NCBI GenBank assembly: GCA_965206985.1
Contig: CBDBLF010000021.1
Coordinates: 38,204-102,203 of the forward strand
DNA: 64,000 bases
Source of the DNA: Spirochaetota bacterium
Lineage (GTDB): Bacteria > Spirochaetota > Leptospiria > Turneriellales > CBDBES01
Reading direction: 5' to 3'
Below are positions 1-64,000 of this stretch, piece by piece; within the stretch, counting starts at the first letter, position 1; each line of letters starts with the position of its first letter. The position numbers were made by a program, and so were the translations under genes. The notes under the pieces are model-generated. The model made no database searches. It was not told the origin of the DNA and saw only the letters and a list, made by a program, of their open reading frames with translations.

Positions 1-768
1 CTGGTTTTTTTAATTCCTTTTCTTATTTTTAGATGGCAAAAAAAAATAAACACAATATTACAGAAAAAGATGATTATTATTTTCCTACTGGGTGGCCTCC
101 AAGGCTTTATTGGCTGGTTTATGGTGAAGAGTGGTCTAAGTGATAAACCACAAGTAAGTCACTATCGTTTGGCCTTGCACTTATCACTTGCCTATCTGAT
201 TTTTTGCTCAATGTTATGGATGATGCTAGGTTTTTACAGACCTCAAATAAGACCTGTTGAACAGAGAAAAAAGAAGTCTCTTCGCTTAAACCAATGGCTG
301 CTCTTCTTTTTGGGTTTCCAAATTATTTATGGAGCTTTTGTAGCAGGTTTGAAAGCAGGTTATATTTATAATACTTTTCCTCTTATGGGTTCTTATTTTT
401 TCCCTGATTCAGCTTTCCACCTCCAACCTTTTTGGATTAATTTTTTTGACAGCAAACCGATGGTTCAATTCATTCACCGTATATTAGGGTATCTTATTTT
501 TTTTCTTGGTATTATTTTCACTTTCCAGATGTACAAAGACTTCCCCAAAGAGAAAATAATCGTTCATATAAGTCTTTTCCTTTTGGTTTTGCAGGTTATT
601 CTAGGAGTCGCAACGCTTGTGTTCGCGGTGCCCACATGGTTGGGAGTGATGCACCAAGGAAATTCACTTTTACTCTTGGCTAGTTATCTCATTTGTCTTT
701 ATAAACAATTGTATGTTGACGGAGCTGATAAAGATAATTTTCTAGCAACTGACACATCTATTGTTTAA
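1..768 (+). CDS. ctaA: Heme A synthase, COX15/CtaA family (5'-truncated by window edge)
   Basis: Frame open from base 1; motifs GWFMVKSGL, VSHYRLALHL, GAFVAGLKAG, VQFIHR, HQ; multi-TM. Confidence 0.9.
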   Translation: MVFLIPFLIFRWQKKINTILQKKMIIIFLLGGLQGFIGWFMVKSGLSDKPQVSHYRLALHLSLAYLIFCSMLWMMLGFYRPQIRPVEQRKKKSLRLNQWLLFFLGFQIIYGAFVAGLKAGYIYNTFPLMGSYFFPDSAFHLQPFWINFFDSKPMVQFIHRILGYLIFFLGIIFTFQMYKDFPKEKIIVHISLFLLVLQVILGVATLVFAVPTWLGVMHQGNSLLLLASYLICLYKQLYVDGADKDNFLATDTSIV

Positions 769-855
769 ATATTTTGGATAAATTGCGTATTTCACACGTA
801 GATAGCGAAAAAAATGTAACTTAAACAAATGTTAATGAGTTTTGAAATATTTTGC

Positions 856-882
856 TAGACGATATGTTCGTTAGACGATATG
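856..882. promoter_or_regulatory. 11-bp direct repeat TAGACGATATG x2 (16-bp period), candidate regulator site
   Basis: Copies at 856-866 and 872-882, about 30 bp upstream of the giant lipoprotein start. Confidence 0.3.
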
Positions 883-913
883 GATGATATAATAATAATT
901 GTACTCTGGTTGA

Positions 914-3900
914 ATGATAGTCATAAACACTTTAAAGCTTATTCTCTTTAGTTTACGCAGAAACAGGAGGAATCTTTCGTCATCGGCCGTAATTGCGATC
1001 TTGTTTTTTTTGATATTTTTGCCTGCCTGCACACCCAACGCTGATATTGTTTTTCAAAAGACGAGACCTGACTCCACCGTTAAGCTTCTTGAGCTACTTA
1101 ATGAAGTGCCCACTCTTAAAGAGATGTTTTCCAACCTAGATCAAGAAGAGTTCAATGAAACGCTCATTGATTTTTTGGGTTATGATATGGAAACCTCCGT
1201 GTTTATGTTAAATCAACTATATCATTTGATTCGTGTGAATCATGCCTTGCCGAAGCTTTTAGACGAGACATCCGGCATTTTACAACTGGCTATGGATTAT
1301 TATCAAGATGAGGCAAATCGTGCTGAGCTTGAGCAGATTGGCCAAGCTTTTGACCGTTTCTCCGAGTCTGAGTTCAGGGAATTTTTTCAAGCAATCAAAT
1401 CGGGTATATCTATTTTGAGTCGAGCAATTTACCAGGTCGGCAATAATGTTCATTTTTTCCCTAATATAACATCTGAGCCTTTTGTCTCTTTAGATGTTTG
1501 GGCAGACTGTTCTATTTCAAATGAGCGTTTTGAAGATGACAAGCCAAGAGATATTAGCAATACACAAGATCGTGAGATAGTTTACAAAGCTTATGAAGTT
1601 TCTCGAACAATATATTGTGGCTTGAATCGCTTATCAGATGGTGACCTCCAGGATTTTTTTGATCAACAAAGTGGTCAATTGAAAACAGTTGGTATGGCTG
1701 ATCTTATTTTATTGGTGAAGTCTCTGGATATAGAAAAGGCTGCTGATGAATTTGTTTACTTATTGAACCATGACAGAGAAAAAATTATTACGATTGATCG
1801 TGAAATGAGTGAATGGCTAGTAACATCACCGGGGAAAAAAAATCTGCTTAATTATGCTATTAATGATTTATATCCAATTTTATTCTCTGAAGATAAAAAT
1901 AGTCTATATCAAGATGGTGCTAAGATTCTTGACAAAGGAATTCCTTTTTTAAGTGCTTTAAATCCAGATAGCTCTGATCATGCAAATAACTATTTACTTG
2001 AATGGCTATTTCTTGCTACATATTCTGATTTAGAAAAAATTAAAAATTTGCAATCTCATGTCAATCTAAACTTAGATAATCACTTATATCATAAAACAAA
2101 TGCTTTAGTCAGCTCCTCTTCCACGGAGAGCTTAAGAAGTGTCTTCAAGCAACCAAGTTGCGCTCCCAATGCTTTTGTAAGGTGGGGGGGAGGAGGTTTT
2201 TTTAGTGACCTCTTCTCACATTTTGTTCCCAGTCGATGTGGGCGAGGGTATGAGCAATTAGATTTTAGACGCTTTTTTGATCATGCTAGTTTTTCATTTC
2301 GCCCCGCAGAAACATTATATTCAAGCAATTTCCAAGGTCTCTTCTATGACAATAGAAATAATAATCATGATGATGATGGTCCAATGAAGGTTTTTGCACA
2401 TGGAAATCATGGTAACTTTTACGGTGCCAGTTCGTTTAGATGGTCAATAAGCTCAAAACTAACTCCTGTTTTGGGCTCTATCCGGCTAGATTATACAGAA
2501 GAATCTCCTATGGAAGGCTTCTTGAATAATTTTTACTATAGTATTGTAGACCAACATTATTCCATTGACGATAATCAATGGAAAGTAGACCGAAGCGTTC
2601 ACGGTAATGCAACATTGCCCGTTTATTTTAGTCGTTTACAGTACTCTCTTTTTAACCTTATGACAATGAATGCGAGTGCTGAGTATGTTAGTCCCACTGG
2701 AAATAGTGCTTCTCTCCTAGATGAATCGAGGCGAGTTCCCTACCTAACTCACTTTTTACACACATTAGCTGGTGCGATGGGCTACCTTGACTTTGAAGCT
2801 GGGCCGGCAAAACAGACACTGGAAACAAGCCTTCGTGCTGTTCAAAGTACCGATATTGCTGATGACGGCATTCAAAAAACTAGGCAGAGTGGTCAAACTG
2901 TTAGCGCCGCTGTTATCTGTAAACCAGAGAAAAATCATGCAATTGGAGGTGAGTCTGTTTGTGATTCAATATTGAAGGATTCAATTTTCAGGAATGGAGT
3001 TCCTTATATGTTGACCTCTAGCATGCCTGTTTATGAACTCCTGACCCCAGGAACCTTCTATGAGAGAAATTCAAGAGTTCATGCACAATCTGATGGGAGC
3101 GTTTATAAGCAGTTGGCGATGCCCATGCCCAATAGTGGGGCTATTGACCAGCGATTTGCTGATGATGCATGGAGAAGGTATAAAGGTCACTTCAGTGTAC
3201 ATCAGGGTGATTTGGTCTCTACCGGCGGGCGTACTGCTGAATGGGCAATGGGACAGTTTCAATTTTTTGCCTGGCGAGGCTATGGGCCCTATACAGTCAA
3301 AGGTAAAGCTCCCAATGGTTCACGTTTAAAATATCAAAACTCCTTTATTACAGACAGCTACAAAGTAAAGGTGTGTAAGGGGAGTACGCATAACTGGCAG
3401 AATTGGCGAGATAAATGTAAACCAGGCAGAGAAAGATATTATGCTCTCGGAAACAATGGTCAGACGTTTAACATGAGCGGTGGATTATTAAATCGTGCTC
3501 AAGAAGGAGCGATTTTGATGTATGAGAATATCTATCGCCCGCAACATAGTGATGATGATTGTTGGTCTGACTCTGAAGGAGAGCAATATGGCTATGCGCG
3601 CTACGGCTATTTGCGTCCCTCTAAAAATTCAAGTTATCGTTGGAAATCTAATTGCTCTAATTGGGTTCGCATACGAGTGGACTTTGATTCAAGAGAACAG
3701 GCTATTGCTGAGAATATGAGCTGGCTTATTTCTTACAAGAAATTTATCTTAATTACACCAAACTCTATCTATGGAAATAAAAAAGTCGCATACAATCATC
3801 ATGGAGCTTCCCTAGGAATTTTTAATATTGCGGTAGGTAACGGTTTGCGGGGCTTTGTTTCTGCAAAATTAGCAGGTTCTGATGATGCCGGATGTCGAGG

Positions 3901-6637
3901 AAGTGCTAAACATCGTTGCAACGGAGTTTGGAATAGTGATGTTAATTACAATATGATGGCTTCCCATGACGATGATGGCAAAATCCCCGCTGGTCCTATA
4001 GCGAATTATGCTGGATTTAGAACAAGCACTACTCAGGTGCTTAAAAAATTGGTTTATTTTGGTAGAACTTCATTTGAGCCAGGAGATTCTGCGCTAATTG
4101 TTGATTATGCTTTTCACAGATGGGGCTTTGCTACTTCAGGAGACACAAAAAGACAAATATTTAAAAACATTAAACGACCTAACACAGATTTTGCGAGTGC
4201 ATTGGCTCCTCTTTTGTCTTTGTCAAGTAAATATCGCATAGCAGACCTTGTTAGTTCCATTCACATAAGGGCATGGTCGTTTGATAAATTTAGGCCATTT
4301 TTTAATCGTTATTTTCCGGATGACCAATATCGTATTGGTTCTGATGCTTTACTTGTTTCTGGTGGCAATGGCATTTCCGATGTTATCGATAAATGGAAAG
4401 TTGGTGTTCAATATCAGCGTTGTCTAGATGCTGATGGTAATCGCATTTTGTTGTGCCTAACCGATCAAGAAATGCCTTACGTCCCCCGTGCAAAAGGTGT
4501 GAGCTACCCCACGGCTTATCATTCCAATGGTAGGGCCAAGAGTTGGTCACCGAGCACTTACTCTGAGCTAAAGCTTTCCGCATTTGTCTCGTTTTTGGTG
4601 CAAATGATGGGTACGTTTCATGAGTCGGGTGAAATATTAGGGGCAAAAAATTCTGCGGGACAATGCTCAAATACTCTACGATTCAGTGGAAATGTTAACC
4701 ATATTAATTTTCGAGACGAAAACGCACATTGTATTTATTATTTTGCAAATGATGGTTTCCGAAAGTATATTCATACATTCTTAAAGGGTATGGTATCCCT
4801 AAATGAAACGAAACAAACATCCATTGGTGCAGTTACACCCATGTATAACAAAAAAGCCCTTCTCAATCAACTTATTGAATCCTCACCGGGCTTAAGAGAT
4901 GGACCTTTGATTGCCATTTTGAGGGATTTTAATTTGGCAAACTTATCCTATTTCAAAAGTGAAATTCAGAAGCTTACTAAAAAGAATATAGAATCTATTT
5001 TAGGTCAGTTTGATCTTTTATCAAAAGAGGGTGGCACTTTTTCAGGTTTAAATAAGCTTCGATATTTTTTCACACAAAATGTAATGAATGAAAATATCTT
5101 TGGTAGTAATCATTTGGGTGGTAATGATATTGTGACGGGAGTTTCTTTATCCAAAAATCCTTTACTTATGGTTAAAAACGATGTACTCCCTTATTTGAGG
5201 CGTCTTACTTCTGATGGGGAGTTAAAAAGATTGTTGATTCAAAGTTTTAGTCTTGTAAATGATTACTTAATATCGATTGGGAAAAACCCCTTAGATATCA
5301 ACTTGAGTAATGTGGATCGAGTATTCAATCAATTTAAAAAGCTATTGCACAAAAAATATGAAAAATACACGACTGACTATTTTATAGACGATATTCTTCA
5401 AAAATTAATTGATTCTGGGTATGATGATCCGGTAAAATTATATGAAATTGACATATTTGAAGTACTTGATGAGCTTCCTGCACTTGCTGCTTGGGTTGAG
5501 AATGTATTTAGCTACAACTTCGAAACAAATATTTTCAGTAAAATATTTGGTGACTATAGATGCAATGAAAATTCTTTTTATGATATAAATAAAAACAGTT
5601 CTTTTGACGAAGGGTTATTCATGTTTAACCGTAGTGCCTACGAGTCTGCAGGCAGTGGTTGCAGATTAAAAGACCAAAAAGATTACTATAGTCTTGAAAA
5701 ATATCAAATAAATATTCATTATTTATCACGTAGTGTAAACCAATGGATGAAAGACGCAAATTCTTCTAAATTTGATTCAATTTTAGAAAAATTATACTCA
5801 TTACCTAGTAACTTAGCGGAGAAAATTACAGAACTGAAAGATGAAGCAATTGTCGATTTCATGGAAAATTCCTTTCAGGAGAGTGCTACAGACACGGACG
5901 GTAATGGGTTCATTGATAGCTTAGATGATTATTTTGATTTTAATAATGATGGTGAATATGGTCAATTTACTATTCCTGATTTAATCAATTTTATTCAGAG
6001 TAAAATGGAAAAATATCTTTTTGAAGAAAAAGAAGGGAAAATTCTAGTAAACCAGACAGTCAAAGGAAGCTTGCAAACAGTTGACCAACTTTTAAATCCA
6101 AGAAATCCAAATTGTTTATCACTGAATGCTGATTGTTCTTACATTACGTCATCGTTTGTCGACCTTCAGAAAAGATTTGCAACAATCACTAAACTTACTT
6201 CAAAAGATTTACAGGGTATTAAAAACCTTACCTCAACATTTGTTTATGATAAGGCTGAAAAACGGCCAACTTATTTGCTAAATACAATGGCAAATAGCTT
6301 GGCTCCCATAGTTCTTGCCTACAAGGGAAAATATGGTAAACTGCTCAATATGCTTTACAATGGTCTAAAAGCGGATGGTTTCTTAACATTCATGGGTAAC
6401 TCATTGGCTCTTCCCGAAGGTTATTCCACCAATGATTTGCTCACTGACTTTCAGACACTTCTTAATACCAAGGTTATGCGTGAATATGATCATCCAGAGA
6501 CTTTCTGGTGGCAATTTGGTGAATTGGTGGGGGGAGTTTCAGGTTATGTTGCCGAGCAACACGGTTATTCTTGGGAAACAAAAGAAGATTACTATAGAAG
6601 AATGGCTACTATTTTTTCTGCTAATGAAAATCATTAA
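914..6637 (+). CDS. Very large (1907 aa) putative lipoprotein of unknown function
   Basis: Basic N-region, hydrophobic stretch and lipobox LPAC; helical-looking ends; Gly/aromatic/Cys-rich centre; Ca-binding-like loops (DTDGNGFID, DFNNDGEY, DINKNSSFD). Confidence 0.75.
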   Translation: MIVINTLKLILFSLRRNRRNLSSSAVIAILFFLIFLPACTPNADIVFQKTRPDSTVKLLELLNEVPTLKEMFSNLDQEEFNETLIDFLGYDMETSVFMLNQLYHLIRVNHALPKLLDETSGILQLAMDYYQDEANRAELEQIGQAFDRFSESEFREFFQAIKSGISILSRAIYQVGNNVHFFPNITSEPFVSLDVWADCSISNERFEDDKPRDISNTQDREIVYKAYEVSRTIYCGLNRLSDGDLQDFFDQQSGQLKTVGMADLILLVKSLDIEKAADEFVYLLNHDREKIITIDREMSEWLVTSPGKKNLLNYAINDLYPILFSEDKNSLYQDGAKILDKGIPFLSALNPDSSDHANNYLLEWLFLATYSDLEKIKNLQSHVNLNLDNHLYHKTNALVSSSSTESLRSVFKQPSCAPNAFVRWGGGGFFSDLFSHFVPSRCGRGYEQLDFRRFFDHASFSFRPAETLYSSNFQGLFYDNRNNNHDDDGPMKVFAHGNHGNFYGASSFRWSISSKLTPVLGSIRLDYTEESPMEGFLNNFYYSIVDQHYSIDDNQWKVDRSVHGNATLPVYFSRLQYSLFNLMTMNASAEYVSPTGNSASLLDESRRVPYLTHFLHTLAGAMGYLDFEAGPAKQTLETSLRAVQSTDIADDGIQKTRQSGQTVSAAVICKPEKNHAIGGESVCDSILKDSIFRNGVPYMLTSSMPVYELLTPGTFYERNSRVHAQSDGSVYKQLAMPMPNSGAIDQRFADDAWRRYKGHFSVHQGDLVSTGGRTAEWAMGQFQFFAWRGYGPYTVKGKAPNGSRLKYQNSFITDSYKVKVCKGSTHNWQNWRDKCKPGRERYYALGNNGQTFNMSGGLLNRAQEGAILMYENIYRPQHSDDDCWSDSEGEQYGYARYGYLRPSKNSSYRWKSNCSNWVRIRVDFDSREQAIAENMSWLISYKKFILITPNSIYGNKKVAYNHHGASLGIFNIAVGNGLRGFVSAKLAGSDDAGCRGSAKHRCNGVWNSDVNYNMMASHDDDGKIPAGPIANYAGFRTSTTQVLKKLVYFGRTSFEPGDSALIVDYAFHRWGFATSGDTKRQIFKNIKRPNTDFASALAPLLSLSSKYRIADLVSSIHIRAWSFDKFRPFFNRYFPDDQYRIGSDALLVSGGNGISDVIDKWKVGVQYQRCLDADGNRILLCLTDQEMPYVPRAKGVSYPTAYHSNGRAKSWSPSTYSELKLSAFVSFLVQMMGTFHESGEILGAKNSAGQCSNTLRFSGNVNHINFRDENAHCIYYFANDGFRKYIHTFLKGMVSLNETKQTSIGAVTPMYNKKALLNQLIESSPGLRDGPLIAILRDFNLANLSYFKSEIQKLTKKNIESILGQFDLLSKEGGTFSGLNKLRYFFTQNVMNENIFGSNHLGGNDIVTGVSLSKNPLLMVKNDVLPYLRRLTSDGELKRLLIQSFSLVNDYLISIGKNPLDINLSNVDRVFNQFKKLLHKKYEKYTTDYFIDDILQKLIDSGYDDPVKLYEIDIFEVLDELPALAAWVENVFSYNFETNIFSKIFGDYRCNENSFYDINKNSSFDEGLFMFNRSAYESAGSGCRLKDQKDYYSLEKYQINIHYLSRSVNQWMKDANSSKFDSILEKLYSLPSNLAEKITELKDEAIVDFMENSFQESATDTDGNGFIDSLDDYFDFNNDGEYGQFTIPDLINFIQSKMEKYLFEEKEGKILVNQTVKGSLQTVDQLLNPRNPNCLSLNADCSYITSSFVDLQKRFATITKLTSKDLQGIKNLTSTFVYDKAEKRPTYLLNTMANSLAPIVLAYKGKYGKLLNMLYNGLKADGFLTFMGNSLALPEGYSTNDLLTDFQTLLNTKVMREYDHPETFWWQFGELVGGVSGYVAEQHGYSWETKEDYYRRMATIFSANENH

Positions 6638-8174
6638 ACTAAAGAGGTCAATTTTGAGATTTTTTTGTTGTACCTTGTTTGCGCTCGTTGCTCTACCTTC
6701 TCATGTGTATGCTGGTTTGGCGGATAGTTATGGCTTTTCTGCCACCGGTCTGGGGCGTGCCGGCACTTTCGTTGCCGATTCCTATGGTTGGGCAGCTTCT
6801 TTCTATAACATGGGTGGTGTCTCTATGATGAGTGCCTCAGAAGTCAAAAGAATTTTAAAAAAACAAAAGGAACAGCAAAGAATAAAATCCCGTCAAAAAA
6901 AAGATTCCCCAAATGTAAAAAATCAAAATTTAGATAAACTGGCTAACATTATTTTGACTTCTGACGCATATAATCAGATTAGTGAAATTGGTCTCACCTA
7001 TCTATACCAGACTACGCAGGGGAAAGTCAACCCAAATCTTTCCACGGTTCAGGAGAAAAAATTTCAAGATCAAGTGCAAAAAAATGCGGCTTCCGCTCAA
7101 CAAAGTCTCAGTTATGGAATAATCCAGCTTGGCATGAGTATTGATTTGCGCCCAATTGTTGCAACTCCGTACAATACCCCAGTTAAACTGGGATTAGCCC
7201 TCACAGTTCGTGATAATGGTTCTTTGGCTAGCCTTAATGATATTGATCCAGGCTCCTACAACTTTTTAAGATACGGAAAAGAAGCCGAAACCATCAATGT
7301 AATTACGGGACTCGGTTTTCAGCTATGGAAAGATCGTCTAAGCTTGGGGGTTGGAGGCAATTTAGGACTAAAAGGCAACGTAACTTTCAACATAACAAAC
7401 GTATCCTTCAAGATTAATAATCCTAGCTCAAGCTCCATTGCAGATTTTCAATTACCAGGGCATGAGTTTAAAACTGACGTGCGTCCTGATTTTTCTGCGG
7501 TTGTTGGGTTTGTTTATATTCAACCGATTTCCTTATCTCAAGAGGTTCGTTTAGGGGGTGCTTATAAACAAGAAACAGAGGTGAACTTGGGACCTATTTC
7601 AGGACTTGCTAAGGTCGATGCACTTAGTATTCCAATTGGTCTCACTTTCTCTTTACTTGATTTTTACATTCCTAATACGTACTCTGCTGGCTTGAGTTAT
7701 CGAGCTAGTTGGGGCAGTTCTGATTTTGTTTTTAGTTACGACCAAGAATATCAAGAGTGGAGTGGAGCATCCTCTTCTGATTCAAAAATATTATTTTTTC
7801 GTAACAAGAGGGTTTCTCTGCCATCGTTAAAAAATGTTCTAATCAGCAAGGCATCTATTGAGTTTCATCCACTATTGTGGCCTTTTGAGCTACGGGGCGG
7901 ATATGCTTATCAGCCCTCTTTTGCACCAGAACAAAATGGTGAGACTAATTTTTTGGATAATGCACGCCACGTTATAGCATTTGGTTTTAGCATTTTATTT
8001 GATGCAAACGTCATCCTCAAAAATAGAAGTCGCTTAAGTTTTGGTATTCAATATCAAGACTCTGACGTGAGGAGAGTTACCAAAAGACCAGAATTGGCTA
8101 AGATCTCGAACCCTGATTATACATATAGCTCTGATGTTTTTATTTTTGGGGCTGATTTTGTTCTATTTTTTTAA
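6624..8174 (+). CDS. FadL/OmpP1-like outer-membrane hydrophobic-compound transporter
   Basis: ATG at 6624 overlaps the upstream stop; signal peptide; N-terminal 'YGFSATGLGRAG...ASFYNMGG' hatch-like motif; 'LRGGYAYQPS...NFLDN'; terminal Phe. Confidence 0.75.
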   Translation: MKIIKLKRSILRFFCCTLFALVALPSHVYAGLADSYGFSATGLGRAGTFVADSYGWAASFYNMGGVSMMSASEVKRILKKQKEQQRIKSRQKKDSPNVKNQNLDKLANIILTSDAYNQISEIGLTYLYQTTQGKVNPNLSTVQEKKFQDQVQKNAASAQQSLSYGIIQLGMSIDLRPIVATPYNTPVKLGLALTVRDNGSLASLNDIDPGSYNFLRYGKEAETINVITGLGFQLWKDRLSLGVGGNLGLKGNVTFNITNVSFKINNPSSSSIADFQLPGHEFKTDVRPDFSAVVGFVYIQPISLSQEVRLGGAYKQETEVNLGPISGLAKVDALSIPIGLTFSLLDFYIPNTYSAGLSYRASWGSSDFVFSYDQEYQEWSGASSSDSKILFFRNKRVSLPSLKNVLISKASIEFHPLLWPFELRGGYAYQPSFAPEQNGETNFLDNARHVIAFGFSILFDANVILKNRSRLSFGIQYQDSDVRRVTKRPELAKISNPDYTYSSDVFIFGADFVLFF

Positions 8175-8195
8175 CTTTCAAACTTAAGTTTAGGG

Positions 8196-8596
8196 TTGAT
8201 CAGAATGAAGCAAAGAAGTTTAAAGAAAACTTTTTTATTTTTGCTGTTTTTTTCTGTTTATTCATTTGCTCTCTTTTCGTACATTGTTAAAATTGAGAAG
8301 GATATGGTGAGTCATAGAGGTATAAAGATGAATGGGCAAGCCATATCTAGAATAAAAATAACATTTTTTTTTCTTTGATAGGCAAAAACATCTCAGAAGG
8401 AAAAAATATCGTAGATTTTTTCACTTTTTTTCTTTATGCTCTTTATTTTTTAGTTCCCATTTTATTAACCAGAGGAAGTGTTTACTTCCTGTACTCACTT
8501 CGATATCCCGATAAAATAGTTTTAGACGGCAAAGAAGAAACTCAACCTGATAGTGTGCTCAACATAATCAAGTCTCAAGAGATACAAAAAAAATAA
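8196..8596 (+). pseudogene. Small membrane protein split into two ORFs at a T9 tract (or two tiny ORFs)
   Basis: ORFs 8196-8378 and 8375-8596 fuse in frame if T9 at 8364-8372 is T10; both halves hydrophobic. Confidence 0.4.
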
Positions 8597-8745
8597 AATT
8601 TAGAAAACTTTACTATATCGATGTTAGCAAATTTTTCTAAATTTTATTTTCGTCCAACACAGACATCTTTAGTTTAATGATTTTCATAAAAACTTTTCTA
8701 AGTCATTTTTCTTTCTACAAGGCAGTACAGGAATTGGTTGGTTGA

Positions 8746-9735
8746 TTATTCTGAAGAAATAAAAAATCGCGCTTCATTATGCTTCATTAATGGAAGCGTC
8801 AAAAAATTGGGTGAAGTGTTATCTGGGCCAGATGTCTCCGATCTCAAGCTTGCTGATGTCGCCTCGAAACTTACAAAGCTGCCTGACCAAAATAAAAGAG
8901 TGCTTCCCCATTCAATATCCAAAGATCCAAATGAACCAACAACCGATGCTGGAGGACCAAAATAAGTGAATACCTCATAAGGTTTTTTGACCTTGTGATT
9001 TTTAATTTGGTGAGCATTATAGATACTTAATGAAAAATATTTATTTTTAATTGCTTTTGACCATTCATGTTTTTTGACGTTTTTTTTCTGAATTACTTTT
9101 TGAGCTTCTTCCAAATGTAGTTTTCGGCCTCTTCCAAAGTCATAAATTCGAAACGTATAATCGGAAGGTTGTTGTATCTCAAAGAAAAGGACAGAACCCT
9201 TTGTCCCATGAATCAGTCCAGGCTCTAGCTCAAATATATCACCCTGTTTGGGCTGCATAATATTGAATAACTCCAAAGGATTGGGGTGTTCTCGCGTTAG
9301 GTCATTGGCTGAATATTGGTCTTTTAGACCAAAGTAGATATTCGCATTTTCCTCAGAATCTAAAATGACCCAACTTTCAAATTTACCCATATTGTTCTTA
9401 TTAAACTTCTCTTTTAAGTCTTCCGTTGAAGGGTGCACCTGAAGCGAAAGAGGTTCTTGGGTAGAAAGTATTTTTAATAAAATTGGGAATACTTCATTCT
9501 TGTTTTGTGAGCCATAATGAAGTGCCTTTTTTTTCCCTTTTTTTTCCCAATAGTCTTGAAATGTTTGTTGTGTAATACCATTTTCAACATGAGTAGGAAA
9601 GTTTTTAATACCAGAAAGTAAAACCAACTCCCCAATCGGTTTTTGGCTTTTATCTTGCTTCCATAGATTTAAATGCTTTCCACCCCATGGTTTAGCAATA
9701 GCGTGAGGCCGTATAACAAGTGGCACATCACCCAC
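8746..9735 (-). CDS. manA: Type I mannose-6-phosphate isomerase
   Basis: KPWGG, PILLKIL, LSLQVHP, GKFESW, PGLIH, EIQQPSDYTFRIYDFGR motifs. Confidence 0.88.
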   Translation of the reverse strand: MGDVPLVIRPHAIAKPWGGKHLNLWKQDKSQKPIGELVLLSGIKNFPTHVENGITQQTFQDYWEKKGKKKALHYGSQNKNEVFPILLKILSTQEPLSLQVHPSTEDLKEKFNKNNMGKFESWVILDSEENANIYFGLKDQYSANDLTREHPNPLELFNIMQPKQGDIFELEPGLIHGTKGSVLFFEIQQPSDYTFRIYDFGRGRKLHLEEAQKVIQKKNVKKHEWSKAIKNKYFSLSIYNAHQIKNHKVKKPYEVFTYFGPPASVVGSFGSLDIEWGSTLLFWSGSFVSFEATSASLRSETSGPDNTSPNFLTLPLMKHNEARFFISSE

Positions 9736-11047
9736 AATTTTTACTCCTAGGTTTTTCTCTTATCTGGATGGTCGTTGGCAGGTCACTAATATTTAAAAAA
9801 ACCTGTATTTTACGGATCAAAAATCTCTTGATCATTGGGGGAACATTTTTTTGGTTTGTGAACAAAATAAATTCCGTTTTTTCACCTAGTTGTGTTATAT
9901 AAAAGGGTTTTATTTTATGATTCACGAGAACGGGGTCATTTTTTATATTTTGCATAAATGTATTTAGTTTGGGTGTTAAATATTTTTTTTTTGATTTTGC
10001 GTGTAGTTTTATGCTTGCTTCAATAACTTTAACAACCCGGTCTCCCACTTGGGCACTAATAAAATAAGTAGGAAATTTCCAAAAGATTGTTTGAAAGTTT
10101 TCCACGTCTATATTCAGTCGCTTCCGGTAAGTAGGTTCATTTTTAAGTTTATCCGCTTTATTAATTGCTAGGATAACAGGTTTTTTGAGCTGATTAATAT
10201 GATTCATCATGTTTTTATTTTGTCGATCAAAACCCTCTTCTGGGTCAATGAGAAAAATTACGACATCTGCTTTTTTGATAGATTCAAAGCTTCTCAATTC
10301 AGCTAATCTATCTATTTGCCCAAGAGCATTTCTATTCTTTCTTAAACCAGCCGTGTCAATGATATGAAAGACCTTTTTTTGGAATAAAAATTTTGACTCC
10401 AGACTGTCGCGGGTGGTTCCTGCTATGGGTGAGACCAATGCCACCTCTTTTCTGAGTAAAAAATTATAGAGTGTACTTTTTCCTGTATTAGGCTTCCCAA
10501 TAATTGCAAATGATGGTGTCTCTTGATTCACTTCTTCTTCTCTGGCAAGGAGTGAAAAATAAGACTTTATTTGTTTGGTCAGTGTCTCTAAATTTCTTTG
10601 ATTGAGAGCAGAGACAAAGAATATTTCTTTAAACCCAAGCCCGTAAAACTCACTACTTTCTGCTTCAAGAGATGGATCATCGATAAAATTAACCACCAGC
10701 CAATATGGTCTTTCCTTTTTTCTGAGTTGCTCGTGAAGCATATGTTCATATTTAGAGAGACCATTTCGTGAGATAACCCAAAGTAAGAGGTGATAATCTT
10801 CTACTACATTCAGAGCCTTTATGATGGCCAATTTAGCTAGCTCGTCAGAACCAATTTCTTTTAAATTTTCAAGGCCGGGGAAATCAGATAACTCCCAGTG
10901 ACCTTCGCCCCAATCAAGAGAATGCTGGATGATATCTCGTGTTGAGCCAGGTTTGTTATATACGATAGCTCTACGCCTCCCGATTAGTGCATTAAATAAA
11001 GTGCTTTTACCCACATTTTGTCTACCGATGATCGCAATTCTAGGCAT
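9728..11047 (-). CDS. der: Ribosome biogenesis GTPase Der (EngA)
   Basis: Two G domains: GRQNVGKS/GSTRD and GKPNTGKS/GTTRD/DTAG/NKAD; likely start MPRIAIIG at 11047. Confidence 0.9.
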   Translation of the reverse strand: MPRIAIIGRQNVGKSTLFNALIGRRRAIVYNKPGSTRDIIQHSLDWGEGHWELSDFPGLENLKEIGSDELAKLAIIKALNVVEDYHLLLWVISRNGLSKYEHMLHEQLRKKERPYWLVVNFIDDPSLEAESSEFYGLGFKEIFFVSALNQRNLETLTKQIKSYFSLLAREEEVNQETPSFAIIGKPNTGKSTLYNFLLRKEVALVSPIAGTTRDSLESKFLFQKKVFHIIDTAGLRKNRNALGQIDRLAELRSFESIKKADVVIFLIDPEEGFDRQNKNMMNHINQLKKPVILAINKADKLKNEPTYRKRLNIDVENFQTIFWKFPTYFISAQVGDRVVKVIEASIKLHAKSKKKYLTPKLNTFMQNIKNDPVLVNHKIKPFYITQLGEKTEFILFTNQKNVPPMIKRFLIRKIQVFLNISDLPTTIQIREKPRSKNCG

Positions 11048-12044
11048 GAGAACACCACCTTTCAAAATCAAGGAAACGTTTAGGCCGATCAATGTAAAAA
11101 CACAGTTTTTTATTTTGTTTAGGATGCAAAAAACAAATTTTATTTGCAACGAGAAGTAATCCAAAATCATAATCAATTTTTTGTCGTTTCATTTTTCGAG
11201 AAGAATATAATCGGTCTCCCACAACATAGGCATGAACGTGAGGAAAACTGCATCGAATTTGATGAGTTCTACCTGTTTTTAACACAATTTTTACCAAGGA
11301 AAACCCGTTTTGTTCTTTGAGCATTTCATAGTGTAGGGAGGCCCAACGGGAATTCGTTGTAACCTCTTCAGAATTAAATTGCATTAATTTTCGGTTTCGT
11401 GGATTACGTGAGATAAATCCATTAATTTCTCCTTTACATCTGATTGGTATCCCACTTAGCCAGGCAAGGTATTCTTTGTATATGCTTCTTTTTTGGAATT
11501 GTTCTGATAGGTTTCGGTGTGTGCTATTATTTTTTGCAATGAGCATAACACCTTCGGTATCTCGATCAAGTCGATGCACGATACCGGCCCTTTCTTTGGA
11601 GTTCAAGTCAGATAGAGGGTGAACCTGAGACTTGAGAGAATGCACCAAAGTATCTTCTTTTGTTCCTGAACCAGGGTGAACTGTCATTCCCGTTGGTTTG
11701 TGAATAACCACAAGGTCTGCATCTTGATATAAAATAGGAACATTTTGATTATTAGCTGTGATGGTTATCTGATATTTTTTTTTAAGTTTGATGTAAAAGT
11801 AAGACTTTTGTTGTGCCTTGAAAGATGGTTTGATAACTTCTTTCTCATACAAAGTAACCATTCCTTGCGCAATCATTCTTTGAGCCTCTGTTCGAGAGAA
11901 TCGATCAGGCCAATTTTTTGAAATGCTAATATCCAGTCTTTCATGAGGCTCAATTATACCTCTCAATGCAAGAGAAGAAGGATTATGATGATTTAGTCTG
12001 TGCTTCAGATGCTTTAAGGGCTTTTTCCATTTGGTAGAAAGCAA
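11040..12044 (-). CDS. RluA/RluD-family pseudouridine synthase
   Basis: S4-like N-terminus; KPTGMTVHPG, HRLDRDTEG, TGRTHQIR, GDRLY; exact start uncertain. Confidence 0.9.
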   Translation of the reverse strand: MLSTKWKKPLKHLKHRLNHHNPSSLALRGIIEPHERLDISISKNWPDRFSRTEAQRMIAQGMVTLYEKEVIKPSFKAQQKSYFYIKLKKKYQITITANNQNVPILYQDADLVVIHKPTGMTVHPGSGTKEDTLVHSLKSQVHPLSDLNSKERAGIVHRLDRDTEGVMLIAKNNSTHRNLSEQFQKRSIYKEYLAWLSGIPIRCKGEINGFISRNPRNRKLMQFNSEEVTTNSRWASLHYEMLKEQNGFSLVKIVLKTGRTHQIRCSFPHVHAYVVGDRLYSSRKMKRQKIDYDFGLLLVANKICFLHPKQNKKLCFYIDRPKRFLDFERWCSHA

Positions 12045-12486
12045 TCATCAAAAGGCATGCACCAATCGAGATGCAAGAATCAGCAATATTGTATGCTGGC
12101 CATCTTTTGCTCCCAATGCCCATGTCGATGAAGTCAACCACTCCATGGCGAAAAAATCGGTCAGTAAAATTCCCGAAGGCACCCCCTAGAATGAAAGAGA
12201 CAGCCCATATAAACAAATTATTTTTATCGGGCGTTTTTATAAAGTAAACCAAAAGAAAAATGATAGCAATTCCAGTCAGGTATTGAAAGACCATAGGATT
12301 TCCCTGAAATATGCCAAAAACACCGCCCGTATTATAGACTAAATAAAAACGAAACCAATGCCCAAAAACAGGAATGACTTTGCCTGAAGACAAGACACTA
12401 ACCGCCCAGTACTTTGTTAAAACATCAAGAAGCCACAAAATGGCTACAACACTAATAAATCTATATTTGACTAAATTTGACATCAA
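11983..12486 (-). CDS. lspA: Lipoprotein signal peptidase II
   Basis: NTGGVFG, GGAFGNFTDR, VVDFI, YNIAD motifs. Confidence 0.95.
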   Translation of the reverse strand: MMSNLVKYRFISVVAILWLLDVLTKYWAVSVLSSGKVIPVFGHWFRFYLVYNTGGVFGIFQGNPMVFQYLTGIAIIFLLVYFIKTPDKNNLFIWAVSFILGGAFGNFTDRFFRHGVVDFIDMGIGSKRWPAYNIADSCISIGACLLMIAFYQMEKALKASEAQTKSS

Positions 12487-12490
12487 TTAC

Positions 12491-12712
12491 CTAATCTTTC
12501 CAATGAATGCACTCTCCAGGGCAGTCATCAATAGATTCTTGTATTTTATCACGATCTTCCCCGGAAACATTTGCATCGTTGATATTCTCTCCCAAATTAT
12601 GCGATTCAGCGAGATCATCATCGTCCATTCTAAAATATTGAGGCAACGTATCAGCACACAAATTGCAACTAGTACAATCGTCTTTGTCAACATAAACTAA
12701 ATTTTTAGACAT
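12491..12712 (-). CDS. Single-cluster ferredoxin
   Basis: CTSCNLC ... CPGECI; acidic. Confidence 0.9.
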   Translation of the reverse strand: MSKNLVYVDKDDCTSCNLCADTLPQYFRMDDDDLAESHNLGENINDANVSGEDRDKIQESIDDCPGECIHWKD

Positions 12713-12890
12713 AATAAGCAATTACCCACACTAGAGCATACATTCATTATCCCTCCATTTTGTAAAGCACAATAGGCTGTGCAGGAAATATAACTGTAGA
12801 GGGAAAATAGTAAAATGCACTTGATTTCACAAGATTTTCATATGGCTCGCCAAGGGCCATCCAATTGAAGATGTGTGTATTCATAATTAT

Positions 12891-14012
12891 TTATGAAAAA
12901 TAATCTACGACTTGCAAAAATATTGCAAGACCTTCTTGTAAGATATCTTCTTTCTGAGCATAACTAATTCTCACTTGATAGGAGTTACGACTAAATATAT
13001 ATCCGGGAACGAGTAAAAGCTCTCTTTTAATAGCCTCTCTGACAAAATCTTGCCCTTTACAAGGGATATTCGGAAAAACATAAAACGCACCATCTGGGTT
13101 GGTAAAATTTACTTTTTTCTCTAAGGCAGACAAAACAATGGTTCGTTTATGCTTCATAATGACTAGCTGATTATCCATCGGTGTTTGGAGGGCAGCCATT
13201 GCACCCCACTGTGCGGGTTGGGGCGAACAAACAATAGAATGCTGTTGCAAAGTGGCAATTTTTTCAGTAATTTCAGAAAGTGGCATGGGGGCGGCAATAT
13301 AACCCACCCTAAGACCTGTCATTGCGTGAGATTTTGAAAATCCACTCAAGGTTAATGTTCTTTCAGGATGAAAAGATGCTGTATGTATAAATTTATTTTC
13401 GTAATCATAGTCAGAATATATTTCATCTGAAATTAAAAGGGCATCCAATTCATCCGATAGTTGAGCCAATTGTTGTAGTTGTCGTTTATCAAGTATTTTT
13501 CCAGTTGGATTGGAAGGAGTTGCAAAAATAATTGCCTTTAAATTTTTTAGCTTTGATGAACTCTTAAGCTCCTCAATGTCTTTCTTTGTAAATTCTTCTG
13601 GTAAATATGCAACGTTTAATTGATGGTAGTTTGCTAATGATTGATAAATTAAAAAATATGGATCAATCAATAAAATACGATCATCAGGATTAAATAAAAC
13701 TTCAAATAACAAAAACAGAACAGAGGCCACCCCCGTCGAAACAACAATATTTTCTGGATGAAATTGAATGTCGCGTCGGGCGTAGTGTTCGCTGAGGGCT
13801 TCTCTCAAAGGAAGGATTCCCTGTGTTTGGCTGTAATCATTGTGGTTATCTTGCATGGCCCGAGTAATTGCTTGCTTCACTTGTTCAGGAACAGGAAAGT
13901 CTGGTTGACCAATCGACAAATCTTTTGGTCTTTTTATTTTTGAGGCGAGATCAAAGGCCTTCCGAACCTCACTGGTATCAATTCGACAAATACGCTCAGA
14001 AAGATATTTCAT
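12891..14012 (-). CDS. PLP-dependent class I/II aminotransferase
   Basis: LSIGQPDF, PSNPTG, SDEIY, SKSHAMTGLRVG. Confidence 0.92.
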   Translation of the reverse strand: MKYLSERICRIDTSEVRKAFDLASKIKRPKDLSIGQPDFPVPEQVKQAITRAMQDNHNDYSQTQGILPLREALSEHYARRDIQFHPENIVVSTGVASVLFLLFEVLFNPDDRILLIDPYFLIYQSLANYHQLNVAYLPEEFTKKDIEELKSSSKLKNLKAIIFATPSNPTGKILDKRQLQQLAQLSDELDALLISDEIYSDYDYENKFIHTASFHPERTLTLSGFSKSHAMTGLRVGYIAAPMPLSEITEKIATLQQHSIVCSPQPAQWGAMAALQTPMDNQLVIMKHKRTIVLSALEKKVNFTNPDGAFYVFPNIPCKGQDFVREAIKRELLLVPGYIFSRNSYQVRISYAQKEDILQEGLAIFLQVVDYFS

Positions 14013-14192
14013 TCAAAGCTAATAATGCAACAATAGAGCAAATAGTAAGCTAAACCAAGAAACCCAGTCGAATCACCTTTAGACAAAACCGAGTAACGCT
14101 CAATCACTAAACCACACAAGAGAAAACGACAGGTACACGGATAGGGAATCAGCTATTAGGTCTCATACCCCTGTTTTTACTAAAAAATCTTA

Positions 14193-14220
14193 GTGTCTTT
14201 TTAATGCCTACAAAAAGACA
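14193..14220. terminator. Hairpin TGTCTTTTT...AAAAAGACA just downstream of the OMP gene
   Basis: 9-bp inverted repeat immediately after the 14221 stop; AT-rich, so weak. Confidence 0.35.
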
Positions 14221-15024
14221 TTATATTTTTAGGCCAACACCAGCCATGATATAAATATCTGAGTGGCGAGACCCCCCGTAGAAGGAACGCGCCGCTGAAC
14301 GTTTATCATCGGAAGAAGAATTATCGGGGAGATCTGATGGTACTATGTCTAATAGACCGCCAGAATAGCGAACTTCTAAAAATACCTCAAATAACACAAG
14401 AAATTCATACGCCAACCCACCACCAACGACGTAATTGAGATTGAGGCTGTTGTTAACGAGCTTAACAGCACTGTCTTTTTGACTCTCAACAAGATTATCT
14501 TCCAATTCGACAGAGAAACCTTGAAGGTCTACTTCTCTCAGACTAATTGAAGCCGTTTGCAGAAGAGAAAAACTCACACCACCCAAAGCATAAATATCAA
14601 CTACAAAAAATGATATTCGCGGCTTGAGAAGCACGGGGAATTCAATGTAACTACTAGAAAGAGTGTATTTGGTTTCCCCGGGCCCAAGCTTGCTCATAAT
14701 AGTCCCACCCTTGTTCGCATAAGCAACACCCACCTGAAACGCCAAAGTTGGAATAAACGGTATACCAAAGTCAGGTATGAGACCAATATAAGCGTAGGCA
14801 CCAACAAGAAAGCTATTCAAATCAAATGGAGAAAGCAATTCATCACTTCCTATCGAACTCAATAATTCAATCGCAGTCGTTACATCATCGTTGTAGGTTA
14901 AGCCTGCACGATTATAACCACCGTAAACACCAACACCAATCGCCGAAAGGCTGGTTGAAGTAATAAAACACGTAACCACAGATGCAAAGGCAAAAGCAAT
15001 TATTTTTTTTCTAATTTTTATCAT
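14221..15024 (-). CDS. Outer-membrane beta-barrel protein (PorT/OmpA-like barrel)
   Basis: Signal peptide; 'GVYGGYN', 'YIEFPVLLK', 'FLEVRYSGGL', alternating strands. Confidence 0.7.
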   Translation of the reverse strand: MIKIRKKIIAFAFASVVTCFITSTSLSAIGVGVYGGYNRAGLTYNDDVTTAIELLSSIGSDELLSPFDLNSFLVGAYAYIGLIPDFGIPFIPTLAFQVGVAYANKGGTIMSKLGPGETKYTLSSSYIEFPVLLKPRISFFVVDIYALGGVSFSLLQTASISLREVDLQGFSVELEDNLVESQKDSAVKLVNNSLNLNYVVGGGLAYEFLVLFEVFLEVRYSGGLLDIVPSDLPDNSSSDDKRSAARSFYGGSRHSDIYIMAGVGLKI

Positions 15025-15120
15025 AATAAGTTAAATCTCCTTTGGTTACCCGTACCATCAACCTATGGCGGTTTATTTTGTCAACTTTATTTGATTTTTT
15101 GTCTGGGATGCATTGCTTGC

Positions 15121-17006
15121 GAGCTTGTGCAGGAACTAGGATTTTTCTTGCTTTTCTGTGTTCTTCTTTGTTTATGTCTTATTATGAAACGATTTATGAA
15201 AAGTGATAGAGATCAAGTTATGCTGTTTTCGCATACTATAGCAGACAATTTAGAAGAAAATCACGAGGTTTATGCCTTTGCTGCCTTGTTAGATAAAATT
15301 CCTATGAAACCATTTCTTTCTAAGTACTCAAAAGAAGGGGGTCGGGCTTACCATCCGGTTATAATGCTGGGATGCCTTTTTTATGGCTTTCATCGTGGAT
15401 GGAGAAGCAGCAGAGAATTACAAAAAGCCTGTGAAGAGAACGACGCCATGCGTTATTTAGTTGGTGGTCATAAAGTAAAGTTTCGGTCTATTGCTGAATT
15501 CCGTGTTAATTTTGGTAAAGAAATTGGCGAAGTTTTTAATTACTCTGTATCTTTGCTATCCCACAAAAAGAAAAATATTGGTATTGATGTTAAGGTAGAT
15601 GGAACTAAAATCAAAGCCAGTGCTGCTGACGATCAAACATACAAAAAGTCAGATTTAGAGGAACGTAAAAGAGCTATACAGCAAGAGATCTTAGAGTATC
15701 TACGCTCAGGTATGGAATTAGATATTGAGGAAGATAAACTATATGGTAAAGACAACAGTGGCTATGAGCTTAATCCTGAAGAGGTAGATACGATCATTGA
15801 GGAGTTTATTCGCTTACAAAAAGCGAGTGAAAAGGCAAAGAGAGAGTCATTAAAAACAGCAGAAGGAAAGCAAAGTGAACCAGCCGAGTTTTCTACATCT
15901 GTTGAAAAAGATTCTTCAGAAACTATAGAAGGTACACAGGATATAGAAGCTCTAAAAACAGGAGAAAAAGAAGTTGAGGTCTTTTTAGAAGATACAACTA
16001 ATTCTCATGCTAACGAGCCAGAATTATTGATAAATGAAGACCAGGCTGCAGAGGATAATGATTCTGTTATGCTTAGGAAAGCTCAAAAGTATGTTACGAT
16101 CAGTAAAAGTCTGGAAGAGAATCAAGAGTCTGCTTCTGATTCTAAAATAAATCTTACTGATCCAGATGCTAAATTCATGAAACGGAATGGTAAAATTTCT
16201 CAAAGCTACAACATTCAAGTTACCTCATCAGAAGGCTATATTTTGGCAGCTGACATTGCTGAAGCTAATTCAGAAAATGATTTAGAGCAATTAGCTCCTA
16301 CCCTTTCTAAAGCTGAGTCAAACACAGGGACCAGTATACAGACAGCTTCTGCAGATTCGGGTTACTTTCATTCAAGTGGTTTGGAATACCTGGATTCAAA
16401 AGGGATCAATGGTTTTATACCTTCACCTGATCAGGTAGCCAAAGAAAGAAAAGGAGAAGAGGATTCAGGTTATGAAGCTCATCAGTTTAAATATGACGAG
16501 GATGATGATTCTTGGGTTTGCCCCGAGGGTAAAACCTTAGAATTTCATAATGAATCTGTGAAAGATAAAAAGAAATATACTCATTATCATGGTAAACCTC
16601 CTGACTGTGTCATTTGCCCTGCCAGAGAACAATGTTGTACGAGCGAAGAAGAGTTACGCAGAGGTTATCGCAAATTGTCAGTAGACTCTGGTTTTGCTTT
16701 AAAACATGAAATGATCAAGAAGATGAATTCAGAAGAAGCAAAGTCTTTCTATAAAAAGCGAGCTTCTGAAATTGAACCCATTTTTGGAATTTTGAAACAA
16801 GCCAAAAAGTTCAGAGAATTCTTGCTCAGAGGCAGTAAAAAGGTTCAAATAGAGGTAAAAATCGCAGCTACAGCATTTAATTTTGGCAAAATGGTACGAG
16901 AACAACTTGCATAAACTATAAATTCCTTGACATATTTGAAAAATGAGACTGACGCAGCAAATATCTCATAAAATGCACTGAAAAATCCTAGTTCCTGCAC
17001 AAGCTC
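15121..17006 (+). mobile_element. IS1182-family insertion sequence, copy A (1886 bp)
   Basis: TIR GAGCTTGTGCAGGAACTAGGATTTTTC, perfect match at both ends; 4-bp TSD TTGC (15117-15120 / 17007-17010). Confidence 0.93.
15184..16914 (+). CDS. IS1182-family DDE transposase (576 aa)
   Basis: GGRAYHP, SSRELQKAC, VDGTKIKA, TDPDA, SYNIQ, ADSGY, CPEG, EPIFG motifs. Confidence 0.93.
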   Translation: MKRFMKSDRDQVMLFSHTIADNLEENHEVYAFAALLDKIPMKPFLSKYSKEGGRAYHPVIMLGCLFYGFHRGWRSSRELQKACEENDAMRYLVGGHKVKFRSIAEFRVNFGKEIGEVFNYSVSLLSHKKKNIGIDVKVDGTKIKASAADDQTYKKSDLEERKRAIQQEILEYLRSGMELDIEEDKLYGKDNSGYELNPEEVDTIIEEFIRLQKASEKAKRESLKTAEGKQSEPAEFSTSVEKDSSETIEGTQDIEALKTGEKEVEVFLEDTTNSHANEPELLINEDQAAEDNDSVMLRKAQKYVTISKSLEENQESASDSKINLTDPDAKFMKRNGKISQSYNIQVTSSEGYILAADIAEANSENDLEQLAPTLSKAESNTGTSIQTASADSGYFHSSGLEYLDSKGINGFIPSPDQVAKERKGEEDSGYEAHQFKYDEDDDSWVCPEGKTLEFHNESVKDKKKYTHYHGKPPDCVICPAREQCCTSEEELRRGYRKLSVDSGFALKHEMIKKMNSEEAKSFYKKRASEIEPIFGILKQAKKFREFLLRGSKKVQIEVKIAATAFNFGKMVREQLA

Positions 17007-17020
17007 TTGCTACTTGACAA

Positions 17021-17187
17021 GAGGCTGTAGGGAAAATATCAATTCGAATTCCAAGTTCTGGAGCTGAACATAGTATCGAATTTTGAAAATATATATGATT
17101 CAAAGTACAAAGTAAAAAACTAATTTTCAAAATTAACTCTACGGATGACAAATAATCTCATAACAATCATATTTCCCGCACAGCCTC
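17021..17187. mobile_element. 167-bp MITE with IS1182-like TIRs
   Basis: Left GAGGCTGTAGGGAAAATA; right end reverse complement GAGGCTGTGCGGGAAATA; first 15 nt of the latter equal the left end of IS1182 copy C. Confidence 0.75.
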
Positions 17188-17249
17188 AAATAGTTTTTAT
17201 AAATTGATTAAAAAAAACAGGATGACTGGTTGTATCAAATATTTATTTA

Positions 17250-18401
17250 GTGTTCATGCTTGAACCAAATTTTCAACCCGGTTTAGCAGGAGTCCCTGTT
17301 GCCATTTCAAACATTAGTAATATTGATGGCGAAAATGGAATTTTGACGTATCGTGGGTATTCTGTAAAAAATCTATGTGAGCATAGTAATTTTGCTGAGA
17401 CTGCTTATTTGTTAATCTACGGAAGTTTACCTAAGCAAGAAGAGTATGACGCTTTTGTGTATGATTTAAGGCATCATCGACGCCTTAAATATAAAATTAT
17501 TGATTTGATCAAGAACTTACCAGAAAATGGGCATCCCATGGATGCAACACAGGCAATCATTGCTGTGCTTGGTATGTATTACCCCTTTGAGTCTAAAGAT
17601 TTTACCAACCCAGAAATTCAAAGGATTGCGATTACTCGACTTATTGCCAAAATGCCTACTCTGGTCGCCGCCTATGACCGAATGCGCTATGGAGACCTCG
17701 CTATTCAACCAAAAGATGAGCTTCAGCAGTCGGCCAATTTCCTGTATATGTTGAATGAGTCTAGGGCTCCCGAAGATAAAGCTTCTGTGCTTGACCAAGC
17801 TCTTATCCTTCACATGGAACATACGATGAATGCTTCAACATTTAGTGCACGGGTGACTGGTTCCACTCTTTGTGACCCTTTCACTGTAATCTCCTCAGCA
17901 GTGGGAACTCTGACTGGTCCACTACATGGGGGTGCTAATGAGAGAGTTTTGAGCATGTTAGAAGAAATTGGGAACAAAAAAAATGTTGAAAAATATTTAA
18001 GTGCTAAGCTGGCAAAAAAAGATAGAATCATGGGTTTTGGTCATCGTGAGTATCGCGTAAAAGACCCCCGTGCTATAATACTTCAAAAATTAGCAGAGCG
18101 CCTCTTTGACAAATATGGCTCAAATCCTCTTTACGATATTGCATTAAAAGTTGAAAAAATTATGGAAAAATTAGTAGGAGAAAAGGGGGTGTATCCTAAT
18201 GTTGATTTCTATTCAGGCCTTGTCTACAACAAACTTGGAATTCGAACTGATATTTTCACGCCAATCTTTGCGATAGCAAGAGTAGTTGGTTGGTTAGCAC
18301 ATTGGGTCGAGCAAGTCTCTGACAATAAAATTTATCGTCCTACCGCAATTTATAGAGGAGTTGAACCGCAAGAGTATACGCCCATTGACCAACGATCATG
18401 A
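17250..18401 (+). CDS. gltA: Citrate synthase
   Basis: LTYRGY, EHTMNASTF, GPLHGGAN, IMGFGHR, PNVDFYSG. Confidence 0.95.
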   Translation: MFMLEPNFQPGLAGVPVAISNISNIDGENGILTYRGYSVKNLCEHSNFAETAYLLIYGSLPKQEEYDAFVYDLRHHRRLKYKIIDLIKNLPENGHPMDATQAIIAVLGMYYPFESKDFTNPEIQRIAITRLIAKMPTLVAAYDRMRYGDLAIQPKDELQQSANFLYMLNESRAPEDKASVLDQALILHMEHTMNASTFSARVTGSTLCDPFTVISSAVGTLTGPLHGGANERVLSMLEEIGNKKNVEKYLSAKLAKKDRIMGFGHREYRVKDPRAIILQKLAERLFDKYGSNPLYDIALKVEKIMEKLVGEKGVYPNVDFYSGLVYNKLGIRTDIFTPIFAIARVVGWLAHWVEQVSDNKIYRPTAIYRGVEPQEYTPIDQRS

Positions 18402-18967
18402 GTCTTATATTATTTATTATTTTTTTTTCTATTTCTGCCTGTCTTATCCTAATTGTGAATTACTATCGTAAGTTATTTTCGGTTTCTAAAAGTAGCTTCA
18501 AAAAAGATGAAATTATTGACATTCAAAATATTATCTACAATGAGTTCACCGCATTGCTGGGTGTCCACCGTGCTTCCGGATATGTTGTGATTGCGATTGG
18601 ATGTTTTTTAGGATTTATTATGAATCACATGGGTGGGCTTTATGGAGCTCATTACGAGAGCTATTTTTTTAACTCAATCGCTATACCCGGAATTACAGCG
18701 ATAGCAATTCCTTACCTACGAGATAACTTTTACCAAGAGATTCAAAAGGTTTCTTTTCTACAAAAGGTATTTAGTCAAGATGTACTTTTTTTGTATAGTA
18801 TTTCGACAACGACCATGACTCAAATCATGGTGACTTTTGGCGTCTACTATTCAATTAATTTTTTGTGGGTTATCTTAAACTATACAGCCATACTCCTGCT
18901 CGTTATTTATTATATTTATTCCAAAGATAAAGAAACTACTTTGGAACAGTTTGAGCAAAACGAGTAA
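18398..18967 (+). CDS. Hypothetical integral membrane protein
   Basis: About 5 hydrophobic segments; overlaps gltA stop and ribD start. Confidence 0.7.
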   Translation: MSLILFIIFFSISACLILIVNYYRKLFSVSKSSFKKDEIIDIQNIIYNEFTALLGVHRASGYVVIAIGCFLGFIMNHMGGLYGAHYESYFFNSIAIPGITAIAIPYLRDNFYQEIQKVSFLQKVFSQDVLFLYSISTTTMTQIMVTFGVYYSINFLWVILNYTAILLLVIYYIYSKDKETTLEQFEQNE

Positions 18968-20216
18968 GCTTTTCATGAAGATGGCCTACCAAGAGGCCAT
19001 TCATTCAATTGGTCTATCTGATCCAAACCCGGCAGTCGGAGCCGTTTTAGTAAAAAATGGAGAAGTTCTATCCACAGGCTCAACGATGCCTGTGGGTTTT
19101 GAACATGCTGAAGTGGTTGCTATCGAAAAAGCTTGGGAAAAATATGGACATAATATTACCCGTGGTGCCACCCTATATGTGACTCTTGAGCCATGCACTC
19201 ATCATGGAAGAACTCCTCCTTGTGTCGATAAAATTACTGAATCGGGAATTGCTCGTATATATATTGACCAAGTTGACCCTTCAAAAAAAGTCGATGGTAG
19301 AGGAATAAAAATTCTCAGAGAAAATAATATTGATTGTATTGTTGAGAATGATTCATCTTTCGAGACAGAAAGACTTTTTACGCTCATGCCTTTTTTGAAA
19401 CAACAGAAGACAGGCCTACCTCTCTGTATTTTAAAATGGGCACAAACGAAAGAGGGCTGGCTCGCCCCTCACGAGGGTCCTTCTGGTTCAATTAGCTCTC
19501 AAGATTCCATGGAAGTTATCCATCGTCTAAGGCACCTCTTTAGAGCAAGTCTTGCTACACCAGGAACTGTTGCCATTGATCGGCCAAGGATGAATGTTCG
19601 TGCAAGCTTAAACACACTGAATTCACTTGAAAAAGAAGAGCCATCAGTATTTTTGAAAACTATCCTCCGTTATGAAGAAGAACAAAATTGGGCTTACCTA
19701 AGAGAGACGAAAGAAAAAACAAGAAAAAATAGAACACAAGATAGCCCTCTGAAGAATTATCGTTACTTTATGCTGCCTCCCTTGTGGGAAGAAAAAGAGA
19801 TACACCACCTCTACGCTCAGCAAATCAAACTTGACAATCAATTTCATTTTATTACTTATTCCGAAGTTCAGTCAAGTCAAATGATTTCCAAAAAAATCCC
19901 CCATGATTTACTTTGTCGAAAAACATTATTCATTGACTCACTTAAAACAATTGGTAAACATAAACATAATCAGGTTATGATTGAAGCTGGCCCAAAAGCC
20001 TCCCAATCTTTAATTGACCTAAAATTACCTGATATCTTGATCTGTATGAGAAGTAAACGTAATGCTTCTTTTCAAGATGGTCTTGGTTTTTCACTGAGTG
20101 AGGTTTTGAGTTTTGAAGATCATTTAGATCAACATGGTTACGCAAACATAACAAAATTAAATTCTTCCGGAGATATGATACTTGTCTTCTTCGCTAAGCA
20201 TAATTTCTGTTGGTGA
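18951..20216 (+). CDS. ribD: Bifunctional riboflavin deaminase/reductase
   Basis: PNPAVGAV, HAE, VTLEPC..TPPC; divergent reductase half (LKWAQT, GTVAIDRP, MIEAGP). Confidence 0.88.
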   Translation: MSKTSKLFMKMAYQEAIHSIGLSDPNPAVGAVLVKNGEVLSTGSTMPVGFEHAEVVAIEKAWEKYGHNITRGATLYVTLEPCTHHGRTPPCVDKITESGIARIYIDQVDPSKKVDGRGIKILRENNIDCIVENDSSFETERLFTLMPFLKQQKTGLPLCILKWAQTKEGWLAPHEGPSGSISSQDSMEVIHRLRHLFRASLATPGTVAIDRPRMNVRASLNTLNSLEKEEPSVFLKTILRYEEEQNWAYLRETKEKTRKNRTQDSPLKNYRYFMLPPLWEEKEIHHLYAQQIKLDNQFHFITYSEVQSSQMISKKIPHDLLCRKTLFIDSLKTIGKHKHNQVMIEAGPKASQSLIDLKLPDILICMRSKRNASFQDGLGFSLSEVLSFEDHLDQHGYANITKLNSSGDMILVFFAKHNFCW

Positions 20217-20404
20217 TTTGGTCAATAGTTCATTTTCATGTGAAGCTAAAAAAGAACTCACTTTGATCCCACCACGGATATTTTGCACAGTCATGTCTTT
20301 TAAATTATTTTTTTTACCAAATAGTAAAACTATTTCCCTTGTTCTTGGTTTATTTGTCTTTCTGATTTAGGTAAAAATACCCAAATCATGCAATTCATGA
20401 TGGA

Positions 20405-20726
20405 TCAAAGGTATCCCCCTTCGAGCTTCATTTTGATAGAAAATTGTTAAAATTTTCTTTTTTAATTCTTCATCATATATTGTTCGTATGGAGGGCTTTT
20501 ATTTCTTCGCCCTTCGAAAGCTTTCTTGCTTTAATTTATCTGATATGTAAGCTTCCATTTGCCAAGAGTCGGTTCCGAAATATCAAGTGAATTAGCTATC
20601 CCACGGATGGTTCTCATATACAATTAGATGATTCACCGCATCTCTTAAAATATTTTGTGTGCGTTCTTCTTATTATCCTATCTCCCCTTCTGATATTGAA
20701 CTGTCCACTAAAATGGGGCAGGATCA
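20405..20726 (-). pseudogene. Decayed IS3-family element (left IR plus OrfA/OrfB fragments)
   Basis: Minus-strand TGATCCTGCCCCATTTTAGTGGACAG resembles the IS3 IRL; fragments IANSLDISEPTLGKWK (OrfA HTH) and DEELKKKILTIFYQNEARRG (OrfB start); no second IR seen. Confidence 0.72.
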
Positions 20727-20729
20727 AAA

Positions 20730-21077
20730 TTATTTTGATCGTTGTTGTAGGCCATAGTAGAGAGACTCTTCAATAATCCACGAAAGAGAATGACCTAATG
20801 ACTGTAGTTGTTTGATTGCATCAAGTGTGCCTATAGGAAGATTAAATTTCAAATTGTGATAATTTTTCTTTTTTTCGCGAGCCCGAACCACCACTCTTTT
20901 CCCTGATGAATCAGTACAGAAAATAGGTTTTTGAGAAAAATCACGATACCTACTATTGGTGACAAGTTTTGAGAGGCATGCAATGAAGATTACGAGCTCG
21001 TCTTTTGTGATTTGCTTATAGAAATCATATGCATAAGGGGACAATTCAACACGAAACTCAACCACATAGTTACTCAC
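20730..21077 (-). CDS. Hypothetical protein, possibly ribbon-helix-helix DNA-binding
   Basis: 115 aa; C-terminal 'NLKFNLP..LDAIKQL..GHSLSWIIEESL' fits an RHH pattern; GGGAG and TTGACA upstream on minus strand. Confidence 0.55.
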   Translation of the reverse strand: MSNYVVEFRVELSPYAYDFYKQITKDELVIFIACLSKLVTNSRYRDFSQKPIFCTDSSGKRVVVRAREKKKNYHNLKFNLPIGTLDAIKQLQSLGHSLSWIIEESLYYGLQQRSK

Positions 21078-21220
21078 GGATTAAGTGACGGAACTCCCTA
21101 AAGTCAAACTCATGACAAGCAGGGGCTACTGTGATTAGGATAAATCATTTTGTCAACCAATAATAAGTTATTTTTATAAAAAGAGATTGTCTTGTTGTGA
21201 GCATTATACTTCGTTCACAC

Positions 21221-22750
21221 ATGGATGCTGTACGCACTCGTTTTGCTCCATCTCCCACTGGTTACTTACATGTGGGGGGTGCTAGAACAGCTCTTTTCAA
21301 CTTTTTATATGCGAGATCTCGTGGTGGCACATTTATCCTTCGTATTGAAGATACTGACCAAGCCAGATCGAGCCAAACAAGCTGTGACCAAATGATTAAC
21401 TCAATGAAATGGCTGGGTATCGAATGGGATGAAGGCTACCAAAAAGAAAAAGGGAGATATGGACCTTACCGCCAATCAGAAAGGCTCTCTATTTATCATG
21501 AACATATTGACAAACTTCTCGAAGAAGAAAAAGCATACCGTTGTTTTTGTACAACAAAAGAATTAGAGAGCAAAAAGGAAAGATGTGAGGCGATGGGTCT
21601 CCCTCCCACTTACGATGGGAAGTGCCGAAGTTTGTCAAAAACTGAAATTCAAGAAAAGATTGATCAAAAAGAACCCCATACTATTCGCTTTAAAATACCT
21701 GACCAGAAAGTAGTAAGCTTTAAAGATTATGTTCAGGGAGATGTCCACTTTGAGCCTTCTCTAATCGGTGATTTTATTATTTTAAAATCAGATAAGTTTC
21801 CCTCTTATAATTTTGCTGTCGTCGTTGATGATCATCTTATGAGAATTAATCATGTAATTCGTGGGGTAGGACACTTGTCAAACACCCCCCGACAAATTTT
21901 AATTTTTCAGGCTTTCGGCTGGAAAGCACCGACTTGGGTACACGTGAGTGAAATTATTGGTTCAGATCGAAAAAAATTATCAAAAAGACATGGTGCAGTA
22001 AATATCATGAAGTTTCGGGAGATAGGCTATCCTTCTGAGGCTTTTGTTAATTATATGACTCTTTTAGGCTGGGCACCTCCTGATGGGGCAGAATATATGA
22101 GCCTTGATAAAATAATTCAACAGTTTGACATAGAGCGTTGCAGTAAAAGTCCGGCGATGTTTGATGTTTTTGATCTAGCGAGTATTGGTGGAATTGAACT
22201 CAATAAAACAAATACTGCAGAGTTTCAAAAGCATTTATTGCCAAAGTCTAAGCTCAATTGGATATCCAATCAAACGATACGCGATAAATCAAAATCTCAA
22301 TATCTTGAAGAAATTGCACCCTTTGTTGAAAACAGCTTAGAGGAAAACTCCCTTCGGCTTGAAAAAGAAAAGTTAAATGAAATCCTCCTCAATCTCCGCA
22401 TTTATTTAGACTATTATTGGCAAATTGGTAGATATTTAAATGATTTTTTGATCAATGATGCAAGTATATTTACCAAAGATGCATTAAATTTCTTAAACAA
22501 AGGTTTTAGCCAGAAACTCATTGAGAACTTCACTCAAAAAATTAATGAGGTTGATCATTTTGACGAGCCTTCTATTAAAGAGGCAATCAAAAGAACTGGT
22601 GATGCAAGTGGCGTGAAGGGCAAAGAACTTTTTATGAGCCTCAGGGCTGCAGTAACAGGAAAACTCCACGGTCTAGAGTTGCCCGTATATATACGGCTTC
22701 TTGGAAAGGACATGGTTTTAGAAAGGCTAAAAATGGCCTCACAACCATAA
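21221..22750 (+). CDS. gltX: Glutamate--tRNA ligase
   Basis: RFAPSPTGYLHVGG, LRIEDTD, KLSKRHG. Confidence 0.96.
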   Translation: MDAVRTRFAPSPTGYLHVGGARTALFNFLYARSRGGTFILRIEDTDQARSSQTSCDQMINSMKWLGIEWDEGYQKEKGRYGPYRQSERLSIYHEHIDKLLEEEKAYRCFCTTKELESKKERCEAMGLPPTYDGKCRSLSKTEIQEKIDQKEPHTIRFKIPDQKVVSFKDYVQGDVHFEPSLIGDFIILKSDKFPSYNFAVVVDDHLMRINHVIRGVGHLSNTPRQILIFQAFGWKAPTWVHVSEIIGSDRKKLSKRHGAVNIMKFREIGYPSEAFVNYMTLLGWAPPDGAEYMSLDKIIQQFDIERCSKSPAMFDVFDLASIGGIELNKTNTAEFQKHLLPKSKLNWISNQTIRDKSKSQYLEEIAPFVENSLEENSLRLEKEKLNEILLNLRIYLDYYWQIGRYLNDFLINDASIFTKDALNFLNKGFSQKLIENFTQKINEVDHFDEPSIKEAIKRTGDASGVKGKELFMSLRAAVTGKLHGLELPVYIRLLGKDMVLERLKMASQP

Positions 22751-22752
22751 TT

Positions 22753-23139
22753 ATGAAAGGTAGTTATGAAGACAAACAAGACCATATTCTTGAGATGGAA
22801 ACTCCTTCCGTCGCTGTATTTAAAAATATCTATCGAGGAAAACTGTTTCATGTGAAGCTTGAAGTGTTGGAATTTACCACAATTTGTCCTAAGACATCAC
22901 TACCTGATTTTGGCGAAGTAATGATTGATTACATTCCTGATAAACATTGTTTAGAATTAAAATCTCTCAAAAAATATTTTTATTTTTATCGAGATGTTGG
23001 TATTTTCCACGAAAACTTAGTGAATAAAAGTTTAGAAGATTTGCTCAGAGCCTGCTCCCCTATATACATGAAGCTAGACGCTGTGTATAATATCCGCGGT
23101 GGGATACGAACCAGTGTAAGTAGAGAATATAAAAAGTAA
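22753..23139 (+). CDS. queF: preQ0 reductase (type I QueF)
   Basis: EFTTICPKT..PDFG, ELKSLK, FHE, RGGI. Confidence 0.93.
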   Translation: MKGSYEDKQDHILEMETPSVAVFKNIYRGKLFHVKLEVLEFTTICPKTSLPDFGEVMIDYIPDKHCLELKSLKKYFYFYRDVGIFHENLVNKSLEDLLRACSPIYMKLDAVYNIRGGIRTSVSREYKK

Positions 23140-23152
23140 AGAAATCAATCTC

Positions 23153-23206
23153 AAAAAAAAAATGAAAGCAAAACAAAAAAAAAATGAAAGCAAAACAAAA
23201 AAAAAA
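23153..23206 (+). repeat. 22-bp tandem duplication ATGAAAGCAAAAC-A9 with three A10 runs at the start of the CPBP gene
   Basis: ATG at 23162 (in frame) and 23184 (out of frame). Confidence 0.8.
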
Positions 23207-23917
23207 TATTTATTCAGGTGTATGGCTGCATTCTTACTTGTTCTTTTAGGAATTACTTTGACCCAAGTAGTTTCGATTGGTTTTGTTCAACTTGGTATTA
23301 TTACGAAATTAGCAAATAAAGTTGATGCCAAAAAATTTTTAATAATAATTGCACAACAAGCGACTATTTTTGTTTTTTTAGCTTGGTGGTTTCAGAAAAG
23401 ACTAGGCTCTTCTTTCTTCAAATTTGATGGTGATATCAAATTTGTGACGTTTTTTTATGGTATTCTTGGGTTATTCGGAGTGAATTTATTTTCAGGGTTG
23501 GTGATGAAATATATGGGTGTGGACATTCAACAACTTGAGGCTTTAGACCACCAGAATATGAAACAGAATCCAGCCATTTTTTTATTTATTGTCGCTTTTA
23601 TCGCTCCTCTCTATGAGGAATTTGTTTTCCGGGGGGTTATTTTGAAAATGCTTTATTCCAAAGCAGAAGAAAAGCTTGGTTCACCTTCCTACATGGCCAT
23701 CGCCATCTTATTTTCAGGAGCTCTCTTTTCATTTGTACATTTTGACATCGATGCGGCTTTCCCTGTATTTACATTGGGTTGCTATTTTGCCTGGGTGACG
23801 ATTCAAACAAACTCTATTTTTCTTTCTTCAATGCTCCACTTTGTTCAAAACTTCCTTTCTGGTTGTCTATTCTTAAATCAGGGTTTACTAAAAAGCCTTG
23901 AATCTACCTTCTTCTAG
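23162..23917 (+). CDS. CPBP (CAAX/Abi) intramembrane metalloprotease
   Basis: APLYEEFVFRG, LFSFVH, SMLHFVQN. Confidence 0.9.
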   Translation: MKAKQKKNESKTKKKYLFRCMAAFLLVLLGITLTQVVSIGFVQLGIITKLANKVDAKKFLIIIAQQATIFVFLAWWFQKRLGSSFFKFDGDIKFVTFFYGILGLFGVNLFSGLVMKYMGVDIQQLEALDHQNMKQNPAIFLFIVAFIAPLYEEFVFRGVILKMLYSKAEEKLGSPSYMAIAILFSGALFSFVHFDIDAAFPVFTLGCYFAWVTIQTNSIFLSSMLHFVQNFLSGCLFLNQGLLKSLESTFF

Positions 23918-24565
23918 ATCATCTAATATAAAGTCTCCTATCTGAATTCTTTTTAAATCAATGACTTCTCGACCAATATTATTCATAATTCGACGAATTT
24001 CCCGATTCTTGCCTTGGTGCAAACTTACTTCATAGTGCCCAAGTTTCTTTAACTTCTTTAACACATCAAATTTTAGGATGCTCTGCTTATCGCGAACACC
24101 TCGCAATGTCTTTTGTATTGATTTTTCGTTAAGGGGAGGTTTGATATGGATGTGGTATATTTTTTTTATACGAAAAGAAGGATGAGTAAGTTCGTAAATA
24201 AGGCGGCCATCATTTGAGAGAATGATCAACCCTCGGGATTCTTTATCAAGCCTTCCTGCAAAAAAAAAATTTTTTTGCTTTGGACTTACGAGTTCCATAA
24301 TAGATTTTTCTTGCTTAAATTTTCGGTGAGAACAGACATACCCAGCGGGCTTATTTAAAAGAATAACTTCGGTTTTATTCTCCCAATAATATTTCTTATC
24401 ATTAACATAAACAGGAGAGCTCAACTGACTTTCTTCTATTTCAAAGTTTAATTCAATAACCTGCCTCTCGAGAAAGCAAACCTTATTTTCTTTCAAAAAA
24501 GTGGCTGTATTTCTTCGAGAACACAGGCCTACTTGCGAAAGAAACCTTCCGATTCTAACGGGCAT
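23888..24565 (-). CDS. RsuA/RluB-family pseudouridine synthase
   Basis: S4 domain, LNKPAG, GRLDKESRG, GKNREIRR. Confidence 0.9.
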   Translation of the reverse strand: MPVRIGRFLSQVGLCSRRNTATFLKENKVCFLERQVIELNFEIEESQLSSPVYVNDKKYYWENKTEVILLNKPAGYVCSHRKFKQEKSIMELVSPKQKNFFFAGRLDKESRGLIILSNDGRLIYELTHPSFRIKKIYHIHIKPPLNEKSIQKTLRGVRDKQSILKFDVLKKLKKLGHYEVSLHQGKNREIRRIMNNIGREVIDLKRIQIGDFILDDLEEGRFKAF

Positions 24566-24568
24566 TAC

Positions 24569-25045
24569 TTATGACCATTCGATATGATTCGACACTTTAA
24601 TTTTATTTCCTAGCCAAAAATATTGATCATTGACCTCCTCAATGATTTCTCCAAACTTAACGGCTGACTTTGATGAAAAAATAGACCAAGCCTGCAAACG
24701 AGGAAGTTTTGCGTAAGCAGTTAATTTTTCATCCAAAATAATTTCGAGATCTTGGTTGGGAATTGTTTCTCCGTTTTCTAAAACAAAATGCTCTTCAACA
24801 ACGTCGGTTATTTGAAGTAGAGGCCCTTCAACTTTGATATAGCCTTTCTCACTGAATTTTCCAAAAGTATTGTAGATATAGATTCCTTTTTTATCTCGGT
24901 ATAAATTCCCTTTAAAAAAAAGCAGAATTTTCAGGTTAATTATTTTTAAATCTCCCGTATACCAAGCACCTGTTCTGTCAATTCGAATCTGGGTGAACTC
25001 TTCTCTCGGAGGAGTCGCTATCTCGGGATTGTTTTTCTTACTCAC
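24569..25045 (-). CDS. Hypothetical protein (DUF1285-like)
   Basis: 'IRIDRTGAWY' N-terminus and 'EKGYIKVEGP' pattern. Confidence 0.5.
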   Translation of the reverse strand: MSKKNNPEIATPPREEFTQIRIDRTGAWYTGDLKIINLKILLFFKGNLYRDKKGIYIYNTFGKFSEKGYIKVEGPLLQITDVVEEHFVLENGETIPNQDLEIILDEKLTAYAKLPRLQAWSIFSSKSAVKFGEIIEEVNDQYFWLGNKIKVSNHIEWS

Positions 25046-25049
25046 GCTT

Positions 25050-26015
25050 TTATTTCAAAAACCTATGAATCTTTTTGGCAGTGAGTTCAGGTTCTTCCAT
25101 GTGGAGGTGATGCCCTCCTCTAGGAATTACTTCAATATTTATTTTTTTAAAATAGGCAAATCTCTTTTTAAGTTTTTTCTTCACAAATAAATAAATAGGG
25201 CTATTTTCAGCAAAGATGCAGCAAGCAGGCGCCTTAATTTCTCGAATGAAAGCAATAACTTGTTTTTCGGTCAAAAAGACAGAAGAAGAGACACGAGTTT
25301 GGGGATCAGTCGCCCATGCAAATACACCATTTCCAATTTTTTTCATATTTCTTTCTACTAACACGCGGGCAGCATTTTGACTAATTGCCTGAGAAAGAAC
25401 AACTGGCTTTCTAAGTATATACCTTTTGTTGCTTTGATTGTAGTTTATTAGAGAAGCTCTCTGCCGCATACTGATAATTTTGTCAAGAACATGTGCATTA
25501 TACGTATGATTTACCTTTCTTTTCTTGAGCTTACTTGATATTTCGTCTAAAAATTGACGGTAAGAAAAAACAATCTGCTCAGGTCGTTTTGTAAGTGGCC
25601 CATTAGACTCTAACAAAATTAGTTTGTTGATTCTCTCTGGTCTAGTTCCTGCACTCAACAATGCAACAGCCGCCCCCATAGAATGACCAAGTAAATTTAC
25701 TCTAGAAAAGTTGAGTTTGTCTATAATTGTTAGGATACAGCTAACATATTGAATCAAAAAAGAACCCATTTCAGAGGAGAGATGACAAGATTGTCCATGC
25801 CCAGGTAGGTCAATCGCTATGATATAGAGATTAGGGTTTCTCTCCAGCAAAACAGGCACTAAAAAATCAAAACTGGCTGCGTTATCCAACCAACCATGTA
25901 AAGCGAGCACAGGCGTCTTTGTTGGTCTCCCCCATGCTTTCCCGGTAATTGTGCCAAGACTACCACCCAGCTCAATATTAATCTCTTTTGCTTGTTGGAG
26001 CTGTTGTCTCTTCAT
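25050..26015 (-). CDS. Alpha/beta hydrolase
   Basis: LHGWLDNAASF, DLPGHG, GHSMG, GGHHLH. Confidence 0.92.
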   Translation of the reverse strand: MKRQQLQQAKEINIELGGSLGTITGKAWGRPTKTPVLALHGWLDNAASFDFLVPVLLERNPNLYIIAIDLPGHGQSCHLSSEMGSFLIQYVSCILTIIDKLNFSRVNLLGHSMGAAVALLSAGTRPERINKLILLESNGPLTKRPEQIVFSYRQFLDEISSKLKKRKVNHTYNAHVLDKIISMRQRASLINYNQSNKRYILRKPVVLSQAISQNAARVLVERNMKKIGNGVFAWATDPQTRVSSSVFLTEKQVIAFIREIKAPACCIFAENSPIYLFVKKKLKKRFAYFKKINIEVIPRGGHHLHMEEPELTAKKIHRFLK

Positions 26016-26334
26016 CTTTTGACCTTAAACCTGTTAACTTAGGTATAAGGTCTCGTCACTCAATTTTAAGATATTTTTTATTTTTTTCCATCAGCTCTTT
26101 GGTAGACAAATATGAGACTGGGAAGGAACTAGGTTTTAGTTCGTGGAGAAAACCTACTGAGTATTTCTCAATTAACAATCTGGCCAAATTATACTTTTTA
26201 TCATTATCTAATGATACAGGCTTACTTTCAATATTTTCACGTTCTAAAAATAACTCTTTAAAGCACCATAAAAAAAATATTTTGACCCAATTTTCTTAGT
26301 TTTCTCCCAGTCTTTTTTTTTCCTATCTTCAGCT

Positions 26335-27438
26335 CTAATTATAGGGATGGAGAATAGGATTGTACCCCCCTACGACCATTGGCATCTTTTGAAATAAATA
26401 GTCCAGTCGAAACGGTGGTAAATTTAATATTTGTTTGTCAATAGTTGTGCTTTCCTCTCGGATCAGCTGCCAGGGCGATTTATTCTCTTTGTAAGAATTT
26501 TTTCTTATTGAATTGAACATCAATAGATAGGAGCCAGCTTTGTTGAGAAAGTCTTCTCTTGAATTATACGTTTCATTCAGGTAAAGGTGATCCTCAATCA
26601 ATCTATGAGTCGTTTCAACATCAGACTGCCAAGTATGCGCTCCAGCAGGGATCGTCTGGTGTGGCACACCATAACTGGCTAATACTTTTGTAAACTCCGA
26701 ATCTCCTTTTTTATTCCAAGCACCAATAAACTCTGAGCCATTATCTGTTTGCCCTCTCGTATTATTTTTCTTTAAATCAACCCCTGATTTTACAAGATGA
26801 TCTAAAATTACCTCCATAAACAGACAAGAGTATGCCATATTATACTCATCTGCAAAAGCTAGAAATTGTAAGCCAGAAAAAACTTCTCTGAAGGTATATT
26901 GATATTTCGGTACAATATTTTCCTGAATATAAGGCCAAAGCTCAGGAATATCGTATAAATGCTTCGTATCTACGTCAAATTGCTTAAATAAACCCCATAA
27001 TTTCTTAATTTCACGCAAATTTTGCTTCGTTTTATGTTTTCTACGCTTTTTTTTCAAGAGTGCTTGCTCCCTCCACGCTCTGCGAATGGCCTTGACACTC
27101 AAGTCTAGTTGGTAAACATTCTTCAGTTCCTGAGCACCAAAGCCTCGACGTTTCTTTTTAAGAAAGCAAACATAAGCCTTTTCAAAGTCTGTGATTGCAT
27201 GTGGTGAGTAGTGTGGAGCGTGGCTCTTGTCTTCCAAGCCAACGTATTTCTCTGATTCAAACCTACGAAACCACTTTTTTACTGTTTTTACAGTCGTTTT
27301 AAACATTCTGGCTGTTGGCTTGAAACCATGCTTCTTGGCATAATGAACCATTTGCATTCTGTATAACTTTTTGTCTTTACTATTTCGCATTACTGCCGAA
27401 TACCTGTTTAGACAAATAACCTGAGAAGGGTGCTTCAT
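26335..27438 (-). CDS. IS481-like DDE transposase (367 aa)
   Basis: N-terminal HTH (ARMFKTTVKTVKKWFRRF); DVDTK, QTDNGSEF, VETTHR; stop codon lies in the target duplication. Confidence 0.88.
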   Translation of the reverse strand: MKHPSQVICLNRYSAVMRNSKDKKLYRMQMVHYAKKHGFKPTARMFKTTVKTVKKWFRRFESEKYVGLEDKSHAPHYSPHAITDFEKAYVCFLKKKRRGFGAQELKNVYQLDLSVKAIRRAWREQALLKKKRRKHKTKQNLREIKKLWGLFKQFDVDTKHLYDIPELWPYIQENIVPKYQYTFREVFSGLQFLAFADEYNMAYSCLFMEVILDHLVKSGVDLKKNNTRGQTDNGSEFIGAWNKKGDSEFTKVLASYGVPHQTIPAGAHTWQSDVETTHRLIEDHLYLNETYNSREDFLNKAGSYLLMFNSIRKNSYKENKSPWQLIREESTTIDKQILNLPPFRLDYLFQKMPMVVGGYNPILHPYN

Positions 27439-27603
27439 TAGGAACCTCTGTTTTATTTGATGATTTAACGTCGGCCTTTTGATGCACCTTTTTTAGGAAA
27501 ATGTCTTTCACTTGCTCTACCAGTAAACCCAAGCCTTTTGAACCAAATAACTTGATTTGAACCAATTCTGAACCAACTAATGATGGTCGTAGGGGGGTAC
27601 TAT

Positions 27604-29489
27604 GAGCTTGTGCGGGAACTAGGATTTTTCTTGCTTTTCTGTGTTCTTCTTTGATTATGTCTTATTATGAAACGATTTATGAAAAGTGATAGAGATCAAG
27701 TTATGCTGTTTTCGCATACTATAGCAGATAATTTAGAAGAAAATCACGAGGTTTATGCCTTTGCTGCCTTGTTAGATAAAATTCCTATGAAACCATTTCT
27801 TTCTAAGTACTCAAAAGAAGGGGGTCGGGCTTACCATCCGGTTATAATGCTGGGATGCCTTTTTTATGGCTTTCATCGTGGATGGAGAAGCAGCAGAGAA
27901 TTACAAAAAGCCTGTGAAGAGAACGACGCCATGCGTTATTTAGTTGGTGGTCATAAAGTAAAGTTTCGGTCTATTGCTGAATTCCGTGTTAATTTTGGTA
28001 AAGAAATTGGCGAAGTTTTTAATTACTCTGTATCTTTGCTATCCCACAAAAAGAAAAATATTGGTACTGATGTTAAGGTAGATGGAACTAAAATCAAAGC
28101 CAGTGCTGCTGACGATCAAACATACAAAAAGTCAGATTTAGAGGAACGTAAAAGAGCTATACAGCAAGAGATCTTAGAGTATCTACGCTCAGGTAGAGAA
28201 TTAGATATTGAGGAAGATAAACTATATGGTAAAGACAACAGTGGCTATGAGCTTAATCCTGAAGAGGTAGATACGATCATTGAGGAGTTTATTCGCTTAC
28301 AAAAAGCGAGTGAAAAGGCAAAGAGAGAGTCATTAAAAACAGCAGAAGGAAAGCAAAGTGAACCAGCCGAGTTTTCTACATCTGTTGAAAAAGATTCTTC
28401 AGAAACTATAGAAGGTACACAGGATATAGAAGCTCTAAAAACAGGAGAAAAAGAAGTTGAGGTCTTTTTAGAAGATACAACTAATTCTCATGCTAACGAG
28501 CCAGAATTATTGATAAATGAAGACCAGGCTGCAGAAGATAATGATTCTGTTATGCTTAGGAAAGCTCAAAAGTATGTTACGATCAGTAAAAGTCTGGAAG
28601 AGAATCAAGAGTCTGCTTCTGATTCTAAAATAAATCTTACTGATCCAGATGCTAAATTCATGAAACGGAATGGTAAAATTTCTCAAAGCTACAACATTCA
28701 AGTTACCTCATCAGAAGGCTATATTTTGGCAGCTGACATTGCTGAAGCTAATTCAGAAAATGATTTAGAGCAATTAGCTCCTACCCTTTCTAAAGCTGAG
28801 TCAAACACAGGGACCAGTATACAGACAGCTTCTGCAGATTCGGGTTACTTTCATTCAAGTGGTTTGGAATACCTGGATTCAAAAGGGATCAATGGTTTTA
28901 TACCTTCACCTGATCAGGTAGCCAAAGAAAGAAAAGGAGAAGAGGATTCAGGTTATGAAGCTCATCAGTTTAAATATGACGAGGATGATGATTCTTGGGT
29001 TTGCCCCGAGGGTAAAACCTTAGAATTTCATAATGAATCTGTGAAAGATAAAAAGAAATATACTCATTATCATGGTAAACCTCCTGACTGTGTCATTTGC
29101 CCTGCCAGAGAACAATGTTGTACGAGCGAAGAAGAGTTACGCAGAGGTTATCGCAAATTGTCAGTAGACTCTGGTTTTGCTTTAAAACATGAAATGATCA
29201 AGAAGATGAATTCAGAAGAAGCAAAGTCTTTCTATAAAAAGCGAGGTTCTGAAATTGAACCCATTTTTGGAATTTTGAAACAAGCCAAAAAGTTCAGAGA
29301 ATTCTTGCTCAGAGGCAGTAAAAAGGTTCAAATAGAGGTAAAAATCGCAGCTACAGCATTTAATTTTGGCAAAATGGTACGAGAACAACTTGCATAAACT
29401 ATAAATTCCTTGACATATTTGAAAAATGAGACTGACGCAGCAAATATCTCATAAAATGCACTGAAAAATCCTAGTTCCTGCACAAGCTC
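27604..29489 (+). mobile_element. IS1182-family IS, copy B, nested in the IS481-like IR
   Basis: 1886 bp; TSD CTAT at 27600-27603 / 29490-29493. Confidence 0.93.
27667..29397 (+). CDS. IS1182-family transposase
   Basis: Near-identical to 15184-16914. Confidence 0.93.
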   Translation: MKRFMKSDRDQVMLFSHTIADNLEENHEVYAFAALLDKIPMKPFLSKYSKEGGRAYHPVIMLGCLFYGFHRGWRSSRELQKACEENDAMRYLVGGHKVKFRSIAEFRVNFGKEIGEVFNYSVSLLSHKKKNIGTDVKVDGTKIKASAADDQTYKKSDLEERKRAIQQEILEYLRSGRELDIEEDKLYGKDNSGYELNPEEVDTIIEEFIRLQKASEKAKRESLKTAEGKQSEPAEFSTSVEKDSSETIEGTQDIEALKTGEKEVEVFLEDTTNSHANEPELLINEDQAAEDNDSVMLRKAQKYVTISKSLEENQESASDSKINLTDPDAKFMKRNGKISQSYNIQVTSSEGYILAADIAEANSENDLEQLAPTLSKAESNTGTSIQTASADSGYFHSSGLEYLDSKGINGFIPSPDQVAKERKGEEDSGYEAHQFKYDEDDDSWVCPEGKTLEFHNESVKDKKKYTHYHGKPPDCVICPAREQCCTSEEELRRGYRKLSVDSGFALKHEMIKKMNSEEAKSFYKKRGSEIEPIFGILKQAKKFREFLLRGSKKVQIEVKIAATAFNFGKMVREQLA

Positions 29490-29518
29490 CTATCATCCTT
29501 CTCTCTCCCACTTCAGCT

Positions 29519-30622
29519 CTAATTATAGGGATGGAGAATAGGATTGTACCCCCCTACGACCATTGGCATCTTTTGAAATAAATAGTCCAGTCGAAACGGT
29601 GGTAAATTTAATATTTGTTTGTCAATAGTTGTGCTTTCCTCTCGGATCAGCTGCCAGGGCGATTTATTCTCTTTGTAAGAATTTTTTCTTATTGAATTGA
29701 ACATCAATAGATAGGAGCCAGCTTTGTTGAGAAAGTCTTCTCTTGAATTATACGTTTCATTCAGGTAAAGGTGATCCTCAATCAATCTATGAGTCGTTTC
29801 AACATCAGACTGCCAAGTATGCGCTCCAGCAGGGATCGTCTGGTGTGGCACACCATAACTGGCTAATACTTTTGTAAACTCCGAATCTCCTTTTTTATTC
29901 CAAGCACCAATAAACTCTGAGCCATTATCTGTTTGCCCTCTCGTATTATTTTTCTTTAAATCAACCCCTGATTTTACAAGATGATCTAAAATTACCTCCA
30001 TAAACAGACAAGAGTATGCCATATTATACTCATCTGCAAAAGCTAGAAATTGTAAGCCAGAAAAAACTTCTCTGAAGGTATATTGATATTTCGGTACAAT
30101 ATTTTCCTGAATATAAGGCCAAAGCTCAGGAATATCGTATAAATGCTTCGTATCTACGTCAAATTGCTTAAATAAACCCCATAATTTCTTAATTTCACGC
30201 AAATTTTGCTTCGTTTTATGTTTTCTACGCTTTTTTTTCAAGAGTGCTTGCTCCCTCCACGCTCTGCGAATGGCCTTGACACTCAAGTCTAGTTGGTAAA
30301 CATTCTTCAGTTCCTGAGCACCAAAGCCTCGACGTTTCTTTTTAAGAAAGCAAACATAAGCCTTTTCAAAGTCTGTGATTGCATGTGGTGAGTAGTGTGG
30401 AGCGTGGCTCTTGTCTTCCAAGCCAACGTATTTCTCTGATTCAAACCTACGAAACCACTTTTTTACTGTTTTTACAGTCGTTTTAAACATTCTGGCTGTT
30501 GGCTTGAAACCATGCTTCTTGGCATAATGAACCATTTGCATTCTGTATAACTTTTTGTCTTTACTATTTCGCATTACTGCCGAATACCTGTTTAGACAAA
30601 TAACCTGAGAAGGGTGCTTCAT
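29519..30622 (-). CDS. IS481-like DDE transposase
   Basis: Protein identical to copy 1. Confidence 0.88.
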   Translation of the reverse strand: MKHPSQVICLNRYSAVMRNSKDKKLYRMQMVHYAKKHGFKPTARMFKTTVKTVKKWFRRFESEKYVGLEDKSHAPHYSPHAITDFEKAYVCFLKKKRRGFGAQELKNVYQLDLSVKAIRRAWREQALLKKKRRKHKTKQNLREIKKLWGLFKQFDVDTKHLYDIPELWPYIQENIVPKYQYTFREVFSGLQFLAFADEYNMAYSCLFMEVILDHLVKSGVDLKKNNTRGQTDNGSEFIGAWNKKGDSEFTKVLASYGVPHQTIPAGAHTWQSDVETTHRLIEDHLYLNETYNSREDFLNKAGSYLLMFNSIRKNSYKENKSPWQLIREESTTIDKQILNLPPFRLDYLFQKMPMVVGGYNPILHPYN

Positions 30623-30787
30623 TAGGAACCTCTGTTTTATTTGATGATTTAACGTCGGCCTTTTGATGCACCTTTTTTAGGAAAATGTCTTTCACTTGCT
30701 CTACCAGTAAACCCAAGCCTTTTGAACCAAATAACTTGATTTGAACCAATTCTGAACCAACTAATGATGGTCGTAGGGGGGTACTAT

Positions 30788-32673
30788 GAGGCTGTGCGGG
30801 AACTAGGATTTTTCTTGCTTTTCTGTGTTCTTCTTTGTTTATGTCTTATTATGAAACGATTTATGAAAAGTGATAGAGATCAAGTTATGCTGTTTTCGCA
30901 TACTATAGCAGACAATTTAGAAGAAAATCACGAGGTTTATGCCTTTGCTGCCTTGTTAGATAAAATTCCTATGAAACCATTTCTTTCTAAGTACTCAAAA
31001 GAAGGGGGTCGGGCTTACCATCCGGTTATAATGCTGGGATGCCTTTTTTATGGCTTTCATCGTGGATGGAGAAGCAGCAGAGAATTACAAAAAGCCTGTG
31101 AAGAGAACGACGCCATGCGTTATTTAGTTGGTGGTCATAAAGTAAAGTTTCGGTCTATTGCTGAATTCCGTGTTAATTTTGGTAAAGAAATTGGCGAAGT
31201 TTTTAATTACTCTGTATCTTTGCTATCCCACAAAAAGAAAAATATTGGTACTGATGTTAAGGTAGATGGAACTAAAATCAAAGCCAGTGCTGCTGACGAT
31301 CAAACATACAAAAAGTCAGATTTAGAGGAACGTAAAAGAGCTATACAGCAAGAGATCTTAGAGTATCTACGCTCAGGTAGAGAATTAGATATTGAGGAAG
31401 ATAAACTATATGGTAAAGACAACAGTGGCTATGAGCTTAATCCTGAAGAGGTAGATACGGTCATTGAGGAGTTTATTCGCTTACAAAAAGCGAGTGAAAA
31501 GGCAAAGAGAGAGTCATTAAAAACAGCAGAAGGAAAGCAAAGTGAACCAGCCGAGTTTTCTACATCTGTTGAAAAAGATTCTTCAGAAACTATGGAAGGT
31601 ACACAGGATATAGAAGCTCTAAAAACAGGAGAAAAAGAAGTTGAGGTCTTTTTAGAAGATACAACTAATTCTCATGCTAACGAGCCAGAATTATTGATAA
31701 ATGAAGACCAGGCTGCAGAGGATAATGATTCTGTTATGCTTAGGAAAGCTCAAAAGTATGTTACAATCAGTAAAAGTCTGGAAGAGAATCAAGAGTCTGC
31801 TTCTGATTCTAAAATAAATCTTACTGATCCAGATGCTAAATTCATGAAACGGAATGGTAAAATTTCTCAAAGCTACAACATTCAAGTTACCTCATCAGAA
31901 GGCTATATTTTGGCAGCTGACATTGCTGAAGCTAATTCAGAAAATGATTTAGAGCAATTAGCTCCTACCCTTTCTAAAGCTGAGTCAAACACAGGGACCA
32001 GTATACGGACAGCTTCTGCAGATTCGGGTTACTTTCATTCAAGTGGTTTGGAATACCTGGATTCAAAAGGGATCAATGGTTTTATACCTTCACCTGATCA
32101 GGTAGCCAAAGAAAGAAAAGGAGAAGAGGGTTCAGGTTATGAAGCTCATCAGTTTAAATATGACGAGGATGATGATTCTTGGGTTTGCCCCGAGGGTAAA
32201 ACCTTAGAATTTCATAATGAATCTGTGAAAGATAAAAAGAAATATACTCATTATCATGGTAAACCTCCTGACTGTGTCATTTGCCCTGCCAGAGAACAAT
32301 GTTGTACGAGCGAAGAAGAGTTACGCAGAGGTTATCGCAAATTGTCAGTAGACTCTGGTTTTGCTTTAAAACATGAAATGATCAAGAAGATGAATTCAGA
32401 AGAAGCAAAGTCTTTCTATAAAAAGCGAGGTTCTGAAATTGAACCCATTTTTGGAATTTTGAAACAAGCCAAAAAGTTCAGAGAATTCTTGCTCAGAGGC
32501 AGTAAAAAGGTTCAAATAGAGGTAAAAATCGCAGCTACAGCATTTAATTTTGGCAAAATGGTACGAGAACAACTTGCATAAACTATAAATTCCTTGACAT
32601 ATTTGAAAAATGAGACTGACGCAGCAAATATCTCATAAAATGCACTGAAAAATCCTAGTTCCTGCACAAGCTC
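30788..32673 (+). mobile_element. IS1182-family IS, copy C, nested in the IS481-like IR
   Basis: 1886 bp; TSD CTAT at 30784-30787 / 32674-32677; variant left end GAGGCTGTGCGGGAAC. Confidence 0.93.
30851..32581 (+). CDS. IS1182-family transposase
   Basis: ATG at 30851; private substitutions DTVIEE, ETMEG, SIRTAS, EEGSG. Confidence 0.93.
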   Translation: MKRFMKSDRDQVMLFSHTIADNLEENHEVYAFAALLDKIPMKPFLSKYSKEGGRAYHPVIMLGCLFYGFHRGWRSSRELQKACEENDAMRYLVGGHKVKFRSIAEFRVNFGKEIGEVFNYSVSLLSHKKKNIGTDVKVDGTKIKASAADDQTYKKSDLEERKRAIQQEILEYLRSGRELDIEEDKLYGKDNSGYELNPEEVDTVIEEFIRLQKASEKAKRESLKTAEGKQSEPAEFSTSVEKDSSETMEGTQDIEALKTGEKEVEVFLEDTTNSHANEPELLINEDQAAEDNDSVMLRKAQKYVTISKSLEENQESASDSKINLTDPDAKFMKRNGKISQSYNIQVTSSEGYILAADIAEANSENDLEQLAPTLSKAESNTGTSIRTASADSGYFHSSGLEYLDSKGINGFIPSPDQVAKERKGEEGSGYEAHQFKYDEDDDSWVCPEGKTLEFHNESVKDKKKYTHYHGKPPDCVICPAREQCCTSEEELRRGYRKLSVDSGFALKHEMIKKMNSEEAKSFYKKRGSEIEPIFGILKQAKKFREFLLRGSKKVQIEVKIAATAFNFGKMVREQLA

Positions 32674-32701
32674 CTATCATCCTTCTCTCTCCCATTCAGC
32701 T

Positions 32702-33805
32702 CTAATTATAGGGATGGAGAATAGGATTGTACCCCCCTACGACCATTGGCATCTTTTGAAATAAATAGTCCAGTCGAAACGGTGGTAAATTTAATATTTG
32801 TTTGTCAATAGTTGTGCTTTCCTCTCGGATCAGCTGCCAGGGCGATTTATTCTCTTTGTAAGAATTTTTTCTTATTGAATTGAACATCAATAGATAGGAG
32901 CCAGCTTTGTTGAGAAAGTCTTCTCTTGAATTATACGTTTCATTCAGGTAAAGGTGATCCTCAATCAATCTATGAGTCGTTTCAACATCAGACTGCCAAG
33001 TATGCGCTCCAGCAGGGATCGTCTGGTGTGGCACACCATAACTGGCTAATACTTTTGTAAACTCCGAATCTCCTTTTTTATTCCAAGCACCAATAAACTC
33101 TGAGCCATTATCTGTTTGCCCTCTCGTATTATTTTTCTTTAAATCAACCCCTGATTTTACAAGATGATCTAAAATTACCTCCATAAACAGACAAGAGTAT
33201 GCCATATTATACTCATCTGCAAAAGCTAGAAATTGTAAGCCAGAAAAAACTTCTCTGAAGGTATATTGATATTTCGGTACAATATTTTCCTGAATATAAG
33301 GCCAAAGCTCAGGAATATCGTATAAATGCTTCGTATCTACGTCAAATTGCTTAAATAAACCCCATAATTTCTTAATTTCACGCAAATTTTGCTTCGTTTT
33401 ATGTTTTCTACGCTTTTTTTTCAAGAGTGCTTGCTCCCTCCACGCTCTGCGAATGGCCTTGACACTCAAGTCTAGTTGGTAAACATTCTTCAGTTCCTGA
33501 GCACCAAAGCCTCGACGTTTCTTTTTAAGAAAGCAAACATAAGCCTTTTCAAAGTCTGTGATTGCATGTGGTGAGTAGTGTGGAGCGTGGCTCTTGTCTT
33601 CCAAGCCAACGTATTTCTCTGATTCAAACCTACGAAACCACTTTTTTACTGTTTTTACAGTCGTTTTAAACATTCTGGCTGTTGGCTTGAAACCATGCTT
33701 CTTGGCATAATGAACCATTTGCATTCTGTATAACTTTTTGTCTTTACTATTTCGCATTACTGCCGAATACCTGTTTAGACAAATAACCTGAGAAGGGTGC
33801 TTCAT
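32702..33805 (-). CDS. IS481-like DDE transposase
   Basis: Protein identical to copies 1 and 2. Confidence 0.88.
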   Translation of the reverse strand: MKHPSQVICLNRYSAVMRNSKDKKLYRMQMVHYAKKHGFKPTARMFKTTVKTVKKWFRRFESEKYVGLEDKSHAPHYSPHAITDFEKAYVCFLKKKRRGFGAQELKNVYQLDLSVKAIRRAWREQALLKKKRRKHKTKQNLREIKKLWGLFKQFDVDTKHLYDIPELWPYIQENIVPKYQYTFREVFSGLQFLAFADEYNMAYSCLFMEVILDHLVKSGVDLKKNNTRGQTDNGSEFIGAWNKKGDSEFTKVLASYGVPHQTIPAGAHTWQSDVETTHRLIEDHLYLNETYNSREDFLNKAGSYLLMFNSIRKNSYKENKSPWQLIREESTTIDKQILNLPPFRLDYLFQKMPMVVGGYNPILHPYN

Positions 33806-33987
33806 TAGGAACCTCTGTTTTATTTGATGATTTAACGTCGGCCTTTTGATGCACCTTTTTTAGGAAAATGTCTTTCACTTGCTCTACCAGTAAACCCAAG
33901 CCTTTTGAACCAAATAACTTGATTTGAACCAATTCTGAACCAACTAATGATGGTCGTAGGGGGGTACTATCATCCTTCTCTCTCCCA
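32709..33987 (-). mobile_element. IS481-like element copy 3 (intact, 1279 bp)
   Basis: Uninterrupted TIRs; TTCAGCTCTAATTA at 32695-32708 and 33988-34001. Confidence 0.92.
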
Positions 33988-34006
33988 TTCAGCTCTAATT
34001 ATAAAC

Positions 34007-34035
34007 TTGACACAATGATGTTATATTTATCTCTG
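34007..34035 (+). promoter_or_regulatory. Probable 16S rRNA promoter
   Basis: Perfect TTGACA at 34007-34012, about 130 bp upstream of 16S; -10 not clearly assignable. Confidence 0.55.
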
Positions 34036-34059
34036 GCTGTACCTGAGTAAGTAGTGATC

Positions 34060-34094
34060 AGAGGATTTTACTTCTTTGGGTAGCAGACAGCGAC
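34060..34094 (+). other. 16S leader arm of the rRNA processing stem (pairs with 35816-35850)
   Basis: AGAGGATTTTACTTCTTTGGGTAGCAGACAGCGAC is largely complementary (with G-U pairs) to trailer GTTGCTGTCTGTTACCGAGAGAAGTAAAATTTTCT. Confidence 0.75.
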
Positions 34095-34141
34095 GTTAGT
34101 TTATGTTTAATATTGATCTTTAGTTTGAGGTCAAACAATCT

Positions 34142-35673
<1,532 letters not shown>

Positions 35674-35904
35674 AAAAGGAGTAAGCAATGGTTGGTCTTT
35701 AGATTATTTTTGACTGATGGTTGCCAGTTGGCTTAAGCTTAACCAATTTTATTGGTTCTGTTTATGATGTCTGCTCTTGAGTGATCAAGGGCGACATTTT
35801 AGTGAGCATGAAAAAGTTGCTGTCTGTTACCGAGAGAAGTAAAATTTTCTTTTAGAAAGAGGTAGATTAATTTTTGCTGGTAAATGACTGATGGAGATTG
35901 TCTG

Positions 35905-36876
35905 TTAGGTACCCTTTGAAAGATAATTTCGAATGTAGTCATTAACTCCTCTTTCGAGCGACCACTTCGCCTGACTCAAACCTTGGTCTTGAGCTTTCTT
36001 CATTTCTGCCTCGGTGAAATATTGGTATTGTTCACGGATATTCGCAGGGATTTCGATCCATTCAATGATTCGCTTTTTATCTATGGCTGTAAAAACAGCA
36101 TCTGCTAGGTCAAGCCAAGTTCGTGCTCGACCAAACCCCATGTTGTAGACTCCTGATTGTATATTGGGTTGTTTATATATCTCCCATATCCAATGAGCAA
36201 TATCTTCAATGTAAACAAAATCTCGCATTTGTCTGCCATCTTCATATTTTGGATTGTAAGATCTAAATAGCTTTAAGCGACCTGTCTCACTGACCTGATG
36301 AAATGCCTGGTAGACCAGACTCGCCATATTACCTTTGTGTGACTCAGAGTAACCAAATACATTAAAAAACCGAAGCCCATACCACCGTTTTTCAAGAAGT
36401 GGAGGATGATTTCGTGATAAAACCCACTCATCAAAATCTAATTTAGATTGCCCATATGGGTTTAGTGCAACATAGTTTGTGGGACTGTGGTTATCGTCAA
36501 AGCCTTTCTTCCCATCTCCATAGATTGCCGCACTGCTCGCATAGATAAAAGGAATCTGGTGTTCATCACACCACAAGTACAAGTTTTTTGTGTAGAGAGT
36601 GTTATTTTTATACAAAAATTCTTTATTTTGTTCTGTGGTATCTGTGCACGCACCCATGTGAAAAATACATTCAATCGCTTTCTCGTTTCCTTTTAGAAAT
36701 TCCAATAAAGCTTCGCTTTTGACAAATTTTGTGTAAGAGACTTCCCGCAATGGCTCTTGTCTCTCTTGAGGAGTTACCGAATCAACACAAATGATCGTAG
36801 AGCTTGCTTCTTCTTTATTTATTTTTTTAACCAAGGAACTCCCAATAAAACCATTCCCCCCTGTCACGACAAACAT
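35905..36876 (-). CDS. hldD: ADP-L-glycero-D-manno-heptose 6-epimerase
   Basis: TGGNGFIGS, YASSAAIYG, YGQSK, LRFFNVFG..ESHKGNMAS, QYQYFTEA. Confidence 0.93.
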   Translation of the reverse strand: MFVVTGGNGFIGSSLVKKINKEEASSTIICVDSVTPQERQEPLREVSYTKFVKSEALLEFLKGNEKAIECIFHMGACTDTTEQNKEFLYKNNTLYTKNLYLWCDEHQIPFIYASSAAIYGDGKKGFDDNHSPTNYVALNPYGQSKLDFDEWVLSRNHPPLLEKRWYGLRFFNVFGYSESHKGNMASLVYQAFHQVSETGRLKLFRSYNPKYEDGRQMRDFVYIEDIAHWIWEIYKQPNIQSGVYNMGFGRARTWLDLADAVFTAIDKKRIIEWIEIPANIREQYQYFTEAEMKKAQDQGLSQAKWSLERGVNDYIRNYLSKGT

Positions 36877-36980
36877 TTGCCCATTTTATGTTAAAGAGTC
36901 TAATTGTAGAATGCTATTTACAAAACAGGTATCTTTTTTATCATGGTATGCTTGCTCTTAAATTAGGTGGGTAATAAAAA

Positions 36981-38306
36981 GTGAAATTAGGAAAGCCATT
37001 AGCAATTTGTTCGCCAAAAAGGTTACCGTTTGCGCAAATTGGCAAGGCTTTAGCCAAGTATTCGGCACCACACTTGGGTCTAAAAGTAGCAAAGTCTGTC
37101 ATCGAGACATCAAAGCTTTCTTTGGATAGCTTTGATGGTATTGTCACAGGAGAGGGTTTCCCTAATGCCCCAAATTCTGCTAGAGTGGTCGCGAATCTGT
37201 TACGTCTGGACCACAGCACCACGGCTGTTACTGTAAATAATAATTGTGTCTCAGGTATGGAGGGGGTTACTGAAGCTTCGCGTCGCATTTCAATGGGCGA
37301 AGGAGATATTTTTTTAGTCATCGGTGAAGAGTCACAAACATCCATGCCTTTTATCATACAAGGTGCTAGACAAAACAAAAAAACGGCAACCCTCGATAAA
37401 CTAAAGCCACTTTTACCAAATGACCTTCCCGAAGGAGTCGATATTAGAGATATGCTAGAAGACGGTCTTGGTGATGGAGAAACCAGCTTTGGGATGCAGG
37501 TTACAGCTGAAATACTTGCCCAAAATTATTCTATAAAGCGAGAAACTACCGATCATTTTGCTCATCAAAGTTTCAAAAGAGCATATGAGGCATTTGACCA
37601 AGGTTTTTATGATGAACATATTATTCCCGTTGACGATGGTTCCGGTGGTGAGTTAAAAGCCGATGAAGCTGTTCTTCTAAGAAAAGGCCTTGTCGAGAAC
37701 CCTGGTCGTATGGCACGTGCTATGCTCCTCTTTGAAAATCAATATTTAAAATTTGACGAATTTAAAGAAAAATATAAAAAATACTTGAAGAAAACTCATG
37801 GACCCACCATCACTATTTTCTCTGCTAGCCCACGCTCCGATGGTGCAGCTGGTCTGATTCTAACCACAGTGGAAAAAGCAAAGAGCCTCGGTCTTAAAAT
37901 TGATGCCTTGATCACCGGCTGGAAGAACAAAGGTGTTGATCCAAACCTAATGGGAATTGGTCAAGCGGTGGCTACGTTGGATCTTCTAAGTGATATGAAT
38001 ATGAAACCAGACGACCTTGATTATATAGAAATTCATGAGGCGTTTGCCGCAACTGCTGTTGCTACCCTAGAAGAAATAAAAATAAAGTCAGGTTACGATT
38101 GGCAGAAAAAATTTGAAGACAAGAAAATTAATCCTCATGGTGGTTCCATTGCAATCGGTCATCCTTTTGGAGCAACAGGTGTGCGTCTTGCCATGAATGC
38201 AATCATGAATTTCCATCAAGATGCCGATGCGAACAAAGTATTGATTACGGCGTGCGCTCACGGTGGTGTAGCTGGTGCGATGATGATTGAGCGGCCTGCC
38301 GCTTGA
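36981..38306 (+). CDS. Thiolase (acetyl-CoA C-acyltransferase)
   Basis: NNNCVSG, DGAA, EIHEAFA, GGSIAIGHPFGATG, CAHGG. Confidence 0.93.
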   Translation: MKLGKPLAICSPKRLPFAQIGKALAKYSAPHLGLKVAKSVIETSKLSLDSFDGIVTGEGFPNAPNSARVVANLLRLDHSTTAVTVNNNCVSGMEGVTEASRRISMGEGDIFLVIGEESQTSMPFIIQGARQNKKTATLDKLKPLLPNDLPEGVDIRDMLEDGLGDGETSFGMQVTAEILAQNYSIKRETTDHFAHQSFKRAYEAFDQGFYDEHIIPVDDGSGGELKADEAVLLRKGLVENPGRMARAMLLFENQYLKFDEFKEKYKKYLKKTHGPTITIFSASPRSDGAAGLILTTVEKAKSLGLKIDALITGWKNKGVDPNLMGIGQAVATLDLLSDMNMKPDDLDYIEIHEAFAATAVATLEEIKIKSGYDWQKKFEDKKINPHGGSIAIGHPFGATGVRLAMNAIMNFHQDADANKVLITACAHGGVAGAMMIERPAA

Positions 38307-39180
38307 TATGCTACCAAAAAAAACTTTGCTTGTAGAAGAAAAAATTCAACTAAGTTGTCAAGACTGTGCGGGCAGAGGGTATCTTTCCTTTCCTACCGGT
38401 GGTGTCGGCTATAAGAGCCACATTGATTTGTCTGTTTGTCATTGCATTGAGTCTAAGTGTTTTTGTGAAAAAAAACCTCCCTACATGTGGTATGACGATA
38501 AGAATTCAGGGCTGAAGGAGTGTTCATGTCGTCAAGTTAGGCTCATTCTTAGTGAAATTAAACGACTCTACAAATTATCAAGTATACCCCCTAAATATCG
38601 ATTTCGTAAAATTCATGAATTTGAGATCGCTCACGAAAACCCATCTATCGCACGATGCTTGGCTCAAGCCTATGACAATGCCGAACATTTTCTAGAAGAA
38701 ATTTACAAGCAAAAAACTACTAGAGAAGGCTTTGTACGGGGTTGGTATTTCCATGGGTTGCCTGGGTCAGGGAAGACAATGCTCGCTTGTCTTATATTGA
38801 ATGAGGCAATCCTTCGTTATCAATACGGAGTACGTTACGTTAAAGTAGCGAGAGACTTCTTAGATCAGATAAGAGCATCGTATAACCAAGAGTCAGGTTT
38901 TTATGGGAAAGGCGATAACATCATCAACGAATTATATCAGATTGATCTCCTCGTACTGGATGATTTTGGAGTACAGCAAGATACTGAATGGGAAAAAAGA
39001 ATGCTCTATAATTTAATTGATACTCGCTACGAGTATGCAAAGACAACAATCATTACATCCAACTTGGAGCCGAAAGAGTTGCGAACACTTTTTGGTGGTA
39101 GACTTTTATCTCGAATTAAAGAGATGGCACAAATTCAAGATTTTGTAAGCCCTGACTATAGAGAAAAATTTGCTCAATAA
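38287..39180 (+). CDS. DnaC/IstB-like AAA+ ATPase with Cys-rich N-terminus
   Basis: GLPGSGKT, LLVLDDFG, TIITSN, GRLLSRI; several Cys pairs. Confidence 0.8.
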   Translation: MSGLPLDMLPKKTLLVEEKIQLSCQDCAGRGYLSFPTGGVGYKSHIDLSVCHCIESKCFCEKKPPYMWYDDKNSGLKECSCRQVRLILSEIKRLYKLSSIPPKYRFRKIHEFEIAHENPSIARCLAQAYDNAEHFLEEIYKQKTTREGFVRGWYFHGLPGSGKTMLACLILNEAILRYQYGVRYVKVARDFLDQIRASYNQESGFYGKGDNIINELYQIDLLVLDDFGVQQDTEWEKRMLYNLIDTRYEYAKTTIITSNLEPKELRTLFGGRLLSRIKEMAQIQDFVSPDYREKFAQ

Positions 39181-40000
39181 AAACTCCCCAATCGGTATTT
39201 TTGATAGCGGTATTGGTGGGCTTACCGTGTTAAAAGCGATCCGTTCTTTGATGCCTCACGAAGATATTATTTATTTCGGGGATACTGCACGAGTTCCCTA
39301 TGGGTCCAAGTCAAAACAAATAGTAATCAAATATTCGGAAGAAATATTAACTTTTCTTTTAAGTCAACATGTAAAGTGCATTGTTGTCGCTTGCAATACT
39401 GCTTCCTCTTATGCTATGGAATCGCTAAAGAATAAAACAAAAACTCCTATTATGGGGGTGATTGAGCCGGGAGTAGATGCTCTTATCCAAAAAATTGGCA
39501 ATTCTCACGTGGCCGCTTTAGTCGCAACAAATGGAACCATAAAAAGCAAGACATACGAATTGATTCTTCGAGAAAAAAGAAAGGATATCACACTGAAATC
39601 AAAGGCATGTCCTCTTTTTGTCCCATTGGTCGAAGAAAACTTGGTTGATCACAAAATTACAAAAGAAACGATACGCTTTTACCTTCATGACTTCCATGAA
39701 GCAAAGATTAATCATATTATCTTAGGCTGTACCCACTACCCTCACTTGAAAAATACAATTGCGAGAGTATATCCAAATTTTAAGTTGATTGACTCGTCAC
39801 AAGAAGCTTCGATAACACTCAAAATCAAGCTAAAAAGACAAAACCTTTTAACAGATCAAAGCAAAAAAGGTAAAATTAAAATATATGTTTCTGACTCAAT
39901 AGAAAATTTTGATAAAAATAAAGATTTTTTTTTAGGAGAAGAAAGCTATTCTCTTGAAGGGGAAATTTTTAATTGTGTTGCCTCAGTTGATACAGCATAA
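39170..40000 (+). CDS. murI: Glutamate racemase
   Basis: FDSGIGGLT, PYGSK, ACNTAS, GCTHYP. Confidence 0.96.
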   Translation: MLNKNSPIGIFDSGIGGLTVLKAIRSLMPHEDIIYFGDTARVPYGSKSKQIVIKYSEEILTFLLSQHVKCIVVACNTASSYAMESLKNKTKTPIMGVIEPGVDALIQKIGNSHVAALVATNGTIKSKTYELILREKRKDITLKSKACPLFVPLVEENLVDHKITKETIRFYLHDFHEAKINHIILGCTHYPHLKNTIARVYPNFKLIDSSQEASITLKIKLKRQNLLTDQSKKGKIKIYVSDSIENFDKNKDFFLGEESYSLEGEIFNCVASVDTA

Positions 40001-40008
40001 AAAAAAAT

Positions 40009-40908
40009 ATGCTCATGATGCGTCATTCAATTGATTTTCGTCTCTCAAATACTCCAATGCCATTTGCTCAAGAAGTTTATTCTAGGTACTCTGGTAAACT
40101 AAACGCACTTCATCCAGAAGGTTTTTCAAGTAAAAACTTTATTCAACTCGACTACCTTCCTAGTGCAAAAGAATGGGAGAGCATTTTTCATATGTTTCCT
40201 TTTAAAAATTTACTGGAGTACTCGTTTTATTTTGCTAAAATCTCTGTTCATCTATCAGAAAAGCAAAAGACAGAATTAATGATCGCTTATGGAATTCAAG
40301 CCAATGTGGCAAAAGAAAGAGAACTCCTTCAACTTGCTGATTTAAGTTCCCCACTACAATCTTTATTTGTGAATAGAAATATTCCCCCGCGTTTGTTGTT
40401 TCCTCTAAAGTTTTTTAATTATAGGGTAATAGAGAGATTAGCCGAAAACCTTTCGGGCACTTATTTAAAAAATAATGTGGTAAAAGAGATTGTGGAGCTG
40501 TTTATCGATCTCACTCCCAGCATGCAAGAAGCTTTCCTACAAGAAGTGAATCAGGCAAAAAAAAATGCCTCAAAAGATGGTTTCTCTTTTTTAAATGAAC
40601 GTTTTAGAAATATTCTCTACTCTTTACGTTTCCCCACCAGAGAAAAAATAAAAAGTGAAATGTATAATTTGCTGAAACCAGCCCGCGCACAGCTAAAAAA
40701 TATCAAAATTAACTATGATGATACTTTTGAAAGAGATTACCTGAGCCTGGAAGTAAGTATACGGTCTAATTCAGAAATTTATGAACTCTCAAATATTACA
40801 AAAAATCAAGATGTTGTCGAGGCACTCAAACAAGCCTTGACAGTTTTAAAAGACCCTGACCAAACAAAAAATCCTCGGACCTACAAACCAAAAGACAGAC
40901 CACGATGA
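40009..40908 (+). CDS. Hypothetical protein
   Basis: 299-aa ORF in the operon; no recognised motif. Confidence 0.65.
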   Translation: MLMMRHSIDFRLSNTPMPFAQEVYSRYSGKLNALHPEGFSSKNFIQLDYLPSAKEWESIFHMFPFKNLLEYSFYFAKISVHLSEKQKTELMIAYGIQANVAKERELLQLADLSSPLQSLFVNRNIPPRLLFPLKFFNYRVIERLAENLSGTYLKNNVVKEIVELFIDLTPSMQEAFLQEVNQAKKNASKDGFSFLNERFRNILYSLRFPTREKIKSEMYNLLKPARAQLKNIKINYDDTFERDYLSLEVSIRSNSEIYELSNITKNQDVVEALKQALTVLKDPDQTKNPRTYKPKDRPR

Positions 40909-40929
40909 TACTAAAACATAATGCCAAAA

Positions 40930-41047
<118 letters not shown>

Positions 41048-41052
41048 GAGTC

Positions 41053-41080
41053 ATTTTCTTGATAGTATTTCTTATGTCAA
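41053..41080 (-). promoter_or_regulatory. Probable 5S rRNA promoter
   Basis: Minus strand TTGACA-16 nt-GAAAAT just upstream of 5S. Confidence 0.55.
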
Positions 41081-41248
41081 CCGTAATTTAAGTTGGTTAA
41101 AGTTATAATTGTTAAGTCAGCCCAAAAAGTGGGTGTGAAAATATTTTAATTTTACCTTTTTTGCTTTGATTTGTTAAAAGGTTTTGTCTTTTTAGCTTGG
41201 TTTTGAGTGTTATCTCTTCATGGTACTAAAATTTACTAAAAATCATTC

Positions 41249-42355
41249 TTAATAATGATAGGGATGGAGAATAGGATTGTACCCCCCTACGACCATTGGC
41301 ATCTTTTGAAATAAATAGTCCAGTCGAAACGGTGGTAAATTTAATATTTGTTTGTCAATAGTTGTGCTTTCCTCTCGGATCAGCTGCCAGGGCGATTTAT
41401 TCTCTTTGTAAGAATTTTTTCTTATTGAATTGAACATCAATAGATAGGAGCCAGCTTTGTTGAGAAAGTCTTCTCTTGAATTATACGTTTCATTCAGGTA
41501 AAGGTGATCCTCAATCAATCTATGAGTCGTTTCAACATCAGACTGCCAAGTATGCGCTCCAGCAGGGATCGTCTGGTGTGGCACACCATAACTGGCTAAT
41601 ACTTTTGTAAACTCCGAATCTCCTTTTTTATTCCAAGCACCAATAAACTCTGAGCCATTATCTGTTTGCCCTCTCGTATTATTTTTCTTTAAATCAACCC
41701 CTGATTTTACAAGATGATCTAAAATTACCTCCATAAACAGACAAGAGTATGCCATATTATACTCATCTGCAAAAGCTAGAAATTGTAAGCCAGAAAAAAC
41801 TTCTCTGAAGGTATATTGATATTTCGGTACAATATTTTCCTGAATATAAGGCCAAAGCTCAGGAATATCGTATAAATGCTTCGTATCTACGTCAAATTGC
41901 TTAAATAAACCCCATAATTTCTTAATTTCACGCAAATTTTGCTTCGTTTTATGTTTTCTACGCTTTTTTTTCAAGAGTGCTTGCTCCCTCCACGCTCTGC
42001 GAATGGCCTTGACACTCAAGTCTAGTTGGTAAACATTCTTCAGTTCCTGAGCACCAAAGCCTCGACGTTTCTTTTTAAGAAAGCAAACATAAGCCTTTTC
42101 AAAGTCTGTGATTGCATGTGGTGAGTAGTGTGGAGCGTGGCTCTTGTCTTCCAAGCCAACGTATTTCTCTGATTCAAACCTACGAAACCACTTTTTTACT
42201 GTTTTTACAGTCGTTTTAAACATTCTGGCTGTTGGCTTGAAACCATGCTTCTTGGCATAATGAACCATTTGCATTCTGTATAACTTTTTGTCTTTACTAT
42301 TTCGCATTACTGCCGAATACCTGTTTAGACAAATAACCTGAGAAGGGTGCTTCAT
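41249..42355 (-). CDS. IS481-like DDE transposase (368 aa; C-terminus set by target)
   Basis: Identical to the other copies except ending HPYHY rather than HPYN. Confidence 0.88.
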   Translation of the reverse strand: MKHPSQVICLNRYSAVMRNSKDKKLYRMQMVHYAKKHGFKPTARMFKTTVKTVKKWFRRFESEKYVGLEDKSHAPHYSPHAITDFEKAYVCFLKKKRRGFGAQELKNVYQLDLSVKAIRRAWREQALLKKKRRKHKTKQNLREIKKLWGLFKQFDVDTKHLYDIPELWPYIQENIVPKYQYTFREVFSGLQFLAFADEYNMAYSCLFMEVILDHLVKSGVDLKKNNTRGQTDNGSEFIGAWNKKGDSEFTKVLASYGVPHQTIPAGAHTWQSDVETTHRLIEDHLYLNETYNSREDFLNKAGSYLLMFNSIRKNSYKENKSPWQLIREESTTIDKQILNLPPFRLDYLFQKMPMVVGGYNPILHPYHY

Positions 42356-42537
42356 TAGGAACCTCTGTTTTATTTGATGATTTAACGTCGGCCTTTTGAT
42401 GCACCTTTTTTAGGAAAATGTCTTTCACTTGCTCTACCAGTAAACCCAAGCCTTTTGAACCAAATAACTTGATTTGAACCAATTCTGAACCAACTAATGA
42501 TGGTCGTAGGGGGGTACTATCATCCTTCTCTCTCCCA
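41259..42537 (-). mobile_element. IS481-like element copy 4 (intact, 1279 bp)
   Basis: Same TIRs; TSD ATTCTTAATAATGA at 41245-41258 / 42538-42551. Confidence 0.93.
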
Positions 42538-42592
42538 ATTCTTAATAATGATTTTCTGTACAATCTCAGTATCACTTATGGAGTAGCTAGAG

Positions 42593-43192
42593 TTGTCGCG
42601 GGGTAGGTCTATCATAGGAGATATAATAAATATAGCTTGGATAAAATTTAAGATGAAACTCAACATGAGTCAACTCATGAGCAAACTCAAGCGTTATATT
42701 TCTCATCAAAAAACTGACCCCATTGAATACGGAAACTTTCGCAAGGGAGAGAAGTGGGGAACTTCAATAGAAAATCATTTGATATGGATATTTTCTGTTG
42801 ATCTAATCTGGAAAAAAGAGCTTCAATATAGGGTAATCTATAACCCAGACAAAGGAACCTTTATTGGCTCCTCTAACTTTGATCGCCACGCAAAACAAGA
42901 TCACTTTATTCAATTTAACATAAGAGACTTTGCAGACCTCAGAAAAAAGCTTACCCAACTAACCCAAAATATACCTGCTTTTAGAGAAAGAATACTCAGA
43001 GAGTATATTTTTGGGAAGCTTCAGAATAGAATCAATGTGCGATGGTCAAAAGTTTTTGCAAACGAAGAGCAAAAGACCAAGGAAGAAGCATACTTAATCA
43101 GCCTGGTCAAACATATTCGCAGAAGAAAAGGAATATCCAAATCAGAATTAAATCGAAGCATTCACTACATAGCCAACATCCAATCAATTTAG
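42593..43192 (+). CDS. Hypothetical protein
   Basis: 199-aa ORF; start uncertain. Confidence 0.55.
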   Translation: MSRGRSIIGDIINIAWIKFKMKLNMSQLMSKLKRYISHQKTDPIEYGNFRKGEKWGTSIENHLIWIFSVDLIWKKELQYRVIYNPDKGTFIGSSNFDRHAKQDHFIQFNIRDFADLRKKLTQLTQNIPAFRERILREYIFGKLQNRINVRWSKVFANEEQKTKEEAYLISLVKHIRRRKGISKSELNRSIHYIANIQSI

Positions 43193-44443
43193 TTGAATTT
43201 TTTCTTCTATTTCTTCCCAGCTAATTTCGCCTACCTCTGTTTGATAATATTCAAGTAACGCGGCAACAAGTCTGCCCGTTGCAACCCCAGAGGCATTTAG
43301 AGTATGCACTAACTTATTTTTACCAGTCGAGGTATCTTTAAATCGAATTTTAGCTCTTCTCGACTGAAAATCATAGAAATTACTGCAAGAAGAAATCTCA
43401 ACCCACCTCTGGGAGCCTGGAAACCAAATATCAAGGTCATAGGTCTTTGCGGAGGAGAAGCCCGTATCCGCAGAACAAAGTAACAAAATTCGGTAAGTTA
43501 ATGAAAAACGCTTCAAAATAACCTCAACGTCTGCGAGCAGTTTCTCAAACTCATTAGCCGATTCTTCCGGGTTTACCAATTTTACCAACTCGACTTTTTG
43601 AAATTGATGAACTCTTATAATCCCCCTCGTGTCTCTCCCCGCCGCTCCCGCCTCTCGGCGAAAACAAGGCGTTCCTGCGCATAAGTAAATTGGCAGCTCA
43701 GACTCTGAAAGAATTTCATTTTGATAAATATTGGTAAGAGGCACTTCTGCGGTCGGTATGAGATTAAGACCATCCGTTGCAATCTGGTAATATTCATCCC
43801 GAAATTTTGGCAACTGCCCTGTATTTTTCATACACTCATCTTTAACCAAAAGAGGTAGCGTGCGCTCAAGGTAGCCTCTCTTCCCATGAATATTTAACAT
43901 CATATTCAGCAGGTTTCTTTCTAAACGAGAGACCTGCTCATTATAGATATAAAATCGAGAACCCGCCAAACGAACGCCTCGCTCAAAATCAATCAAACGA
44001 AGACTCTCAGCGATCTCATAATGAGGCTTTACTTCAAAGTTATTATTGGGTATTTCTCCAACCTGCTGAATCAAAATATTATCATCTTCAGAGGAGCCTT
44101 TGGGGACGTCAGGATGTAGGATGTTGGGTATAGATAAAATTGCCTCTTGGTATTCCTCCTCAAGTAATGCCAATTTATTTTTAATTATTTTAAGCTGAGT
44201 GGATATTTTTAAGACTTCTTTTTTGATGGAGCCTACCTCGCTAAAATCTTTTTTAAATTGAGATTCAGCAATTTTTTTAGAAAGAACATTTCTCTCATGC
44301 TGCTGTTTCTCAAGCTCTAATATAAAAGATTTTCTTCGGGCAACAATTTCAAGAATATTGTTCTCCAAAGAGTAGCCTCGTTTTTTCAAGTTTTCTTCGA
44401 CAGCTTTAAAAGCATTTTCTTTGAGTAAATCAGGGTCAATCAC
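43184..44443 (-). CDS. serS: Serine--tRNA ligase
   Basis: LIPTAEVP, CFRREAG, RVHQFQKVE, EISSCSN, HTLNASG. Confidence 0.97.
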   Translation of the reverse strand: MIDPDLLKENAFKAVEENLKKRGYSLENNILEIVARRKSFILELEKQQHERNVLSKKIAESQFKKDFSEVGSIKKEVLKISTQLKIIKNKLALLEEEYQEAILSIPNILHPDVPKGSSEDDNILIQQVGEIPNNNFEVKPHYEIAESLRLIDFERGVRLAGSRFYIYNEQVSRLERNLLNMMLNIHGKRGYLERTLPLLVKDECMKNTGQLPKFRDEYYQIATDGLNLIPTAEVPLTNIYQNEILSESELPIYLCAGTPCFRREAGAAGRDTRGIIRVHQFQKVELVKLVNPEESANEFEKLLADVEVILKRFSLTYRILLLCSADTGFSSAKTYDLDIWFPGSQRWVEISSCSNFYDFQSRRAKIRFKDTSTGKNKLVHTLNASGVATGRLVAALLEYYQTEVGEISWEEIEEKIQLN

Positions 44444-44490
44444 GCTAAAAAAAACTTTACAGAAAGGTCATATTTTGAAACTCTGCCTGT

Positions 44491-45090
44491 GTGAAAAGCG
44501 ATTGCTGGCGTGTTTCCCTAATTTTCATCACTTTGACTTTGTTTGTCGGACTGTTTTCATCCTGTGCCAGCTTTGCCAAACGACTTGATTCTAACAAAGA
44601 CTTGGTCGCTGACACTGGTGAGCTCACTCGTTATGAGCTTGAAAAATCTGCTGTAGCTTTTTCTGAAAAAATTGCTGAATATTTCAAAGAGAATCCAAAA
44701 GAAGGAGGTGTATTTCTCGCATTCTTACCAACAAAAAATGAAACCTCTGAATCTCTTCCCACCAAAGTTTTTGATAATGTTGTACTTCAAAAACTACGAG
44801 GGGAAGGAATATTTACGATCAGTGTAAAAAATAGGCAATCAGCTTTGAAAGAATTTGAATTTGCTCAAACTGGCCTCAGTGACGCTGATCTATCTATTGG
44901 TAAATTAAAATCTCCTAATTTTTTCATTCGGTCTCGTATCGATGAGAATATCTTTCGGTACAGGGGCGATAAAATTGTAGAGCAAGTGATTAACTTAGAA
45001 CTCAGCGAAATTGAAACTCTCGTCGTCCACTGGTCAGATAAAATTACGTACCGGAAAAAAGCAGTAGCTTCATCGCAAGTTACCTGGTGA
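44491..45090 (+). CDS. LpoB-like lipoprotein
   Basis: Lipobox FSSC; 'KNETSE' motif; C-terminal 'LELSEIETLVVHWS'. Confidence 0.6.
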   Translation: MKSDCWRVSLIFITLTLFVGLFSSCASFAKRLDSNKDLVADTGELTRYELEKSAVAFSEKIAEYFKENPKEGGVFLAFLPTKNETSESLPTKVFDNVVLQKLRGEGIFTISVKNRQSALKEFEFAQTGLSDADLSIGKLKSPNFFIRSRIDENIFRYRGDKIVEQVINLELSEIETLVVHWSDKITYRKKAVASSQVTW

Positions 45091-46508
45091 ATAAGTTGCG
45101 CATTTCCCATCTTCCTTTTCTAGGAGTTTTTCTCTCTTTTACAATTCTCTTCCAGTGCAGTTTACATTATGATCGACTTATACATAAAGCAGAGAACTAC
45201 TTTTTTCAAGGTGAATTTGATTCTGCTGTTGAACAAATCAAACCAATCGCCAAAATATCAAAAAAAAAAGACCTCCTTCTCTATTTATTAGAGGTTGCTC
45301 TCATCTATCATACCCAAAAAAAATACCAAAGAAGTAACGAGCTATTCAAACAAGCTGATGACTTGGCAAAAAAAGCAAAACTCAGTATATCAAAAGAAGT
45401 ATTGGCTTTTCTTTCCAGTGATCAACAGAAAAATTATGTCGCTGAAGATTTTGAAAGGGTTTTAATCAAATTTTATATTGCTCTTAATTATTTGCTCCTG
45501 AATGATTTTGATTCAGCGCACAAGTACTTTAAAAAACTACAATTTAATTTAAAAGAGCTCAAACATTTCGGTTCTGTTTACAAACAAAATCTGATGGCAC
45601 GTTATTTGAGTGCTCTTCTCGCAGAAAAATTTGAAAACTACAATGATGCACGTGTTGAATATAAAAATATCGGTAACTTTTATAGAGAAAAAAGAGAGTT
45701 TCTACCCGATCAATATGTTCTAGCTGTTAAAGAGCAAGACAGGCAAGATATCAATCGATATTCTTCAAGCAAAACAAAAATAAGAGCTTTCAGTAAGTCT
45801 ATGAAAAGAGTAAACTATAATCGAAATATGGGCGAGCTTGTCATTATTCATCAGGCGGGTAAATCTGTGGTTAAAGCCTCAAGAGGACATCTAAAAAATG
45901 ATGCAATCTTTATGGCCTCACTGCATCCGGCGATCAGAGTGGCAATGCTAAACAAACATGCGACCCTAACCACCTCTGGAGTTATGTCAACCCTATACTC
46001 AGCAGAAAACCCTATTCCTGTTTATAAATTTCGTGATCACAGAAAATCTTGGGGATTATCAGTTTATCTCAACCAAAAGAAAGTTGCCTCTACCAAGCTC
46101 CTTAATGACTACTCTAAAACTACAATCAAAGCTTTTAATGACAACTACCAAAAAATGATTACCAAAAGTGTTGCCTCAATTGCTGTAAAGGCCGTGTCCT
46201 CGGTGATTGCCAGTTATGCCACCAAACAATCTGCAGAAAAATCGCTTGGTCCGGCAGCGGGCATAGGAATTGGAGTTTTAACAGGTCTAGTTACGGGCTC
46301 AATCCTCGGCTCAACGATTAAACCAGACCTTCGGTGTTGGCGCCTACTCCCATCAAATTTCCAAGTAGAGCGAATTTTTCTTGAGCCCGGCGAATATGAC
46401 TTTGAAGTTAGAGCACAGAACGGAGGGCGTATATTGACTCAAAACTCCTCCCAAAAAGTAGATATTGCAAAAGGTAGTCTGCTATTTATTAACGTAAGAA
46501 GTATTTAA
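45087..46508 (+). CDS. COG3014-like TPR lipoprotein
   Basis: LFQC lipobox-like; 'DLLLYLLE', 'DFERVL', 'PDLRCWRLLP', 'LEPGEY'. Confidence 0.7.
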   Translation: MNKLRISHLPFLGVFLSFTILFQCSLHYDRLIHKAENYFFQGEFDSAVEQIKPIAKISKKKDLLLYLLEVALIYHTQKKYQRSNELFKQADDLAKKAKLSISKEVLAFLSSDQQKNYVAEDFERVLIKFYIALNYLLLNDFDSAHKYFKKLQFNLKELKHFGSVYKQNLMARYLSALLAEKFENYNDARVEYKNIGNFYREKREFLPDQYVLAVKEQDRQDINRYSSSKTKIRAFSKSMKRVNYNRNMGELVIIHQAGKSVVKASRGHLKNDAIFMASLHPAIRVAMLNKHATLTTSGVMSTLYSAENPIPVYKFRDHRKSWGLSVYLNQKKVASTKLLNDYSKTTIKAFNDNYQKMITKSVASIAVKAVSSVIASYATKQSAEKSLGPAAGIGIGVLTGLVTGSILGSTIKPDLRCWRLLPSNFQVERIFLEPGEYDFEVRAQNGGRILTQNSSQKVDIAKGSLLFINVRSI

Positions 46509-46516
46509 GATCATAG

Positions 46517-47095
46517 ATGCTTGACTCCGTAAAAAATCAAATTCAGGAATCAATTGAAGTTAAACAAAATTTACTTTCAATATCAGAAAAAATTGTTGAA
46601 TCTGGAGAGATTCTGGCGAAAGTCCTCCAAGAAGATAAAAAAATTTTACTCTGTGGTAATGGTGGCTCGGCAGCTGATGCCCAGCATATCGCCGCTGAAC
46701 TTATGGTACGGTATAAATCACAAAACAATAGAAAGGCACTACCTGCAATTTCTTTAAGCACAGATCCATCATACATAACAGCCATCTCTAATGATATGGG
46801 CTACGAAAATATTTTTTCTCGCTCTATAGAGGCCTTGGGCAACAAGGGAGACGCTCTCATTGGGATATCCACCTCAGGAAATTCCCCTAACATTATTAAC
46901 GCAGTAAGAACAGCCAAAAATAAAAAAATGCACATCATACTCATGTTAAACCAAGATGGAGGAAAGCTTCGTGGCCATGGTGATATTCACCTCCATGTCC
47001 CTTCCAAAATAACGGCGCGTGTACAAGAATCTCACATTCTTATTGGGCATATTTTATGTTCTATTGTTGAAAAACAGCTATTTGGGCTTGACTAA
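46517..47095 (+). CDS. gmhA: Phosphoheptose isomerase
   Basis: CGNGGSAADAQHIAAEL, ISTSGNSPN, RVQESH. Confidence 0.92.
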   Translation: MLDSVKNQIQESIEVKQNLLSISEKIVESGEILAKVLQEDKKILLCGNGGSAADAQHIAAELMVRYKSQNNRKALPAISLSTDPSYITAISNDMGYENIFSRSIEALGNKGDALIGISTSGNSPNIINAVRTAKNKKMHIILMLNQDGGKLRGHGDIHLHVPSKITARVQESHILIGHILCSIVEKQLFGLD

Positions 47096-48078
47096 AGATC
47101 TTCGCTATCTTTTGGAAGGCCCTCCTGGCGTGGTCTCATGGGTATCACTTCATCATCCATATTGTATAAACTTCTTTTGCCAAAATAATCAGCCGCAAAC
47201 TCTTCTGACCATGAATCACTCTGATGTTGCCTTCGCGTTTCAAAGGCAGCGTCAATTTTTTCTCTTATTTCTGCTAACTCATCAGGTATTACGCTTAAAT
47301 GATGATCAGGGCCAGGAAGTTCTTTGTCCATTGTAAAATGCTTCTCAATCACACAAGCTCCCATGCAAGAAGCATATTCCGAGGCACGGAGACCCAACGT
47401 GTGATCAGAAAAACCAGACATCACGTCAAACTGTCGTTCTATCTGTAGCATCCGTTTCAAGTTTATTTTCTCCATTGGTGTCGGATATAATGAGACACAA
47501 TGCAAAACTACCAAACAATAAAATTTCTGAGTTTTAAAAAATGAAATATTTTTTTTGATGTCACTAAAATAGGCCGCTCCTGTTGATATCAAAATAGGCT
47601 TATTTTTTTTTACAATTTTTTTGAGTAAACGTATATTGTTTAAATCCCCAGAAGCTACTTTATATGCACAAACTTCTAATTTTTCGAGTAAATTCACCCA
47701 ATCTAAACTTAGGGGTGTCGAAAAAAACAAGATATCTTTAGAGTCCGCAAACTCTTTAAGCACGGAATGCTCAGCAAAACTCAATTCGTATTGTTTAAAA
47801 ATATGAAATAAGCTCTCTGCACGTGGAGCAACTTTATTGATGAACTTTTCTGTGGTATACGACTGAAATTTAACAGCGTCAGCACCCGAATCCTTTGCCG
47901 CAGCAATAAGTTCTTTCGCAATATAAACATCTCGATTATGATTCAAACCAATTTCTGCGACCAAAAAAGGTTTACAGGCACTTGAAATCTTCTTTACAGA
48001 GGGGAGACCACCACCACCCAGAGAAAGATCTTTGGCAAACTGAAAAGATACAGACTCACCCACAAAAAGCGAATCCAT
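47092..48078 (-). CDS. N-acetylneuraminate synthase (NeuB/SpsE) family
   Basis: AEIGLNHN, AVKFQ, KVASGD, HCVSLYP, GFSDHT, EKHFT. Confidence 0.9.
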   Translation of the reverse strand: MDSLFVGESVSFQFAKDLSLGGGGLPSVKKISSACKPFLVAEIGLNHNRDVYIAKELIAAAKDSGADAVKFQSYTTEKFINKVAPRAESLFHIFKQYELSFAEHSVLKEFADSKDILFFSTPLSLDWVNLLEKLEVCAYKVASGDLNNIRLLKKIVKKNKPILISTGAAYFSDIKKNISFFKTQKFYCLVVLHCVSLYPTPMEKINLKRMLQIERQFDVMSGFSDHTLGLRASEYASCMGACVIEKHFTMDKELPGPDHHLSVIPDELAEIREKIDAAFETRRQHQSDSWSEEFAADYFGKRSLYNMDDEVIPMRPRQEGLPKDSEDL

Positions 48079-48090
48079 GAATGGGAAGAT

Positions 48091-49344
48091 TTATCGTCGT
48101 CGCCCTCGTTTTTTCAAACCTATCAGAATTTTTCTAGGATTCATGTCACGTCCATTTTGGCTAACTTCAAAGTGCAAGTGAGGCCCAAATGAATAACCAG
48201 TGTTACCAGACTTGCCGATAGTTCTTCCTTGGACGACCCTGCTTCCACTACGAACATAAATTTTACTTAAATGTGCATACAAAGTTCGGTACCCACCAGA
48301 ATGACGGAGAACAACGACTTTTCCATATCCACCTAAACGACCCGCAAAGTGAACCCTTCCCGACTTGGCTGCACGAACATGCGTGTAATAGGCTTTTAAG
48401 TCAACCCCCTTGTGAAAAGCCTTTCGTGGCCAACTCCTCCATCCATACCCACTAGTGATAATTCGACTGGTAACAGGTATCAACCAACCATAAATTAAGT
48501 TACTTGGCTTGGCACCCAAGAGAAAAATTTCTTCTCCTGCTTCAAGTAAATCGGGGTTAATATGCTGATTCTCCACAAGAATTTTGTCAAGATCAAGTTT
48601 ATATTTACTGAGAACTGTACCCAAGCGATCATTTTTCTTAACCTTATAATAAAAACCATTTTTAGGAGGTATCTTCAAAGTCTGCCCCACCGAGATAGCA
48701 TCGGGGGCTTTAATTCCTGAGGAGCCAGCAATTGATTCGACAGAAACATTGAACCTTTGGGATATCTCAGACAGAGTATCACCAGGTTGCACTTTATAGG
48801 CAACTTTGTCTGTACCCTGTTTTTTTTTATCAGAAAAACTCGACACAAGATTAGAAATACCAAGCAAACTATCTTTCGCTTTTTCATCTTTCTCTGAAAG
48901 CTCATCACTCTTTAATTTTGCTCGTGAAGAAGTGTCTTTGAAGCGAATTTCACCAAAACCACCAATGGCATCAATTTCTTTTAACTCTTCCATGAAATCG
49001 GGAGAACGAAATATGTAGTACATGGAGATAGAAAGAAGAATAAAGGTAATCCCTCCCAGTGCTACAAGGTGGGGACGAAGAAAATATTGAGGTAAAGACG
49101 GAAAACTCCGGGGAAGATTAAAATTGGGAGTCAGAAACGTCGACTTCTTTCTAAGAAACTTGAACCATGTAGGTAATTTTAAAAAAAAAATACCTGTTCG
49201 AATAAAATTCCTGTGATAGTAAGAATAAAAAAACTCACCACCACCGCGATGCTTGATCTTTAGATATTTGATGTCAACGAAAAAACCACTTTTTTTGTAA
49301 ACGTACTTAGAACGCAAGTACCGACGAAGGTTATCCCACTGCAT
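48091..49344 (-). CDS. LysM + M23 peptidoglycan endopeptidase
   Basis: TM anchor, two LysM repeats, HKGVD, TLYAHL, GPHLHFE; ATG at 49344 behind GGGAGG. Confidence 0.9.
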   Translation of the reverse strand: MQWDNLRRYLRSKYVYKKSGFFVDIKYLKIKHRGGGEFFYSYYHRNFIRTGIFFLKLPTWFKFLRKKSTFLTPNFNLPRSFPSLPQYFLRPHLVALGGITFILLSISMYYIFRSPDFMEELKEIDAIGGFGEIRFKDTSSRAKLKSDELSEKDEKAKDSLLGISNLVSSFSDKKKQGTDKVAYKVQPGDTLSEISQRFNVSVESIAGSSGIKAPDAISVGQTLKIPPKNGFYYKVKKNDRLGTVLSKYKLDLDKILVENQHINPDLLEAGEEIFLLGAKPSNLIYGWLIPVTSRIITSGYGWRSWPRKAFHKGVDLKAYYTHVRAAKSGRVHFAGRLGGYGKVVVLRHSGGYRTLYAHLSKIYVRSGSRVVQGRTIGKSGNTGYSFGPHLHFEVSQNGRDMNPRKILIGLKKRGRRR

Positions 49345-49368
49345 ATCTTGACCTCCCACTGGAAACAG

Positions 49369-49395
49369 TTATCGGAATTAACTTTCTCATAGTTA
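49369..49395 (-). promoter_or_regulatory. Putative sigma-28 promoter
   Basis: Minus strand TAAC-N15-TCCGATAA (consensus TAAA-N15-GCCGATAA). Confidence 0.55.
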
Positions 49396-49447
49396 AACAA
49401 TCTTTAACAGCTTAATGTAGCTCACTCTCCGTGTTAACAAACTAAAT

Positions 49448-49852
49448 TTATTTCGTCGTTAAACTCTCTTTCTTGTCTGAGACAAAACAACCTGCAACTA
49501 TTTTCTCAGCTTCTTGTTTGGAACCACTGGTGATATTAACATTGCCTTTGTACACAACACCTTCTGATAAATAAAGCGAAGGGGTTTTAATATTCCCCAG
49601 CATTCTTCCGCTATTTGTAAGCTTCACGCTCACCTTTGCTTCAACATCACCAATGAGAGCACCCGCCATAACAACTTCTTTTGCCATGATATTTGTCTTT
49701 ACCCGACCCGTCGGACCAACCACAAGCGTATCTTCTGTTTTAATTTCACCCTCAAACTTGCCATCAATTTTAAGGCTACCCGAGATATAAAATTTACCTT
49801 CAAAGACAGACCCCTCACCGATGACAGAATTAATCTGATCATATTTCGCCAT
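49448..49852 (-). CDS. Bactofilin (polymer-forming cytoskeletal protein)
   Basis: SVIGEGSVFEG...LKIDGKFEGEI beta-helix pattern. Confidence 0.9.
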   Translation of the reverse strand: MAKYDQINSVIGEGSVFEGKFYISGSLKIDGKFEGEIKTEDTLVVGPTGRVKTNIMAKEVVMAGALIGDVEAKVSVKLTNSGRMLGNIKTPSLYLSEGVVYKGNVNITSGSKQEAEKIVAGCFVSDKKESLTTK

Positions 49853-49892
49853 AAATTATAGAACCTCCGCTTTAAACGATACTTAACTAGAC

Positions 49893-52106
49893 CTATAAAC
49901 CAAACATTTTAACTATTTTGAGATGAGCATCAGAGAGGTAGGTTCCAAAAACGAGGGTAACCATGCTCATGAGTTTAATTAAGATATTGATGGATGGACC
50001 TGAAGTGTCTTTGAAAGGGTCACCAACAGTATCACCCGTAACCGCGGACTTATGGGCTTCTGAACCTTTTCCTCCGAAACTTCCTCTTTCAATAGATTTC
50101 TTAGCGTTATCCCAAGCTCCCCCAGCATTTGCCATCATAACAGCAATACAAAAACCACTTACCAAAGAGCCAGCGAGCATCGACACCAAAGCAGAAGAAC
50201 CAAAAATTAGACCAACAAGGACGGGCGTGAGCAGAGCTAACATTGTAGGCATTATCATCTGTCTTAGTGCGCCAGCCGTTGATATAGCAACACATCGTTG
50301 GTAATCTGGCTTGCTTTTTCCTGTCATGATACCTTTGATTTCTTTAAACTGTCGCCTAACTTCTTGAACCATACTCATAGCAGCCGTACCCACTGCCTGC
50401 ATGGTCAAGGCACTAAAGAAAAATGGCACCATTGCCCCTATAAACAAACCAGACAACGTGAGAGGATGTGCCATATCAAAATTAAGACCATATTTTTCTA
50501 ATACCGTATTCGCCGCAGCAAGCAGGGTAAGAGCGGTAAGTGCTGCCGAGCCAATCGCAAAACCTTTGCCCGTTGCTGCCGTGGTATTCCCGAGTGAATC
50601 AAGTGCATCTGTTTTTTCTCTCACGCTTTTATCTAAACCAGCCATTTCAGCAATTCCGCCTGCGTTGTCAGCAACAGGTCCATAGGCATCCGTCGAAAGA
50701 GTAATACCCAAGGTGGACAACATACCCACGGCAGCCATTCCAATACCATAGAGACCTTTTTGAATGCTTTCCGTACCACCCGAGACATTGTAGGCAACGA
50801 TGGTAGTGACAACAATGGTCAAAACAGGAATCACAGTAGATTTCATTCCCAGAGCAATACCAGAAATAATCACGGTGGCATGCCCTGTTTCAGCACTTGC
50901 GGCAACATTCATCGTCGGTTTATAAGTATCTGAGGTATAATATTCCGTGAAATACCCAATTACATTACCAGCAACCAAACCAGAGACCACCGCCCAAAAA
51001 ATCCCCTCACCAATTCCTAATGTATTATTTAAAACGTAAAAAGAACCAGCAATCACCAATGCTGAAGAAAAATAAATTCCGATTCGCAGAGACCAGAGCA
51101 AGCCCTCTTGAGTAGCGCCCTCTTTTGCTCGTATTAAGAATGTTCCAATGATTGAAGAAAGAATGCCCACTCCTGCAAGAATCATAGGAGCGACAAGAGC
51201 AGGGACTAAAGAAGAACCACTATACGCAGTAACAGCCAGTGCTATAGTTGCGACAACACTCCCTACATAAGATTCAAACAAGTCAGCTCCCATACCCGCA
51301 ACGTCACCGACGTTATCACCAACGTTATCAGCGATGGTGGCGGGATTTCTAGGGTCATCTTCAGGGATACCAGCCTCGACCTTTCCAACCAAGTCAGCTC
51401 CAACATCAGCAGCCTTTGTATAAATACCACCCCCGACACGTGCAAAAAGAGCAACGGAGGAAGCCCCCATGCCAAAAGAAAACAAGACGGAAGTAATTCC
51501 ACTAAGCGAAAGACCTGAATCTTTTAAAATGAGAAACCAGCAAGTGACAAACATAAGCCCCAGGCCAACAACGCTCATACCCATGATAGAACCTGAAGAA
51601 AACGCCACCCGAAGCCCAGTATTTAAAGATTCTTTGGACGCCCAAGCCGTTCTGGCATTCGCACGTGTTGCTATTTTCATACCAACAAAACCACTAAGAG
51701 CAGAGACGAAGGCACCCGTTAAAAAAGAAATAGGCGAATAATAAACCAAAGACGGCTCGGAACTCCCACAAGCCAAATAGCATAGAAGAGCAGCAACAAA
51801 TATTGTAAAAACAAACACCCATACATACTGCCGATTTAAGAAGGCATCAGCACCCTCACGAATAGCTGAAGCAATCTCAACCATTTTTTCGTTACCTTCA
51901 GAACGCTTGAGAAGTTTAATAGCATTCAATAAAGCAAAAAGAAGGGCAAGTGCGGCCACCAGTAACACCGGAATTAGATAGGATGAAACTCCCTCTAGAT
52001 TAGCCATTCTTAATAAATTCTCAGTGGGAAAGTTAATCTCTTGCGACATAACAGGAAAAGAGACAAAAATCAACAGAACAAACTTCGCAAACAAGCTTAA
52101 TTTCAT
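49893..52106 (-). CDS. hppA: Membrane-bound K+-dependent Na+/H+-translocating pyrophosphatase
   Basis: [35 protein letters not shown] (Ala, K+-dependent type), [10 protein letters not shown]. Confidence 0.96.
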
Positions 52107-52388
52107 ACAAAACACCTCTCCTACCAATATTTTCAACGCAAACACACAAGACTGAGCCTCTCTGTGAGAGAAGTGAAATATATTGTCAATCTTTATTTGA
52201 GAGATTATAGATTATTTTTTTTAAAAACTCTGAGAAGACATAAGAAAGGTAGTTAATAAATATGTGATTCTGCCGAGACTAAAGTTGACTAAGATGTATG
52301 AACTCCAAAATATTTTTGTGTGCAATAAAGTACTTGTAGTCTCAGAAAGAAATTATTAAGTGAGGGATTTGATCGTAATACTCCTTCT

Positions 52389-53297
52389 ATGATACCTACT
52401 GCAAGTAAGTCTAATGTTTTGAACTCCATGCTCGAGAGTCCACGAAATCAATGGAGTCAGCAACACCAAAGAGCAAACAAGACATCCTCCGGTGAAAAAA
52501 CAAGAATTATCACCGTTACAAGCGGAAAGGGTGGTGTTGGTAAGTCTTCTGTTTCTGTGAACCTCAGTTTGGCGATGGTCAAGGCGGGTAAAAAGGTTTT
52601 ATTATTTGAGGCTGACCTCGGTTTGGCAAATATAAATATCCTCATGGGCATCGTACCTAAATATAACCTTTATCACTTAATCAGAGACCGAAAAAAATTA
52701 GCAGATATTATCATCCATACTCCGGAAGGGCTGGATATTATTACAGGCGCTTCTGGTTACAGCAGTCTAGCAAATATGTCAAATAGAGAACGCGAACAAA
52801 TCATTGGTGCCTTTGATACTCTAGGTGAGTATGATATTATTTTAATTGATACGGGTGCTGGTATTAGTTCTGCTGTCGTTGACTTCGCTTTACCCGCTAA
52901 CGACATCATTGTGGTCACCACTCCCGAACCAACATCAATCACTGATGCCTATGGAATGATCAAGTCAATTGTTCTTGCGGAACCAAAAAAAAATATCAAA
53001 TTGATTGTCAATAGAGCTACAAGCTCGTTGGAAGGTCGAAGAGTTGCCGAGAGGCTTGTAAACATTTGTGAGCAATTTCTTAACTATAAAATTAAATCTC
53101 ATTCTTTTATATTTGATGATGACAAAGTGAGCAAGGCAGTCAAAAATCAAAAACCATTTTTAATTTTATACCCAAAAGGAAAAGCAAGTAGCTGCTTATA
53201 TGTAATCGCTTCGAAAATATTAGGTCAATCCAATGACATTTCCCAAAACGAAACTTCAGTGGGAGGGATGTTTCGCAAATTGTTTCAAGCACAATAA
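52389..53297 (+). CDS. flhG: MinD/FlhG-family flagellar ATPase
   Basis: SGKGGVGKS, ADLGLAN, DTGAG, TPEPTSITDAY; upstream of fliA. Confidence 0.88.
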   Translation: MIPTASKSNVLNSMLESPRNQWSQQHQRANKTSSGEKTRIITVTSGKGGVGKSSVSVNLSLAMVKAGKKVLLFEADLGLANINILMGIVPKYNLYHLIRDRKKLADIIIHTPEGLDIITGASGYSSLANMSNREREQIIGAFDTLGEYDIILIDTGAGISSAVVDFALPANDIIVVTTPEPTSITDAYGMIKSIVLAEPKKNIKLIVNRATSSLEGRRVAERLVNICEQFLNYKIKSHSFIFDDDKVSKAVKNQKPFLILYPKGKASSCLYVIASKILGQSNDISQNETSVGGMFRKLFQAQ

Positions 53298-53837
53298 ATG
53301 TTTCTGAATCAGCCGGCTTTTGTTATGACTATATCGATATTGGGTTTCTTAGGTTTGCTTGTATCCGCCATTGCGGGCTTGGCTGCTGGTGTTCATCTGC
53401 CCACTGTTTTTTTAAGACCAATCATCTCCGCAATTTGCATGGCTGGATTAGGAGCAGGAATTTATTTTTTTCTTCATTGGCAGGCTCCTGATTTGTTATC
53501 ACAAAAAAGTAACGACGACAATTTTAACAACAAAGAAATGTTCCAGAGTGATACTATCTCACACACAAGTTTAGCTAACATAGAAGAAAGCAATGAAGAA
53601 GACCTTTCTGGAGAGACACATCGCACAAACCAAGACCCCTCTTCGAGTAAAGGTTACAATTCAGGTGAAAGTTACGACGAGAATGACCTATTAAATAGAG
53701 ACAGTATTCGTGGAGAAAAATATTCTTCTGTCACTCAAGACACTGTCGTTATTGACGGCATACCTTTAGAAAATAAACCAGAATTAATGGCACAGGCAGT
53801 TCAGCATCTTCTCGACCAAGATGATGACGACAAATAG
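53298..53837 (+). CDS. Hypothetical membrane protein
   Basis: Two N-terminal TM segments, acidic tail, 'PELMAQAV' end. Confidence 0.7.
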   Translation: MFLNQPAFVMTISILGFLGLLVSAIAGLAAGVHLPTVFLRPIISAICMAGLGAGIYFFLHWQAPDLLSQKSNDDNFNNKEMFQSDTISHTSLANIEESNEEDLSGETHRTNQDPSSSKGYNSGESYDENDLLNRDSIRGEKYSSVTQDTVVIDGIPLENKPELMAQAVQHLLDQDDDDK

Positions 53838-53843
53838 AATGGT

Positions 53844-54647
53844 ATGTTAAGCATGAGAGAACAACGAGTCAAAGAACTCGACGTGAGAGAAGAGAACGGT
53901 CTCTGGAAAGAATACCAAGAGAGTAAAAGTTGCGAGATTAAAGAATATTTCATACAAAAGTATGCTCCTCTTGTTAAGTATGTGGCCGGCAAAGTTGCTG
54001 TTGGCATGCCCCATAACGTAGAATTTGATGACTTGGTGAGTTACGGTACTTTTGGTCTGCTTGATGCCATCGAAAAGTTTGACTCCAACAAAGAGGTTAA
54101 ATTCAAAACTTACGCAATGACGAGAGTTCGTGGGGCTATTTTTGACGAACTACGAACAATTGACTGGATTCCAAGATCAATTCGTCAGAAAGCAAAGCAG
54201 GTTGAAAGAGCAATTATTGAACTTGAAGGTAAATTAGGACGCACCGCAGATGACAAAGAAGTGGCTGTGGAACTTGATATCAGCATTGATGAATTTCATA
54301 AACTTGTTTCCCGTATATCGGGTACAAGCCTTATTTCACTGAATGATGTTTGGCACGGAAGTGACAATTCTGAAGAGCTTTCGTTCATCGAGACGGTTGA
54401 GTCGCCAATAAACACTAACCCTGACGTGATGGTCGAACGCGAAGAAGTGAAAAATATCATTGTTGAAGCCATTAAAAAACTGCCCGACAAGGAAAAAAAA
54501 GTGATTGTACTATATTACTACGAAGATCTCACGCTACGAGAGATCGGCGAAGTTTTGGAAGTTACTGAGTCAAGAGTTTCTCAACTCCATACAAAAGCAG
54601 TAATGCGTTTGCGCGGAACACTAGCTCAAATGAAAGGTGCCATTTGA
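53844..54647 (+). CDS. fliA: RNA polymerase sigma-28 (FliA/WhiG)
   Basis: [43 protein letters not shown]. Confidence 0.95.
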
Positions 54648-54650
54648 ACC

Positions 54651-55463
54651 TTGGAGCATCCTTCCAAGGTTATTAAAAGACATAAGCTCTTTCCAACTCG
54701 TCACCTCAGCCAGAATTTTTTGACAAACACTCACTCGTTAGAGGGTTCGGAGAAGCTTTTTAGAGAAAATGACGTTATTCTGGAAATAGGTTCCGGTCTT
54801 GGGGCGGTGACAGATTATCTCCTCCTTCATAATTTTTCAATGATGCTTTGCGAAAAAGACAGAAAGCTTGCTAACTTTTTAAAACAGAAATATCAAAATC
54901 AGCAGGAAATTATCAATCATGATTTTCTTGATGTTCCTGTAAAACACTGGCACGAAAAAAAAGTCACGGCATGCGTGAGCAACCTCCCCTTCCATATAAC
55001 AACAGAAATCATACTCAAAATTGTTAAAGAAATGACCTTTGTCAAAATCTGTCTTTGGGGTATCCAAAAAGAAGTTGCCGAAAGACTGTGTATAGAAAAA
55101 AAAAGCAGTTCGTTATCCATCTTTCTCAAGATGTGTGGGAATATCCGGCTCATAAGCCTCATAAAAAAAAATAGTTTTTATCCAAAACCAAATGTTGATG
55201 CTTATTGGGTTTTTTGGGAAAGATCACTTAAAGTAGAAGAATCAGAGACTTTTGAAGTTCTTTTAAGATCGATTTTTTGGGGGAAAAGAAAAACAATCAT
55301 GAACGCATTAAAACGAAGTCCTCACCTACCAACACCAAAAACACGAGATTGGCTGAAAAAAATAGAATCCCCTCCTGATCACATGAAAGAACTCATGAAA
55401 AAAAGAGCCGACATCTTGCAGTTAGAAGATTACCTCCTTCTTTTTAGATGGCTTCAACAATGA
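54651..55463 (+). CDS. rsmA: 16S rRNA dimethyladenosine transferase
   Basis: SQNFL, LEIGSGLG, SNLPF, QKEVAER, FYPKPNVD. Confidence 0.9.
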   Translation: MEHPSKVIKRHKLFPTRHLSQNFLTNTHSLEGSEKLFRENDVILEIGSGLGAVTDYLLLHNFSMMLCEKDRKLANFLKQKYQNQQEIINHDFLDVPVKHWHEKKVTACVSNLPFHITTEIILKIVKEMTFVKICLWGIQKEVAERLCIEKKSSSLSIFLKMCGNIRLISLIKKNSFYPKPNVDAYWVFWERSLKVEESETFEVLLRSIFWGKRKTIMNALKRSPHLPTPKTRDWLKKIESPPDHMKELMKKRADILQLEDYLLLFRWLQQ

Positions 55464-55549
55464 TATTTTGGGTCGTGTCATATTTAATCAAAGTTTCCAA
55501 TTAAAAAAGGAATTGACTTATCTCCCTTAAATTAAGGTTATGTCTCATT

Positions 55550-55927
55550 ATGAACAAAAGAAAATATACCTTTGATACAAGTGGTTTTAGCTGTCAAAAT
55601 ACAGACTGCCATAAGTATCATAAGGTAAATGAAGGAAATGTGCGCTTTGCTTATATGTCTGGTAAGTACAAACAAATAGCCTATTTAAAGTGCACCGCTT
55701 GTGGTAGATGCTTTTCAGAGAATAAAGGCACTATTTTTTTTCGTCGCAAGAAAAGCAAAGAAACCATTACTCGGGTATTACAAAACACAGTTGAGGGCTG
55801 TGGCATTAGAGCTACCGGAAGAGTCTTTGGTATCAGCAAGGATACAGTTCTTGCTTGGGTTAAAGCAGCAGGTGAAGATTCACTAAAAGTTGAAAAAAAA
55901 TATATACAAAAACCTGTCTTTCAATGA
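55550..55927 (+). CDS. IS1 InsA-like zinc finger/HTH
   Basis: CQNTDC...CTACGRCF; GIRATGRVFGISKDTVLAW. Confidence 0.85.
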   Translation: MNKRKYTFDTSGFSCQNTDCHKYHKVNEGNVRFAYMSGKYKQIAYLKCTACGRCFSENKGTIFFRRKKSKETITRVLQNTVEGCGIRATGRVFGISKDTVLAWVKAAGEDSLKVEKKYIQKPVFQ

Positions 55928-56654
55928 AATTCAATTAGACGAGCATTGGGGTTTTGTCTTTAAAAAACAATACAATCTATCAGAGACTGAGCGATTAAGT
56001 GATGAAATAGGGGATATCTGGACTTTTACTGCAGTATTGCCTGTAGAAAAGCTCATTTTAGCGCATATAACAGGCAAGAGGACCTCAGTGAATGCTAGAA
56101 AGTTACTGACCAAGGTAAAAACAAGAAGTAAGCCAAAGAGGGAAGATAAATTCTTGATTACTTCTGATGGATATGAGGGATATAGTGATGCCATTCTTTC
56201 AGTTTATGGTAAATTTGACTCAATGACTAGAAAGCTTCAATCACCCAAATCTCTATGTTATGGGCAAATAATTAAGAGAATAGAAAAAGGGAGATGTAAG
56301 GAAGTTGACAAATCTCTAATCTTTGGTGATCAAAAGCTACTAGATGAATATATTGCAAACTCTTCAGTAAGTCATCAGATAAACACCTTTGCTGTAGAAA
56401 GGAATAATTTGACTCTTCGCCAACACAATCATAGAATAGAGCGTAAAAGTCAGGGTTTTTCAAAAAAATTCAAATATATGCAGGGGCATAATTCTTTTGT
56501 TGCTAATTATTACAATTTCTGCCTTCCACATTCAAGTCTAGCTGAGTATGAGGGAGGAAAACCAATTCAAATCACCCCAGCAATGGCTACAGAAATGACG
56601 AATCATAAGTGGTCTATACAAGAATTATTCATCGCAAATAGAAACTTTGATTAA
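55890..56654 (+). CDS. IS1 InsB-like DDE domain
   Basis: QLDEHWGFV, TSDGYEGY, VERNNLTLRQ, GFSKK, TPAMA. Confidence 0.85.
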   Translation: MKKNIYKNLSFNEIQLDEHWGFVFKKQYNLSETERLSDEIGDIWTFTAVLPVEKLILAHITGKRTSVNARKLLTKVKTRSKPKREDKFLITSDGYEGYSDAILSVYGKFDSMTRKLQSPKSLCYGQIIKRIEKGRCKEVDKSLIFGDQKLLDEYIANSSVSHQINTFAVERNNLTLRQHNHRIERKSQGFSKKFKYMQGHNSFVANYYNFCLPHSSLAEYEGGKPIQITPAMATEMTNHKWSIQELFIANRNFD

Positions 56655-56800
56655 ATATGACACGACCATATTTTGACGGACTATCGTCCTTGACGGAGAG
56701 TCCAGGTGACAGCTAATAATACCTCCAAAAAAATGGATTGTATCGGGTTTGCTATTTCATTGGTTTTCGAAACGTCGTTAAAGCCCGGAGAGACAAAAAA

Positions 56801-57538
56801 ATGAAAATTATACCCGCCATCGACTTGCTCGCATCAAAGGTAGTTCGCCTATCCCAAGGAAACTATGACAAAGTAAAAGTCTATTCAAACTCTCCCCTCA
56901 GTGTTGCACAAGAGTTTGCTGATCACGGTTTTTCCCGCCTCCACATCGTCGACCTATCTGGGGCAAAAAATGAAAAACCCTTTCACACTCAATTGATTCG
57001 TGACATCAAAAAGTCGACGAATTGCCAAATTGAAATGGGAGGTGGGATACGAAATCACTCCGAAGCAAAACACCTTTTTGAAACCTGTCTCGACATTGAG
57101 ACGGACCGTGTAATGCTAGGATCTCTGCCTTTCAAAAACCCTGATGAATTTGAGAAAATTGTGGTTGATTATGCCAGTAATATCTTATTAACATTGGATG
57201 TTTGGGGGGAAACCATTTTTATATCAGGCTGGAGAGAAAATTCAAAAAAAAATATATTTGCGTGTGTTCCTAAGTTCAGAAAAGAGTTTGGAATTAATTC
57301 ATTTTTAGTCACTCAAATCAAATCAGATGGACTTTTAGATGGTCCTGATATTCCATTGTATCAAAAAATTCTCACAGAAAATCCACACATTACTTTGATT
57401 GCCTCGGGAGGTGTCTCGAATATAGAAGATCTAAAAGAACTTGCTGAAGCAACGAGTGTTGATGGAGTTGTCGTTGGTAGAGCCATCTACGAAAAAAAAA
57501 TCAGCCTAGACGAAATATCAAAGAATATTTTTGTGTGA
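56801..57538 (+). CDS. hisA: ProFAR isomerase
   Basis: IIPAIDL, VVRLSQG, LHIVDL, GGGIR, DGLLDGPD, IASGGV. Confidence 0.93.
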   Translation: MKIIPAIDLLASKVVRLSQGNYDKVKVYSNSPLSVAQEFADHGFSRLHIVDLSGAKNEKPFHTQLIRDIKKSTNCQIEMGGGIRNHSEAKHLFETCLDIETDRVMLGSLPFKNPDEFEKIVVDYASNILLTLDVWGETIFISGWRENSKKNIFACVPKFRKEFGINSFLVTQIKSDGLLDGPDIPLYQKILTENPHITLIASGGVSNIEDLKELAEATSVDGVVVGRAIYEKKISLDEISKNIFV

Positions 57539-57598
57539 ACCATATGCTTGTTAAGATTAAAGAAAATACATTATTTTGCCAGATTTTTGTAAATAATA

Positions 57599-58372
57599 TT
57601 ATGTTGGTTTTCTCGTAGATAATTGAAACCATACATTGTGGTTAATTGTGTACACTTTTTCACTTACCAAATCTTTAACCATGAGCAATCCAAGCGGATC
57701 AATTCCTAGGATAGTTGCATCAATTCGTCTTTTCTTGCTGTCAAAGTAGACGACTTTTTTTCCCAACAGACTGAACGATTTTAAAATTTCATTTATTAAT
57801 TGCTGGCCCATAGGAGGTGCAAAATTTGCCAACATAAGTTTGATTTCAGACCAAAGAGCCAGCAACAATGGCTTTTTTTTTATAGATCGCTTTGCAAGTA
57901 TTTTAACAGACGTCACTTTTGGAGTTAGCTCAGTGCTAAAAGTGGTACTATTCACATTGACCCCAACACCAAGCAATACGATAGGTTTTCCATTCTCAAT
58001 TAAAAGTTCACAGAGGATACCCGCCAATTTTTTATCTACCCCTGAATCAGAGGTAGATTGAATATCATTGGGCCATTTTATTGTGAGGTCAACACCAGTA
58101 ATCCTTTTCAATACTCGTAAAATGGCAAGGCTGACATATAATGTGATGCAAGAAATATACTTAGTAGGGATAGATTCGTGAGGGTGAAAGATAAATGAAA
58201 ATGCAATATCTTTATTTTTTTGAGATGACCAAGTCCGCTCATTTTGCCCTCTGCCTGCAGTTTGATTAAAAGTGAATACCAAAGAATAGTTTTCTTCCCA
58301 CAAGTAGCGGTTTTGCTTGATATAAGTGTTGGTTGAGTCAACTTCAGGTAACTGGATCAATCTAAAACTCAT
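57599..58372 (-). CDS. birA: Biotin--protein ligase
   Basis: DSTN, QTAGRGQ, IKWPND, KLAGILCE, GVGVN. Confidence 0.92.
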   Translation of the reverse strand: MSFRLIQLPEVDSTNTYIKQNRYLWEENYSLVFTFNQTAGRGQNERTWSSQKNKDIAFSFIFHPHESIPTKYISCITLYVSLAILRVLKRITGVDLTIKWPNDIQSTSDSGVDKKLAGILCELLIENGKPIVLLGVGVNVNSTTFSTELTPKVTSVKILAKRSIKKKPLLLALWSEIKLMLANFAPPMGQQLINEILKSFSLLGKKVVYFDSKKRRIDATILGIDPLGLLMVKDLVSEKVYTINHNVWFQLSTRKPT

Positions 58373-58375
58373 CCA

Positions 58376-59164
58376 TTATCTAACCCAAGGTGCAGGTCGT
58401 TTTTCAAAAAATGCCTTGATGCCCTCTTTCGTTTCATTCGTCTCCCAACAATCGGCAAGAGCCTCAATAGCAGTGCGACTCTGATATTCGAGAAAACGAC
58501 TTGACCATTTAAGATTGAGCTTCTTAGCCCGTGCCATTGCCTTTGGTGCAGCATCGAGAGCAAAACCAACTTCTTTTTCAGTTAATGTATTGAGTTCTTC
58601 TTTACCATTTGCACGAATAGACACTAACCCAAGTCGTTCAGCTCTCGCCGTATCCATGATACTACCAGTAATCAATATCGATCGAGCAACACCGCCACCA
58701 AGTTTCTGAATAACAAAAGGGCCGATTGTTGCAGGAATAAGCCCAAGACGCGTTTCAGTGAGAGCAAACTGTGCTCCTTCTGTGGCGATAACAATATCGG
58801 CCACTACCATCAGTCCAACACCACCACCATAGGCGTTACCCTGCACTTTGGCAATTACTGGTTTTGGCATCTGGTGAATCATCATAAGCATATCAGCAAG
58901 ATTTTTGGCCTCTCTAATTTTACCGGCACGGTCGGCAGTAGCTTGGTCGCGCATCCAACCAAGGTCACCACCAGAACAAAAGTTAGTGCCTGTTGATGTT
59001 AGCACGATTACTCGTATATCGTGATCACTTTTAAAGATCTTGAAAACCGCTGTCATTTCACGGATCATTGTTGCGTTCAGAGCATGGTGCTTCTCTGGTC
59101 TATTAAGCGTTAGTGTCGCGACTCCGCAACTATTGATTTCGACAATTAGTGTTTCATATTCCAT
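58376..59164 (-). CDS. liuC: Methylglutaconyl-CoA hydratase (crotonase)
   Basis: LNRPEKHHA, FCSGGDL, AYGGGVG, ETRLGLIPA; context. Confidence 0.8.
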   Translation of the reverse strand: MEYETLIVEINSCGVATLTLNRPEKHHALNATMIREMTAVFKIFKSDHDIRVIVLTSTGTNFCSGGDLGWMRDQATADRAGKIREAKNLADMLMMIHQMPKPVIAKVQGNAYGGGVGLMVVADIVIATEGAQFALTETRLGLIPATIGPFVIQKLGGGVARSILITGSIMDTARAERLGLVSIRANGKEELNTLTEKEVGFALDAAPKAMARAKKLNLKWSSRFLEYQSRTAIEALADCWETNETKEGIKAFFEKRPAPWVR

Positions 59165-60051
59165 CAGTAATCACCTCTCTCAGCGATTCCAATTTTACGG
59201 AGCATGGTATTCGCATGACGAAGGATATCAATATCAAGCCCCGTTTGCCAACCAAGCTCATGGAGTCGCTTAGCCAGAGATAGTGTTGCAACGTTGCCTT
59301 TTGCCCCAGGTGCGTAAGGACAGCCGCCAAGCCCACCCACAGCACTGTCAAATCGCCTTAAACCAAACTCAAGAGATCGCTCGACGTTGGCAATTGCATG
59401 ATTACCAGTATCATGGTAATGTCCAGCAAGATTAGTAGAAGGAATAGCGATGGTCAAAGTCTCTAGCAATGTCGCAATGTTAGCGGGTGTTCCAGCACCT
59501 GTCGTATCACCAAGAGAAACTTCGTAACAACCAATATTGAGCAGCCTTTCAGCAACTTCTCGAACTTTCTGAGGTTTTGTTGCACCATCATAAGGGCAAG
59601 CGATGACACAGGAAATATAGCCCCGAACTGGAATATTTAGGTGACCAGCCGCATCCATGATCGGTTTGAATCGATTGATACTTTCAGCAATTGAGCAGTT
59701 GACATTTTTTTGGCTGAAGGTCTCAGAGGCAGATGCAAAAATTGCGACTTCATCAGCCCCAGCTTCCATTGCTCTATCAAAACCAATGATATTTGGTGTT
59801 AGAGCGGCATAGCGAATATCATCACGACGCTGAATACCCGCCATCACGAGAGAGGAGTCAGCCATTTGTGGTACCCATTTTGGCGACACGAAGCTAGTCA
59901 CTTCGATATGACTAAAACCGACGGTTGTTAACAGATCAACGAGTGTAATCTTTGCAAGGGTTGGAATGTTGTTTCGTTCATTCTGAAGACCATCACGGGG
60001 GCCAACTTCATAAAGACTAACTGTGTTTTCTTCCATTGTTGTCCTTTTCAC
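59164..60051 (-). CDS. liuE: Hydroxymethylglutaryl-CoA lyase
   Basis: EVGPRDGLQNE, SLGDT, HYHDT, GLGGCPYAPGAKGN. Confidence 0.93.
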   Translation of the reverse strand: MKRTTMEENTVSLYEVGPRDGLQNERNNIPTLAKITLVDLLTTVGFSHIEVTSFVSPKWVPQMADSSLVMAGIQRRDDIRYAALTPNIIGFDRAMEAGADEVAIFASASETFSQKNVNCSIAESINRFKPIMDAAGHLNIPVRGYISCVIACPYDGATKPQKVREVAERLLNIGCYEVSLGDTTGAGTPANIATLLETLTIAIPSTNLAGHYHDTGNHAIANVERSLEFGLRRFDSAVGGLGGCPYAPGAKGNVATLSLAKRLHELGWQTGLDIDILRHANTMLRKIGIAERGDY

Positions 60052-62005
60052 TAAGAGTAATCAAAACAGTTCCATCTTCCACTGTCGCACCGACACTCCC
60101 TACCAGCGTTTCGATAATGCCATCTTTAGGGGCAGCAAGTGTGTGTTCCATTTTCATTGCCTCCATACATATTAAAGGATCACCTTTACTGACACTCTCG
60201 CCAATTTTAACATTAATTTGACAGATGATACCAGTCATGGGAGCCGCGATGTGATTACTTGTTGACGTGTTTTCTGTTGCCTTTAGCGTGTCAACTAGGT
60301 GAAAACGGTAGAAGCGACTAGCATGAGTTATGGCCAGTTCATTTGACATGACGGAGAAGTGGGCGTCAATTTTTTCGCCAGTATCAGCAACTCTGAATTG
60401 ATAGTGGTCTTTTTTAGGGCCACCTTTGACTGAACTAAAAATGATATCTGTATTATCATGACGGACACTGACATGACCTTTTTTTTGGATATAAACAAAA
60501 CGGTGGAATACTTTTCCCTGGTAATTCAGGCAAATCGTCATTTCTCCAGCACCCCAATGTCGCCAGCCAAGATATGGGGACGAGAAATCAAGACCTAAAC
60601 CAATAATTGAGGCGATAGCTACTAATTTGTCATTAATCTTATGTTCAGTAGTGATAAGATCATAATTAGAATCAATCCATTCTGTGTCAATTTTTCCGGC
60701 CAGAACATCAGAATTGAGACATAATTCTTGCAGGAAGTGAATATTCGTCGCTATCCCTAGAATATGGGTTGAGCCTAGATCTGTATTAAGACGTTTGAAT
60801 CCCTCATCGCGATTAGGTCCATGACTAATAATTTTGGCAATCATGGGATCATAAAAAGAAGAAACGACATCGCCACTCTGAATGCCACTATCAACACGGC
60901 TATTTTTAGGAAATTTTGCCAAAGTAATGAGGCCAGGGGCTGGCAGAAAATTGTTATTCGTGTTTTCGGCATAGAGTCGAGCTTCTACCGCATGGCCCGA
61001 AATTTGGATCTGATCTTGCTTGAGTGGTAAAGGTTCACCAGCTGCCACGCGTAATTGCCATTCAACAAGATCAAGCCCCGTCACCATTTCCGTTACTGGA
61101 TGCTCAACTTGTAATCTTGTGTTCATCTCCATAAACCAAAAGTCATGAGGATGAAGGCCTTTGCTAACATCAACAATAAATTCAACCGTGCCTGCCCCAC
61201 GGTAATTAATTGCCTTTGTTACTGTGAGTGCTGCATTCGTCATAGCCTTGCGAGTTGCGTCATTCATGCATGGTGAAGGAGATTCTTCAATGATCTTCTG
61301 ATATCGACGTTGCAAAGAACAGTCGCGTTCAAAAAGGTGGACAGCGTTACCATGATTATCAGCAAAAATTTGTATTTCGATATGCCGAGGATTATCAATA
61401 TATTTTTCGATAAGAACTGCATCATCACCAAAACTGGACTTGACTTCTCTTTTTATTTTAGTGAGAGCTGCAACAAAGTCTTGACTGCAAGCAACTCGTC
61501 TGATGCCTTTGCCACCTCCGCCAGCACGCGCCTTAATGAATACAGGATAGCCAATTGCCTCAGCTTGTTTCATGAGGTTTTTTATATTTTGATTGTTATC
61601 GTGATAACCAGGGACAACTGGCACACCAGCTTTAGTCATTAACTTTTTAGCAGCGTCTTTGAGACCCATAGAACGAATCGCTTTTGCTCCTGGACCAATA
61701 AAAGCAAGCCCTTCGGCCTCAATGGCATCAACAAAATCAGCATTCTCAGAAAGAAACCCATAGCCAGGGTAGATCGCTTCTGCACCAGATGTTTTAGCCG
61801 CAGCGACGATTTTATCGATGTTGAGATAACTCTCTGCTGCTTTCGACCCACCTATGGAAATTGCCTGATCCGCCATTGCAACATGAAGCGAATTTTTATC
61901 AATGTCAGAAAAAACACTCACTGTTTCTATGTCCATTGCTTTTGCTGTTCGAATCACACGACAAGCAATTTCTCCTCTATTGGCAATCAGTATGCGGCGA
62001 AACAT
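60017..62005 (-). CDS. liuD: 3-methylcrotonyl-CoA carboxylase alpha (biotin carboxylase + BCCP)
   Basis: ANRGEIA, PGYGFLSEN, EMNTRLQVEHPVTE, EAMKME. Confidence 0.88.
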   Translation of the reverse strand: MFRRILIANRGEIACRVIRTAKAMDIETVSVFSDIDKNSLHVAMADQAISIGGSKAAESYLNIDKIVAAAKTSGAEAIYPGYGFLSENADFVDAIEAEGLAFIGPGAKAIRSMGLKDAAKKLMTKAGVPVVPGYHDNNQNIKNLMKQAEAIGYPVFIKARAGGGGKGIRRVACSQDFVAALTKIKREVKSSFGDDAVLIEKYIDNPRHIEIQIFADNHGNAVHLFERDCSLQRRYQKIIEESPSPCMNDATRKAMTNAALTVTKAINYRGAGTVEFIVDVSKGLHPHDFWFMEMNTRLQVEHPVTEMVTGLDLVEWQLRVAAGEPLPLKQDQIQISGHAVEARLYAENTNNNFLPAPGLITLAKFPKNSRVDSGIQSGDVVSSFYDPMIAKIISHGPNRDEGFKRLNTDLGSTHILGIATNIHFLQELCLNSDVLAGKIDTEWIDSNYDLITTEHKINDKLVAIASIIGLGLDFSSPYLGWRHWGAGEMTICLNYQGKVFHRFVYIQKKGHVSVRHDNTDIIFSSVKGGPKKDHYQFRVADTGEKIDAHFSVMSNELAITHASRFYRFHLVDTLKATENTSTSNHIAAPMTGIICQINVKIGESVSKGDPLICMEAMKMEHTLAAPKDGIIETLVGSVGATVEDGTVLITLSEKDNNGRKHS

Positions 62006-62020
62006 AAGAAATCTCTCTTA

Positions 62021-63625
62021 TTACATTCTGAAAACAGGGAATTGTGTGGCGTCAATTAACGTATTGGAAGTTGCTTTGAGCGATAAAGCAATTACTTCCC
62101 TTGTTTGAGTCGGGTCAATAATACCATCATCCCAAAGTCGGGCTGAAGCGTAAAGAGGGTCACTCTGAGTTTCAAATTGATTGAGTATTCGTTGTTTAAA
62201 AGTGATTTCTTCGTCTTTAGACCATGTCTTGCCTTTTGCTTCAATACTAGAACGGCGGATACGTGCGAGTACTCCTGCTGCCTGCTCTCCTCCCATAACA
62301 GCGATTCGAGCATTTGGCCATATCCAAACAAAACGTGGTCCGTAGGCACGGCCACACATACCGTAATTTCCTGCTCCATACGAACCTCCAATGATAACAG
62401 TAATTTTTGGTACATTCGCACAAGCCACAGCGGCCACCAATTTTGCTCCATCTTTAGCAATGCCTTTTGATTCATATTTTGAACCAACCATGAAACCTGT
62501 AATATTTTGCAAAAATAAAAGTGGGATTTTCCGTTGGCAACATAACTCAATGAAATGTGCACCCTTAGTCGATGACTCAGAGAATAGTACACCATTATTA
62601 GCAAGGATACCAATTAGTCTGTTGTTAATTCGGGCAAATCCGCAGAGTAATGTTGTGCCATAACGTGCTTTGAACTCATCAAAATCTGAACCATCGACAA
62701 TACGTGCAATCACTTCACGACTATCAAATGGCTGTTTCGTATCAACAGGGATGACAGACAAAAGCTCGTAGGGATCATAGAGCGGTGGCTGAGCATCACT
62801 GCCAGCAAGGAGAATGTTTGCTCGGTTGAGGTTACGAACGGTCTGGCGGGTGATGGCAAGAGCGTGATCATCACTTTCGGCTAGCACATCGGCAACACCA
62901 GAGAGGCGCGTATGAGTATCACCGCCACCAAGTGTTTCTGCGTCAATATCCTCACCAGTAGCCTGTTTGACAAGGGGTGGACCCGCCAGAAAGATTGTTC
63001 CCTGATCGCGAACAATGATTGTCTGATCACTCATCGCCGGAACGTAAGCACCACCAGCCGTGCATGAGCCCATGACAACGGCAATTTGAGGAATTCCTTT
63101 CCCACTCATTCGTGCCTGATTGTAGAAGATACGACCAAAATGATCTCGATCAGGGAAAACTTCGTCTTGGTTAGGCAAGTTAGCACCACCACTGTCAACC
63201 AAATAGATACAGGGCAGGTGGTTTTCTTCGGCAATTTCTTGAGCACGCAAATGTTTTTTGACTGTCATTGGATAATAAGTGCCGCCTTTAACCGTCGAGT
63301 CATTACAGACAATCATGCAATCACGACCTTCCACCATGCCGATACCAGCGATCACTCCTGCCGAAGGAACATCATCTTCGTAGAGACCATAAGCGGCAAA
63401 AAGTCCAATCTCAAGAAAGAATGAACCCGGGTCAATCAGCCCATCTATCCGTTGGCGGGGCAGCCTTTTCCCTCGATTTAGGTGTCGTGTACGTGCTCTC
63501 TCCGACCCGCCAAGCCTGACTATCGCCGCTGCATCAGCAATACGAGCACATTGGTTTCCCATCGCTTCACGGTTTTTTTTAGCCTGAGCACTGCACAGAT
63601 CAAACGAAGGTTGGAGGGTAGCCAT
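62021..63625 (-). CDS. liuB: 3-methylcrotonyl-CoA carboxylase beta
   Basis: [41 protein letters not shown]. Confidence 0.92.
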
Positions 63626-63775
63626 TGGAACTTCAGATCAATTAACTTCTTCAAAACCTGTTTGATCTATTGGTATTTCTGACCATCACACAAAAGATGG
63701 AGACAATCACCATCTGCGATTATCATTCAAGCTTACCCTTGAGTCAGCATATTGAGGCTACTTTTCAATGGAAAA

Positions 63776-64000
63776 CTAAAACGTATAATCAACACCTAAA
63801 TTAACTTGCCCAAGCTTTATGTGTCGGCTTTCCGAAATAAAATTAAAGTGTAAAGCCGCACTTTCGTAAGGTCTATATGAAAACCCTAGAGCATACTGAG
63901 GAGAACCTACACCTCCCTTTGGTCTAACAGCAAATTGACCTAATTTAACCGTCTTACCAGCCTCTTTATCGCCTTCACCAGCTTCGAATGTGCCGTCACT
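63776..64000 (-). CDS. C-terminal fragment of a probable outer-membrane beta-barrel protein (truncated by window edge)
   Basis: Open frame ending ...YALGFSYRP...VNLGVDYTF*, a typical beta-signal. Confidence 0.6.
   Translation of the reverse strand, partial: SDGTFEAGEGDKEAGKTVKLGQFAVRPKGGVGSPQYALGFSYRPYESAALHFNFISESRHIKLGQVNLGVDYTF

Follow-up and report, generated by a model that had tools for sequence, protein, structure and literature searches.

A head-to-tail array of an IS481-like element upstream of a 16S rRNA gene and its probable growth by repeated insertion beside a -35-type hexamer

Structure of the array and its elements

The window, the whole 64,000-nucleotide stretch of Spirochaetota DNA that was analysed, contains at 26327..34002, as assembled, an array of three copies of an insertion sequence, here called IS-A. 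The copies lie head to tail in the same orientation and are separated by target duplications of 16, 15 and 15 bp (Table 1). A TTGACA hexamer begins 4 bp past the end of the array, and 130 nt lead from it to the 16S rRNA gene, the sole one in the genome. Within the window the 14-mer TTCAGCTCTAATTA has exactly four matches, which lie on the + strand at 26328, 29512, 32695 and 33988 with the three IS-A copies between them. The chance expectation is 0.09, and at least four matches occurred in 0/100 shuffles. The preliminary description of this DNA had reported the three-copy array at a single target, and the assembly bears it out. It had also noted an additional C in the first spacer, and a C does precede the 14-mer only at the first two copies (26327 and 29511), but its spacer lengths of 15 and 14 bp need correction. 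Comparison with other genomic copies showed that the T after the 14-mer is flank and not IS-A, so IS-A is 1278 bp long and each spacer gains one base, with lengths of 16, 15 and 15 bp instead of 15, 14 and 14 bp. The full-length element has the ends AGGGATGG...CTCTCCCA.

Table 1. Features of the array and of the adjoining promoter region (positions in the window)
Feature	Position	Strand	Remarks
Leftmost target copy, 16 bp, C+TTCAGCTCTAATTAT	26327..26342	+	native flank, probably duplicated by the first insertion
IS-A copy 1, probably the oldest	26343..29510	-	parts 26343-27603 and 29490-29510, split by IS-B
IS-A copy 1 transposase ORF	26335-27438	-	stop codon in flank
IS-B copy 1, IS1182 family	27604..29489	+	within the TTGAC-side inverted repeat of IS-A copy 1; TSD CTAT
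IS-B copy 1 transposase ORF	27667-29397		576 aa
Spacer 1	29511..29526	+	16-bp target copy with C
IS-A copy 2	29527..32694	-	parts 29527-30787 and 32674-32694, split by IS-B
IS-A copy 2 transposase ORF	29519-30622	-	
IS-B copy 2, other lineage	30788..32673	+	10 differences from copy 1; same CTAT site
IS-B copy 2 ORF	30764-32581		605 aa
Spacer 2	32695..32709	+	15-bp target copy
IS-A copy 3, intact, probably the youngest	32710..33987	-	1278 bp; inverted repeats 32710-32747 and 33950-33987
IS-A copy 3 transposase ORF	32702-33805	-	
Rightmost target copy, 15 bp	33988..34002	+	
AAAC + TTGACA	34003..34012	+	4-bp gap and -35-type hexamer that would set the insertion point
16S rRNA gene	34142..35673	+	leader matches one place in the genome

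The array units are unequal, at 3184, 3183 and 1293 bp. A second element of 1886 bp, IS-B, splits both copy 1 and copy 2; it lies 17 bp from the IS-A tip and is flanked by a 4-bp CTAT duplication. The IS-B transposase scores 331.7 bits against the NCBIfam model NF033551, above the cut-off of 270, and this places it in the IS1182 family; its inverted repeats are ~30 bp long and 93% complementary, and its target-site duplication (TSD) is 4 bp. Apart from the C, units 1 and 2 are distinguished by 10 substitutions, all of them within IS-B. IS-B copy 1 has identical counterparts at C1-40028 and C7+17258, and IS-B copy 2 has one at C29+55567. Since the two IS-B copies are separated by 10 differences and have their identical counterparts at different places in the genome, the array units are not duplicates of one another. 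This agrees with the earlier argument, made from the unequal spacers (16 versus 15 bp as corrected), that one unit had not simply been copied. The nested IS1182 elements and the rRNA promoter context had escaped the preliminary description.

The IS481-like identity proposed for IS-A holds. NF033577, the NCBIfam IS481 model, is the best family for the transposase (E = 4.3e-27) and aligns over its full length (residues 27-325 versus model positions 2-283 of 284), although the score of 95.3 bits is below the 224-bit cut-off. The Pfam rve match is marginal (E = 0.053), and the residues D157, D232 (in DNGSEF) and E275/E282 are invariant among 19 homologues. An AF2 model with a pLDDT of 79 has its best structural matches in IstA (8b4h), retroviral integrases and TnsB. 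The predicted catalytic core is of the DDE, rve/RNase-H type. The N-terminus carries helix-turn-helix domains (HTH_28 at 4.9e-7, and HTH_32), and LZ_Tnp_IS481 is marginal at 22.7 bits versus a cut-off of 22.2. The TSD of 15/16 bp is within the range of the IS481 family (4 to ~15/16 bp). The termini are TGGGAG...CATCCCT, likewise in relatives, and not the TGT...ACA of the IS481 family; in the text available from two sources, ends of the IS481 and IS1202 families start with TGT (10.1101/2022.12.17.520857; PMC10045372). Assignment to the ISTde1 subgroup of the IS1202 family, which has 15-17 bp duplications, was considered and rejected: the ends are TGGGAG/AGGGAT, the NCBIfam ISNCY_2 model, assumed to be a possible stand-in for IS1202, gives 19 bits over residues 42-155 only, and TSD length is the sole point of agreement. 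Judged by its sequence, IS-A is a divergent IS481-like element. About 75 copies of it and more than 80 of IS-B are assembled in this genome of 33 contigs.

Target footprint and promoter context

The 15/16-bp duplications, not recognized in the preliminary description, are the normal footprint of IS-A. Of 63 promoter-side ends, 42 have a 15-bp TSD, 8 a 16-bp TSD and 13 no TSD. An exact TTGAC lies at offset 19 (29 sites) or 20 (5 sites) in 34 of 52 unique targets, against a background of 0.0013 per position, and is absent from 18/52; by column, T is found in 52, T in 49, G in 41, A in 44 and C in 46 targets. In a separate count, 36/55 unique flanks on the transposase-start side had TTGAC at 19/20, versus 2/67 on the opposite side. 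IS-A inserts in one orientation, with N4-TTGAC following the 15/16-bp duplication.

Other elements in the genome are also phased to this motif. An unrelated IS1-family element has TTGAC at 21/22 nt in 17/106 and 14/110 unique flanks (its two ends), and elements whose ends are of a third type have it at 18-20 nt in 13/28 free flanks. A further candidate end, 'IS-E', is probably not an IS but DNA that belongs natively upstream of the members of a paralogous gene family; the pile-up count is 24/78 without its four cases (28 with them).

The targets have the context of promoters. At 21/34 targets, the start of a codirectional ORF (at least 120 aa) lies 20-131 nt downstream, versus 13.6% of 2000 random and 27% of 564 intergenic TTGAC sites. 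Reconstruction of the empty sites placed 11/48 in an open frame of 150 codons or more, versus 76% of 600 random TTGAC sites; this supersedes an earlier count of 2/34 targets inside ORFs, which was biased by the truncation of any ORF that an IS hits. At the array, TTGACA lies 44 nt upstream of the conserved 16S leader ATCAGAGGATTTTAC, the same distance as in the TTGACA-N16-TATCAT promoter of a relative (G001). The -10 signal is weak in the own genome, where TAnnnT is found at 6/34 targets versus a background of 9.5% (p ~0.02 on a graded score). Downstream of the array TTGACA, the -10 position would be occupied by TATCTC or ATCTCT, and a strict scan of 33900-34200 found no sigma70 promoter.

Relatives with 46-61% identity to IS-A in other phyla were collected from MAGs and metagenomes, giving 59 unique sites; 972 transposase homologues were found at E <= 1e-10. 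Acidobacteriota MAG copies have GTCAA-N4-TSD15/16 in 12/12 cases (GTCAA exact in 11). The 59 sites have TTG in 48 and TTGAC in 33, with offset 19 at 41 and offset 20 at 18. A -10 box, TAnnnT at a spacer of 16-18, is found at 41/59 sites versus 0-10/59 in eight other spacer windows, and also at 13/19 sites that match only 3-4/5 TTGAC positions. Among relatives, TSDs were 15 bp in 9 and 16 bp in 3 of 41 tested and were not found in 29. Of two more distant relatives with 38-40% identity (L047 and L049), one has TTGAC in the opposite sense and one has no TSD. The same geometry together with the -10 box at the relatives' sites indicates that the IS-A clade probably targets sigma70-type promoters. 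The geometry, orientation, motif and promoter context are observed features, as is their conservation in distant relatives.

How the motif is recognized is a more tentative matter. The clade may dock on promoter-bound RNA polymerase holoenzyme (through sigma70 region 4, the alpha C-terminal domains or the bend that they impose on DNA) and integrate at about -40; an intact end would confer immunity, arrays would need the splitting of that end by another IS, and promoter-upstream DNA would be a general landing pad, also for the IS1-family and third-end elements. This proposal is plausible but rather less than evenly likely. An uncontrolled complex prediction of the transposase alignment with RpoD residues 570-656 gave a score of 0.00 (mark 0.32), which counts neither for nor against docking. 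For the targeting step alone, the transposase might instead read TTGAC directly through an N-terminal helix-turn-helix domain, the promoter context of surviving copies then reflecting selection against insertions in genes, and this falls not far short of an even chance. The phasing precise to 1 bp, the strict orientation, the HTH_28 and HTH_32 domains and the strong retention of the A (44/52) and C (46/52) of TTGAC in the own genome, where the -10 is weak, all favor direct reading. It accounts less well for the correctly spaced -10 box in the relatives, above all at sites with an imperfect -35, and for the phasing of unrelated elements to TTGAC. Furthermore, the inverted repeats of IS-A have no TTGAC-like word, and insertions at intergenic TTGAC sites outside promoters should be harmless, yet appear to be rare.

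Growth of the array

The array is very probably the product of three successive, independent IS-A transpositions into one site just upstream of a promoter -35 hexamer, in fixed orientation. Strand transfer would occur at one point 4 bp before TTGAC and at a second point 15 or 16 bp upstream of the first, generating the 15/16-bp duplication. Because the motif is outside the duplication, every insertion restores an identical target beside TTGAC and the next copy is inserted between its predecessor and the promoter. Insertion beside TTGAC thus leads to the pattern C15-IS-C15-IS-15-IS-15, with the rightmost copy the youngest. The first IS-A would have inserted with a 16-bp stagger (C+15), and an IS-B would then have struck the promoter-side inverted repeat of this copy. 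A second IS-A would have followed with a 15-bp stagger, a different IS-B would have struck the same spot in copy 2, and the third IS-A would have inserted, again with a 15-bp stagger. We infer this order of events from the geometry only, since the IS-A parts are identical and dating by divergence is impossible.

Splitting of the resident end by IS-B appears to be what permits growth. A survey of the genomic copies revealed six IS-A tandem junctions at five loci, and the copy adjoining TTGAC is intact in 4/5 arrays. A next IS-A is present after 6/16 TTGAC-side ends that are split by IS-B and after 0/63 intact ends (Fisher p = 2.9e-5). Intact resident ends thus seem to exclude a second IS-A copy. 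By this correlation over six junctions, an intact resident end would block re-use of the site; target immunity is one possible reason, and instability of two intact ends lying side by side is another. Perfect IS-A tandems might be collapsed during long-read assembly; the ratio of IS-A depth to unique depth is ~59 in sequencing run X9 and ~71 in run X10, not above the ~75 assembled copies. X9 and X10 are one sample, probably the source of the assembly, and runs X11 and X12 cover the unique flank too thinly to be informative. The preliminary description had proposed polarized growth by repeated insertion at one site, which is retained here. Its further suggestion of insertion flush against the resident end is not borne out: the directing feature is TTGAC, 4 bp past the duplication at 34/52 targets. 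Circles carrying flank DNA, its other suggestion, are unneeded for anything seen.

Copies 1 and 2 might have arrived as ready-made 3.17-kb composites, with IS-B a passenger that had no role in opening the site. IS-B is indeed found at the identical position in 16/79 IS-A ends, and several composites share IS-B haplotypes (e.g. C11-655640 and C14-153597). At this CTAT hotspot, however, IS-B occurs in both orientations (7 in + and 4 in -) and the haplotypes of the composites are scattered among those of free-standing copies, which points to repeated independent hits. A composite would probably be immobile as well, because IS-B parts the terminal 21 bp (the duplicated CTAT and the 17-bp tip) from the conserved inner inverted repeat. 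Arrival as composites, which is unlikely, also leaves unexplained that all six internal ends are split and that none of the 63 intact ends is internal.

Tandem amplification is highly improbable. Here one IS-A::IS-B unit would have been duplicated by unequal crossing-over or slippage, followed by gene conversion of IS-B, its loss from copy 3 and a 1-bp indel. The IS-A parts are 100% identical across all three copies and both IS-B copies occupy exactly the same CTAT site, as amplification would have it, and the copy numbers of both elements make gene conversion possible. At least three extra events are required, however, and the 10 substitutions are confined to IS-B (1886 bp) and spare the ~1280 bp of IS-A, with each IS-B identical to a different copy elsewhere. 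The C is the native base expected from a 16-bp TSD, as found at 8/50 other TSD-bearing copies. Amplification also leaves unexplained the N4-TTGAC at 34/52 sites and the same geometry in other phyla.

That the assembly mis-joined or over-expanded IS copies, with fewer at the true locus, is just as improbable: more than 70 identical IS-A copies in 33 contigs make the genome hard to assemble, the Logan contigs break at every IS end and the copy number rests on the assembly, but the units are individually marked (two IS-B haplotypes, presence or absence of IS-B, 16- versus 15-bp spacers) where spurious expansion would copy one unit, the spacers match the 15/16-bp footprint, arrays at four other loci obey the same split-end rule, and the right junction (33974-34300) is present in Logan contigs of both X9 and X10, i.e. 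of one sample.

Comparison with known systems

Xer sites, REP elements and attTn7 are established targets of gene-sparing, site-specific ISs. Full-text searches of openly accessible articles turned up no report of an IS that keeps a set distance to the -35 of ordinary sigma70 promoters. If -35 targeting holds, it accounts for the clusters of tandem or mixed ISs that lie before genes in IS-rich genomes, and each copy of the clade marks a promoter, a flag readable from sequence in uncultured bacteria. It would also offer a compact one-protein system for promoter-proximal DNA insertion and make target immunity in simple ISs testable. At the sole 16S rRNA promoter of this genome, 7.7 kb of IS DNA replaces the upstream region beyond about -55.

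IS-A resembles the IS481 lineage with 15/16-bp duplications, which includes the eukaryotic IS481EU, in its single transposase with an N-terminal HTH and leucine zipper, its DDE/RNase-H core and its size of ~1.3 kb; the available text of the source (PMC10045372) has no mention of promoter or -35 targeting and 0 occurrences of 'target specificity'. IS-A is unlike IS481 in the low model score (95 versus 224), the marginal rve match, the TGGGAG...CATCCCT ends and the ORF that exits the element. [quoted passage not shown] The subgroup differs in having a Xer site in place of a promoter, a 5-6 bp duplication and another transposase family, and the portion of that source available describes no dependence on disruption of the resident end (10.1101/2022.12.17.520857). 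By analogy, IS-A behaves as a site-specific 'safe-haven' element, at a fixed distance and orientation relative to a conserved motif that survives insertion.

IS30, IS21, IS3/IS911 and IS2 form head-to-tail dimers with abutted ends and 1-3 bp spacers through circle or dimer formation, and these junctions are highly reactive. The IS-A array is like them in having same-orientation copies whose ends face each other across a short spacer. Its spacers, however, are full 15/16-bp target duplications, which would stem from separate insertions, and IS-B has disabled all the internal junctions. By analogy, the reactivity of abutted junctions could explain the absence of intact IS-A tandems.

The eukaryotic retrotransposons Ty3 and Ty1 integrate at RNA polymerase III promoters, tethered to TFIIIB, and the multi-protein bacterial transposon Tn7 inserts at attTn7 via its dedicated target-binding protein, TnsD. 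Like them, IS-A integrates at a constant distance from a conserved site used in transcription or by the host, and spares genes. Unlike them, it is a one-gene IS aimed at sigma70-type promoters, and its tether is hypothetical. If the tentative proposal of docking on the polymerase is true, the IS-A clade would play in bacteria the part that Ty3 plays at Pol III promoters.

Composition of the array

Three units of IS-A, a 1278-bp IS481-like element, and four forward-strand copies of the 14-mer TTCAGCTCTAATTA (26328, 29512, 32695 and 33988 in the window) make up the array in the assembly, confirming the preliminary description. The 14-mer is expected 0.09 times by chance, and none of 100 shuffles reached four. 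The three-copy count is taken from the assembly alone. According to a repeat finder, successive units start 3184 and 3183 bp apart and the final one measures 1293 bp; thus the three elements of the array are unequal. Three IS-A copies had been correctly counted, but copies 1 and 2 each hold an additional element, IS-B, which codes for a transposase of the IS1182 family (331.7 bits in NCBIfam; cut-off 270). Both inserts have a 4-bp CTAT duplication and are separated from the IS-A tip by 17 bp.

The genome assembly that contains the window (2.69 Mb, 33 contigs) has 87 BLAST segments matching IS-A, mostly 100% identical, and 109 matching IS-B. The base preceding AGGGATGG is T, A, C or G across the IS-A copies compared. 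Because it varies, this base belongs to the flank, and the length of IS-A is therefore 1278 bp. At 63 promoter-side ends, the promoter side being the one that faces TTGAC, the target duplication is 15 bp in 42, 16 bp in eight and absent in 13. With these ends and this footprint, the array spacers read as 16 (a C plus 15), 15 and 15 bp. The extra C noted earlier is present, but the spacer lengths are not the 15 and 14 bp first given. The right edge of the array is TTCAGCTCTAATTAT-AAAC-TTGACA. On the left it adjoins a stretch of ~220 bp, bounded by inverted repeats and, taken whole, unique in the genome; this may be a decayed MITE whose arms resemble IS1182-type ends.

The IS-A transposase (367 aa) matches HTH_28, HTH_32 and, marginally, the IS481 leucine zipper. 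Its best family model is IS481, which aligns end to end with 95 bits, below the cut-off of 224. D157, D232 (in DNGSEF) and E275/E282 are invariant among 19 homologues, and the AlphaFold model (pLDDT 79) is nearest to IstA, retroviral integrases and TnsB. Thus IS-A is a DDE element near the IS481 family, not safely inside it. Its homologues, 972 at E <= 1e-10, are named only "transposase". The reading frames have no stop within the element; they continue past the distal tip (...CATCCCT) into flanking DNA, which gives every copy a C-terminal tail of its own; frames with flank-derived tails span 383-447 aa. The family consensus likewise stops at the tip (...IPHP). A search of three other genomes of the same family did not find IS-A. 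Contigs of a sequencing run labelled organism B, compared with 32500-34300, contain IS-A at low depth (~2-8) with one G>T at 33030, and the unique flank is missing.

Coordinates of the array and related features
Feature	Position	Properties
IS-A transposase ORFs	26335-27438, 29519-30622, 32702-33805	minus strand
Inverted-repeat pair directly left of array	26103-26131 / 26297-26325	29 nt, 72% complementary
IS-B insert in IS-A copy 1	27604-29489	1886 bp; 30-bp inverted repeats + CTAT duplication
IS-B insert in IS-A copy 2	30788-32673	1886 bp; 30-bp inverted repeats + CTAT duplication
CTAT hotspot	IS-A position 1258-1261; window 27600-27603, 30784-30787
IS-A copy 3	32710-33987	plain, 1278 bp
Hexamer TTGACA	34007-34012
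16S rRNA gene	34142-35673
Epimerase gene	35905-36876	next after 16S, opposite strand
Fourth IS-A copy of window	41260-42537	15-bp duplication, then TTTC-TGTAC (motif in degenerate form)
IS-D	window 55471-56667; C7:139339, C11:308185, C14:249066, C25:10771, others	two ORFs, ~110-120 copies
Six IS-A/IS-A junctions	five loci: contigs C7, C14, C21 (two junctions), C22, C29

The insertion target

On the transposase-start side of IS-A the order is duplication, four bases, TTGAC. An exact TTGAC is found at 34 of 52 unique targets (offset 19 in 29 and 20 in five; background 0.0013 per position). By motif column, T is found in 52, T in 49, G in 41, A in 44 and C in 46 of these 52 targets, and a C usually comes directly before the motif (28/52). 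A second count of unique flanks found TTGAC on this side in 36/55 and on the other side in 2/67; the same count found no TTGAC enrichment in IS-B flanks.

The decisive evidence that TTGAC is the -35 box of a promoter comes from relatives with 46-61% identity to IS-A. Upstream of the transposase-side tip, Acidobacteriota MAG copies have GTCAA (11 exact), four bases and a 15/16-bp duplication in 12/12. Of 80 metagenome loci the end was recognisable in 56 and the flank sufficient in 49, among which 24 have an exact GTCAA at the expected distance. When the relatives' sites were pooled to 59 unique ones and aligned on the motif, TTG was present in 48 and TTGAC in 33, the offset being 19 for 41 sites and 20 for 18. 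Alignment positions 23-28 show a -10 box (T in 37, A in 41 and T in 35 of 59): TAnnnT at a spacer of 16-18 occurs in 41/59, and eight other spacer windows give 0-10/59. Of the 19 sites that match TTGAC at no more than 3-4 positions, 13 still have the -10 box. The G+C of these flanks spans 8%-64%, so their base composition does not account for the pattern. Given this shared geometry, with a -10 box at promoter spacing, the clade inserts ~4 bp in front of the -35 hexamer in promoters of the sigma70 type and is directed away from the gene.

In the host genome a codirectional ORF of >=120 aa begins 20-131 nt downstream of 21/34 IS-A targets, compared with 13.6% of 2000 random TTGACs and 27% of 564 intergenic ones. 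After in silico removal of IS-A, 11/48 sites fall inside open frames of >=150 codons, compared with 76% of random TTGAC sites (n=600). The -10 signal is weak here: 6/34 targets have TAnnnT with a spacer of 16-18, against a 9.5% background, a graded -10 score gives p ~0.02, and TA is present at 19/43 sites, with 6-12 in other windows. PMC3616915 describes the sigma70 -10 region of Sinorhizobium as poorly conserved, which may or may not hold for this host. IS-A is also found in the promoter of nearly every gene of a paralogous cluster (571-785 aa; contig C22, 134000-153500) that has a common upstream sequence, ...CAGCTCTAACTTTTTTTTGTTGAC; the paralogues have no family match and only a weak GLUG motif.

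A strict promoter scan of 33900-34200 gave no match. The 16S leader has one match only in the genome. In the nearest relative found (G001) the 16S promoter reads cTTGACA-N16-TATCAT, and the distance from the hexamer end to the conserved leader ATCAGAGGATTTTAC is 44 nt in both genomes; the TTGACA of the array is thus positionally homologous to the relative's hexamer. The 16S is the only RNA family found in 33900-41000, with no 23S, 5S or other within 5.3 kb after it, so the rRNA genes seem to be unlinked.

Other elements share the motif. At both ends of IS-D, an IS1-family element of 1197 bp, TTGAC occurs at a distance of 21-22 nt (17/106 and 14/110 unique flanks), and the element forms seven intact head-to-tail tandem pairs with spacers of 8-9 bp. 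Elements ending ...TTGGTTTCTATA, one of them a 530-bp MITE (e.g. C22:458366-458896), have TTGAC at 18-20 nt in 13/28 free flanks, and IS-A lies exactly one duplication beyond such an element in 11 cases. The end of another IS is found 14-18 bp before the IS-A distal end in at least 24 of 78 cases, a count that leaves out four "IS-E" cases. Thus, transposases of unrelated kinds share one phasing motif. Mainly because of this shared phasing and the co-occurring -10 box of the relatives, the target may be promoter-bound RNA polymerase, or a DNA shape made by the polymerase, and not the TTGAC word alone.

Array growth and the resident end

The motif lies outside the duplication, leaving the target copy that adjoins AAAC-TTGAC as the sole valid site, so new IS-A copies have to enter at the right. 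The proximal cut does not move and the distal one falls 15 or 16 bp from it; a 16-bp insertion and then two of 15 bp give exactly C15-IS-C15-IS-15-IS-15. CCCAATTCAG, expected after a 16-bp third event, is absent from the array. Units 1 and 2 differ by 10 substitutions, all within IS-B and none within IS-A. Among 45 full-length IS-B copies compared, C1-40028 and C7+17258 (contig, strand, position) match that of unit 1 exactly, and C29+55567 matches that of unit 2. The two units are therefore not copies of each other, which upholds the earlier proposal of repeated polarised insertion against crossing-over.

IS-B has a strong hotspot at a CTAT site in the IS-A inverted repeat, where 16/79 promoter-side ends are split; either orientation occurs there (seven full-length IS-B copies one way, four the other). 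Ends of other kinds of IS also harbour IS-B. A further IS-A lies 15-16 bp beyond 6/16 split ends vs 0/63 intact ends (Fisher p = 2.9e-5), the latter count being subject to possible collapse of perfect tandems by the assembler. In two runs of the probable source sample (X9 and X10), IS-A depth divided by unique depth (1243/21 and 1453/20.5) is not above the assembled copy number. The C22 and C29 junctions have one spacer sequence and different IS-B haplotypes. The copy adjoining TTGAC is the intact one in 4/5 arrays.

These counts suggest either that an intact resident end bars IS-A from re-using the site (target immunity) or that abutted intact ends are too reactive to last. Abutted intact ends of IS30 and IS911 dimers are highly reactive. 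Splitting of the resident end by IS-B would lift the block under either reading. To other elements the site stays open, as shown by the end of an IS1-family element only 6 bp away from an intact tip of IS-A. The preliminary description had attributed growth to insertion flush against the resident end or to re-integration of circles carrying flank DNA; the cause is instead promoter (-35) targeting, and disabling of the resident end seems to be needed. With the array as such explained, the points of interest are the targeting rule and a possible immunity.

Comparison with known elements

Full-text searches of the open literature, supplements and ISfinder notes aside, found no insertion phased to a -35 box. 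In its 15/16-bp duplication IS-A is like an IS481 lineage and IS481EU, for which duplications of this size are described in PMC10045372. A similar behavior is described for the ISAba32 subgroup of IS1202 (10.1101/2022.12.17.520857), whose copies insert in tandem, one after another, next to host sites that are protected, there the XerCD sites.

Follow-up and report, generated by a model that had tools for sequence, protein, structure and literature searches.

An IS1182-family insertion hot spot in the end of an IS481-like element and its probable link to tandem arrays in a Spirochaetota genome

Hot spots for insertion within the ends of other mobile elements are already known for a few pairs. 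IS231A, a DDE insertion sequence (IS) of the IS4 family, has its preferred natural target in the terminal repeat of Tn4430 and generates a target duplication of about 10–12 bp. IS4321 and IS5075 of the IS1111 group insert in a single orientation. According to the accessible parts of the published descriptions, IS4321 and IS5075 enter the terminal inverted repeats of Tn21-family transposons at one fixed position and use an RNA-guided DEDD recombinase. For the staphylococcal elements IS1272 and TnSha1, which encode IS1182-family transposases, the accessible parts of the reports describe repeated independent insertion into one structured target in both orientations and the lack of a primary-sequence consensus elsewhere, whereby IS1272 replaces part of a short hairpin without duplicating the target (PMC4923244; PMC5678879). 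Moreover, abutted left and right ends act as integration substrate in the dimers or circle junctions of IS3, IS30, IS21 and IS256, as described in the accessible part of one source (PMC3299598).

Here, a pair of elements is described in a Spirochaetota bacterium with a 2.69 Mb draft genome that comprises 33 contigs and harbours some 250 near-identical IS copies. In the window, i.e., the whole stretch of 64,000 nucleotides that was analysed, positions 26343–33987 consist of three identical head-to-tail copies of a 1278-bp IS481-like element (ISA) with a regular period of 3184/3183 bp (Table 1). ISA copies 1 and 2 each hold one 1886-bp IS1182-family element (B and C, respectively) with CTAT on both sides, 17 bp from the transposase-proximal tip of ISA. 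Both were placed after position 1261 at the outer edge of an 18-bp core (GTACCCCCCTACGACCAT and its complement), and the last 17 bp of ISA (CATCCTTCTCTCTCCCA) are thereby cut off from the body. The coordinates agree with the first-pass annotation, which had described the CTAT duplication and the severed 17 bp at both copies and had noted that the same end is empty in ISA copies 3 and 4.

Table 1. Features of the ISA/IS1182 array and related copies in the window.
Feature	Position	Strand	Remarks
IS1182 copy A, outside ISA	15121..17006	+	4-bp duplication TTGC
Left copy of array target duplication	26327..26342	.	TTCAGCTCTAATTAT, 15 bp; 16 bp including the preceding C at 26327
ISA copy 1 body, positions 1–1261	26343..27603	-	CTAT at 27600–27603; identical to copies 2 and 3; transposase ORF 26335–27438 reads past the distal tip and on into flanking DNA
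IS1182-family element B, 1886 bp	27604..29489	+	Transposase 27667–29397, 576 aa
Second CTAT (29490–29493) and severed 17-bp tip of ISA copy 1 (29494–29510)	29490..29510	.	
ISA1/ISA2 spacer, 16 bp	29511..29526	.	C + TTCAGCTCTAATTAT
ISA copy 2, positions 1–1261	29527..30787	-	
IS1182-family element C, 1886 bp	30788..32673	+	Direct CTAT at 30784–30787 and 32674–32677; listed ORF from 30764 begins within ISA, start common to B is 30851
Second CTAT and severed 17-bp tip of ISA copy 2	32674..32694	.	
ISA2/ISA3 spacer, 15 bp	32695..32709	.	TTCAGCTCTAATTAT
ISA copy 3, complete, 1278 bp	32710..33987	-	Intact end (33971–33987)
Right copy of target duplication (33988–34002), AAAC, TTGACA (34007–34012)	33988..34012	+	TTGACA is the ISA anchor motif
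16S rRNA gene	34142..35673	+	Directly 3' of the array
ISA copy 4, solo	41260..42537	-	Intact end (42521–42537); 15-bp duplication ATTCTTAATAATGAT; 100% identity to other ISA copies

The transposase of copies A, B and C scores 330.6 bits against the family model NF033551 (cut-off 270), which places the element in the IS1182 family, and also matches the Pfam models DDE_Tnp_1_6, DUF772 and DDE_Tnp_1. The element has 27-bp perfect terminal inverted repeats and matching 4-bp target duplications at 39 copies, and its insertions in ISA carry 4-bp duplications with all ISA bases retained. ISA has a single ORF of 367 aa, which aligns end-to-end with the IS481 model NF033577 (27–325 on 2–283 of 284) at 95.3 bits, below the curated cut-off of 224, so that it lies outside IS481 as delimited by this model. 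Its N-terminus matches HTH_28 with 30.2 bits (cut-off 25) and, marginally, LZ_Tnp_IS481 with 22.7 bits (cut-off 22.2), the integrase core gives a weak rve match (E 0.053, 14.2 bits vs a cut-off of 32.6), and there is a weak match to an IS3 C-terminal model (E 3.6e-5). The target duplications of ISA are 15 bp long in 47 of 74 copies and 16 bp in 12 of 74, which is at or just over the upper limit of the 4–15 bp known for the IS481 family. Nearly all ISA copies are 100% identical.

The IS1182-family element resembles IS1272 and TnSha1 in its transposase, in the use of both orientations and in the lack of consensus elsewhere, but differs by a clean 4-bp duplication without deletion, by showing no general hairpin preference and by a target that is one position in an IS end. 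A hairpin-replacing insertion of the IS1272 type is ruled out by the 4-bp duplications, the intact ISA bases and targets that are no more foldable than random DNA. The fixed position in a terminal inverted repeat is reminiscent of IS4321 and IS5075, whereas here the transposase is of the DDE type, both orientations occur and the cut wobbles slightly; by its transposase, which is DDE and not DEDD, the element falls outside the RNA-guided end-hunters of the IS110/IS1111 type. IS231A belongs to another IS family and its host transposon to the Tn3 family. No literature title was found that deals with IS481-like ends as targets of IS1182-family insertion or with IS481-like elements anchored on TTGAC.

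ISA proximal ends were located genome-wide with an exact probe (n=74); 63 of them are intact, and an IS1182 end adjoins the other 11, ten times after CTAT and once three bp inward. With the severed tips counted, an IS1182 end abuts 17/80 ISA ends at this spot, and this recurrence at one position far exceeds chance compared to the near-random sites used elsewhere, as the 30 IS1182 sites outside ISA are almost without consensus (maximum 0.17 bit per position). Solo ISA copies, with unique DNA beyond the tip, account for 11 of the 17 occupied ends, and the composites at C2, C4 and C11:77149 (contig-based locus names) are each bounded as a whole unit by matching 15/16-bp duplications. The CTAT spot in the ISA end is a true IS1182 insertion hot spot and not a junction feature, because it is occupied in single ISA copies as well as in tandem arrays. 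The first-pass annotation had placed the insertions only at junctions of two ISA inverted repeats; this restriction does not hold, and with solo ends occupied neither a junction nor a cruciform nor a junction-bound transposase is required. Its view of a parasite within a parasite is borne out by the repeated presence of IS1182 inside ISA ends, and the relationship is reciprocal, each element bearing a target for the other.

The insertions in ISA ends run in both orientations (7 forward, 4 inverted), comprise many IS1182 haplotypes and differ slightly in the cut (CTAT, GTAC, GTACTAT; one 7-bp duplication). Genome-wide, no IS1182 was found elsewhere in the 1261-bp ISA body, and only the proximal arm is occupied, the mirror position of the distal arm being empty throughout. 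The local hairpin at the CTAT region is weak (−2.5 kcal/mol), and the 30 other IS1182 targets show no hairpin preference (mean −4.55 vs −5.10 kcal/mol for random DNA, p 0.25). At the sites outside ISA, as read from the list, GAGG/CCTC is locally enriched right beside the IS1182 duplications (8/60 half-sites), and the CTAT region does not match this weak flank preference. Several IS1182 sites fall in a repeated motif similar to the element's own end. A search of plasmid collections with both elements gave no match, and metagenome scans for the ISA proximal end and for the tail followed by 15/16 nt and the ISA distal end gave 0 matches each. Neither half of the 121-nt ISA–IS1182 junction is present in any of 40 related genomes, which therefore provide no outside replicate.

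All six tandem ISA junctions are occupied by IS1182, and the 63 intact ends all lack a following ISA; expressed per end, an ISA lies beyond 6/17 occupied vs 0/63 intact ends (Fisher 4.1e-5; by locus 1.9e-4), where the events may not be independent. The occupancy of 6/6 junctions vs 11/74 solo ends might suggest that the long inverted repeat or the transposase-bound synapse of abutting ISAs attracts IS1182, the solo insertions being a weaker side reaction or former junctions. Such a preference would be in line with the insertion of IS1272 and TnSha1, of the same family, into hairpin or inverted-repeat stems in both orientations, as given in the accessible parts of the reports (PMC4923244; PMC5678879), and at a bare junction the 18-bp arms would pair into a perfect stem with CTAT at the edge of its loop. 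However, the loop would measure about 54 nt, the 4-bp duplication without deletion is unlike IS1272, and the solo majority among the occupied ends (three with intact matching duplications), the empty distal mirror position and the random-like folding of the other targets speak against it, making an attraction to junctions unlikely. In principle, the 11 occupied ends of solo copies could also derive from junctions whose downstream ISA was lost by recombination between the 15-bp repeats.

Elements B and C differ at 10 nucleotides (element positions 4, 5, 51, 126, 673, 807, 933, 978, 1220 and 1343), resulting in 4 amino acid differences, while the 1261-bp bodies of ISA copies 1, 2 and 3 show no differences. 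The first-pass annotation had noted differences at the left ends and at several internal positions (4 amino acids) next to identical host transposases. The sequence of B recurs unchanged at C1:28113 and C7:17259 and that of C at C29:55568 (0 differences each), all of which are unrelated loci. The B–C distance of 10 compares with a mean of 9.3 over all pairs of the 49 IS1182 copies, and 37 of the 48 other copies are nearer to B than C is. Given these exact matches (100% identity) at unrelated loci and the 37/48 copies closer to B, B and C appear to be independent insertions from different IS1182 sublineages and not a duplicated unit, which agrees with the earlier annotation. The AU test speaks only marginally against a B+C clade (p 0.045), and with about 70 copies present, gene conversion could give the appearance of an independent origin.

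The regular period together with the identical ISA bodies would also fit a single IS1182 insertion followed by amplification of the ISA–IS1182 unit by unequal crossing-over, the B/C differences arising later by mutation or gene conversion. This is already disfavoured and very improbable: all 10 difference sites are common to other copies and none is private, each haplotype exists unchanged elsewhere, 0 differences in 1261 bp of ISA stand against 10 in 1886 bp of IS1182, spacers of 16 and 15 bp would be unexpected and the AU test points in the same direction. Similarly, the normal 15/16-bp ISA duplications around whole composites could mean that an ISA::IS1182 composite spread as one unit via the ISA ends, so that the many occupied ends would go back to a single event. 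We consider this exceedingly improbable, since IS1182 is found in both orientations, one insertion lies 3 bp inward and another has a 7-bp duplication, the insertion separates two conserved blocks of the ISA end, and the residents are scattered on the IS1182 tree, where ISA residence needs 13 state changes. A single clade for the 15 ISA-resident IS1182 copies is rejected by the AU test (p 0.00016), and composite spread with it, unless gene conversion is rampant.

ISA itself shows a marked target choice. An exact TTGAC is present at +20 or +21 in 46/68 unique ISA flanks vs 0.8% of random windows, and ISA has a single orientation relative to this motif with its proximal tip 19–20 bp upstream. 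Furthermore, an ORF of ≥150 aa begins 20–350 nt downstream in 39/68 ISA flanks vs 192/1500 random positions, and in the window the 16S rRNA gene follows the motif after ~135 bp. No clear −10 follows TTGAC in the ISA flanks, and a promoter function is therefore putative. In ISA relatives with ~50% identity from Acidobacteriota MAGs, GTCAATA(G/A) is found beyond the duplication in 8/9 copies. The tandem arrays would be explained by ISA's own TTGAC-anchored target choice because the motif survives insertion; with the target duplicated and TTGAC kept beside the proximal tip, the same site can be targeted again. The spacers are consistent with this, the C of the ISA1/ISA2 spacer having its counterpart at the left border of the array, and the same tandem architecture is present at four other loci on other contigs, each with its own spacers.

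The order ISA1, ISA2, ISA3 is given by the assembly alone. A repeat mis-join is conceivable in a draft so rich in near-identical IS copies: short-word contigs of the public runs contain the host–IS1182 junction words, with copy numbers of ~75–100, and are too short to span 3.2-kb repeats. Nevertheless, an assembly artefact has a very low probability, as the architecture recurs at the four other loci with their own spacers, the junction words have a depth of several copies, and the distinct B/C haplotypes are unlike products of collapse or polishing. Both elements also occur in another sample and under another organism label, at a depth too low to read the array locus.

IS1182 is more diverse than the nearly uniform ISA, so ISA activity may be more recent, and old ISA copies might simply have had time to acquire both an IS1182 and a second ISA without any interaction. 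However, among the IS1182 copies at junctions, several match others with 0 differences and are hence also recent, and the split of 0/63 vs 6/17 is hard to obtain without interaction, so that neutral age is quite improbable. The proposal of the first-pass annotation that the insertion "disarms and locks" the junction is a live explanation for array persistence, not for target choice, because 6/6 junctions are occupied and no intact end precedes an ISA. As all ISA copies are identical, the sequence alone is compatible with either order of arrival of IS1182 and the next ISA.

We favour, with a probability of about 0.7, a joint explanation composed of the IS1182 hot spot in the ISA end, TTGAC-anchored re-insertion of ISA and arrays that form only at split ends. 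Two high-copy ISs in an IS-ridden genome would both be strongly selective in their targets, and each would offer a target to the other. The IS1182 element would transpose with a 4-bp duplication into CTAT between the inner block GTACCCCCC and the 17-bp tip, a spot probably struck many separate times in both orientations, with or without a neighbouring ISA, B and C being two such events. ISA would insert by TTGAC in one orientation, with its proximal tip 19–20 bp upstream and a 15- or 16-bp duplication, and repeated insertion at the retained site would yield head-to-tail arrays that share a spacer. In the window, three ISA insertions upstream of the 16S rRNA gene may have occurred on the TTGAC side, ISA1, then ISA2, then ISA3. 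Arrays would occur only where the upstream ISA end is already split by IS1182, and we infer two possible reasons why only broken ends stand at junctions. An intact end–15 bp–end junction, resembling the circle junction of copy-out-paste-in elements, may be quickly lost, or transposase on an intact end may block adjacent re-insertion. The reactive IS dimers, as far as the accessible part of their description goes, would give a reason for the loss of bare ISA–ISA junctions; they differ in that the ISA spacer of 15–16 bp is the target duplication and that ISA is known here from its sequence.

More tentatively, and doubtful in its full extent, the two elements may form a specific reciprocal parasite pair that shapes genome architecture, with IS1182 as a hunter of ISA ends that enables arrays and ISA as an integrator at promoter edges. 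The hunter would recognise a protein-bound or distorted ISA end and not a simple sequence, the splitting of ends would allow ISA to accumulate as stable arrays where its targets are hottest, the promoter region of the 16S rRNA gene among them, and ISA would represent a phylum-spanning IS481-like group that measures its distance from TTGAC in one orientation.

As a summary, the pairing of an IS1182-family element with IS481-like ends, with at least about 13 separate insertions in one genome, provides a natural data set for a DDE transposase that has one extreme hot spot and inserts almost at random elsewhere. Target choice by a motif that is left intact on insertion would lead to tandem IS arrays, and a testable reason is offered for the survival of arrays only with one end broken. 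Finally, ISA and its relatives with ~50% identity in other phyla, lying 19–20 bp from TTGAC in one orientation, may aid in understanding, and possibly in exploiting, site-directed DDE transposition.

ISA, the 1278-bp host element, carries a single ORF of 367 aa on the minus strand, so that its right end in window coordinates is the transposase-proximal end (IRL by the usual convention); its plus-strand termini are AGGGATGGAG...CTCTCCCA. As judged from profile matches, ISA is only IS481-like: its transposase aligns with the IS481 model over the full length but reaches 95 of the 224 bits required by the cut-off; of the N-terminal models, HTH passes and leucine-zipper passes marginally, and the match to the rve catalytic domain lacks significance. 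The ORF has no internal stop, runs past the distal tip and ends in the flank (26335-26345, 41249-41262), and its length therefore varies by site (367 or 368 aa). By the same kind of evidence the inserted element belongs to the IS1182 family, since the transposase of B, C and A, a copy outside ISA in the window, matches NF033551 with 330.6 bits (cut-off 270) and also DDE_Tnp_1_6, DUF772 and DDE_Tnp_1. For A and C, longer ORFs of 607 and 605 aa, with starts beyond the element, were dismissed as mechanical artefacts.

Sequence comparison placed ISA copies 1-3, complete or split, in head-to-tail order with repeat periods of 3184 and 3183 bp; the order is that of the assembly. All results come from this one assembly and from short-word contigs of four runs. 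The target duplication TTCAGCTCTAATTAT separates successive copies, and the same 15 bp stand on both sides of the entire array. As stated in the first-pass annotation, two IS1182 elements occupy one ISA position: B and C both lie between CTAT flanks after ISA position 1261 and cut the 17-bp tip CATCCTTCTCTCTCCCA off from the rest of the copy. The array neighbours are ordinary chromosomal genes, upstream a hydrolase, a pseudouridine synthase, gltX, ribD and citrate synthase, downstream heptose epimerase, thiolase and murI. Immediately downstream of the array comes a 16S rRNA gene with no 23S gene behind it, and a lone 5S gene adjoins ISA copy 4 on the opposite strand, 5 kb off, so that the rRNA genes appear unlinked.

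Coordinates of the elements and sites discussed (plain positions, the window; C with number, contigs of its genome, G000)
Feature	Position	Remark
ISA copy 1	26343-27603 + tip	split by B
B	27604-29489	1886 bp, 27-bp perfect terminal repeats, within ISA copy 1
ISA copy 2	29527-30787 + tip	split by C
C	30788-32673	1886 bp, 27-bp perfect terminal repeats, within ISA copy 2
ISA copy 3	32710-33987	
TTGACA motif	34007-34012	about 135 bp upstream of 16S gene
16S rRNA gene	34142-35673	
5S rRNA gene	40930-41046	
ISA copy 4	41260-42537	solo
Occupied junctions	C7; C14:193259; two in window; C22; C29:43098	
IS1182 in ISA end	C14:194552-196444	7-bp duplication GTACTAT, not 4 bp
IS1182 at GAGGCTGTGCGGGAAATATGGTTG-like motif	C7:210964, C11:251273, C14:86715, C11:126914, C7:133684	examples
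Abutting IS1182 pairs	C30:21414-23972; C17:10358-16675	CTAT; ATTG
ISA within IS1182	C11:49092-50369, C11:205652-206929, C14:229780-231057; C1:8866-10143, C17:12348-13625, C22:261444-262721	
Paralogous ORFs (L032)	C22:135000-154500	
IS1-family element	C9:26461-27657	example, 1197 bp

The genome (2.69 Mb, 33 contigs) holds approximately 80 ISA and 70 IS1182 copies. An exact probe recovered 74 proximal ISA ends, 63 intact and 11 joined to an IS1182 end, in 10 cases after CTAT and in one 3 bp further inward, with seven elements in forward and four in inverted orientation. Counted from the other side, 17 severed tips adjoin an IS1182 end; the surplus reflects later IS-mediated rearrangement, which is common in this genome (15/74 ISA copies lack matching duplications). 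IS1182 was found at no other position within the ISA copies genome-wide, and its 30 sites outside ISA with matching duplications have a near-zero consensus, no position exceeding 0.17 bit. Together with the repeated occupancy this shows a true IS1182 hot spot in the CTAT region of the ISA end. The cut varies slightly, with CTAT at most sites, GTAC at one and the 7-bp GTACTAT at one; at the latter locus the two copies of the surrounding ISA target duplication are one base apart. Several IS1182 copies are located within or next to a repeated motif similar to the element's own left end, and by our own count from the site list GAGG or CCTC immediately adjoining the 4-bp duplication is over-represented. 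Two IS1182 pairs abut head to tail with just 4 bp between them, so that one was inserted exactly at the tip of the other. A third high-copy element, from the IS1 family and present in about 99 near-full copies with an 8-bp duplication, breaks up many ISA and IS1182 copies, and by our own arithmetic the three together make up approximately 13% of the genome.

There are 10 nucleotide and 4 amino-acid differences between B and C (reckoned from the common ATG), while the ISA bodies of copies 1-3 are identical over 1261 bp, and the independent insertion proposed from this is borne out as far as sequence can tell. All 10 differences fall on the 41 informative sites of 49 full-length IS1182 copies. 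B is identical to two copies outside ISA (C1:28113, C7:17259) and element C to the copy at C29:55568; their distance of 10 is close to the family average of 9.3, and 37 of the 48 other copies are nearer to B than C is. In an IQ-TREE phylogeny both fall into separate subclades, with support below 95% on every branch. A tree constrained to unite the haplotypes of B and C is worse by 34 log-likelihood units (AU p 0.045, marginal), one that unites all 15 ISA-resident copies is worse by 96 (p 0.00016), and residence in ISA requires 13 changes of state on the tree. Spread of one ISA::IS1182 composite is thereby rejected and duplication of a single unit disfavoured. Against the latter also speak the spacers, as unequal crossing-over would copy one spacer: the ISA1/ISA2 spacer has 16 bp (a C plus the 15), its extra base agreeing with the C that adjoins the array on the left, and that of ISA2/ISA3 has 15 bp. 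This fits a stagger of 16 bp at the first ISA insertion and of 15 bp at those that came after it on the right; genome-wide, 47 ISA duplications have 15 bp and 12 have 16 bp.

The claim that IS1182 enters only at junctions, i.e., a proximal ISA end, the target duplication and then the next ISA, fails. The genome-wide tabulation of IS1182 sites proposed alongside it yielded both solo (11/17, tip followed by unique DNA) and junction (6/17) occupied ends. Three solo composites (C2, C4, C11:77149) are enclosed as a whole by matching 15/16-bp duplications and look like plain ISA insertions, in which IS1182 arrived later. However, 0/63 intact ends precede another ISA, meaning that every tandem junction in the assembly (6/6) is occupied (Fisher 4.1e-5, or 1.9e-4 counting the window once, the events being not fully independent due to kinship and rearrangement). 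A neutral age effect is a possible source of this association but fits 0/63 poorly.

How arrays arise is suggested by a striking target rule of ISA. In 46/68 unique flanks, compared to 0.8% of random windows, the first base of an exact TTGAC is 20 or 21 nt past the proximal tip; the stretch in between is A/T-rich and ISA orientation is fixed. The tip 19-20 bp upstream of TTGAC with 15/16-bp duplications is seen at 33988-34012 in the window and among the 68 unique flanks. An ORF of at least 150 aa in the same direction starts 20-350 nt downstream in 39/68 flanks versus 192/1500 random positions; a sharp -10 after TTGAC was not found in the flanks, and the target is thus graded as likely a putative promoter edge. 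Insertion leaves duplication and TTGAC intact beside the tip and the site usable again, and repeated use generates head-to-tail arrays with identical spacers, exactly the form observed. A CAGCTCTAA-type target is present at 3/5 array loci, and many paralogous sites of that type also carry ISA. At L032 a run of paralogous ORFs (577-785 aa, without Pfam domain) has one promoter-like repeat in common (ACAGCTCTAACTTTT TTTGTTGAC...), at which an ISA copy precedes each ORF.

Whether IS1182 is present or absent, the DNA up to 21 bp from the re-used target is the same, so the difference must come from what the intact ISA end does. Either a bare end-15 bp-end junction might resemble abutted ends and be lost, abutted ends being described for copy-out-paste-in elements as a reactive intermediate (PMC3299598), or transposase sitting on the intact inner block might hinder adjacent insertion. 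The first-pass suggestion that IS1182 is drawn to junctions finds a precedent within the family in the insertion of IS1272/TnSha1 into hairpin stems (PMC4923244; PMC5678879), but is weakened by the 11 solo occupied ends, the mirror position free of IS1182, the 54 nt that the loop would have and the 30 other targets without folding preference.

The proposed parasite-in-parasite relation holds and is mutual, as ISA lies inside IS1182 at two recurrent places, both upstream of internal TTGAC-like motifs: at three loci in the left terminal repeat, with positions 8-22/23 duplicated, and at three near positions 1787-1802. Neither ISA nor the IS1182 element was found in 40 related genomes, and two metagenome scans gave no matches. 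The literature searched, with sparse coverage of subscription journals and without supplements, contained no description of the pairing or the TTGAC rule. Relatives of ISA with approximately 50% identity in Acidobacteriota MAGs have common end blocks (TGGGAG...GTA(T/C)CCCCC) and 14-16-bp duplications, and in 8/9 copies GTCAATA(G/A), the complement of TTGAC, stands just past the duplication on the same side. Judged from this common motif, which also has the spacing seen with ISA, the TTGAC rule is old.
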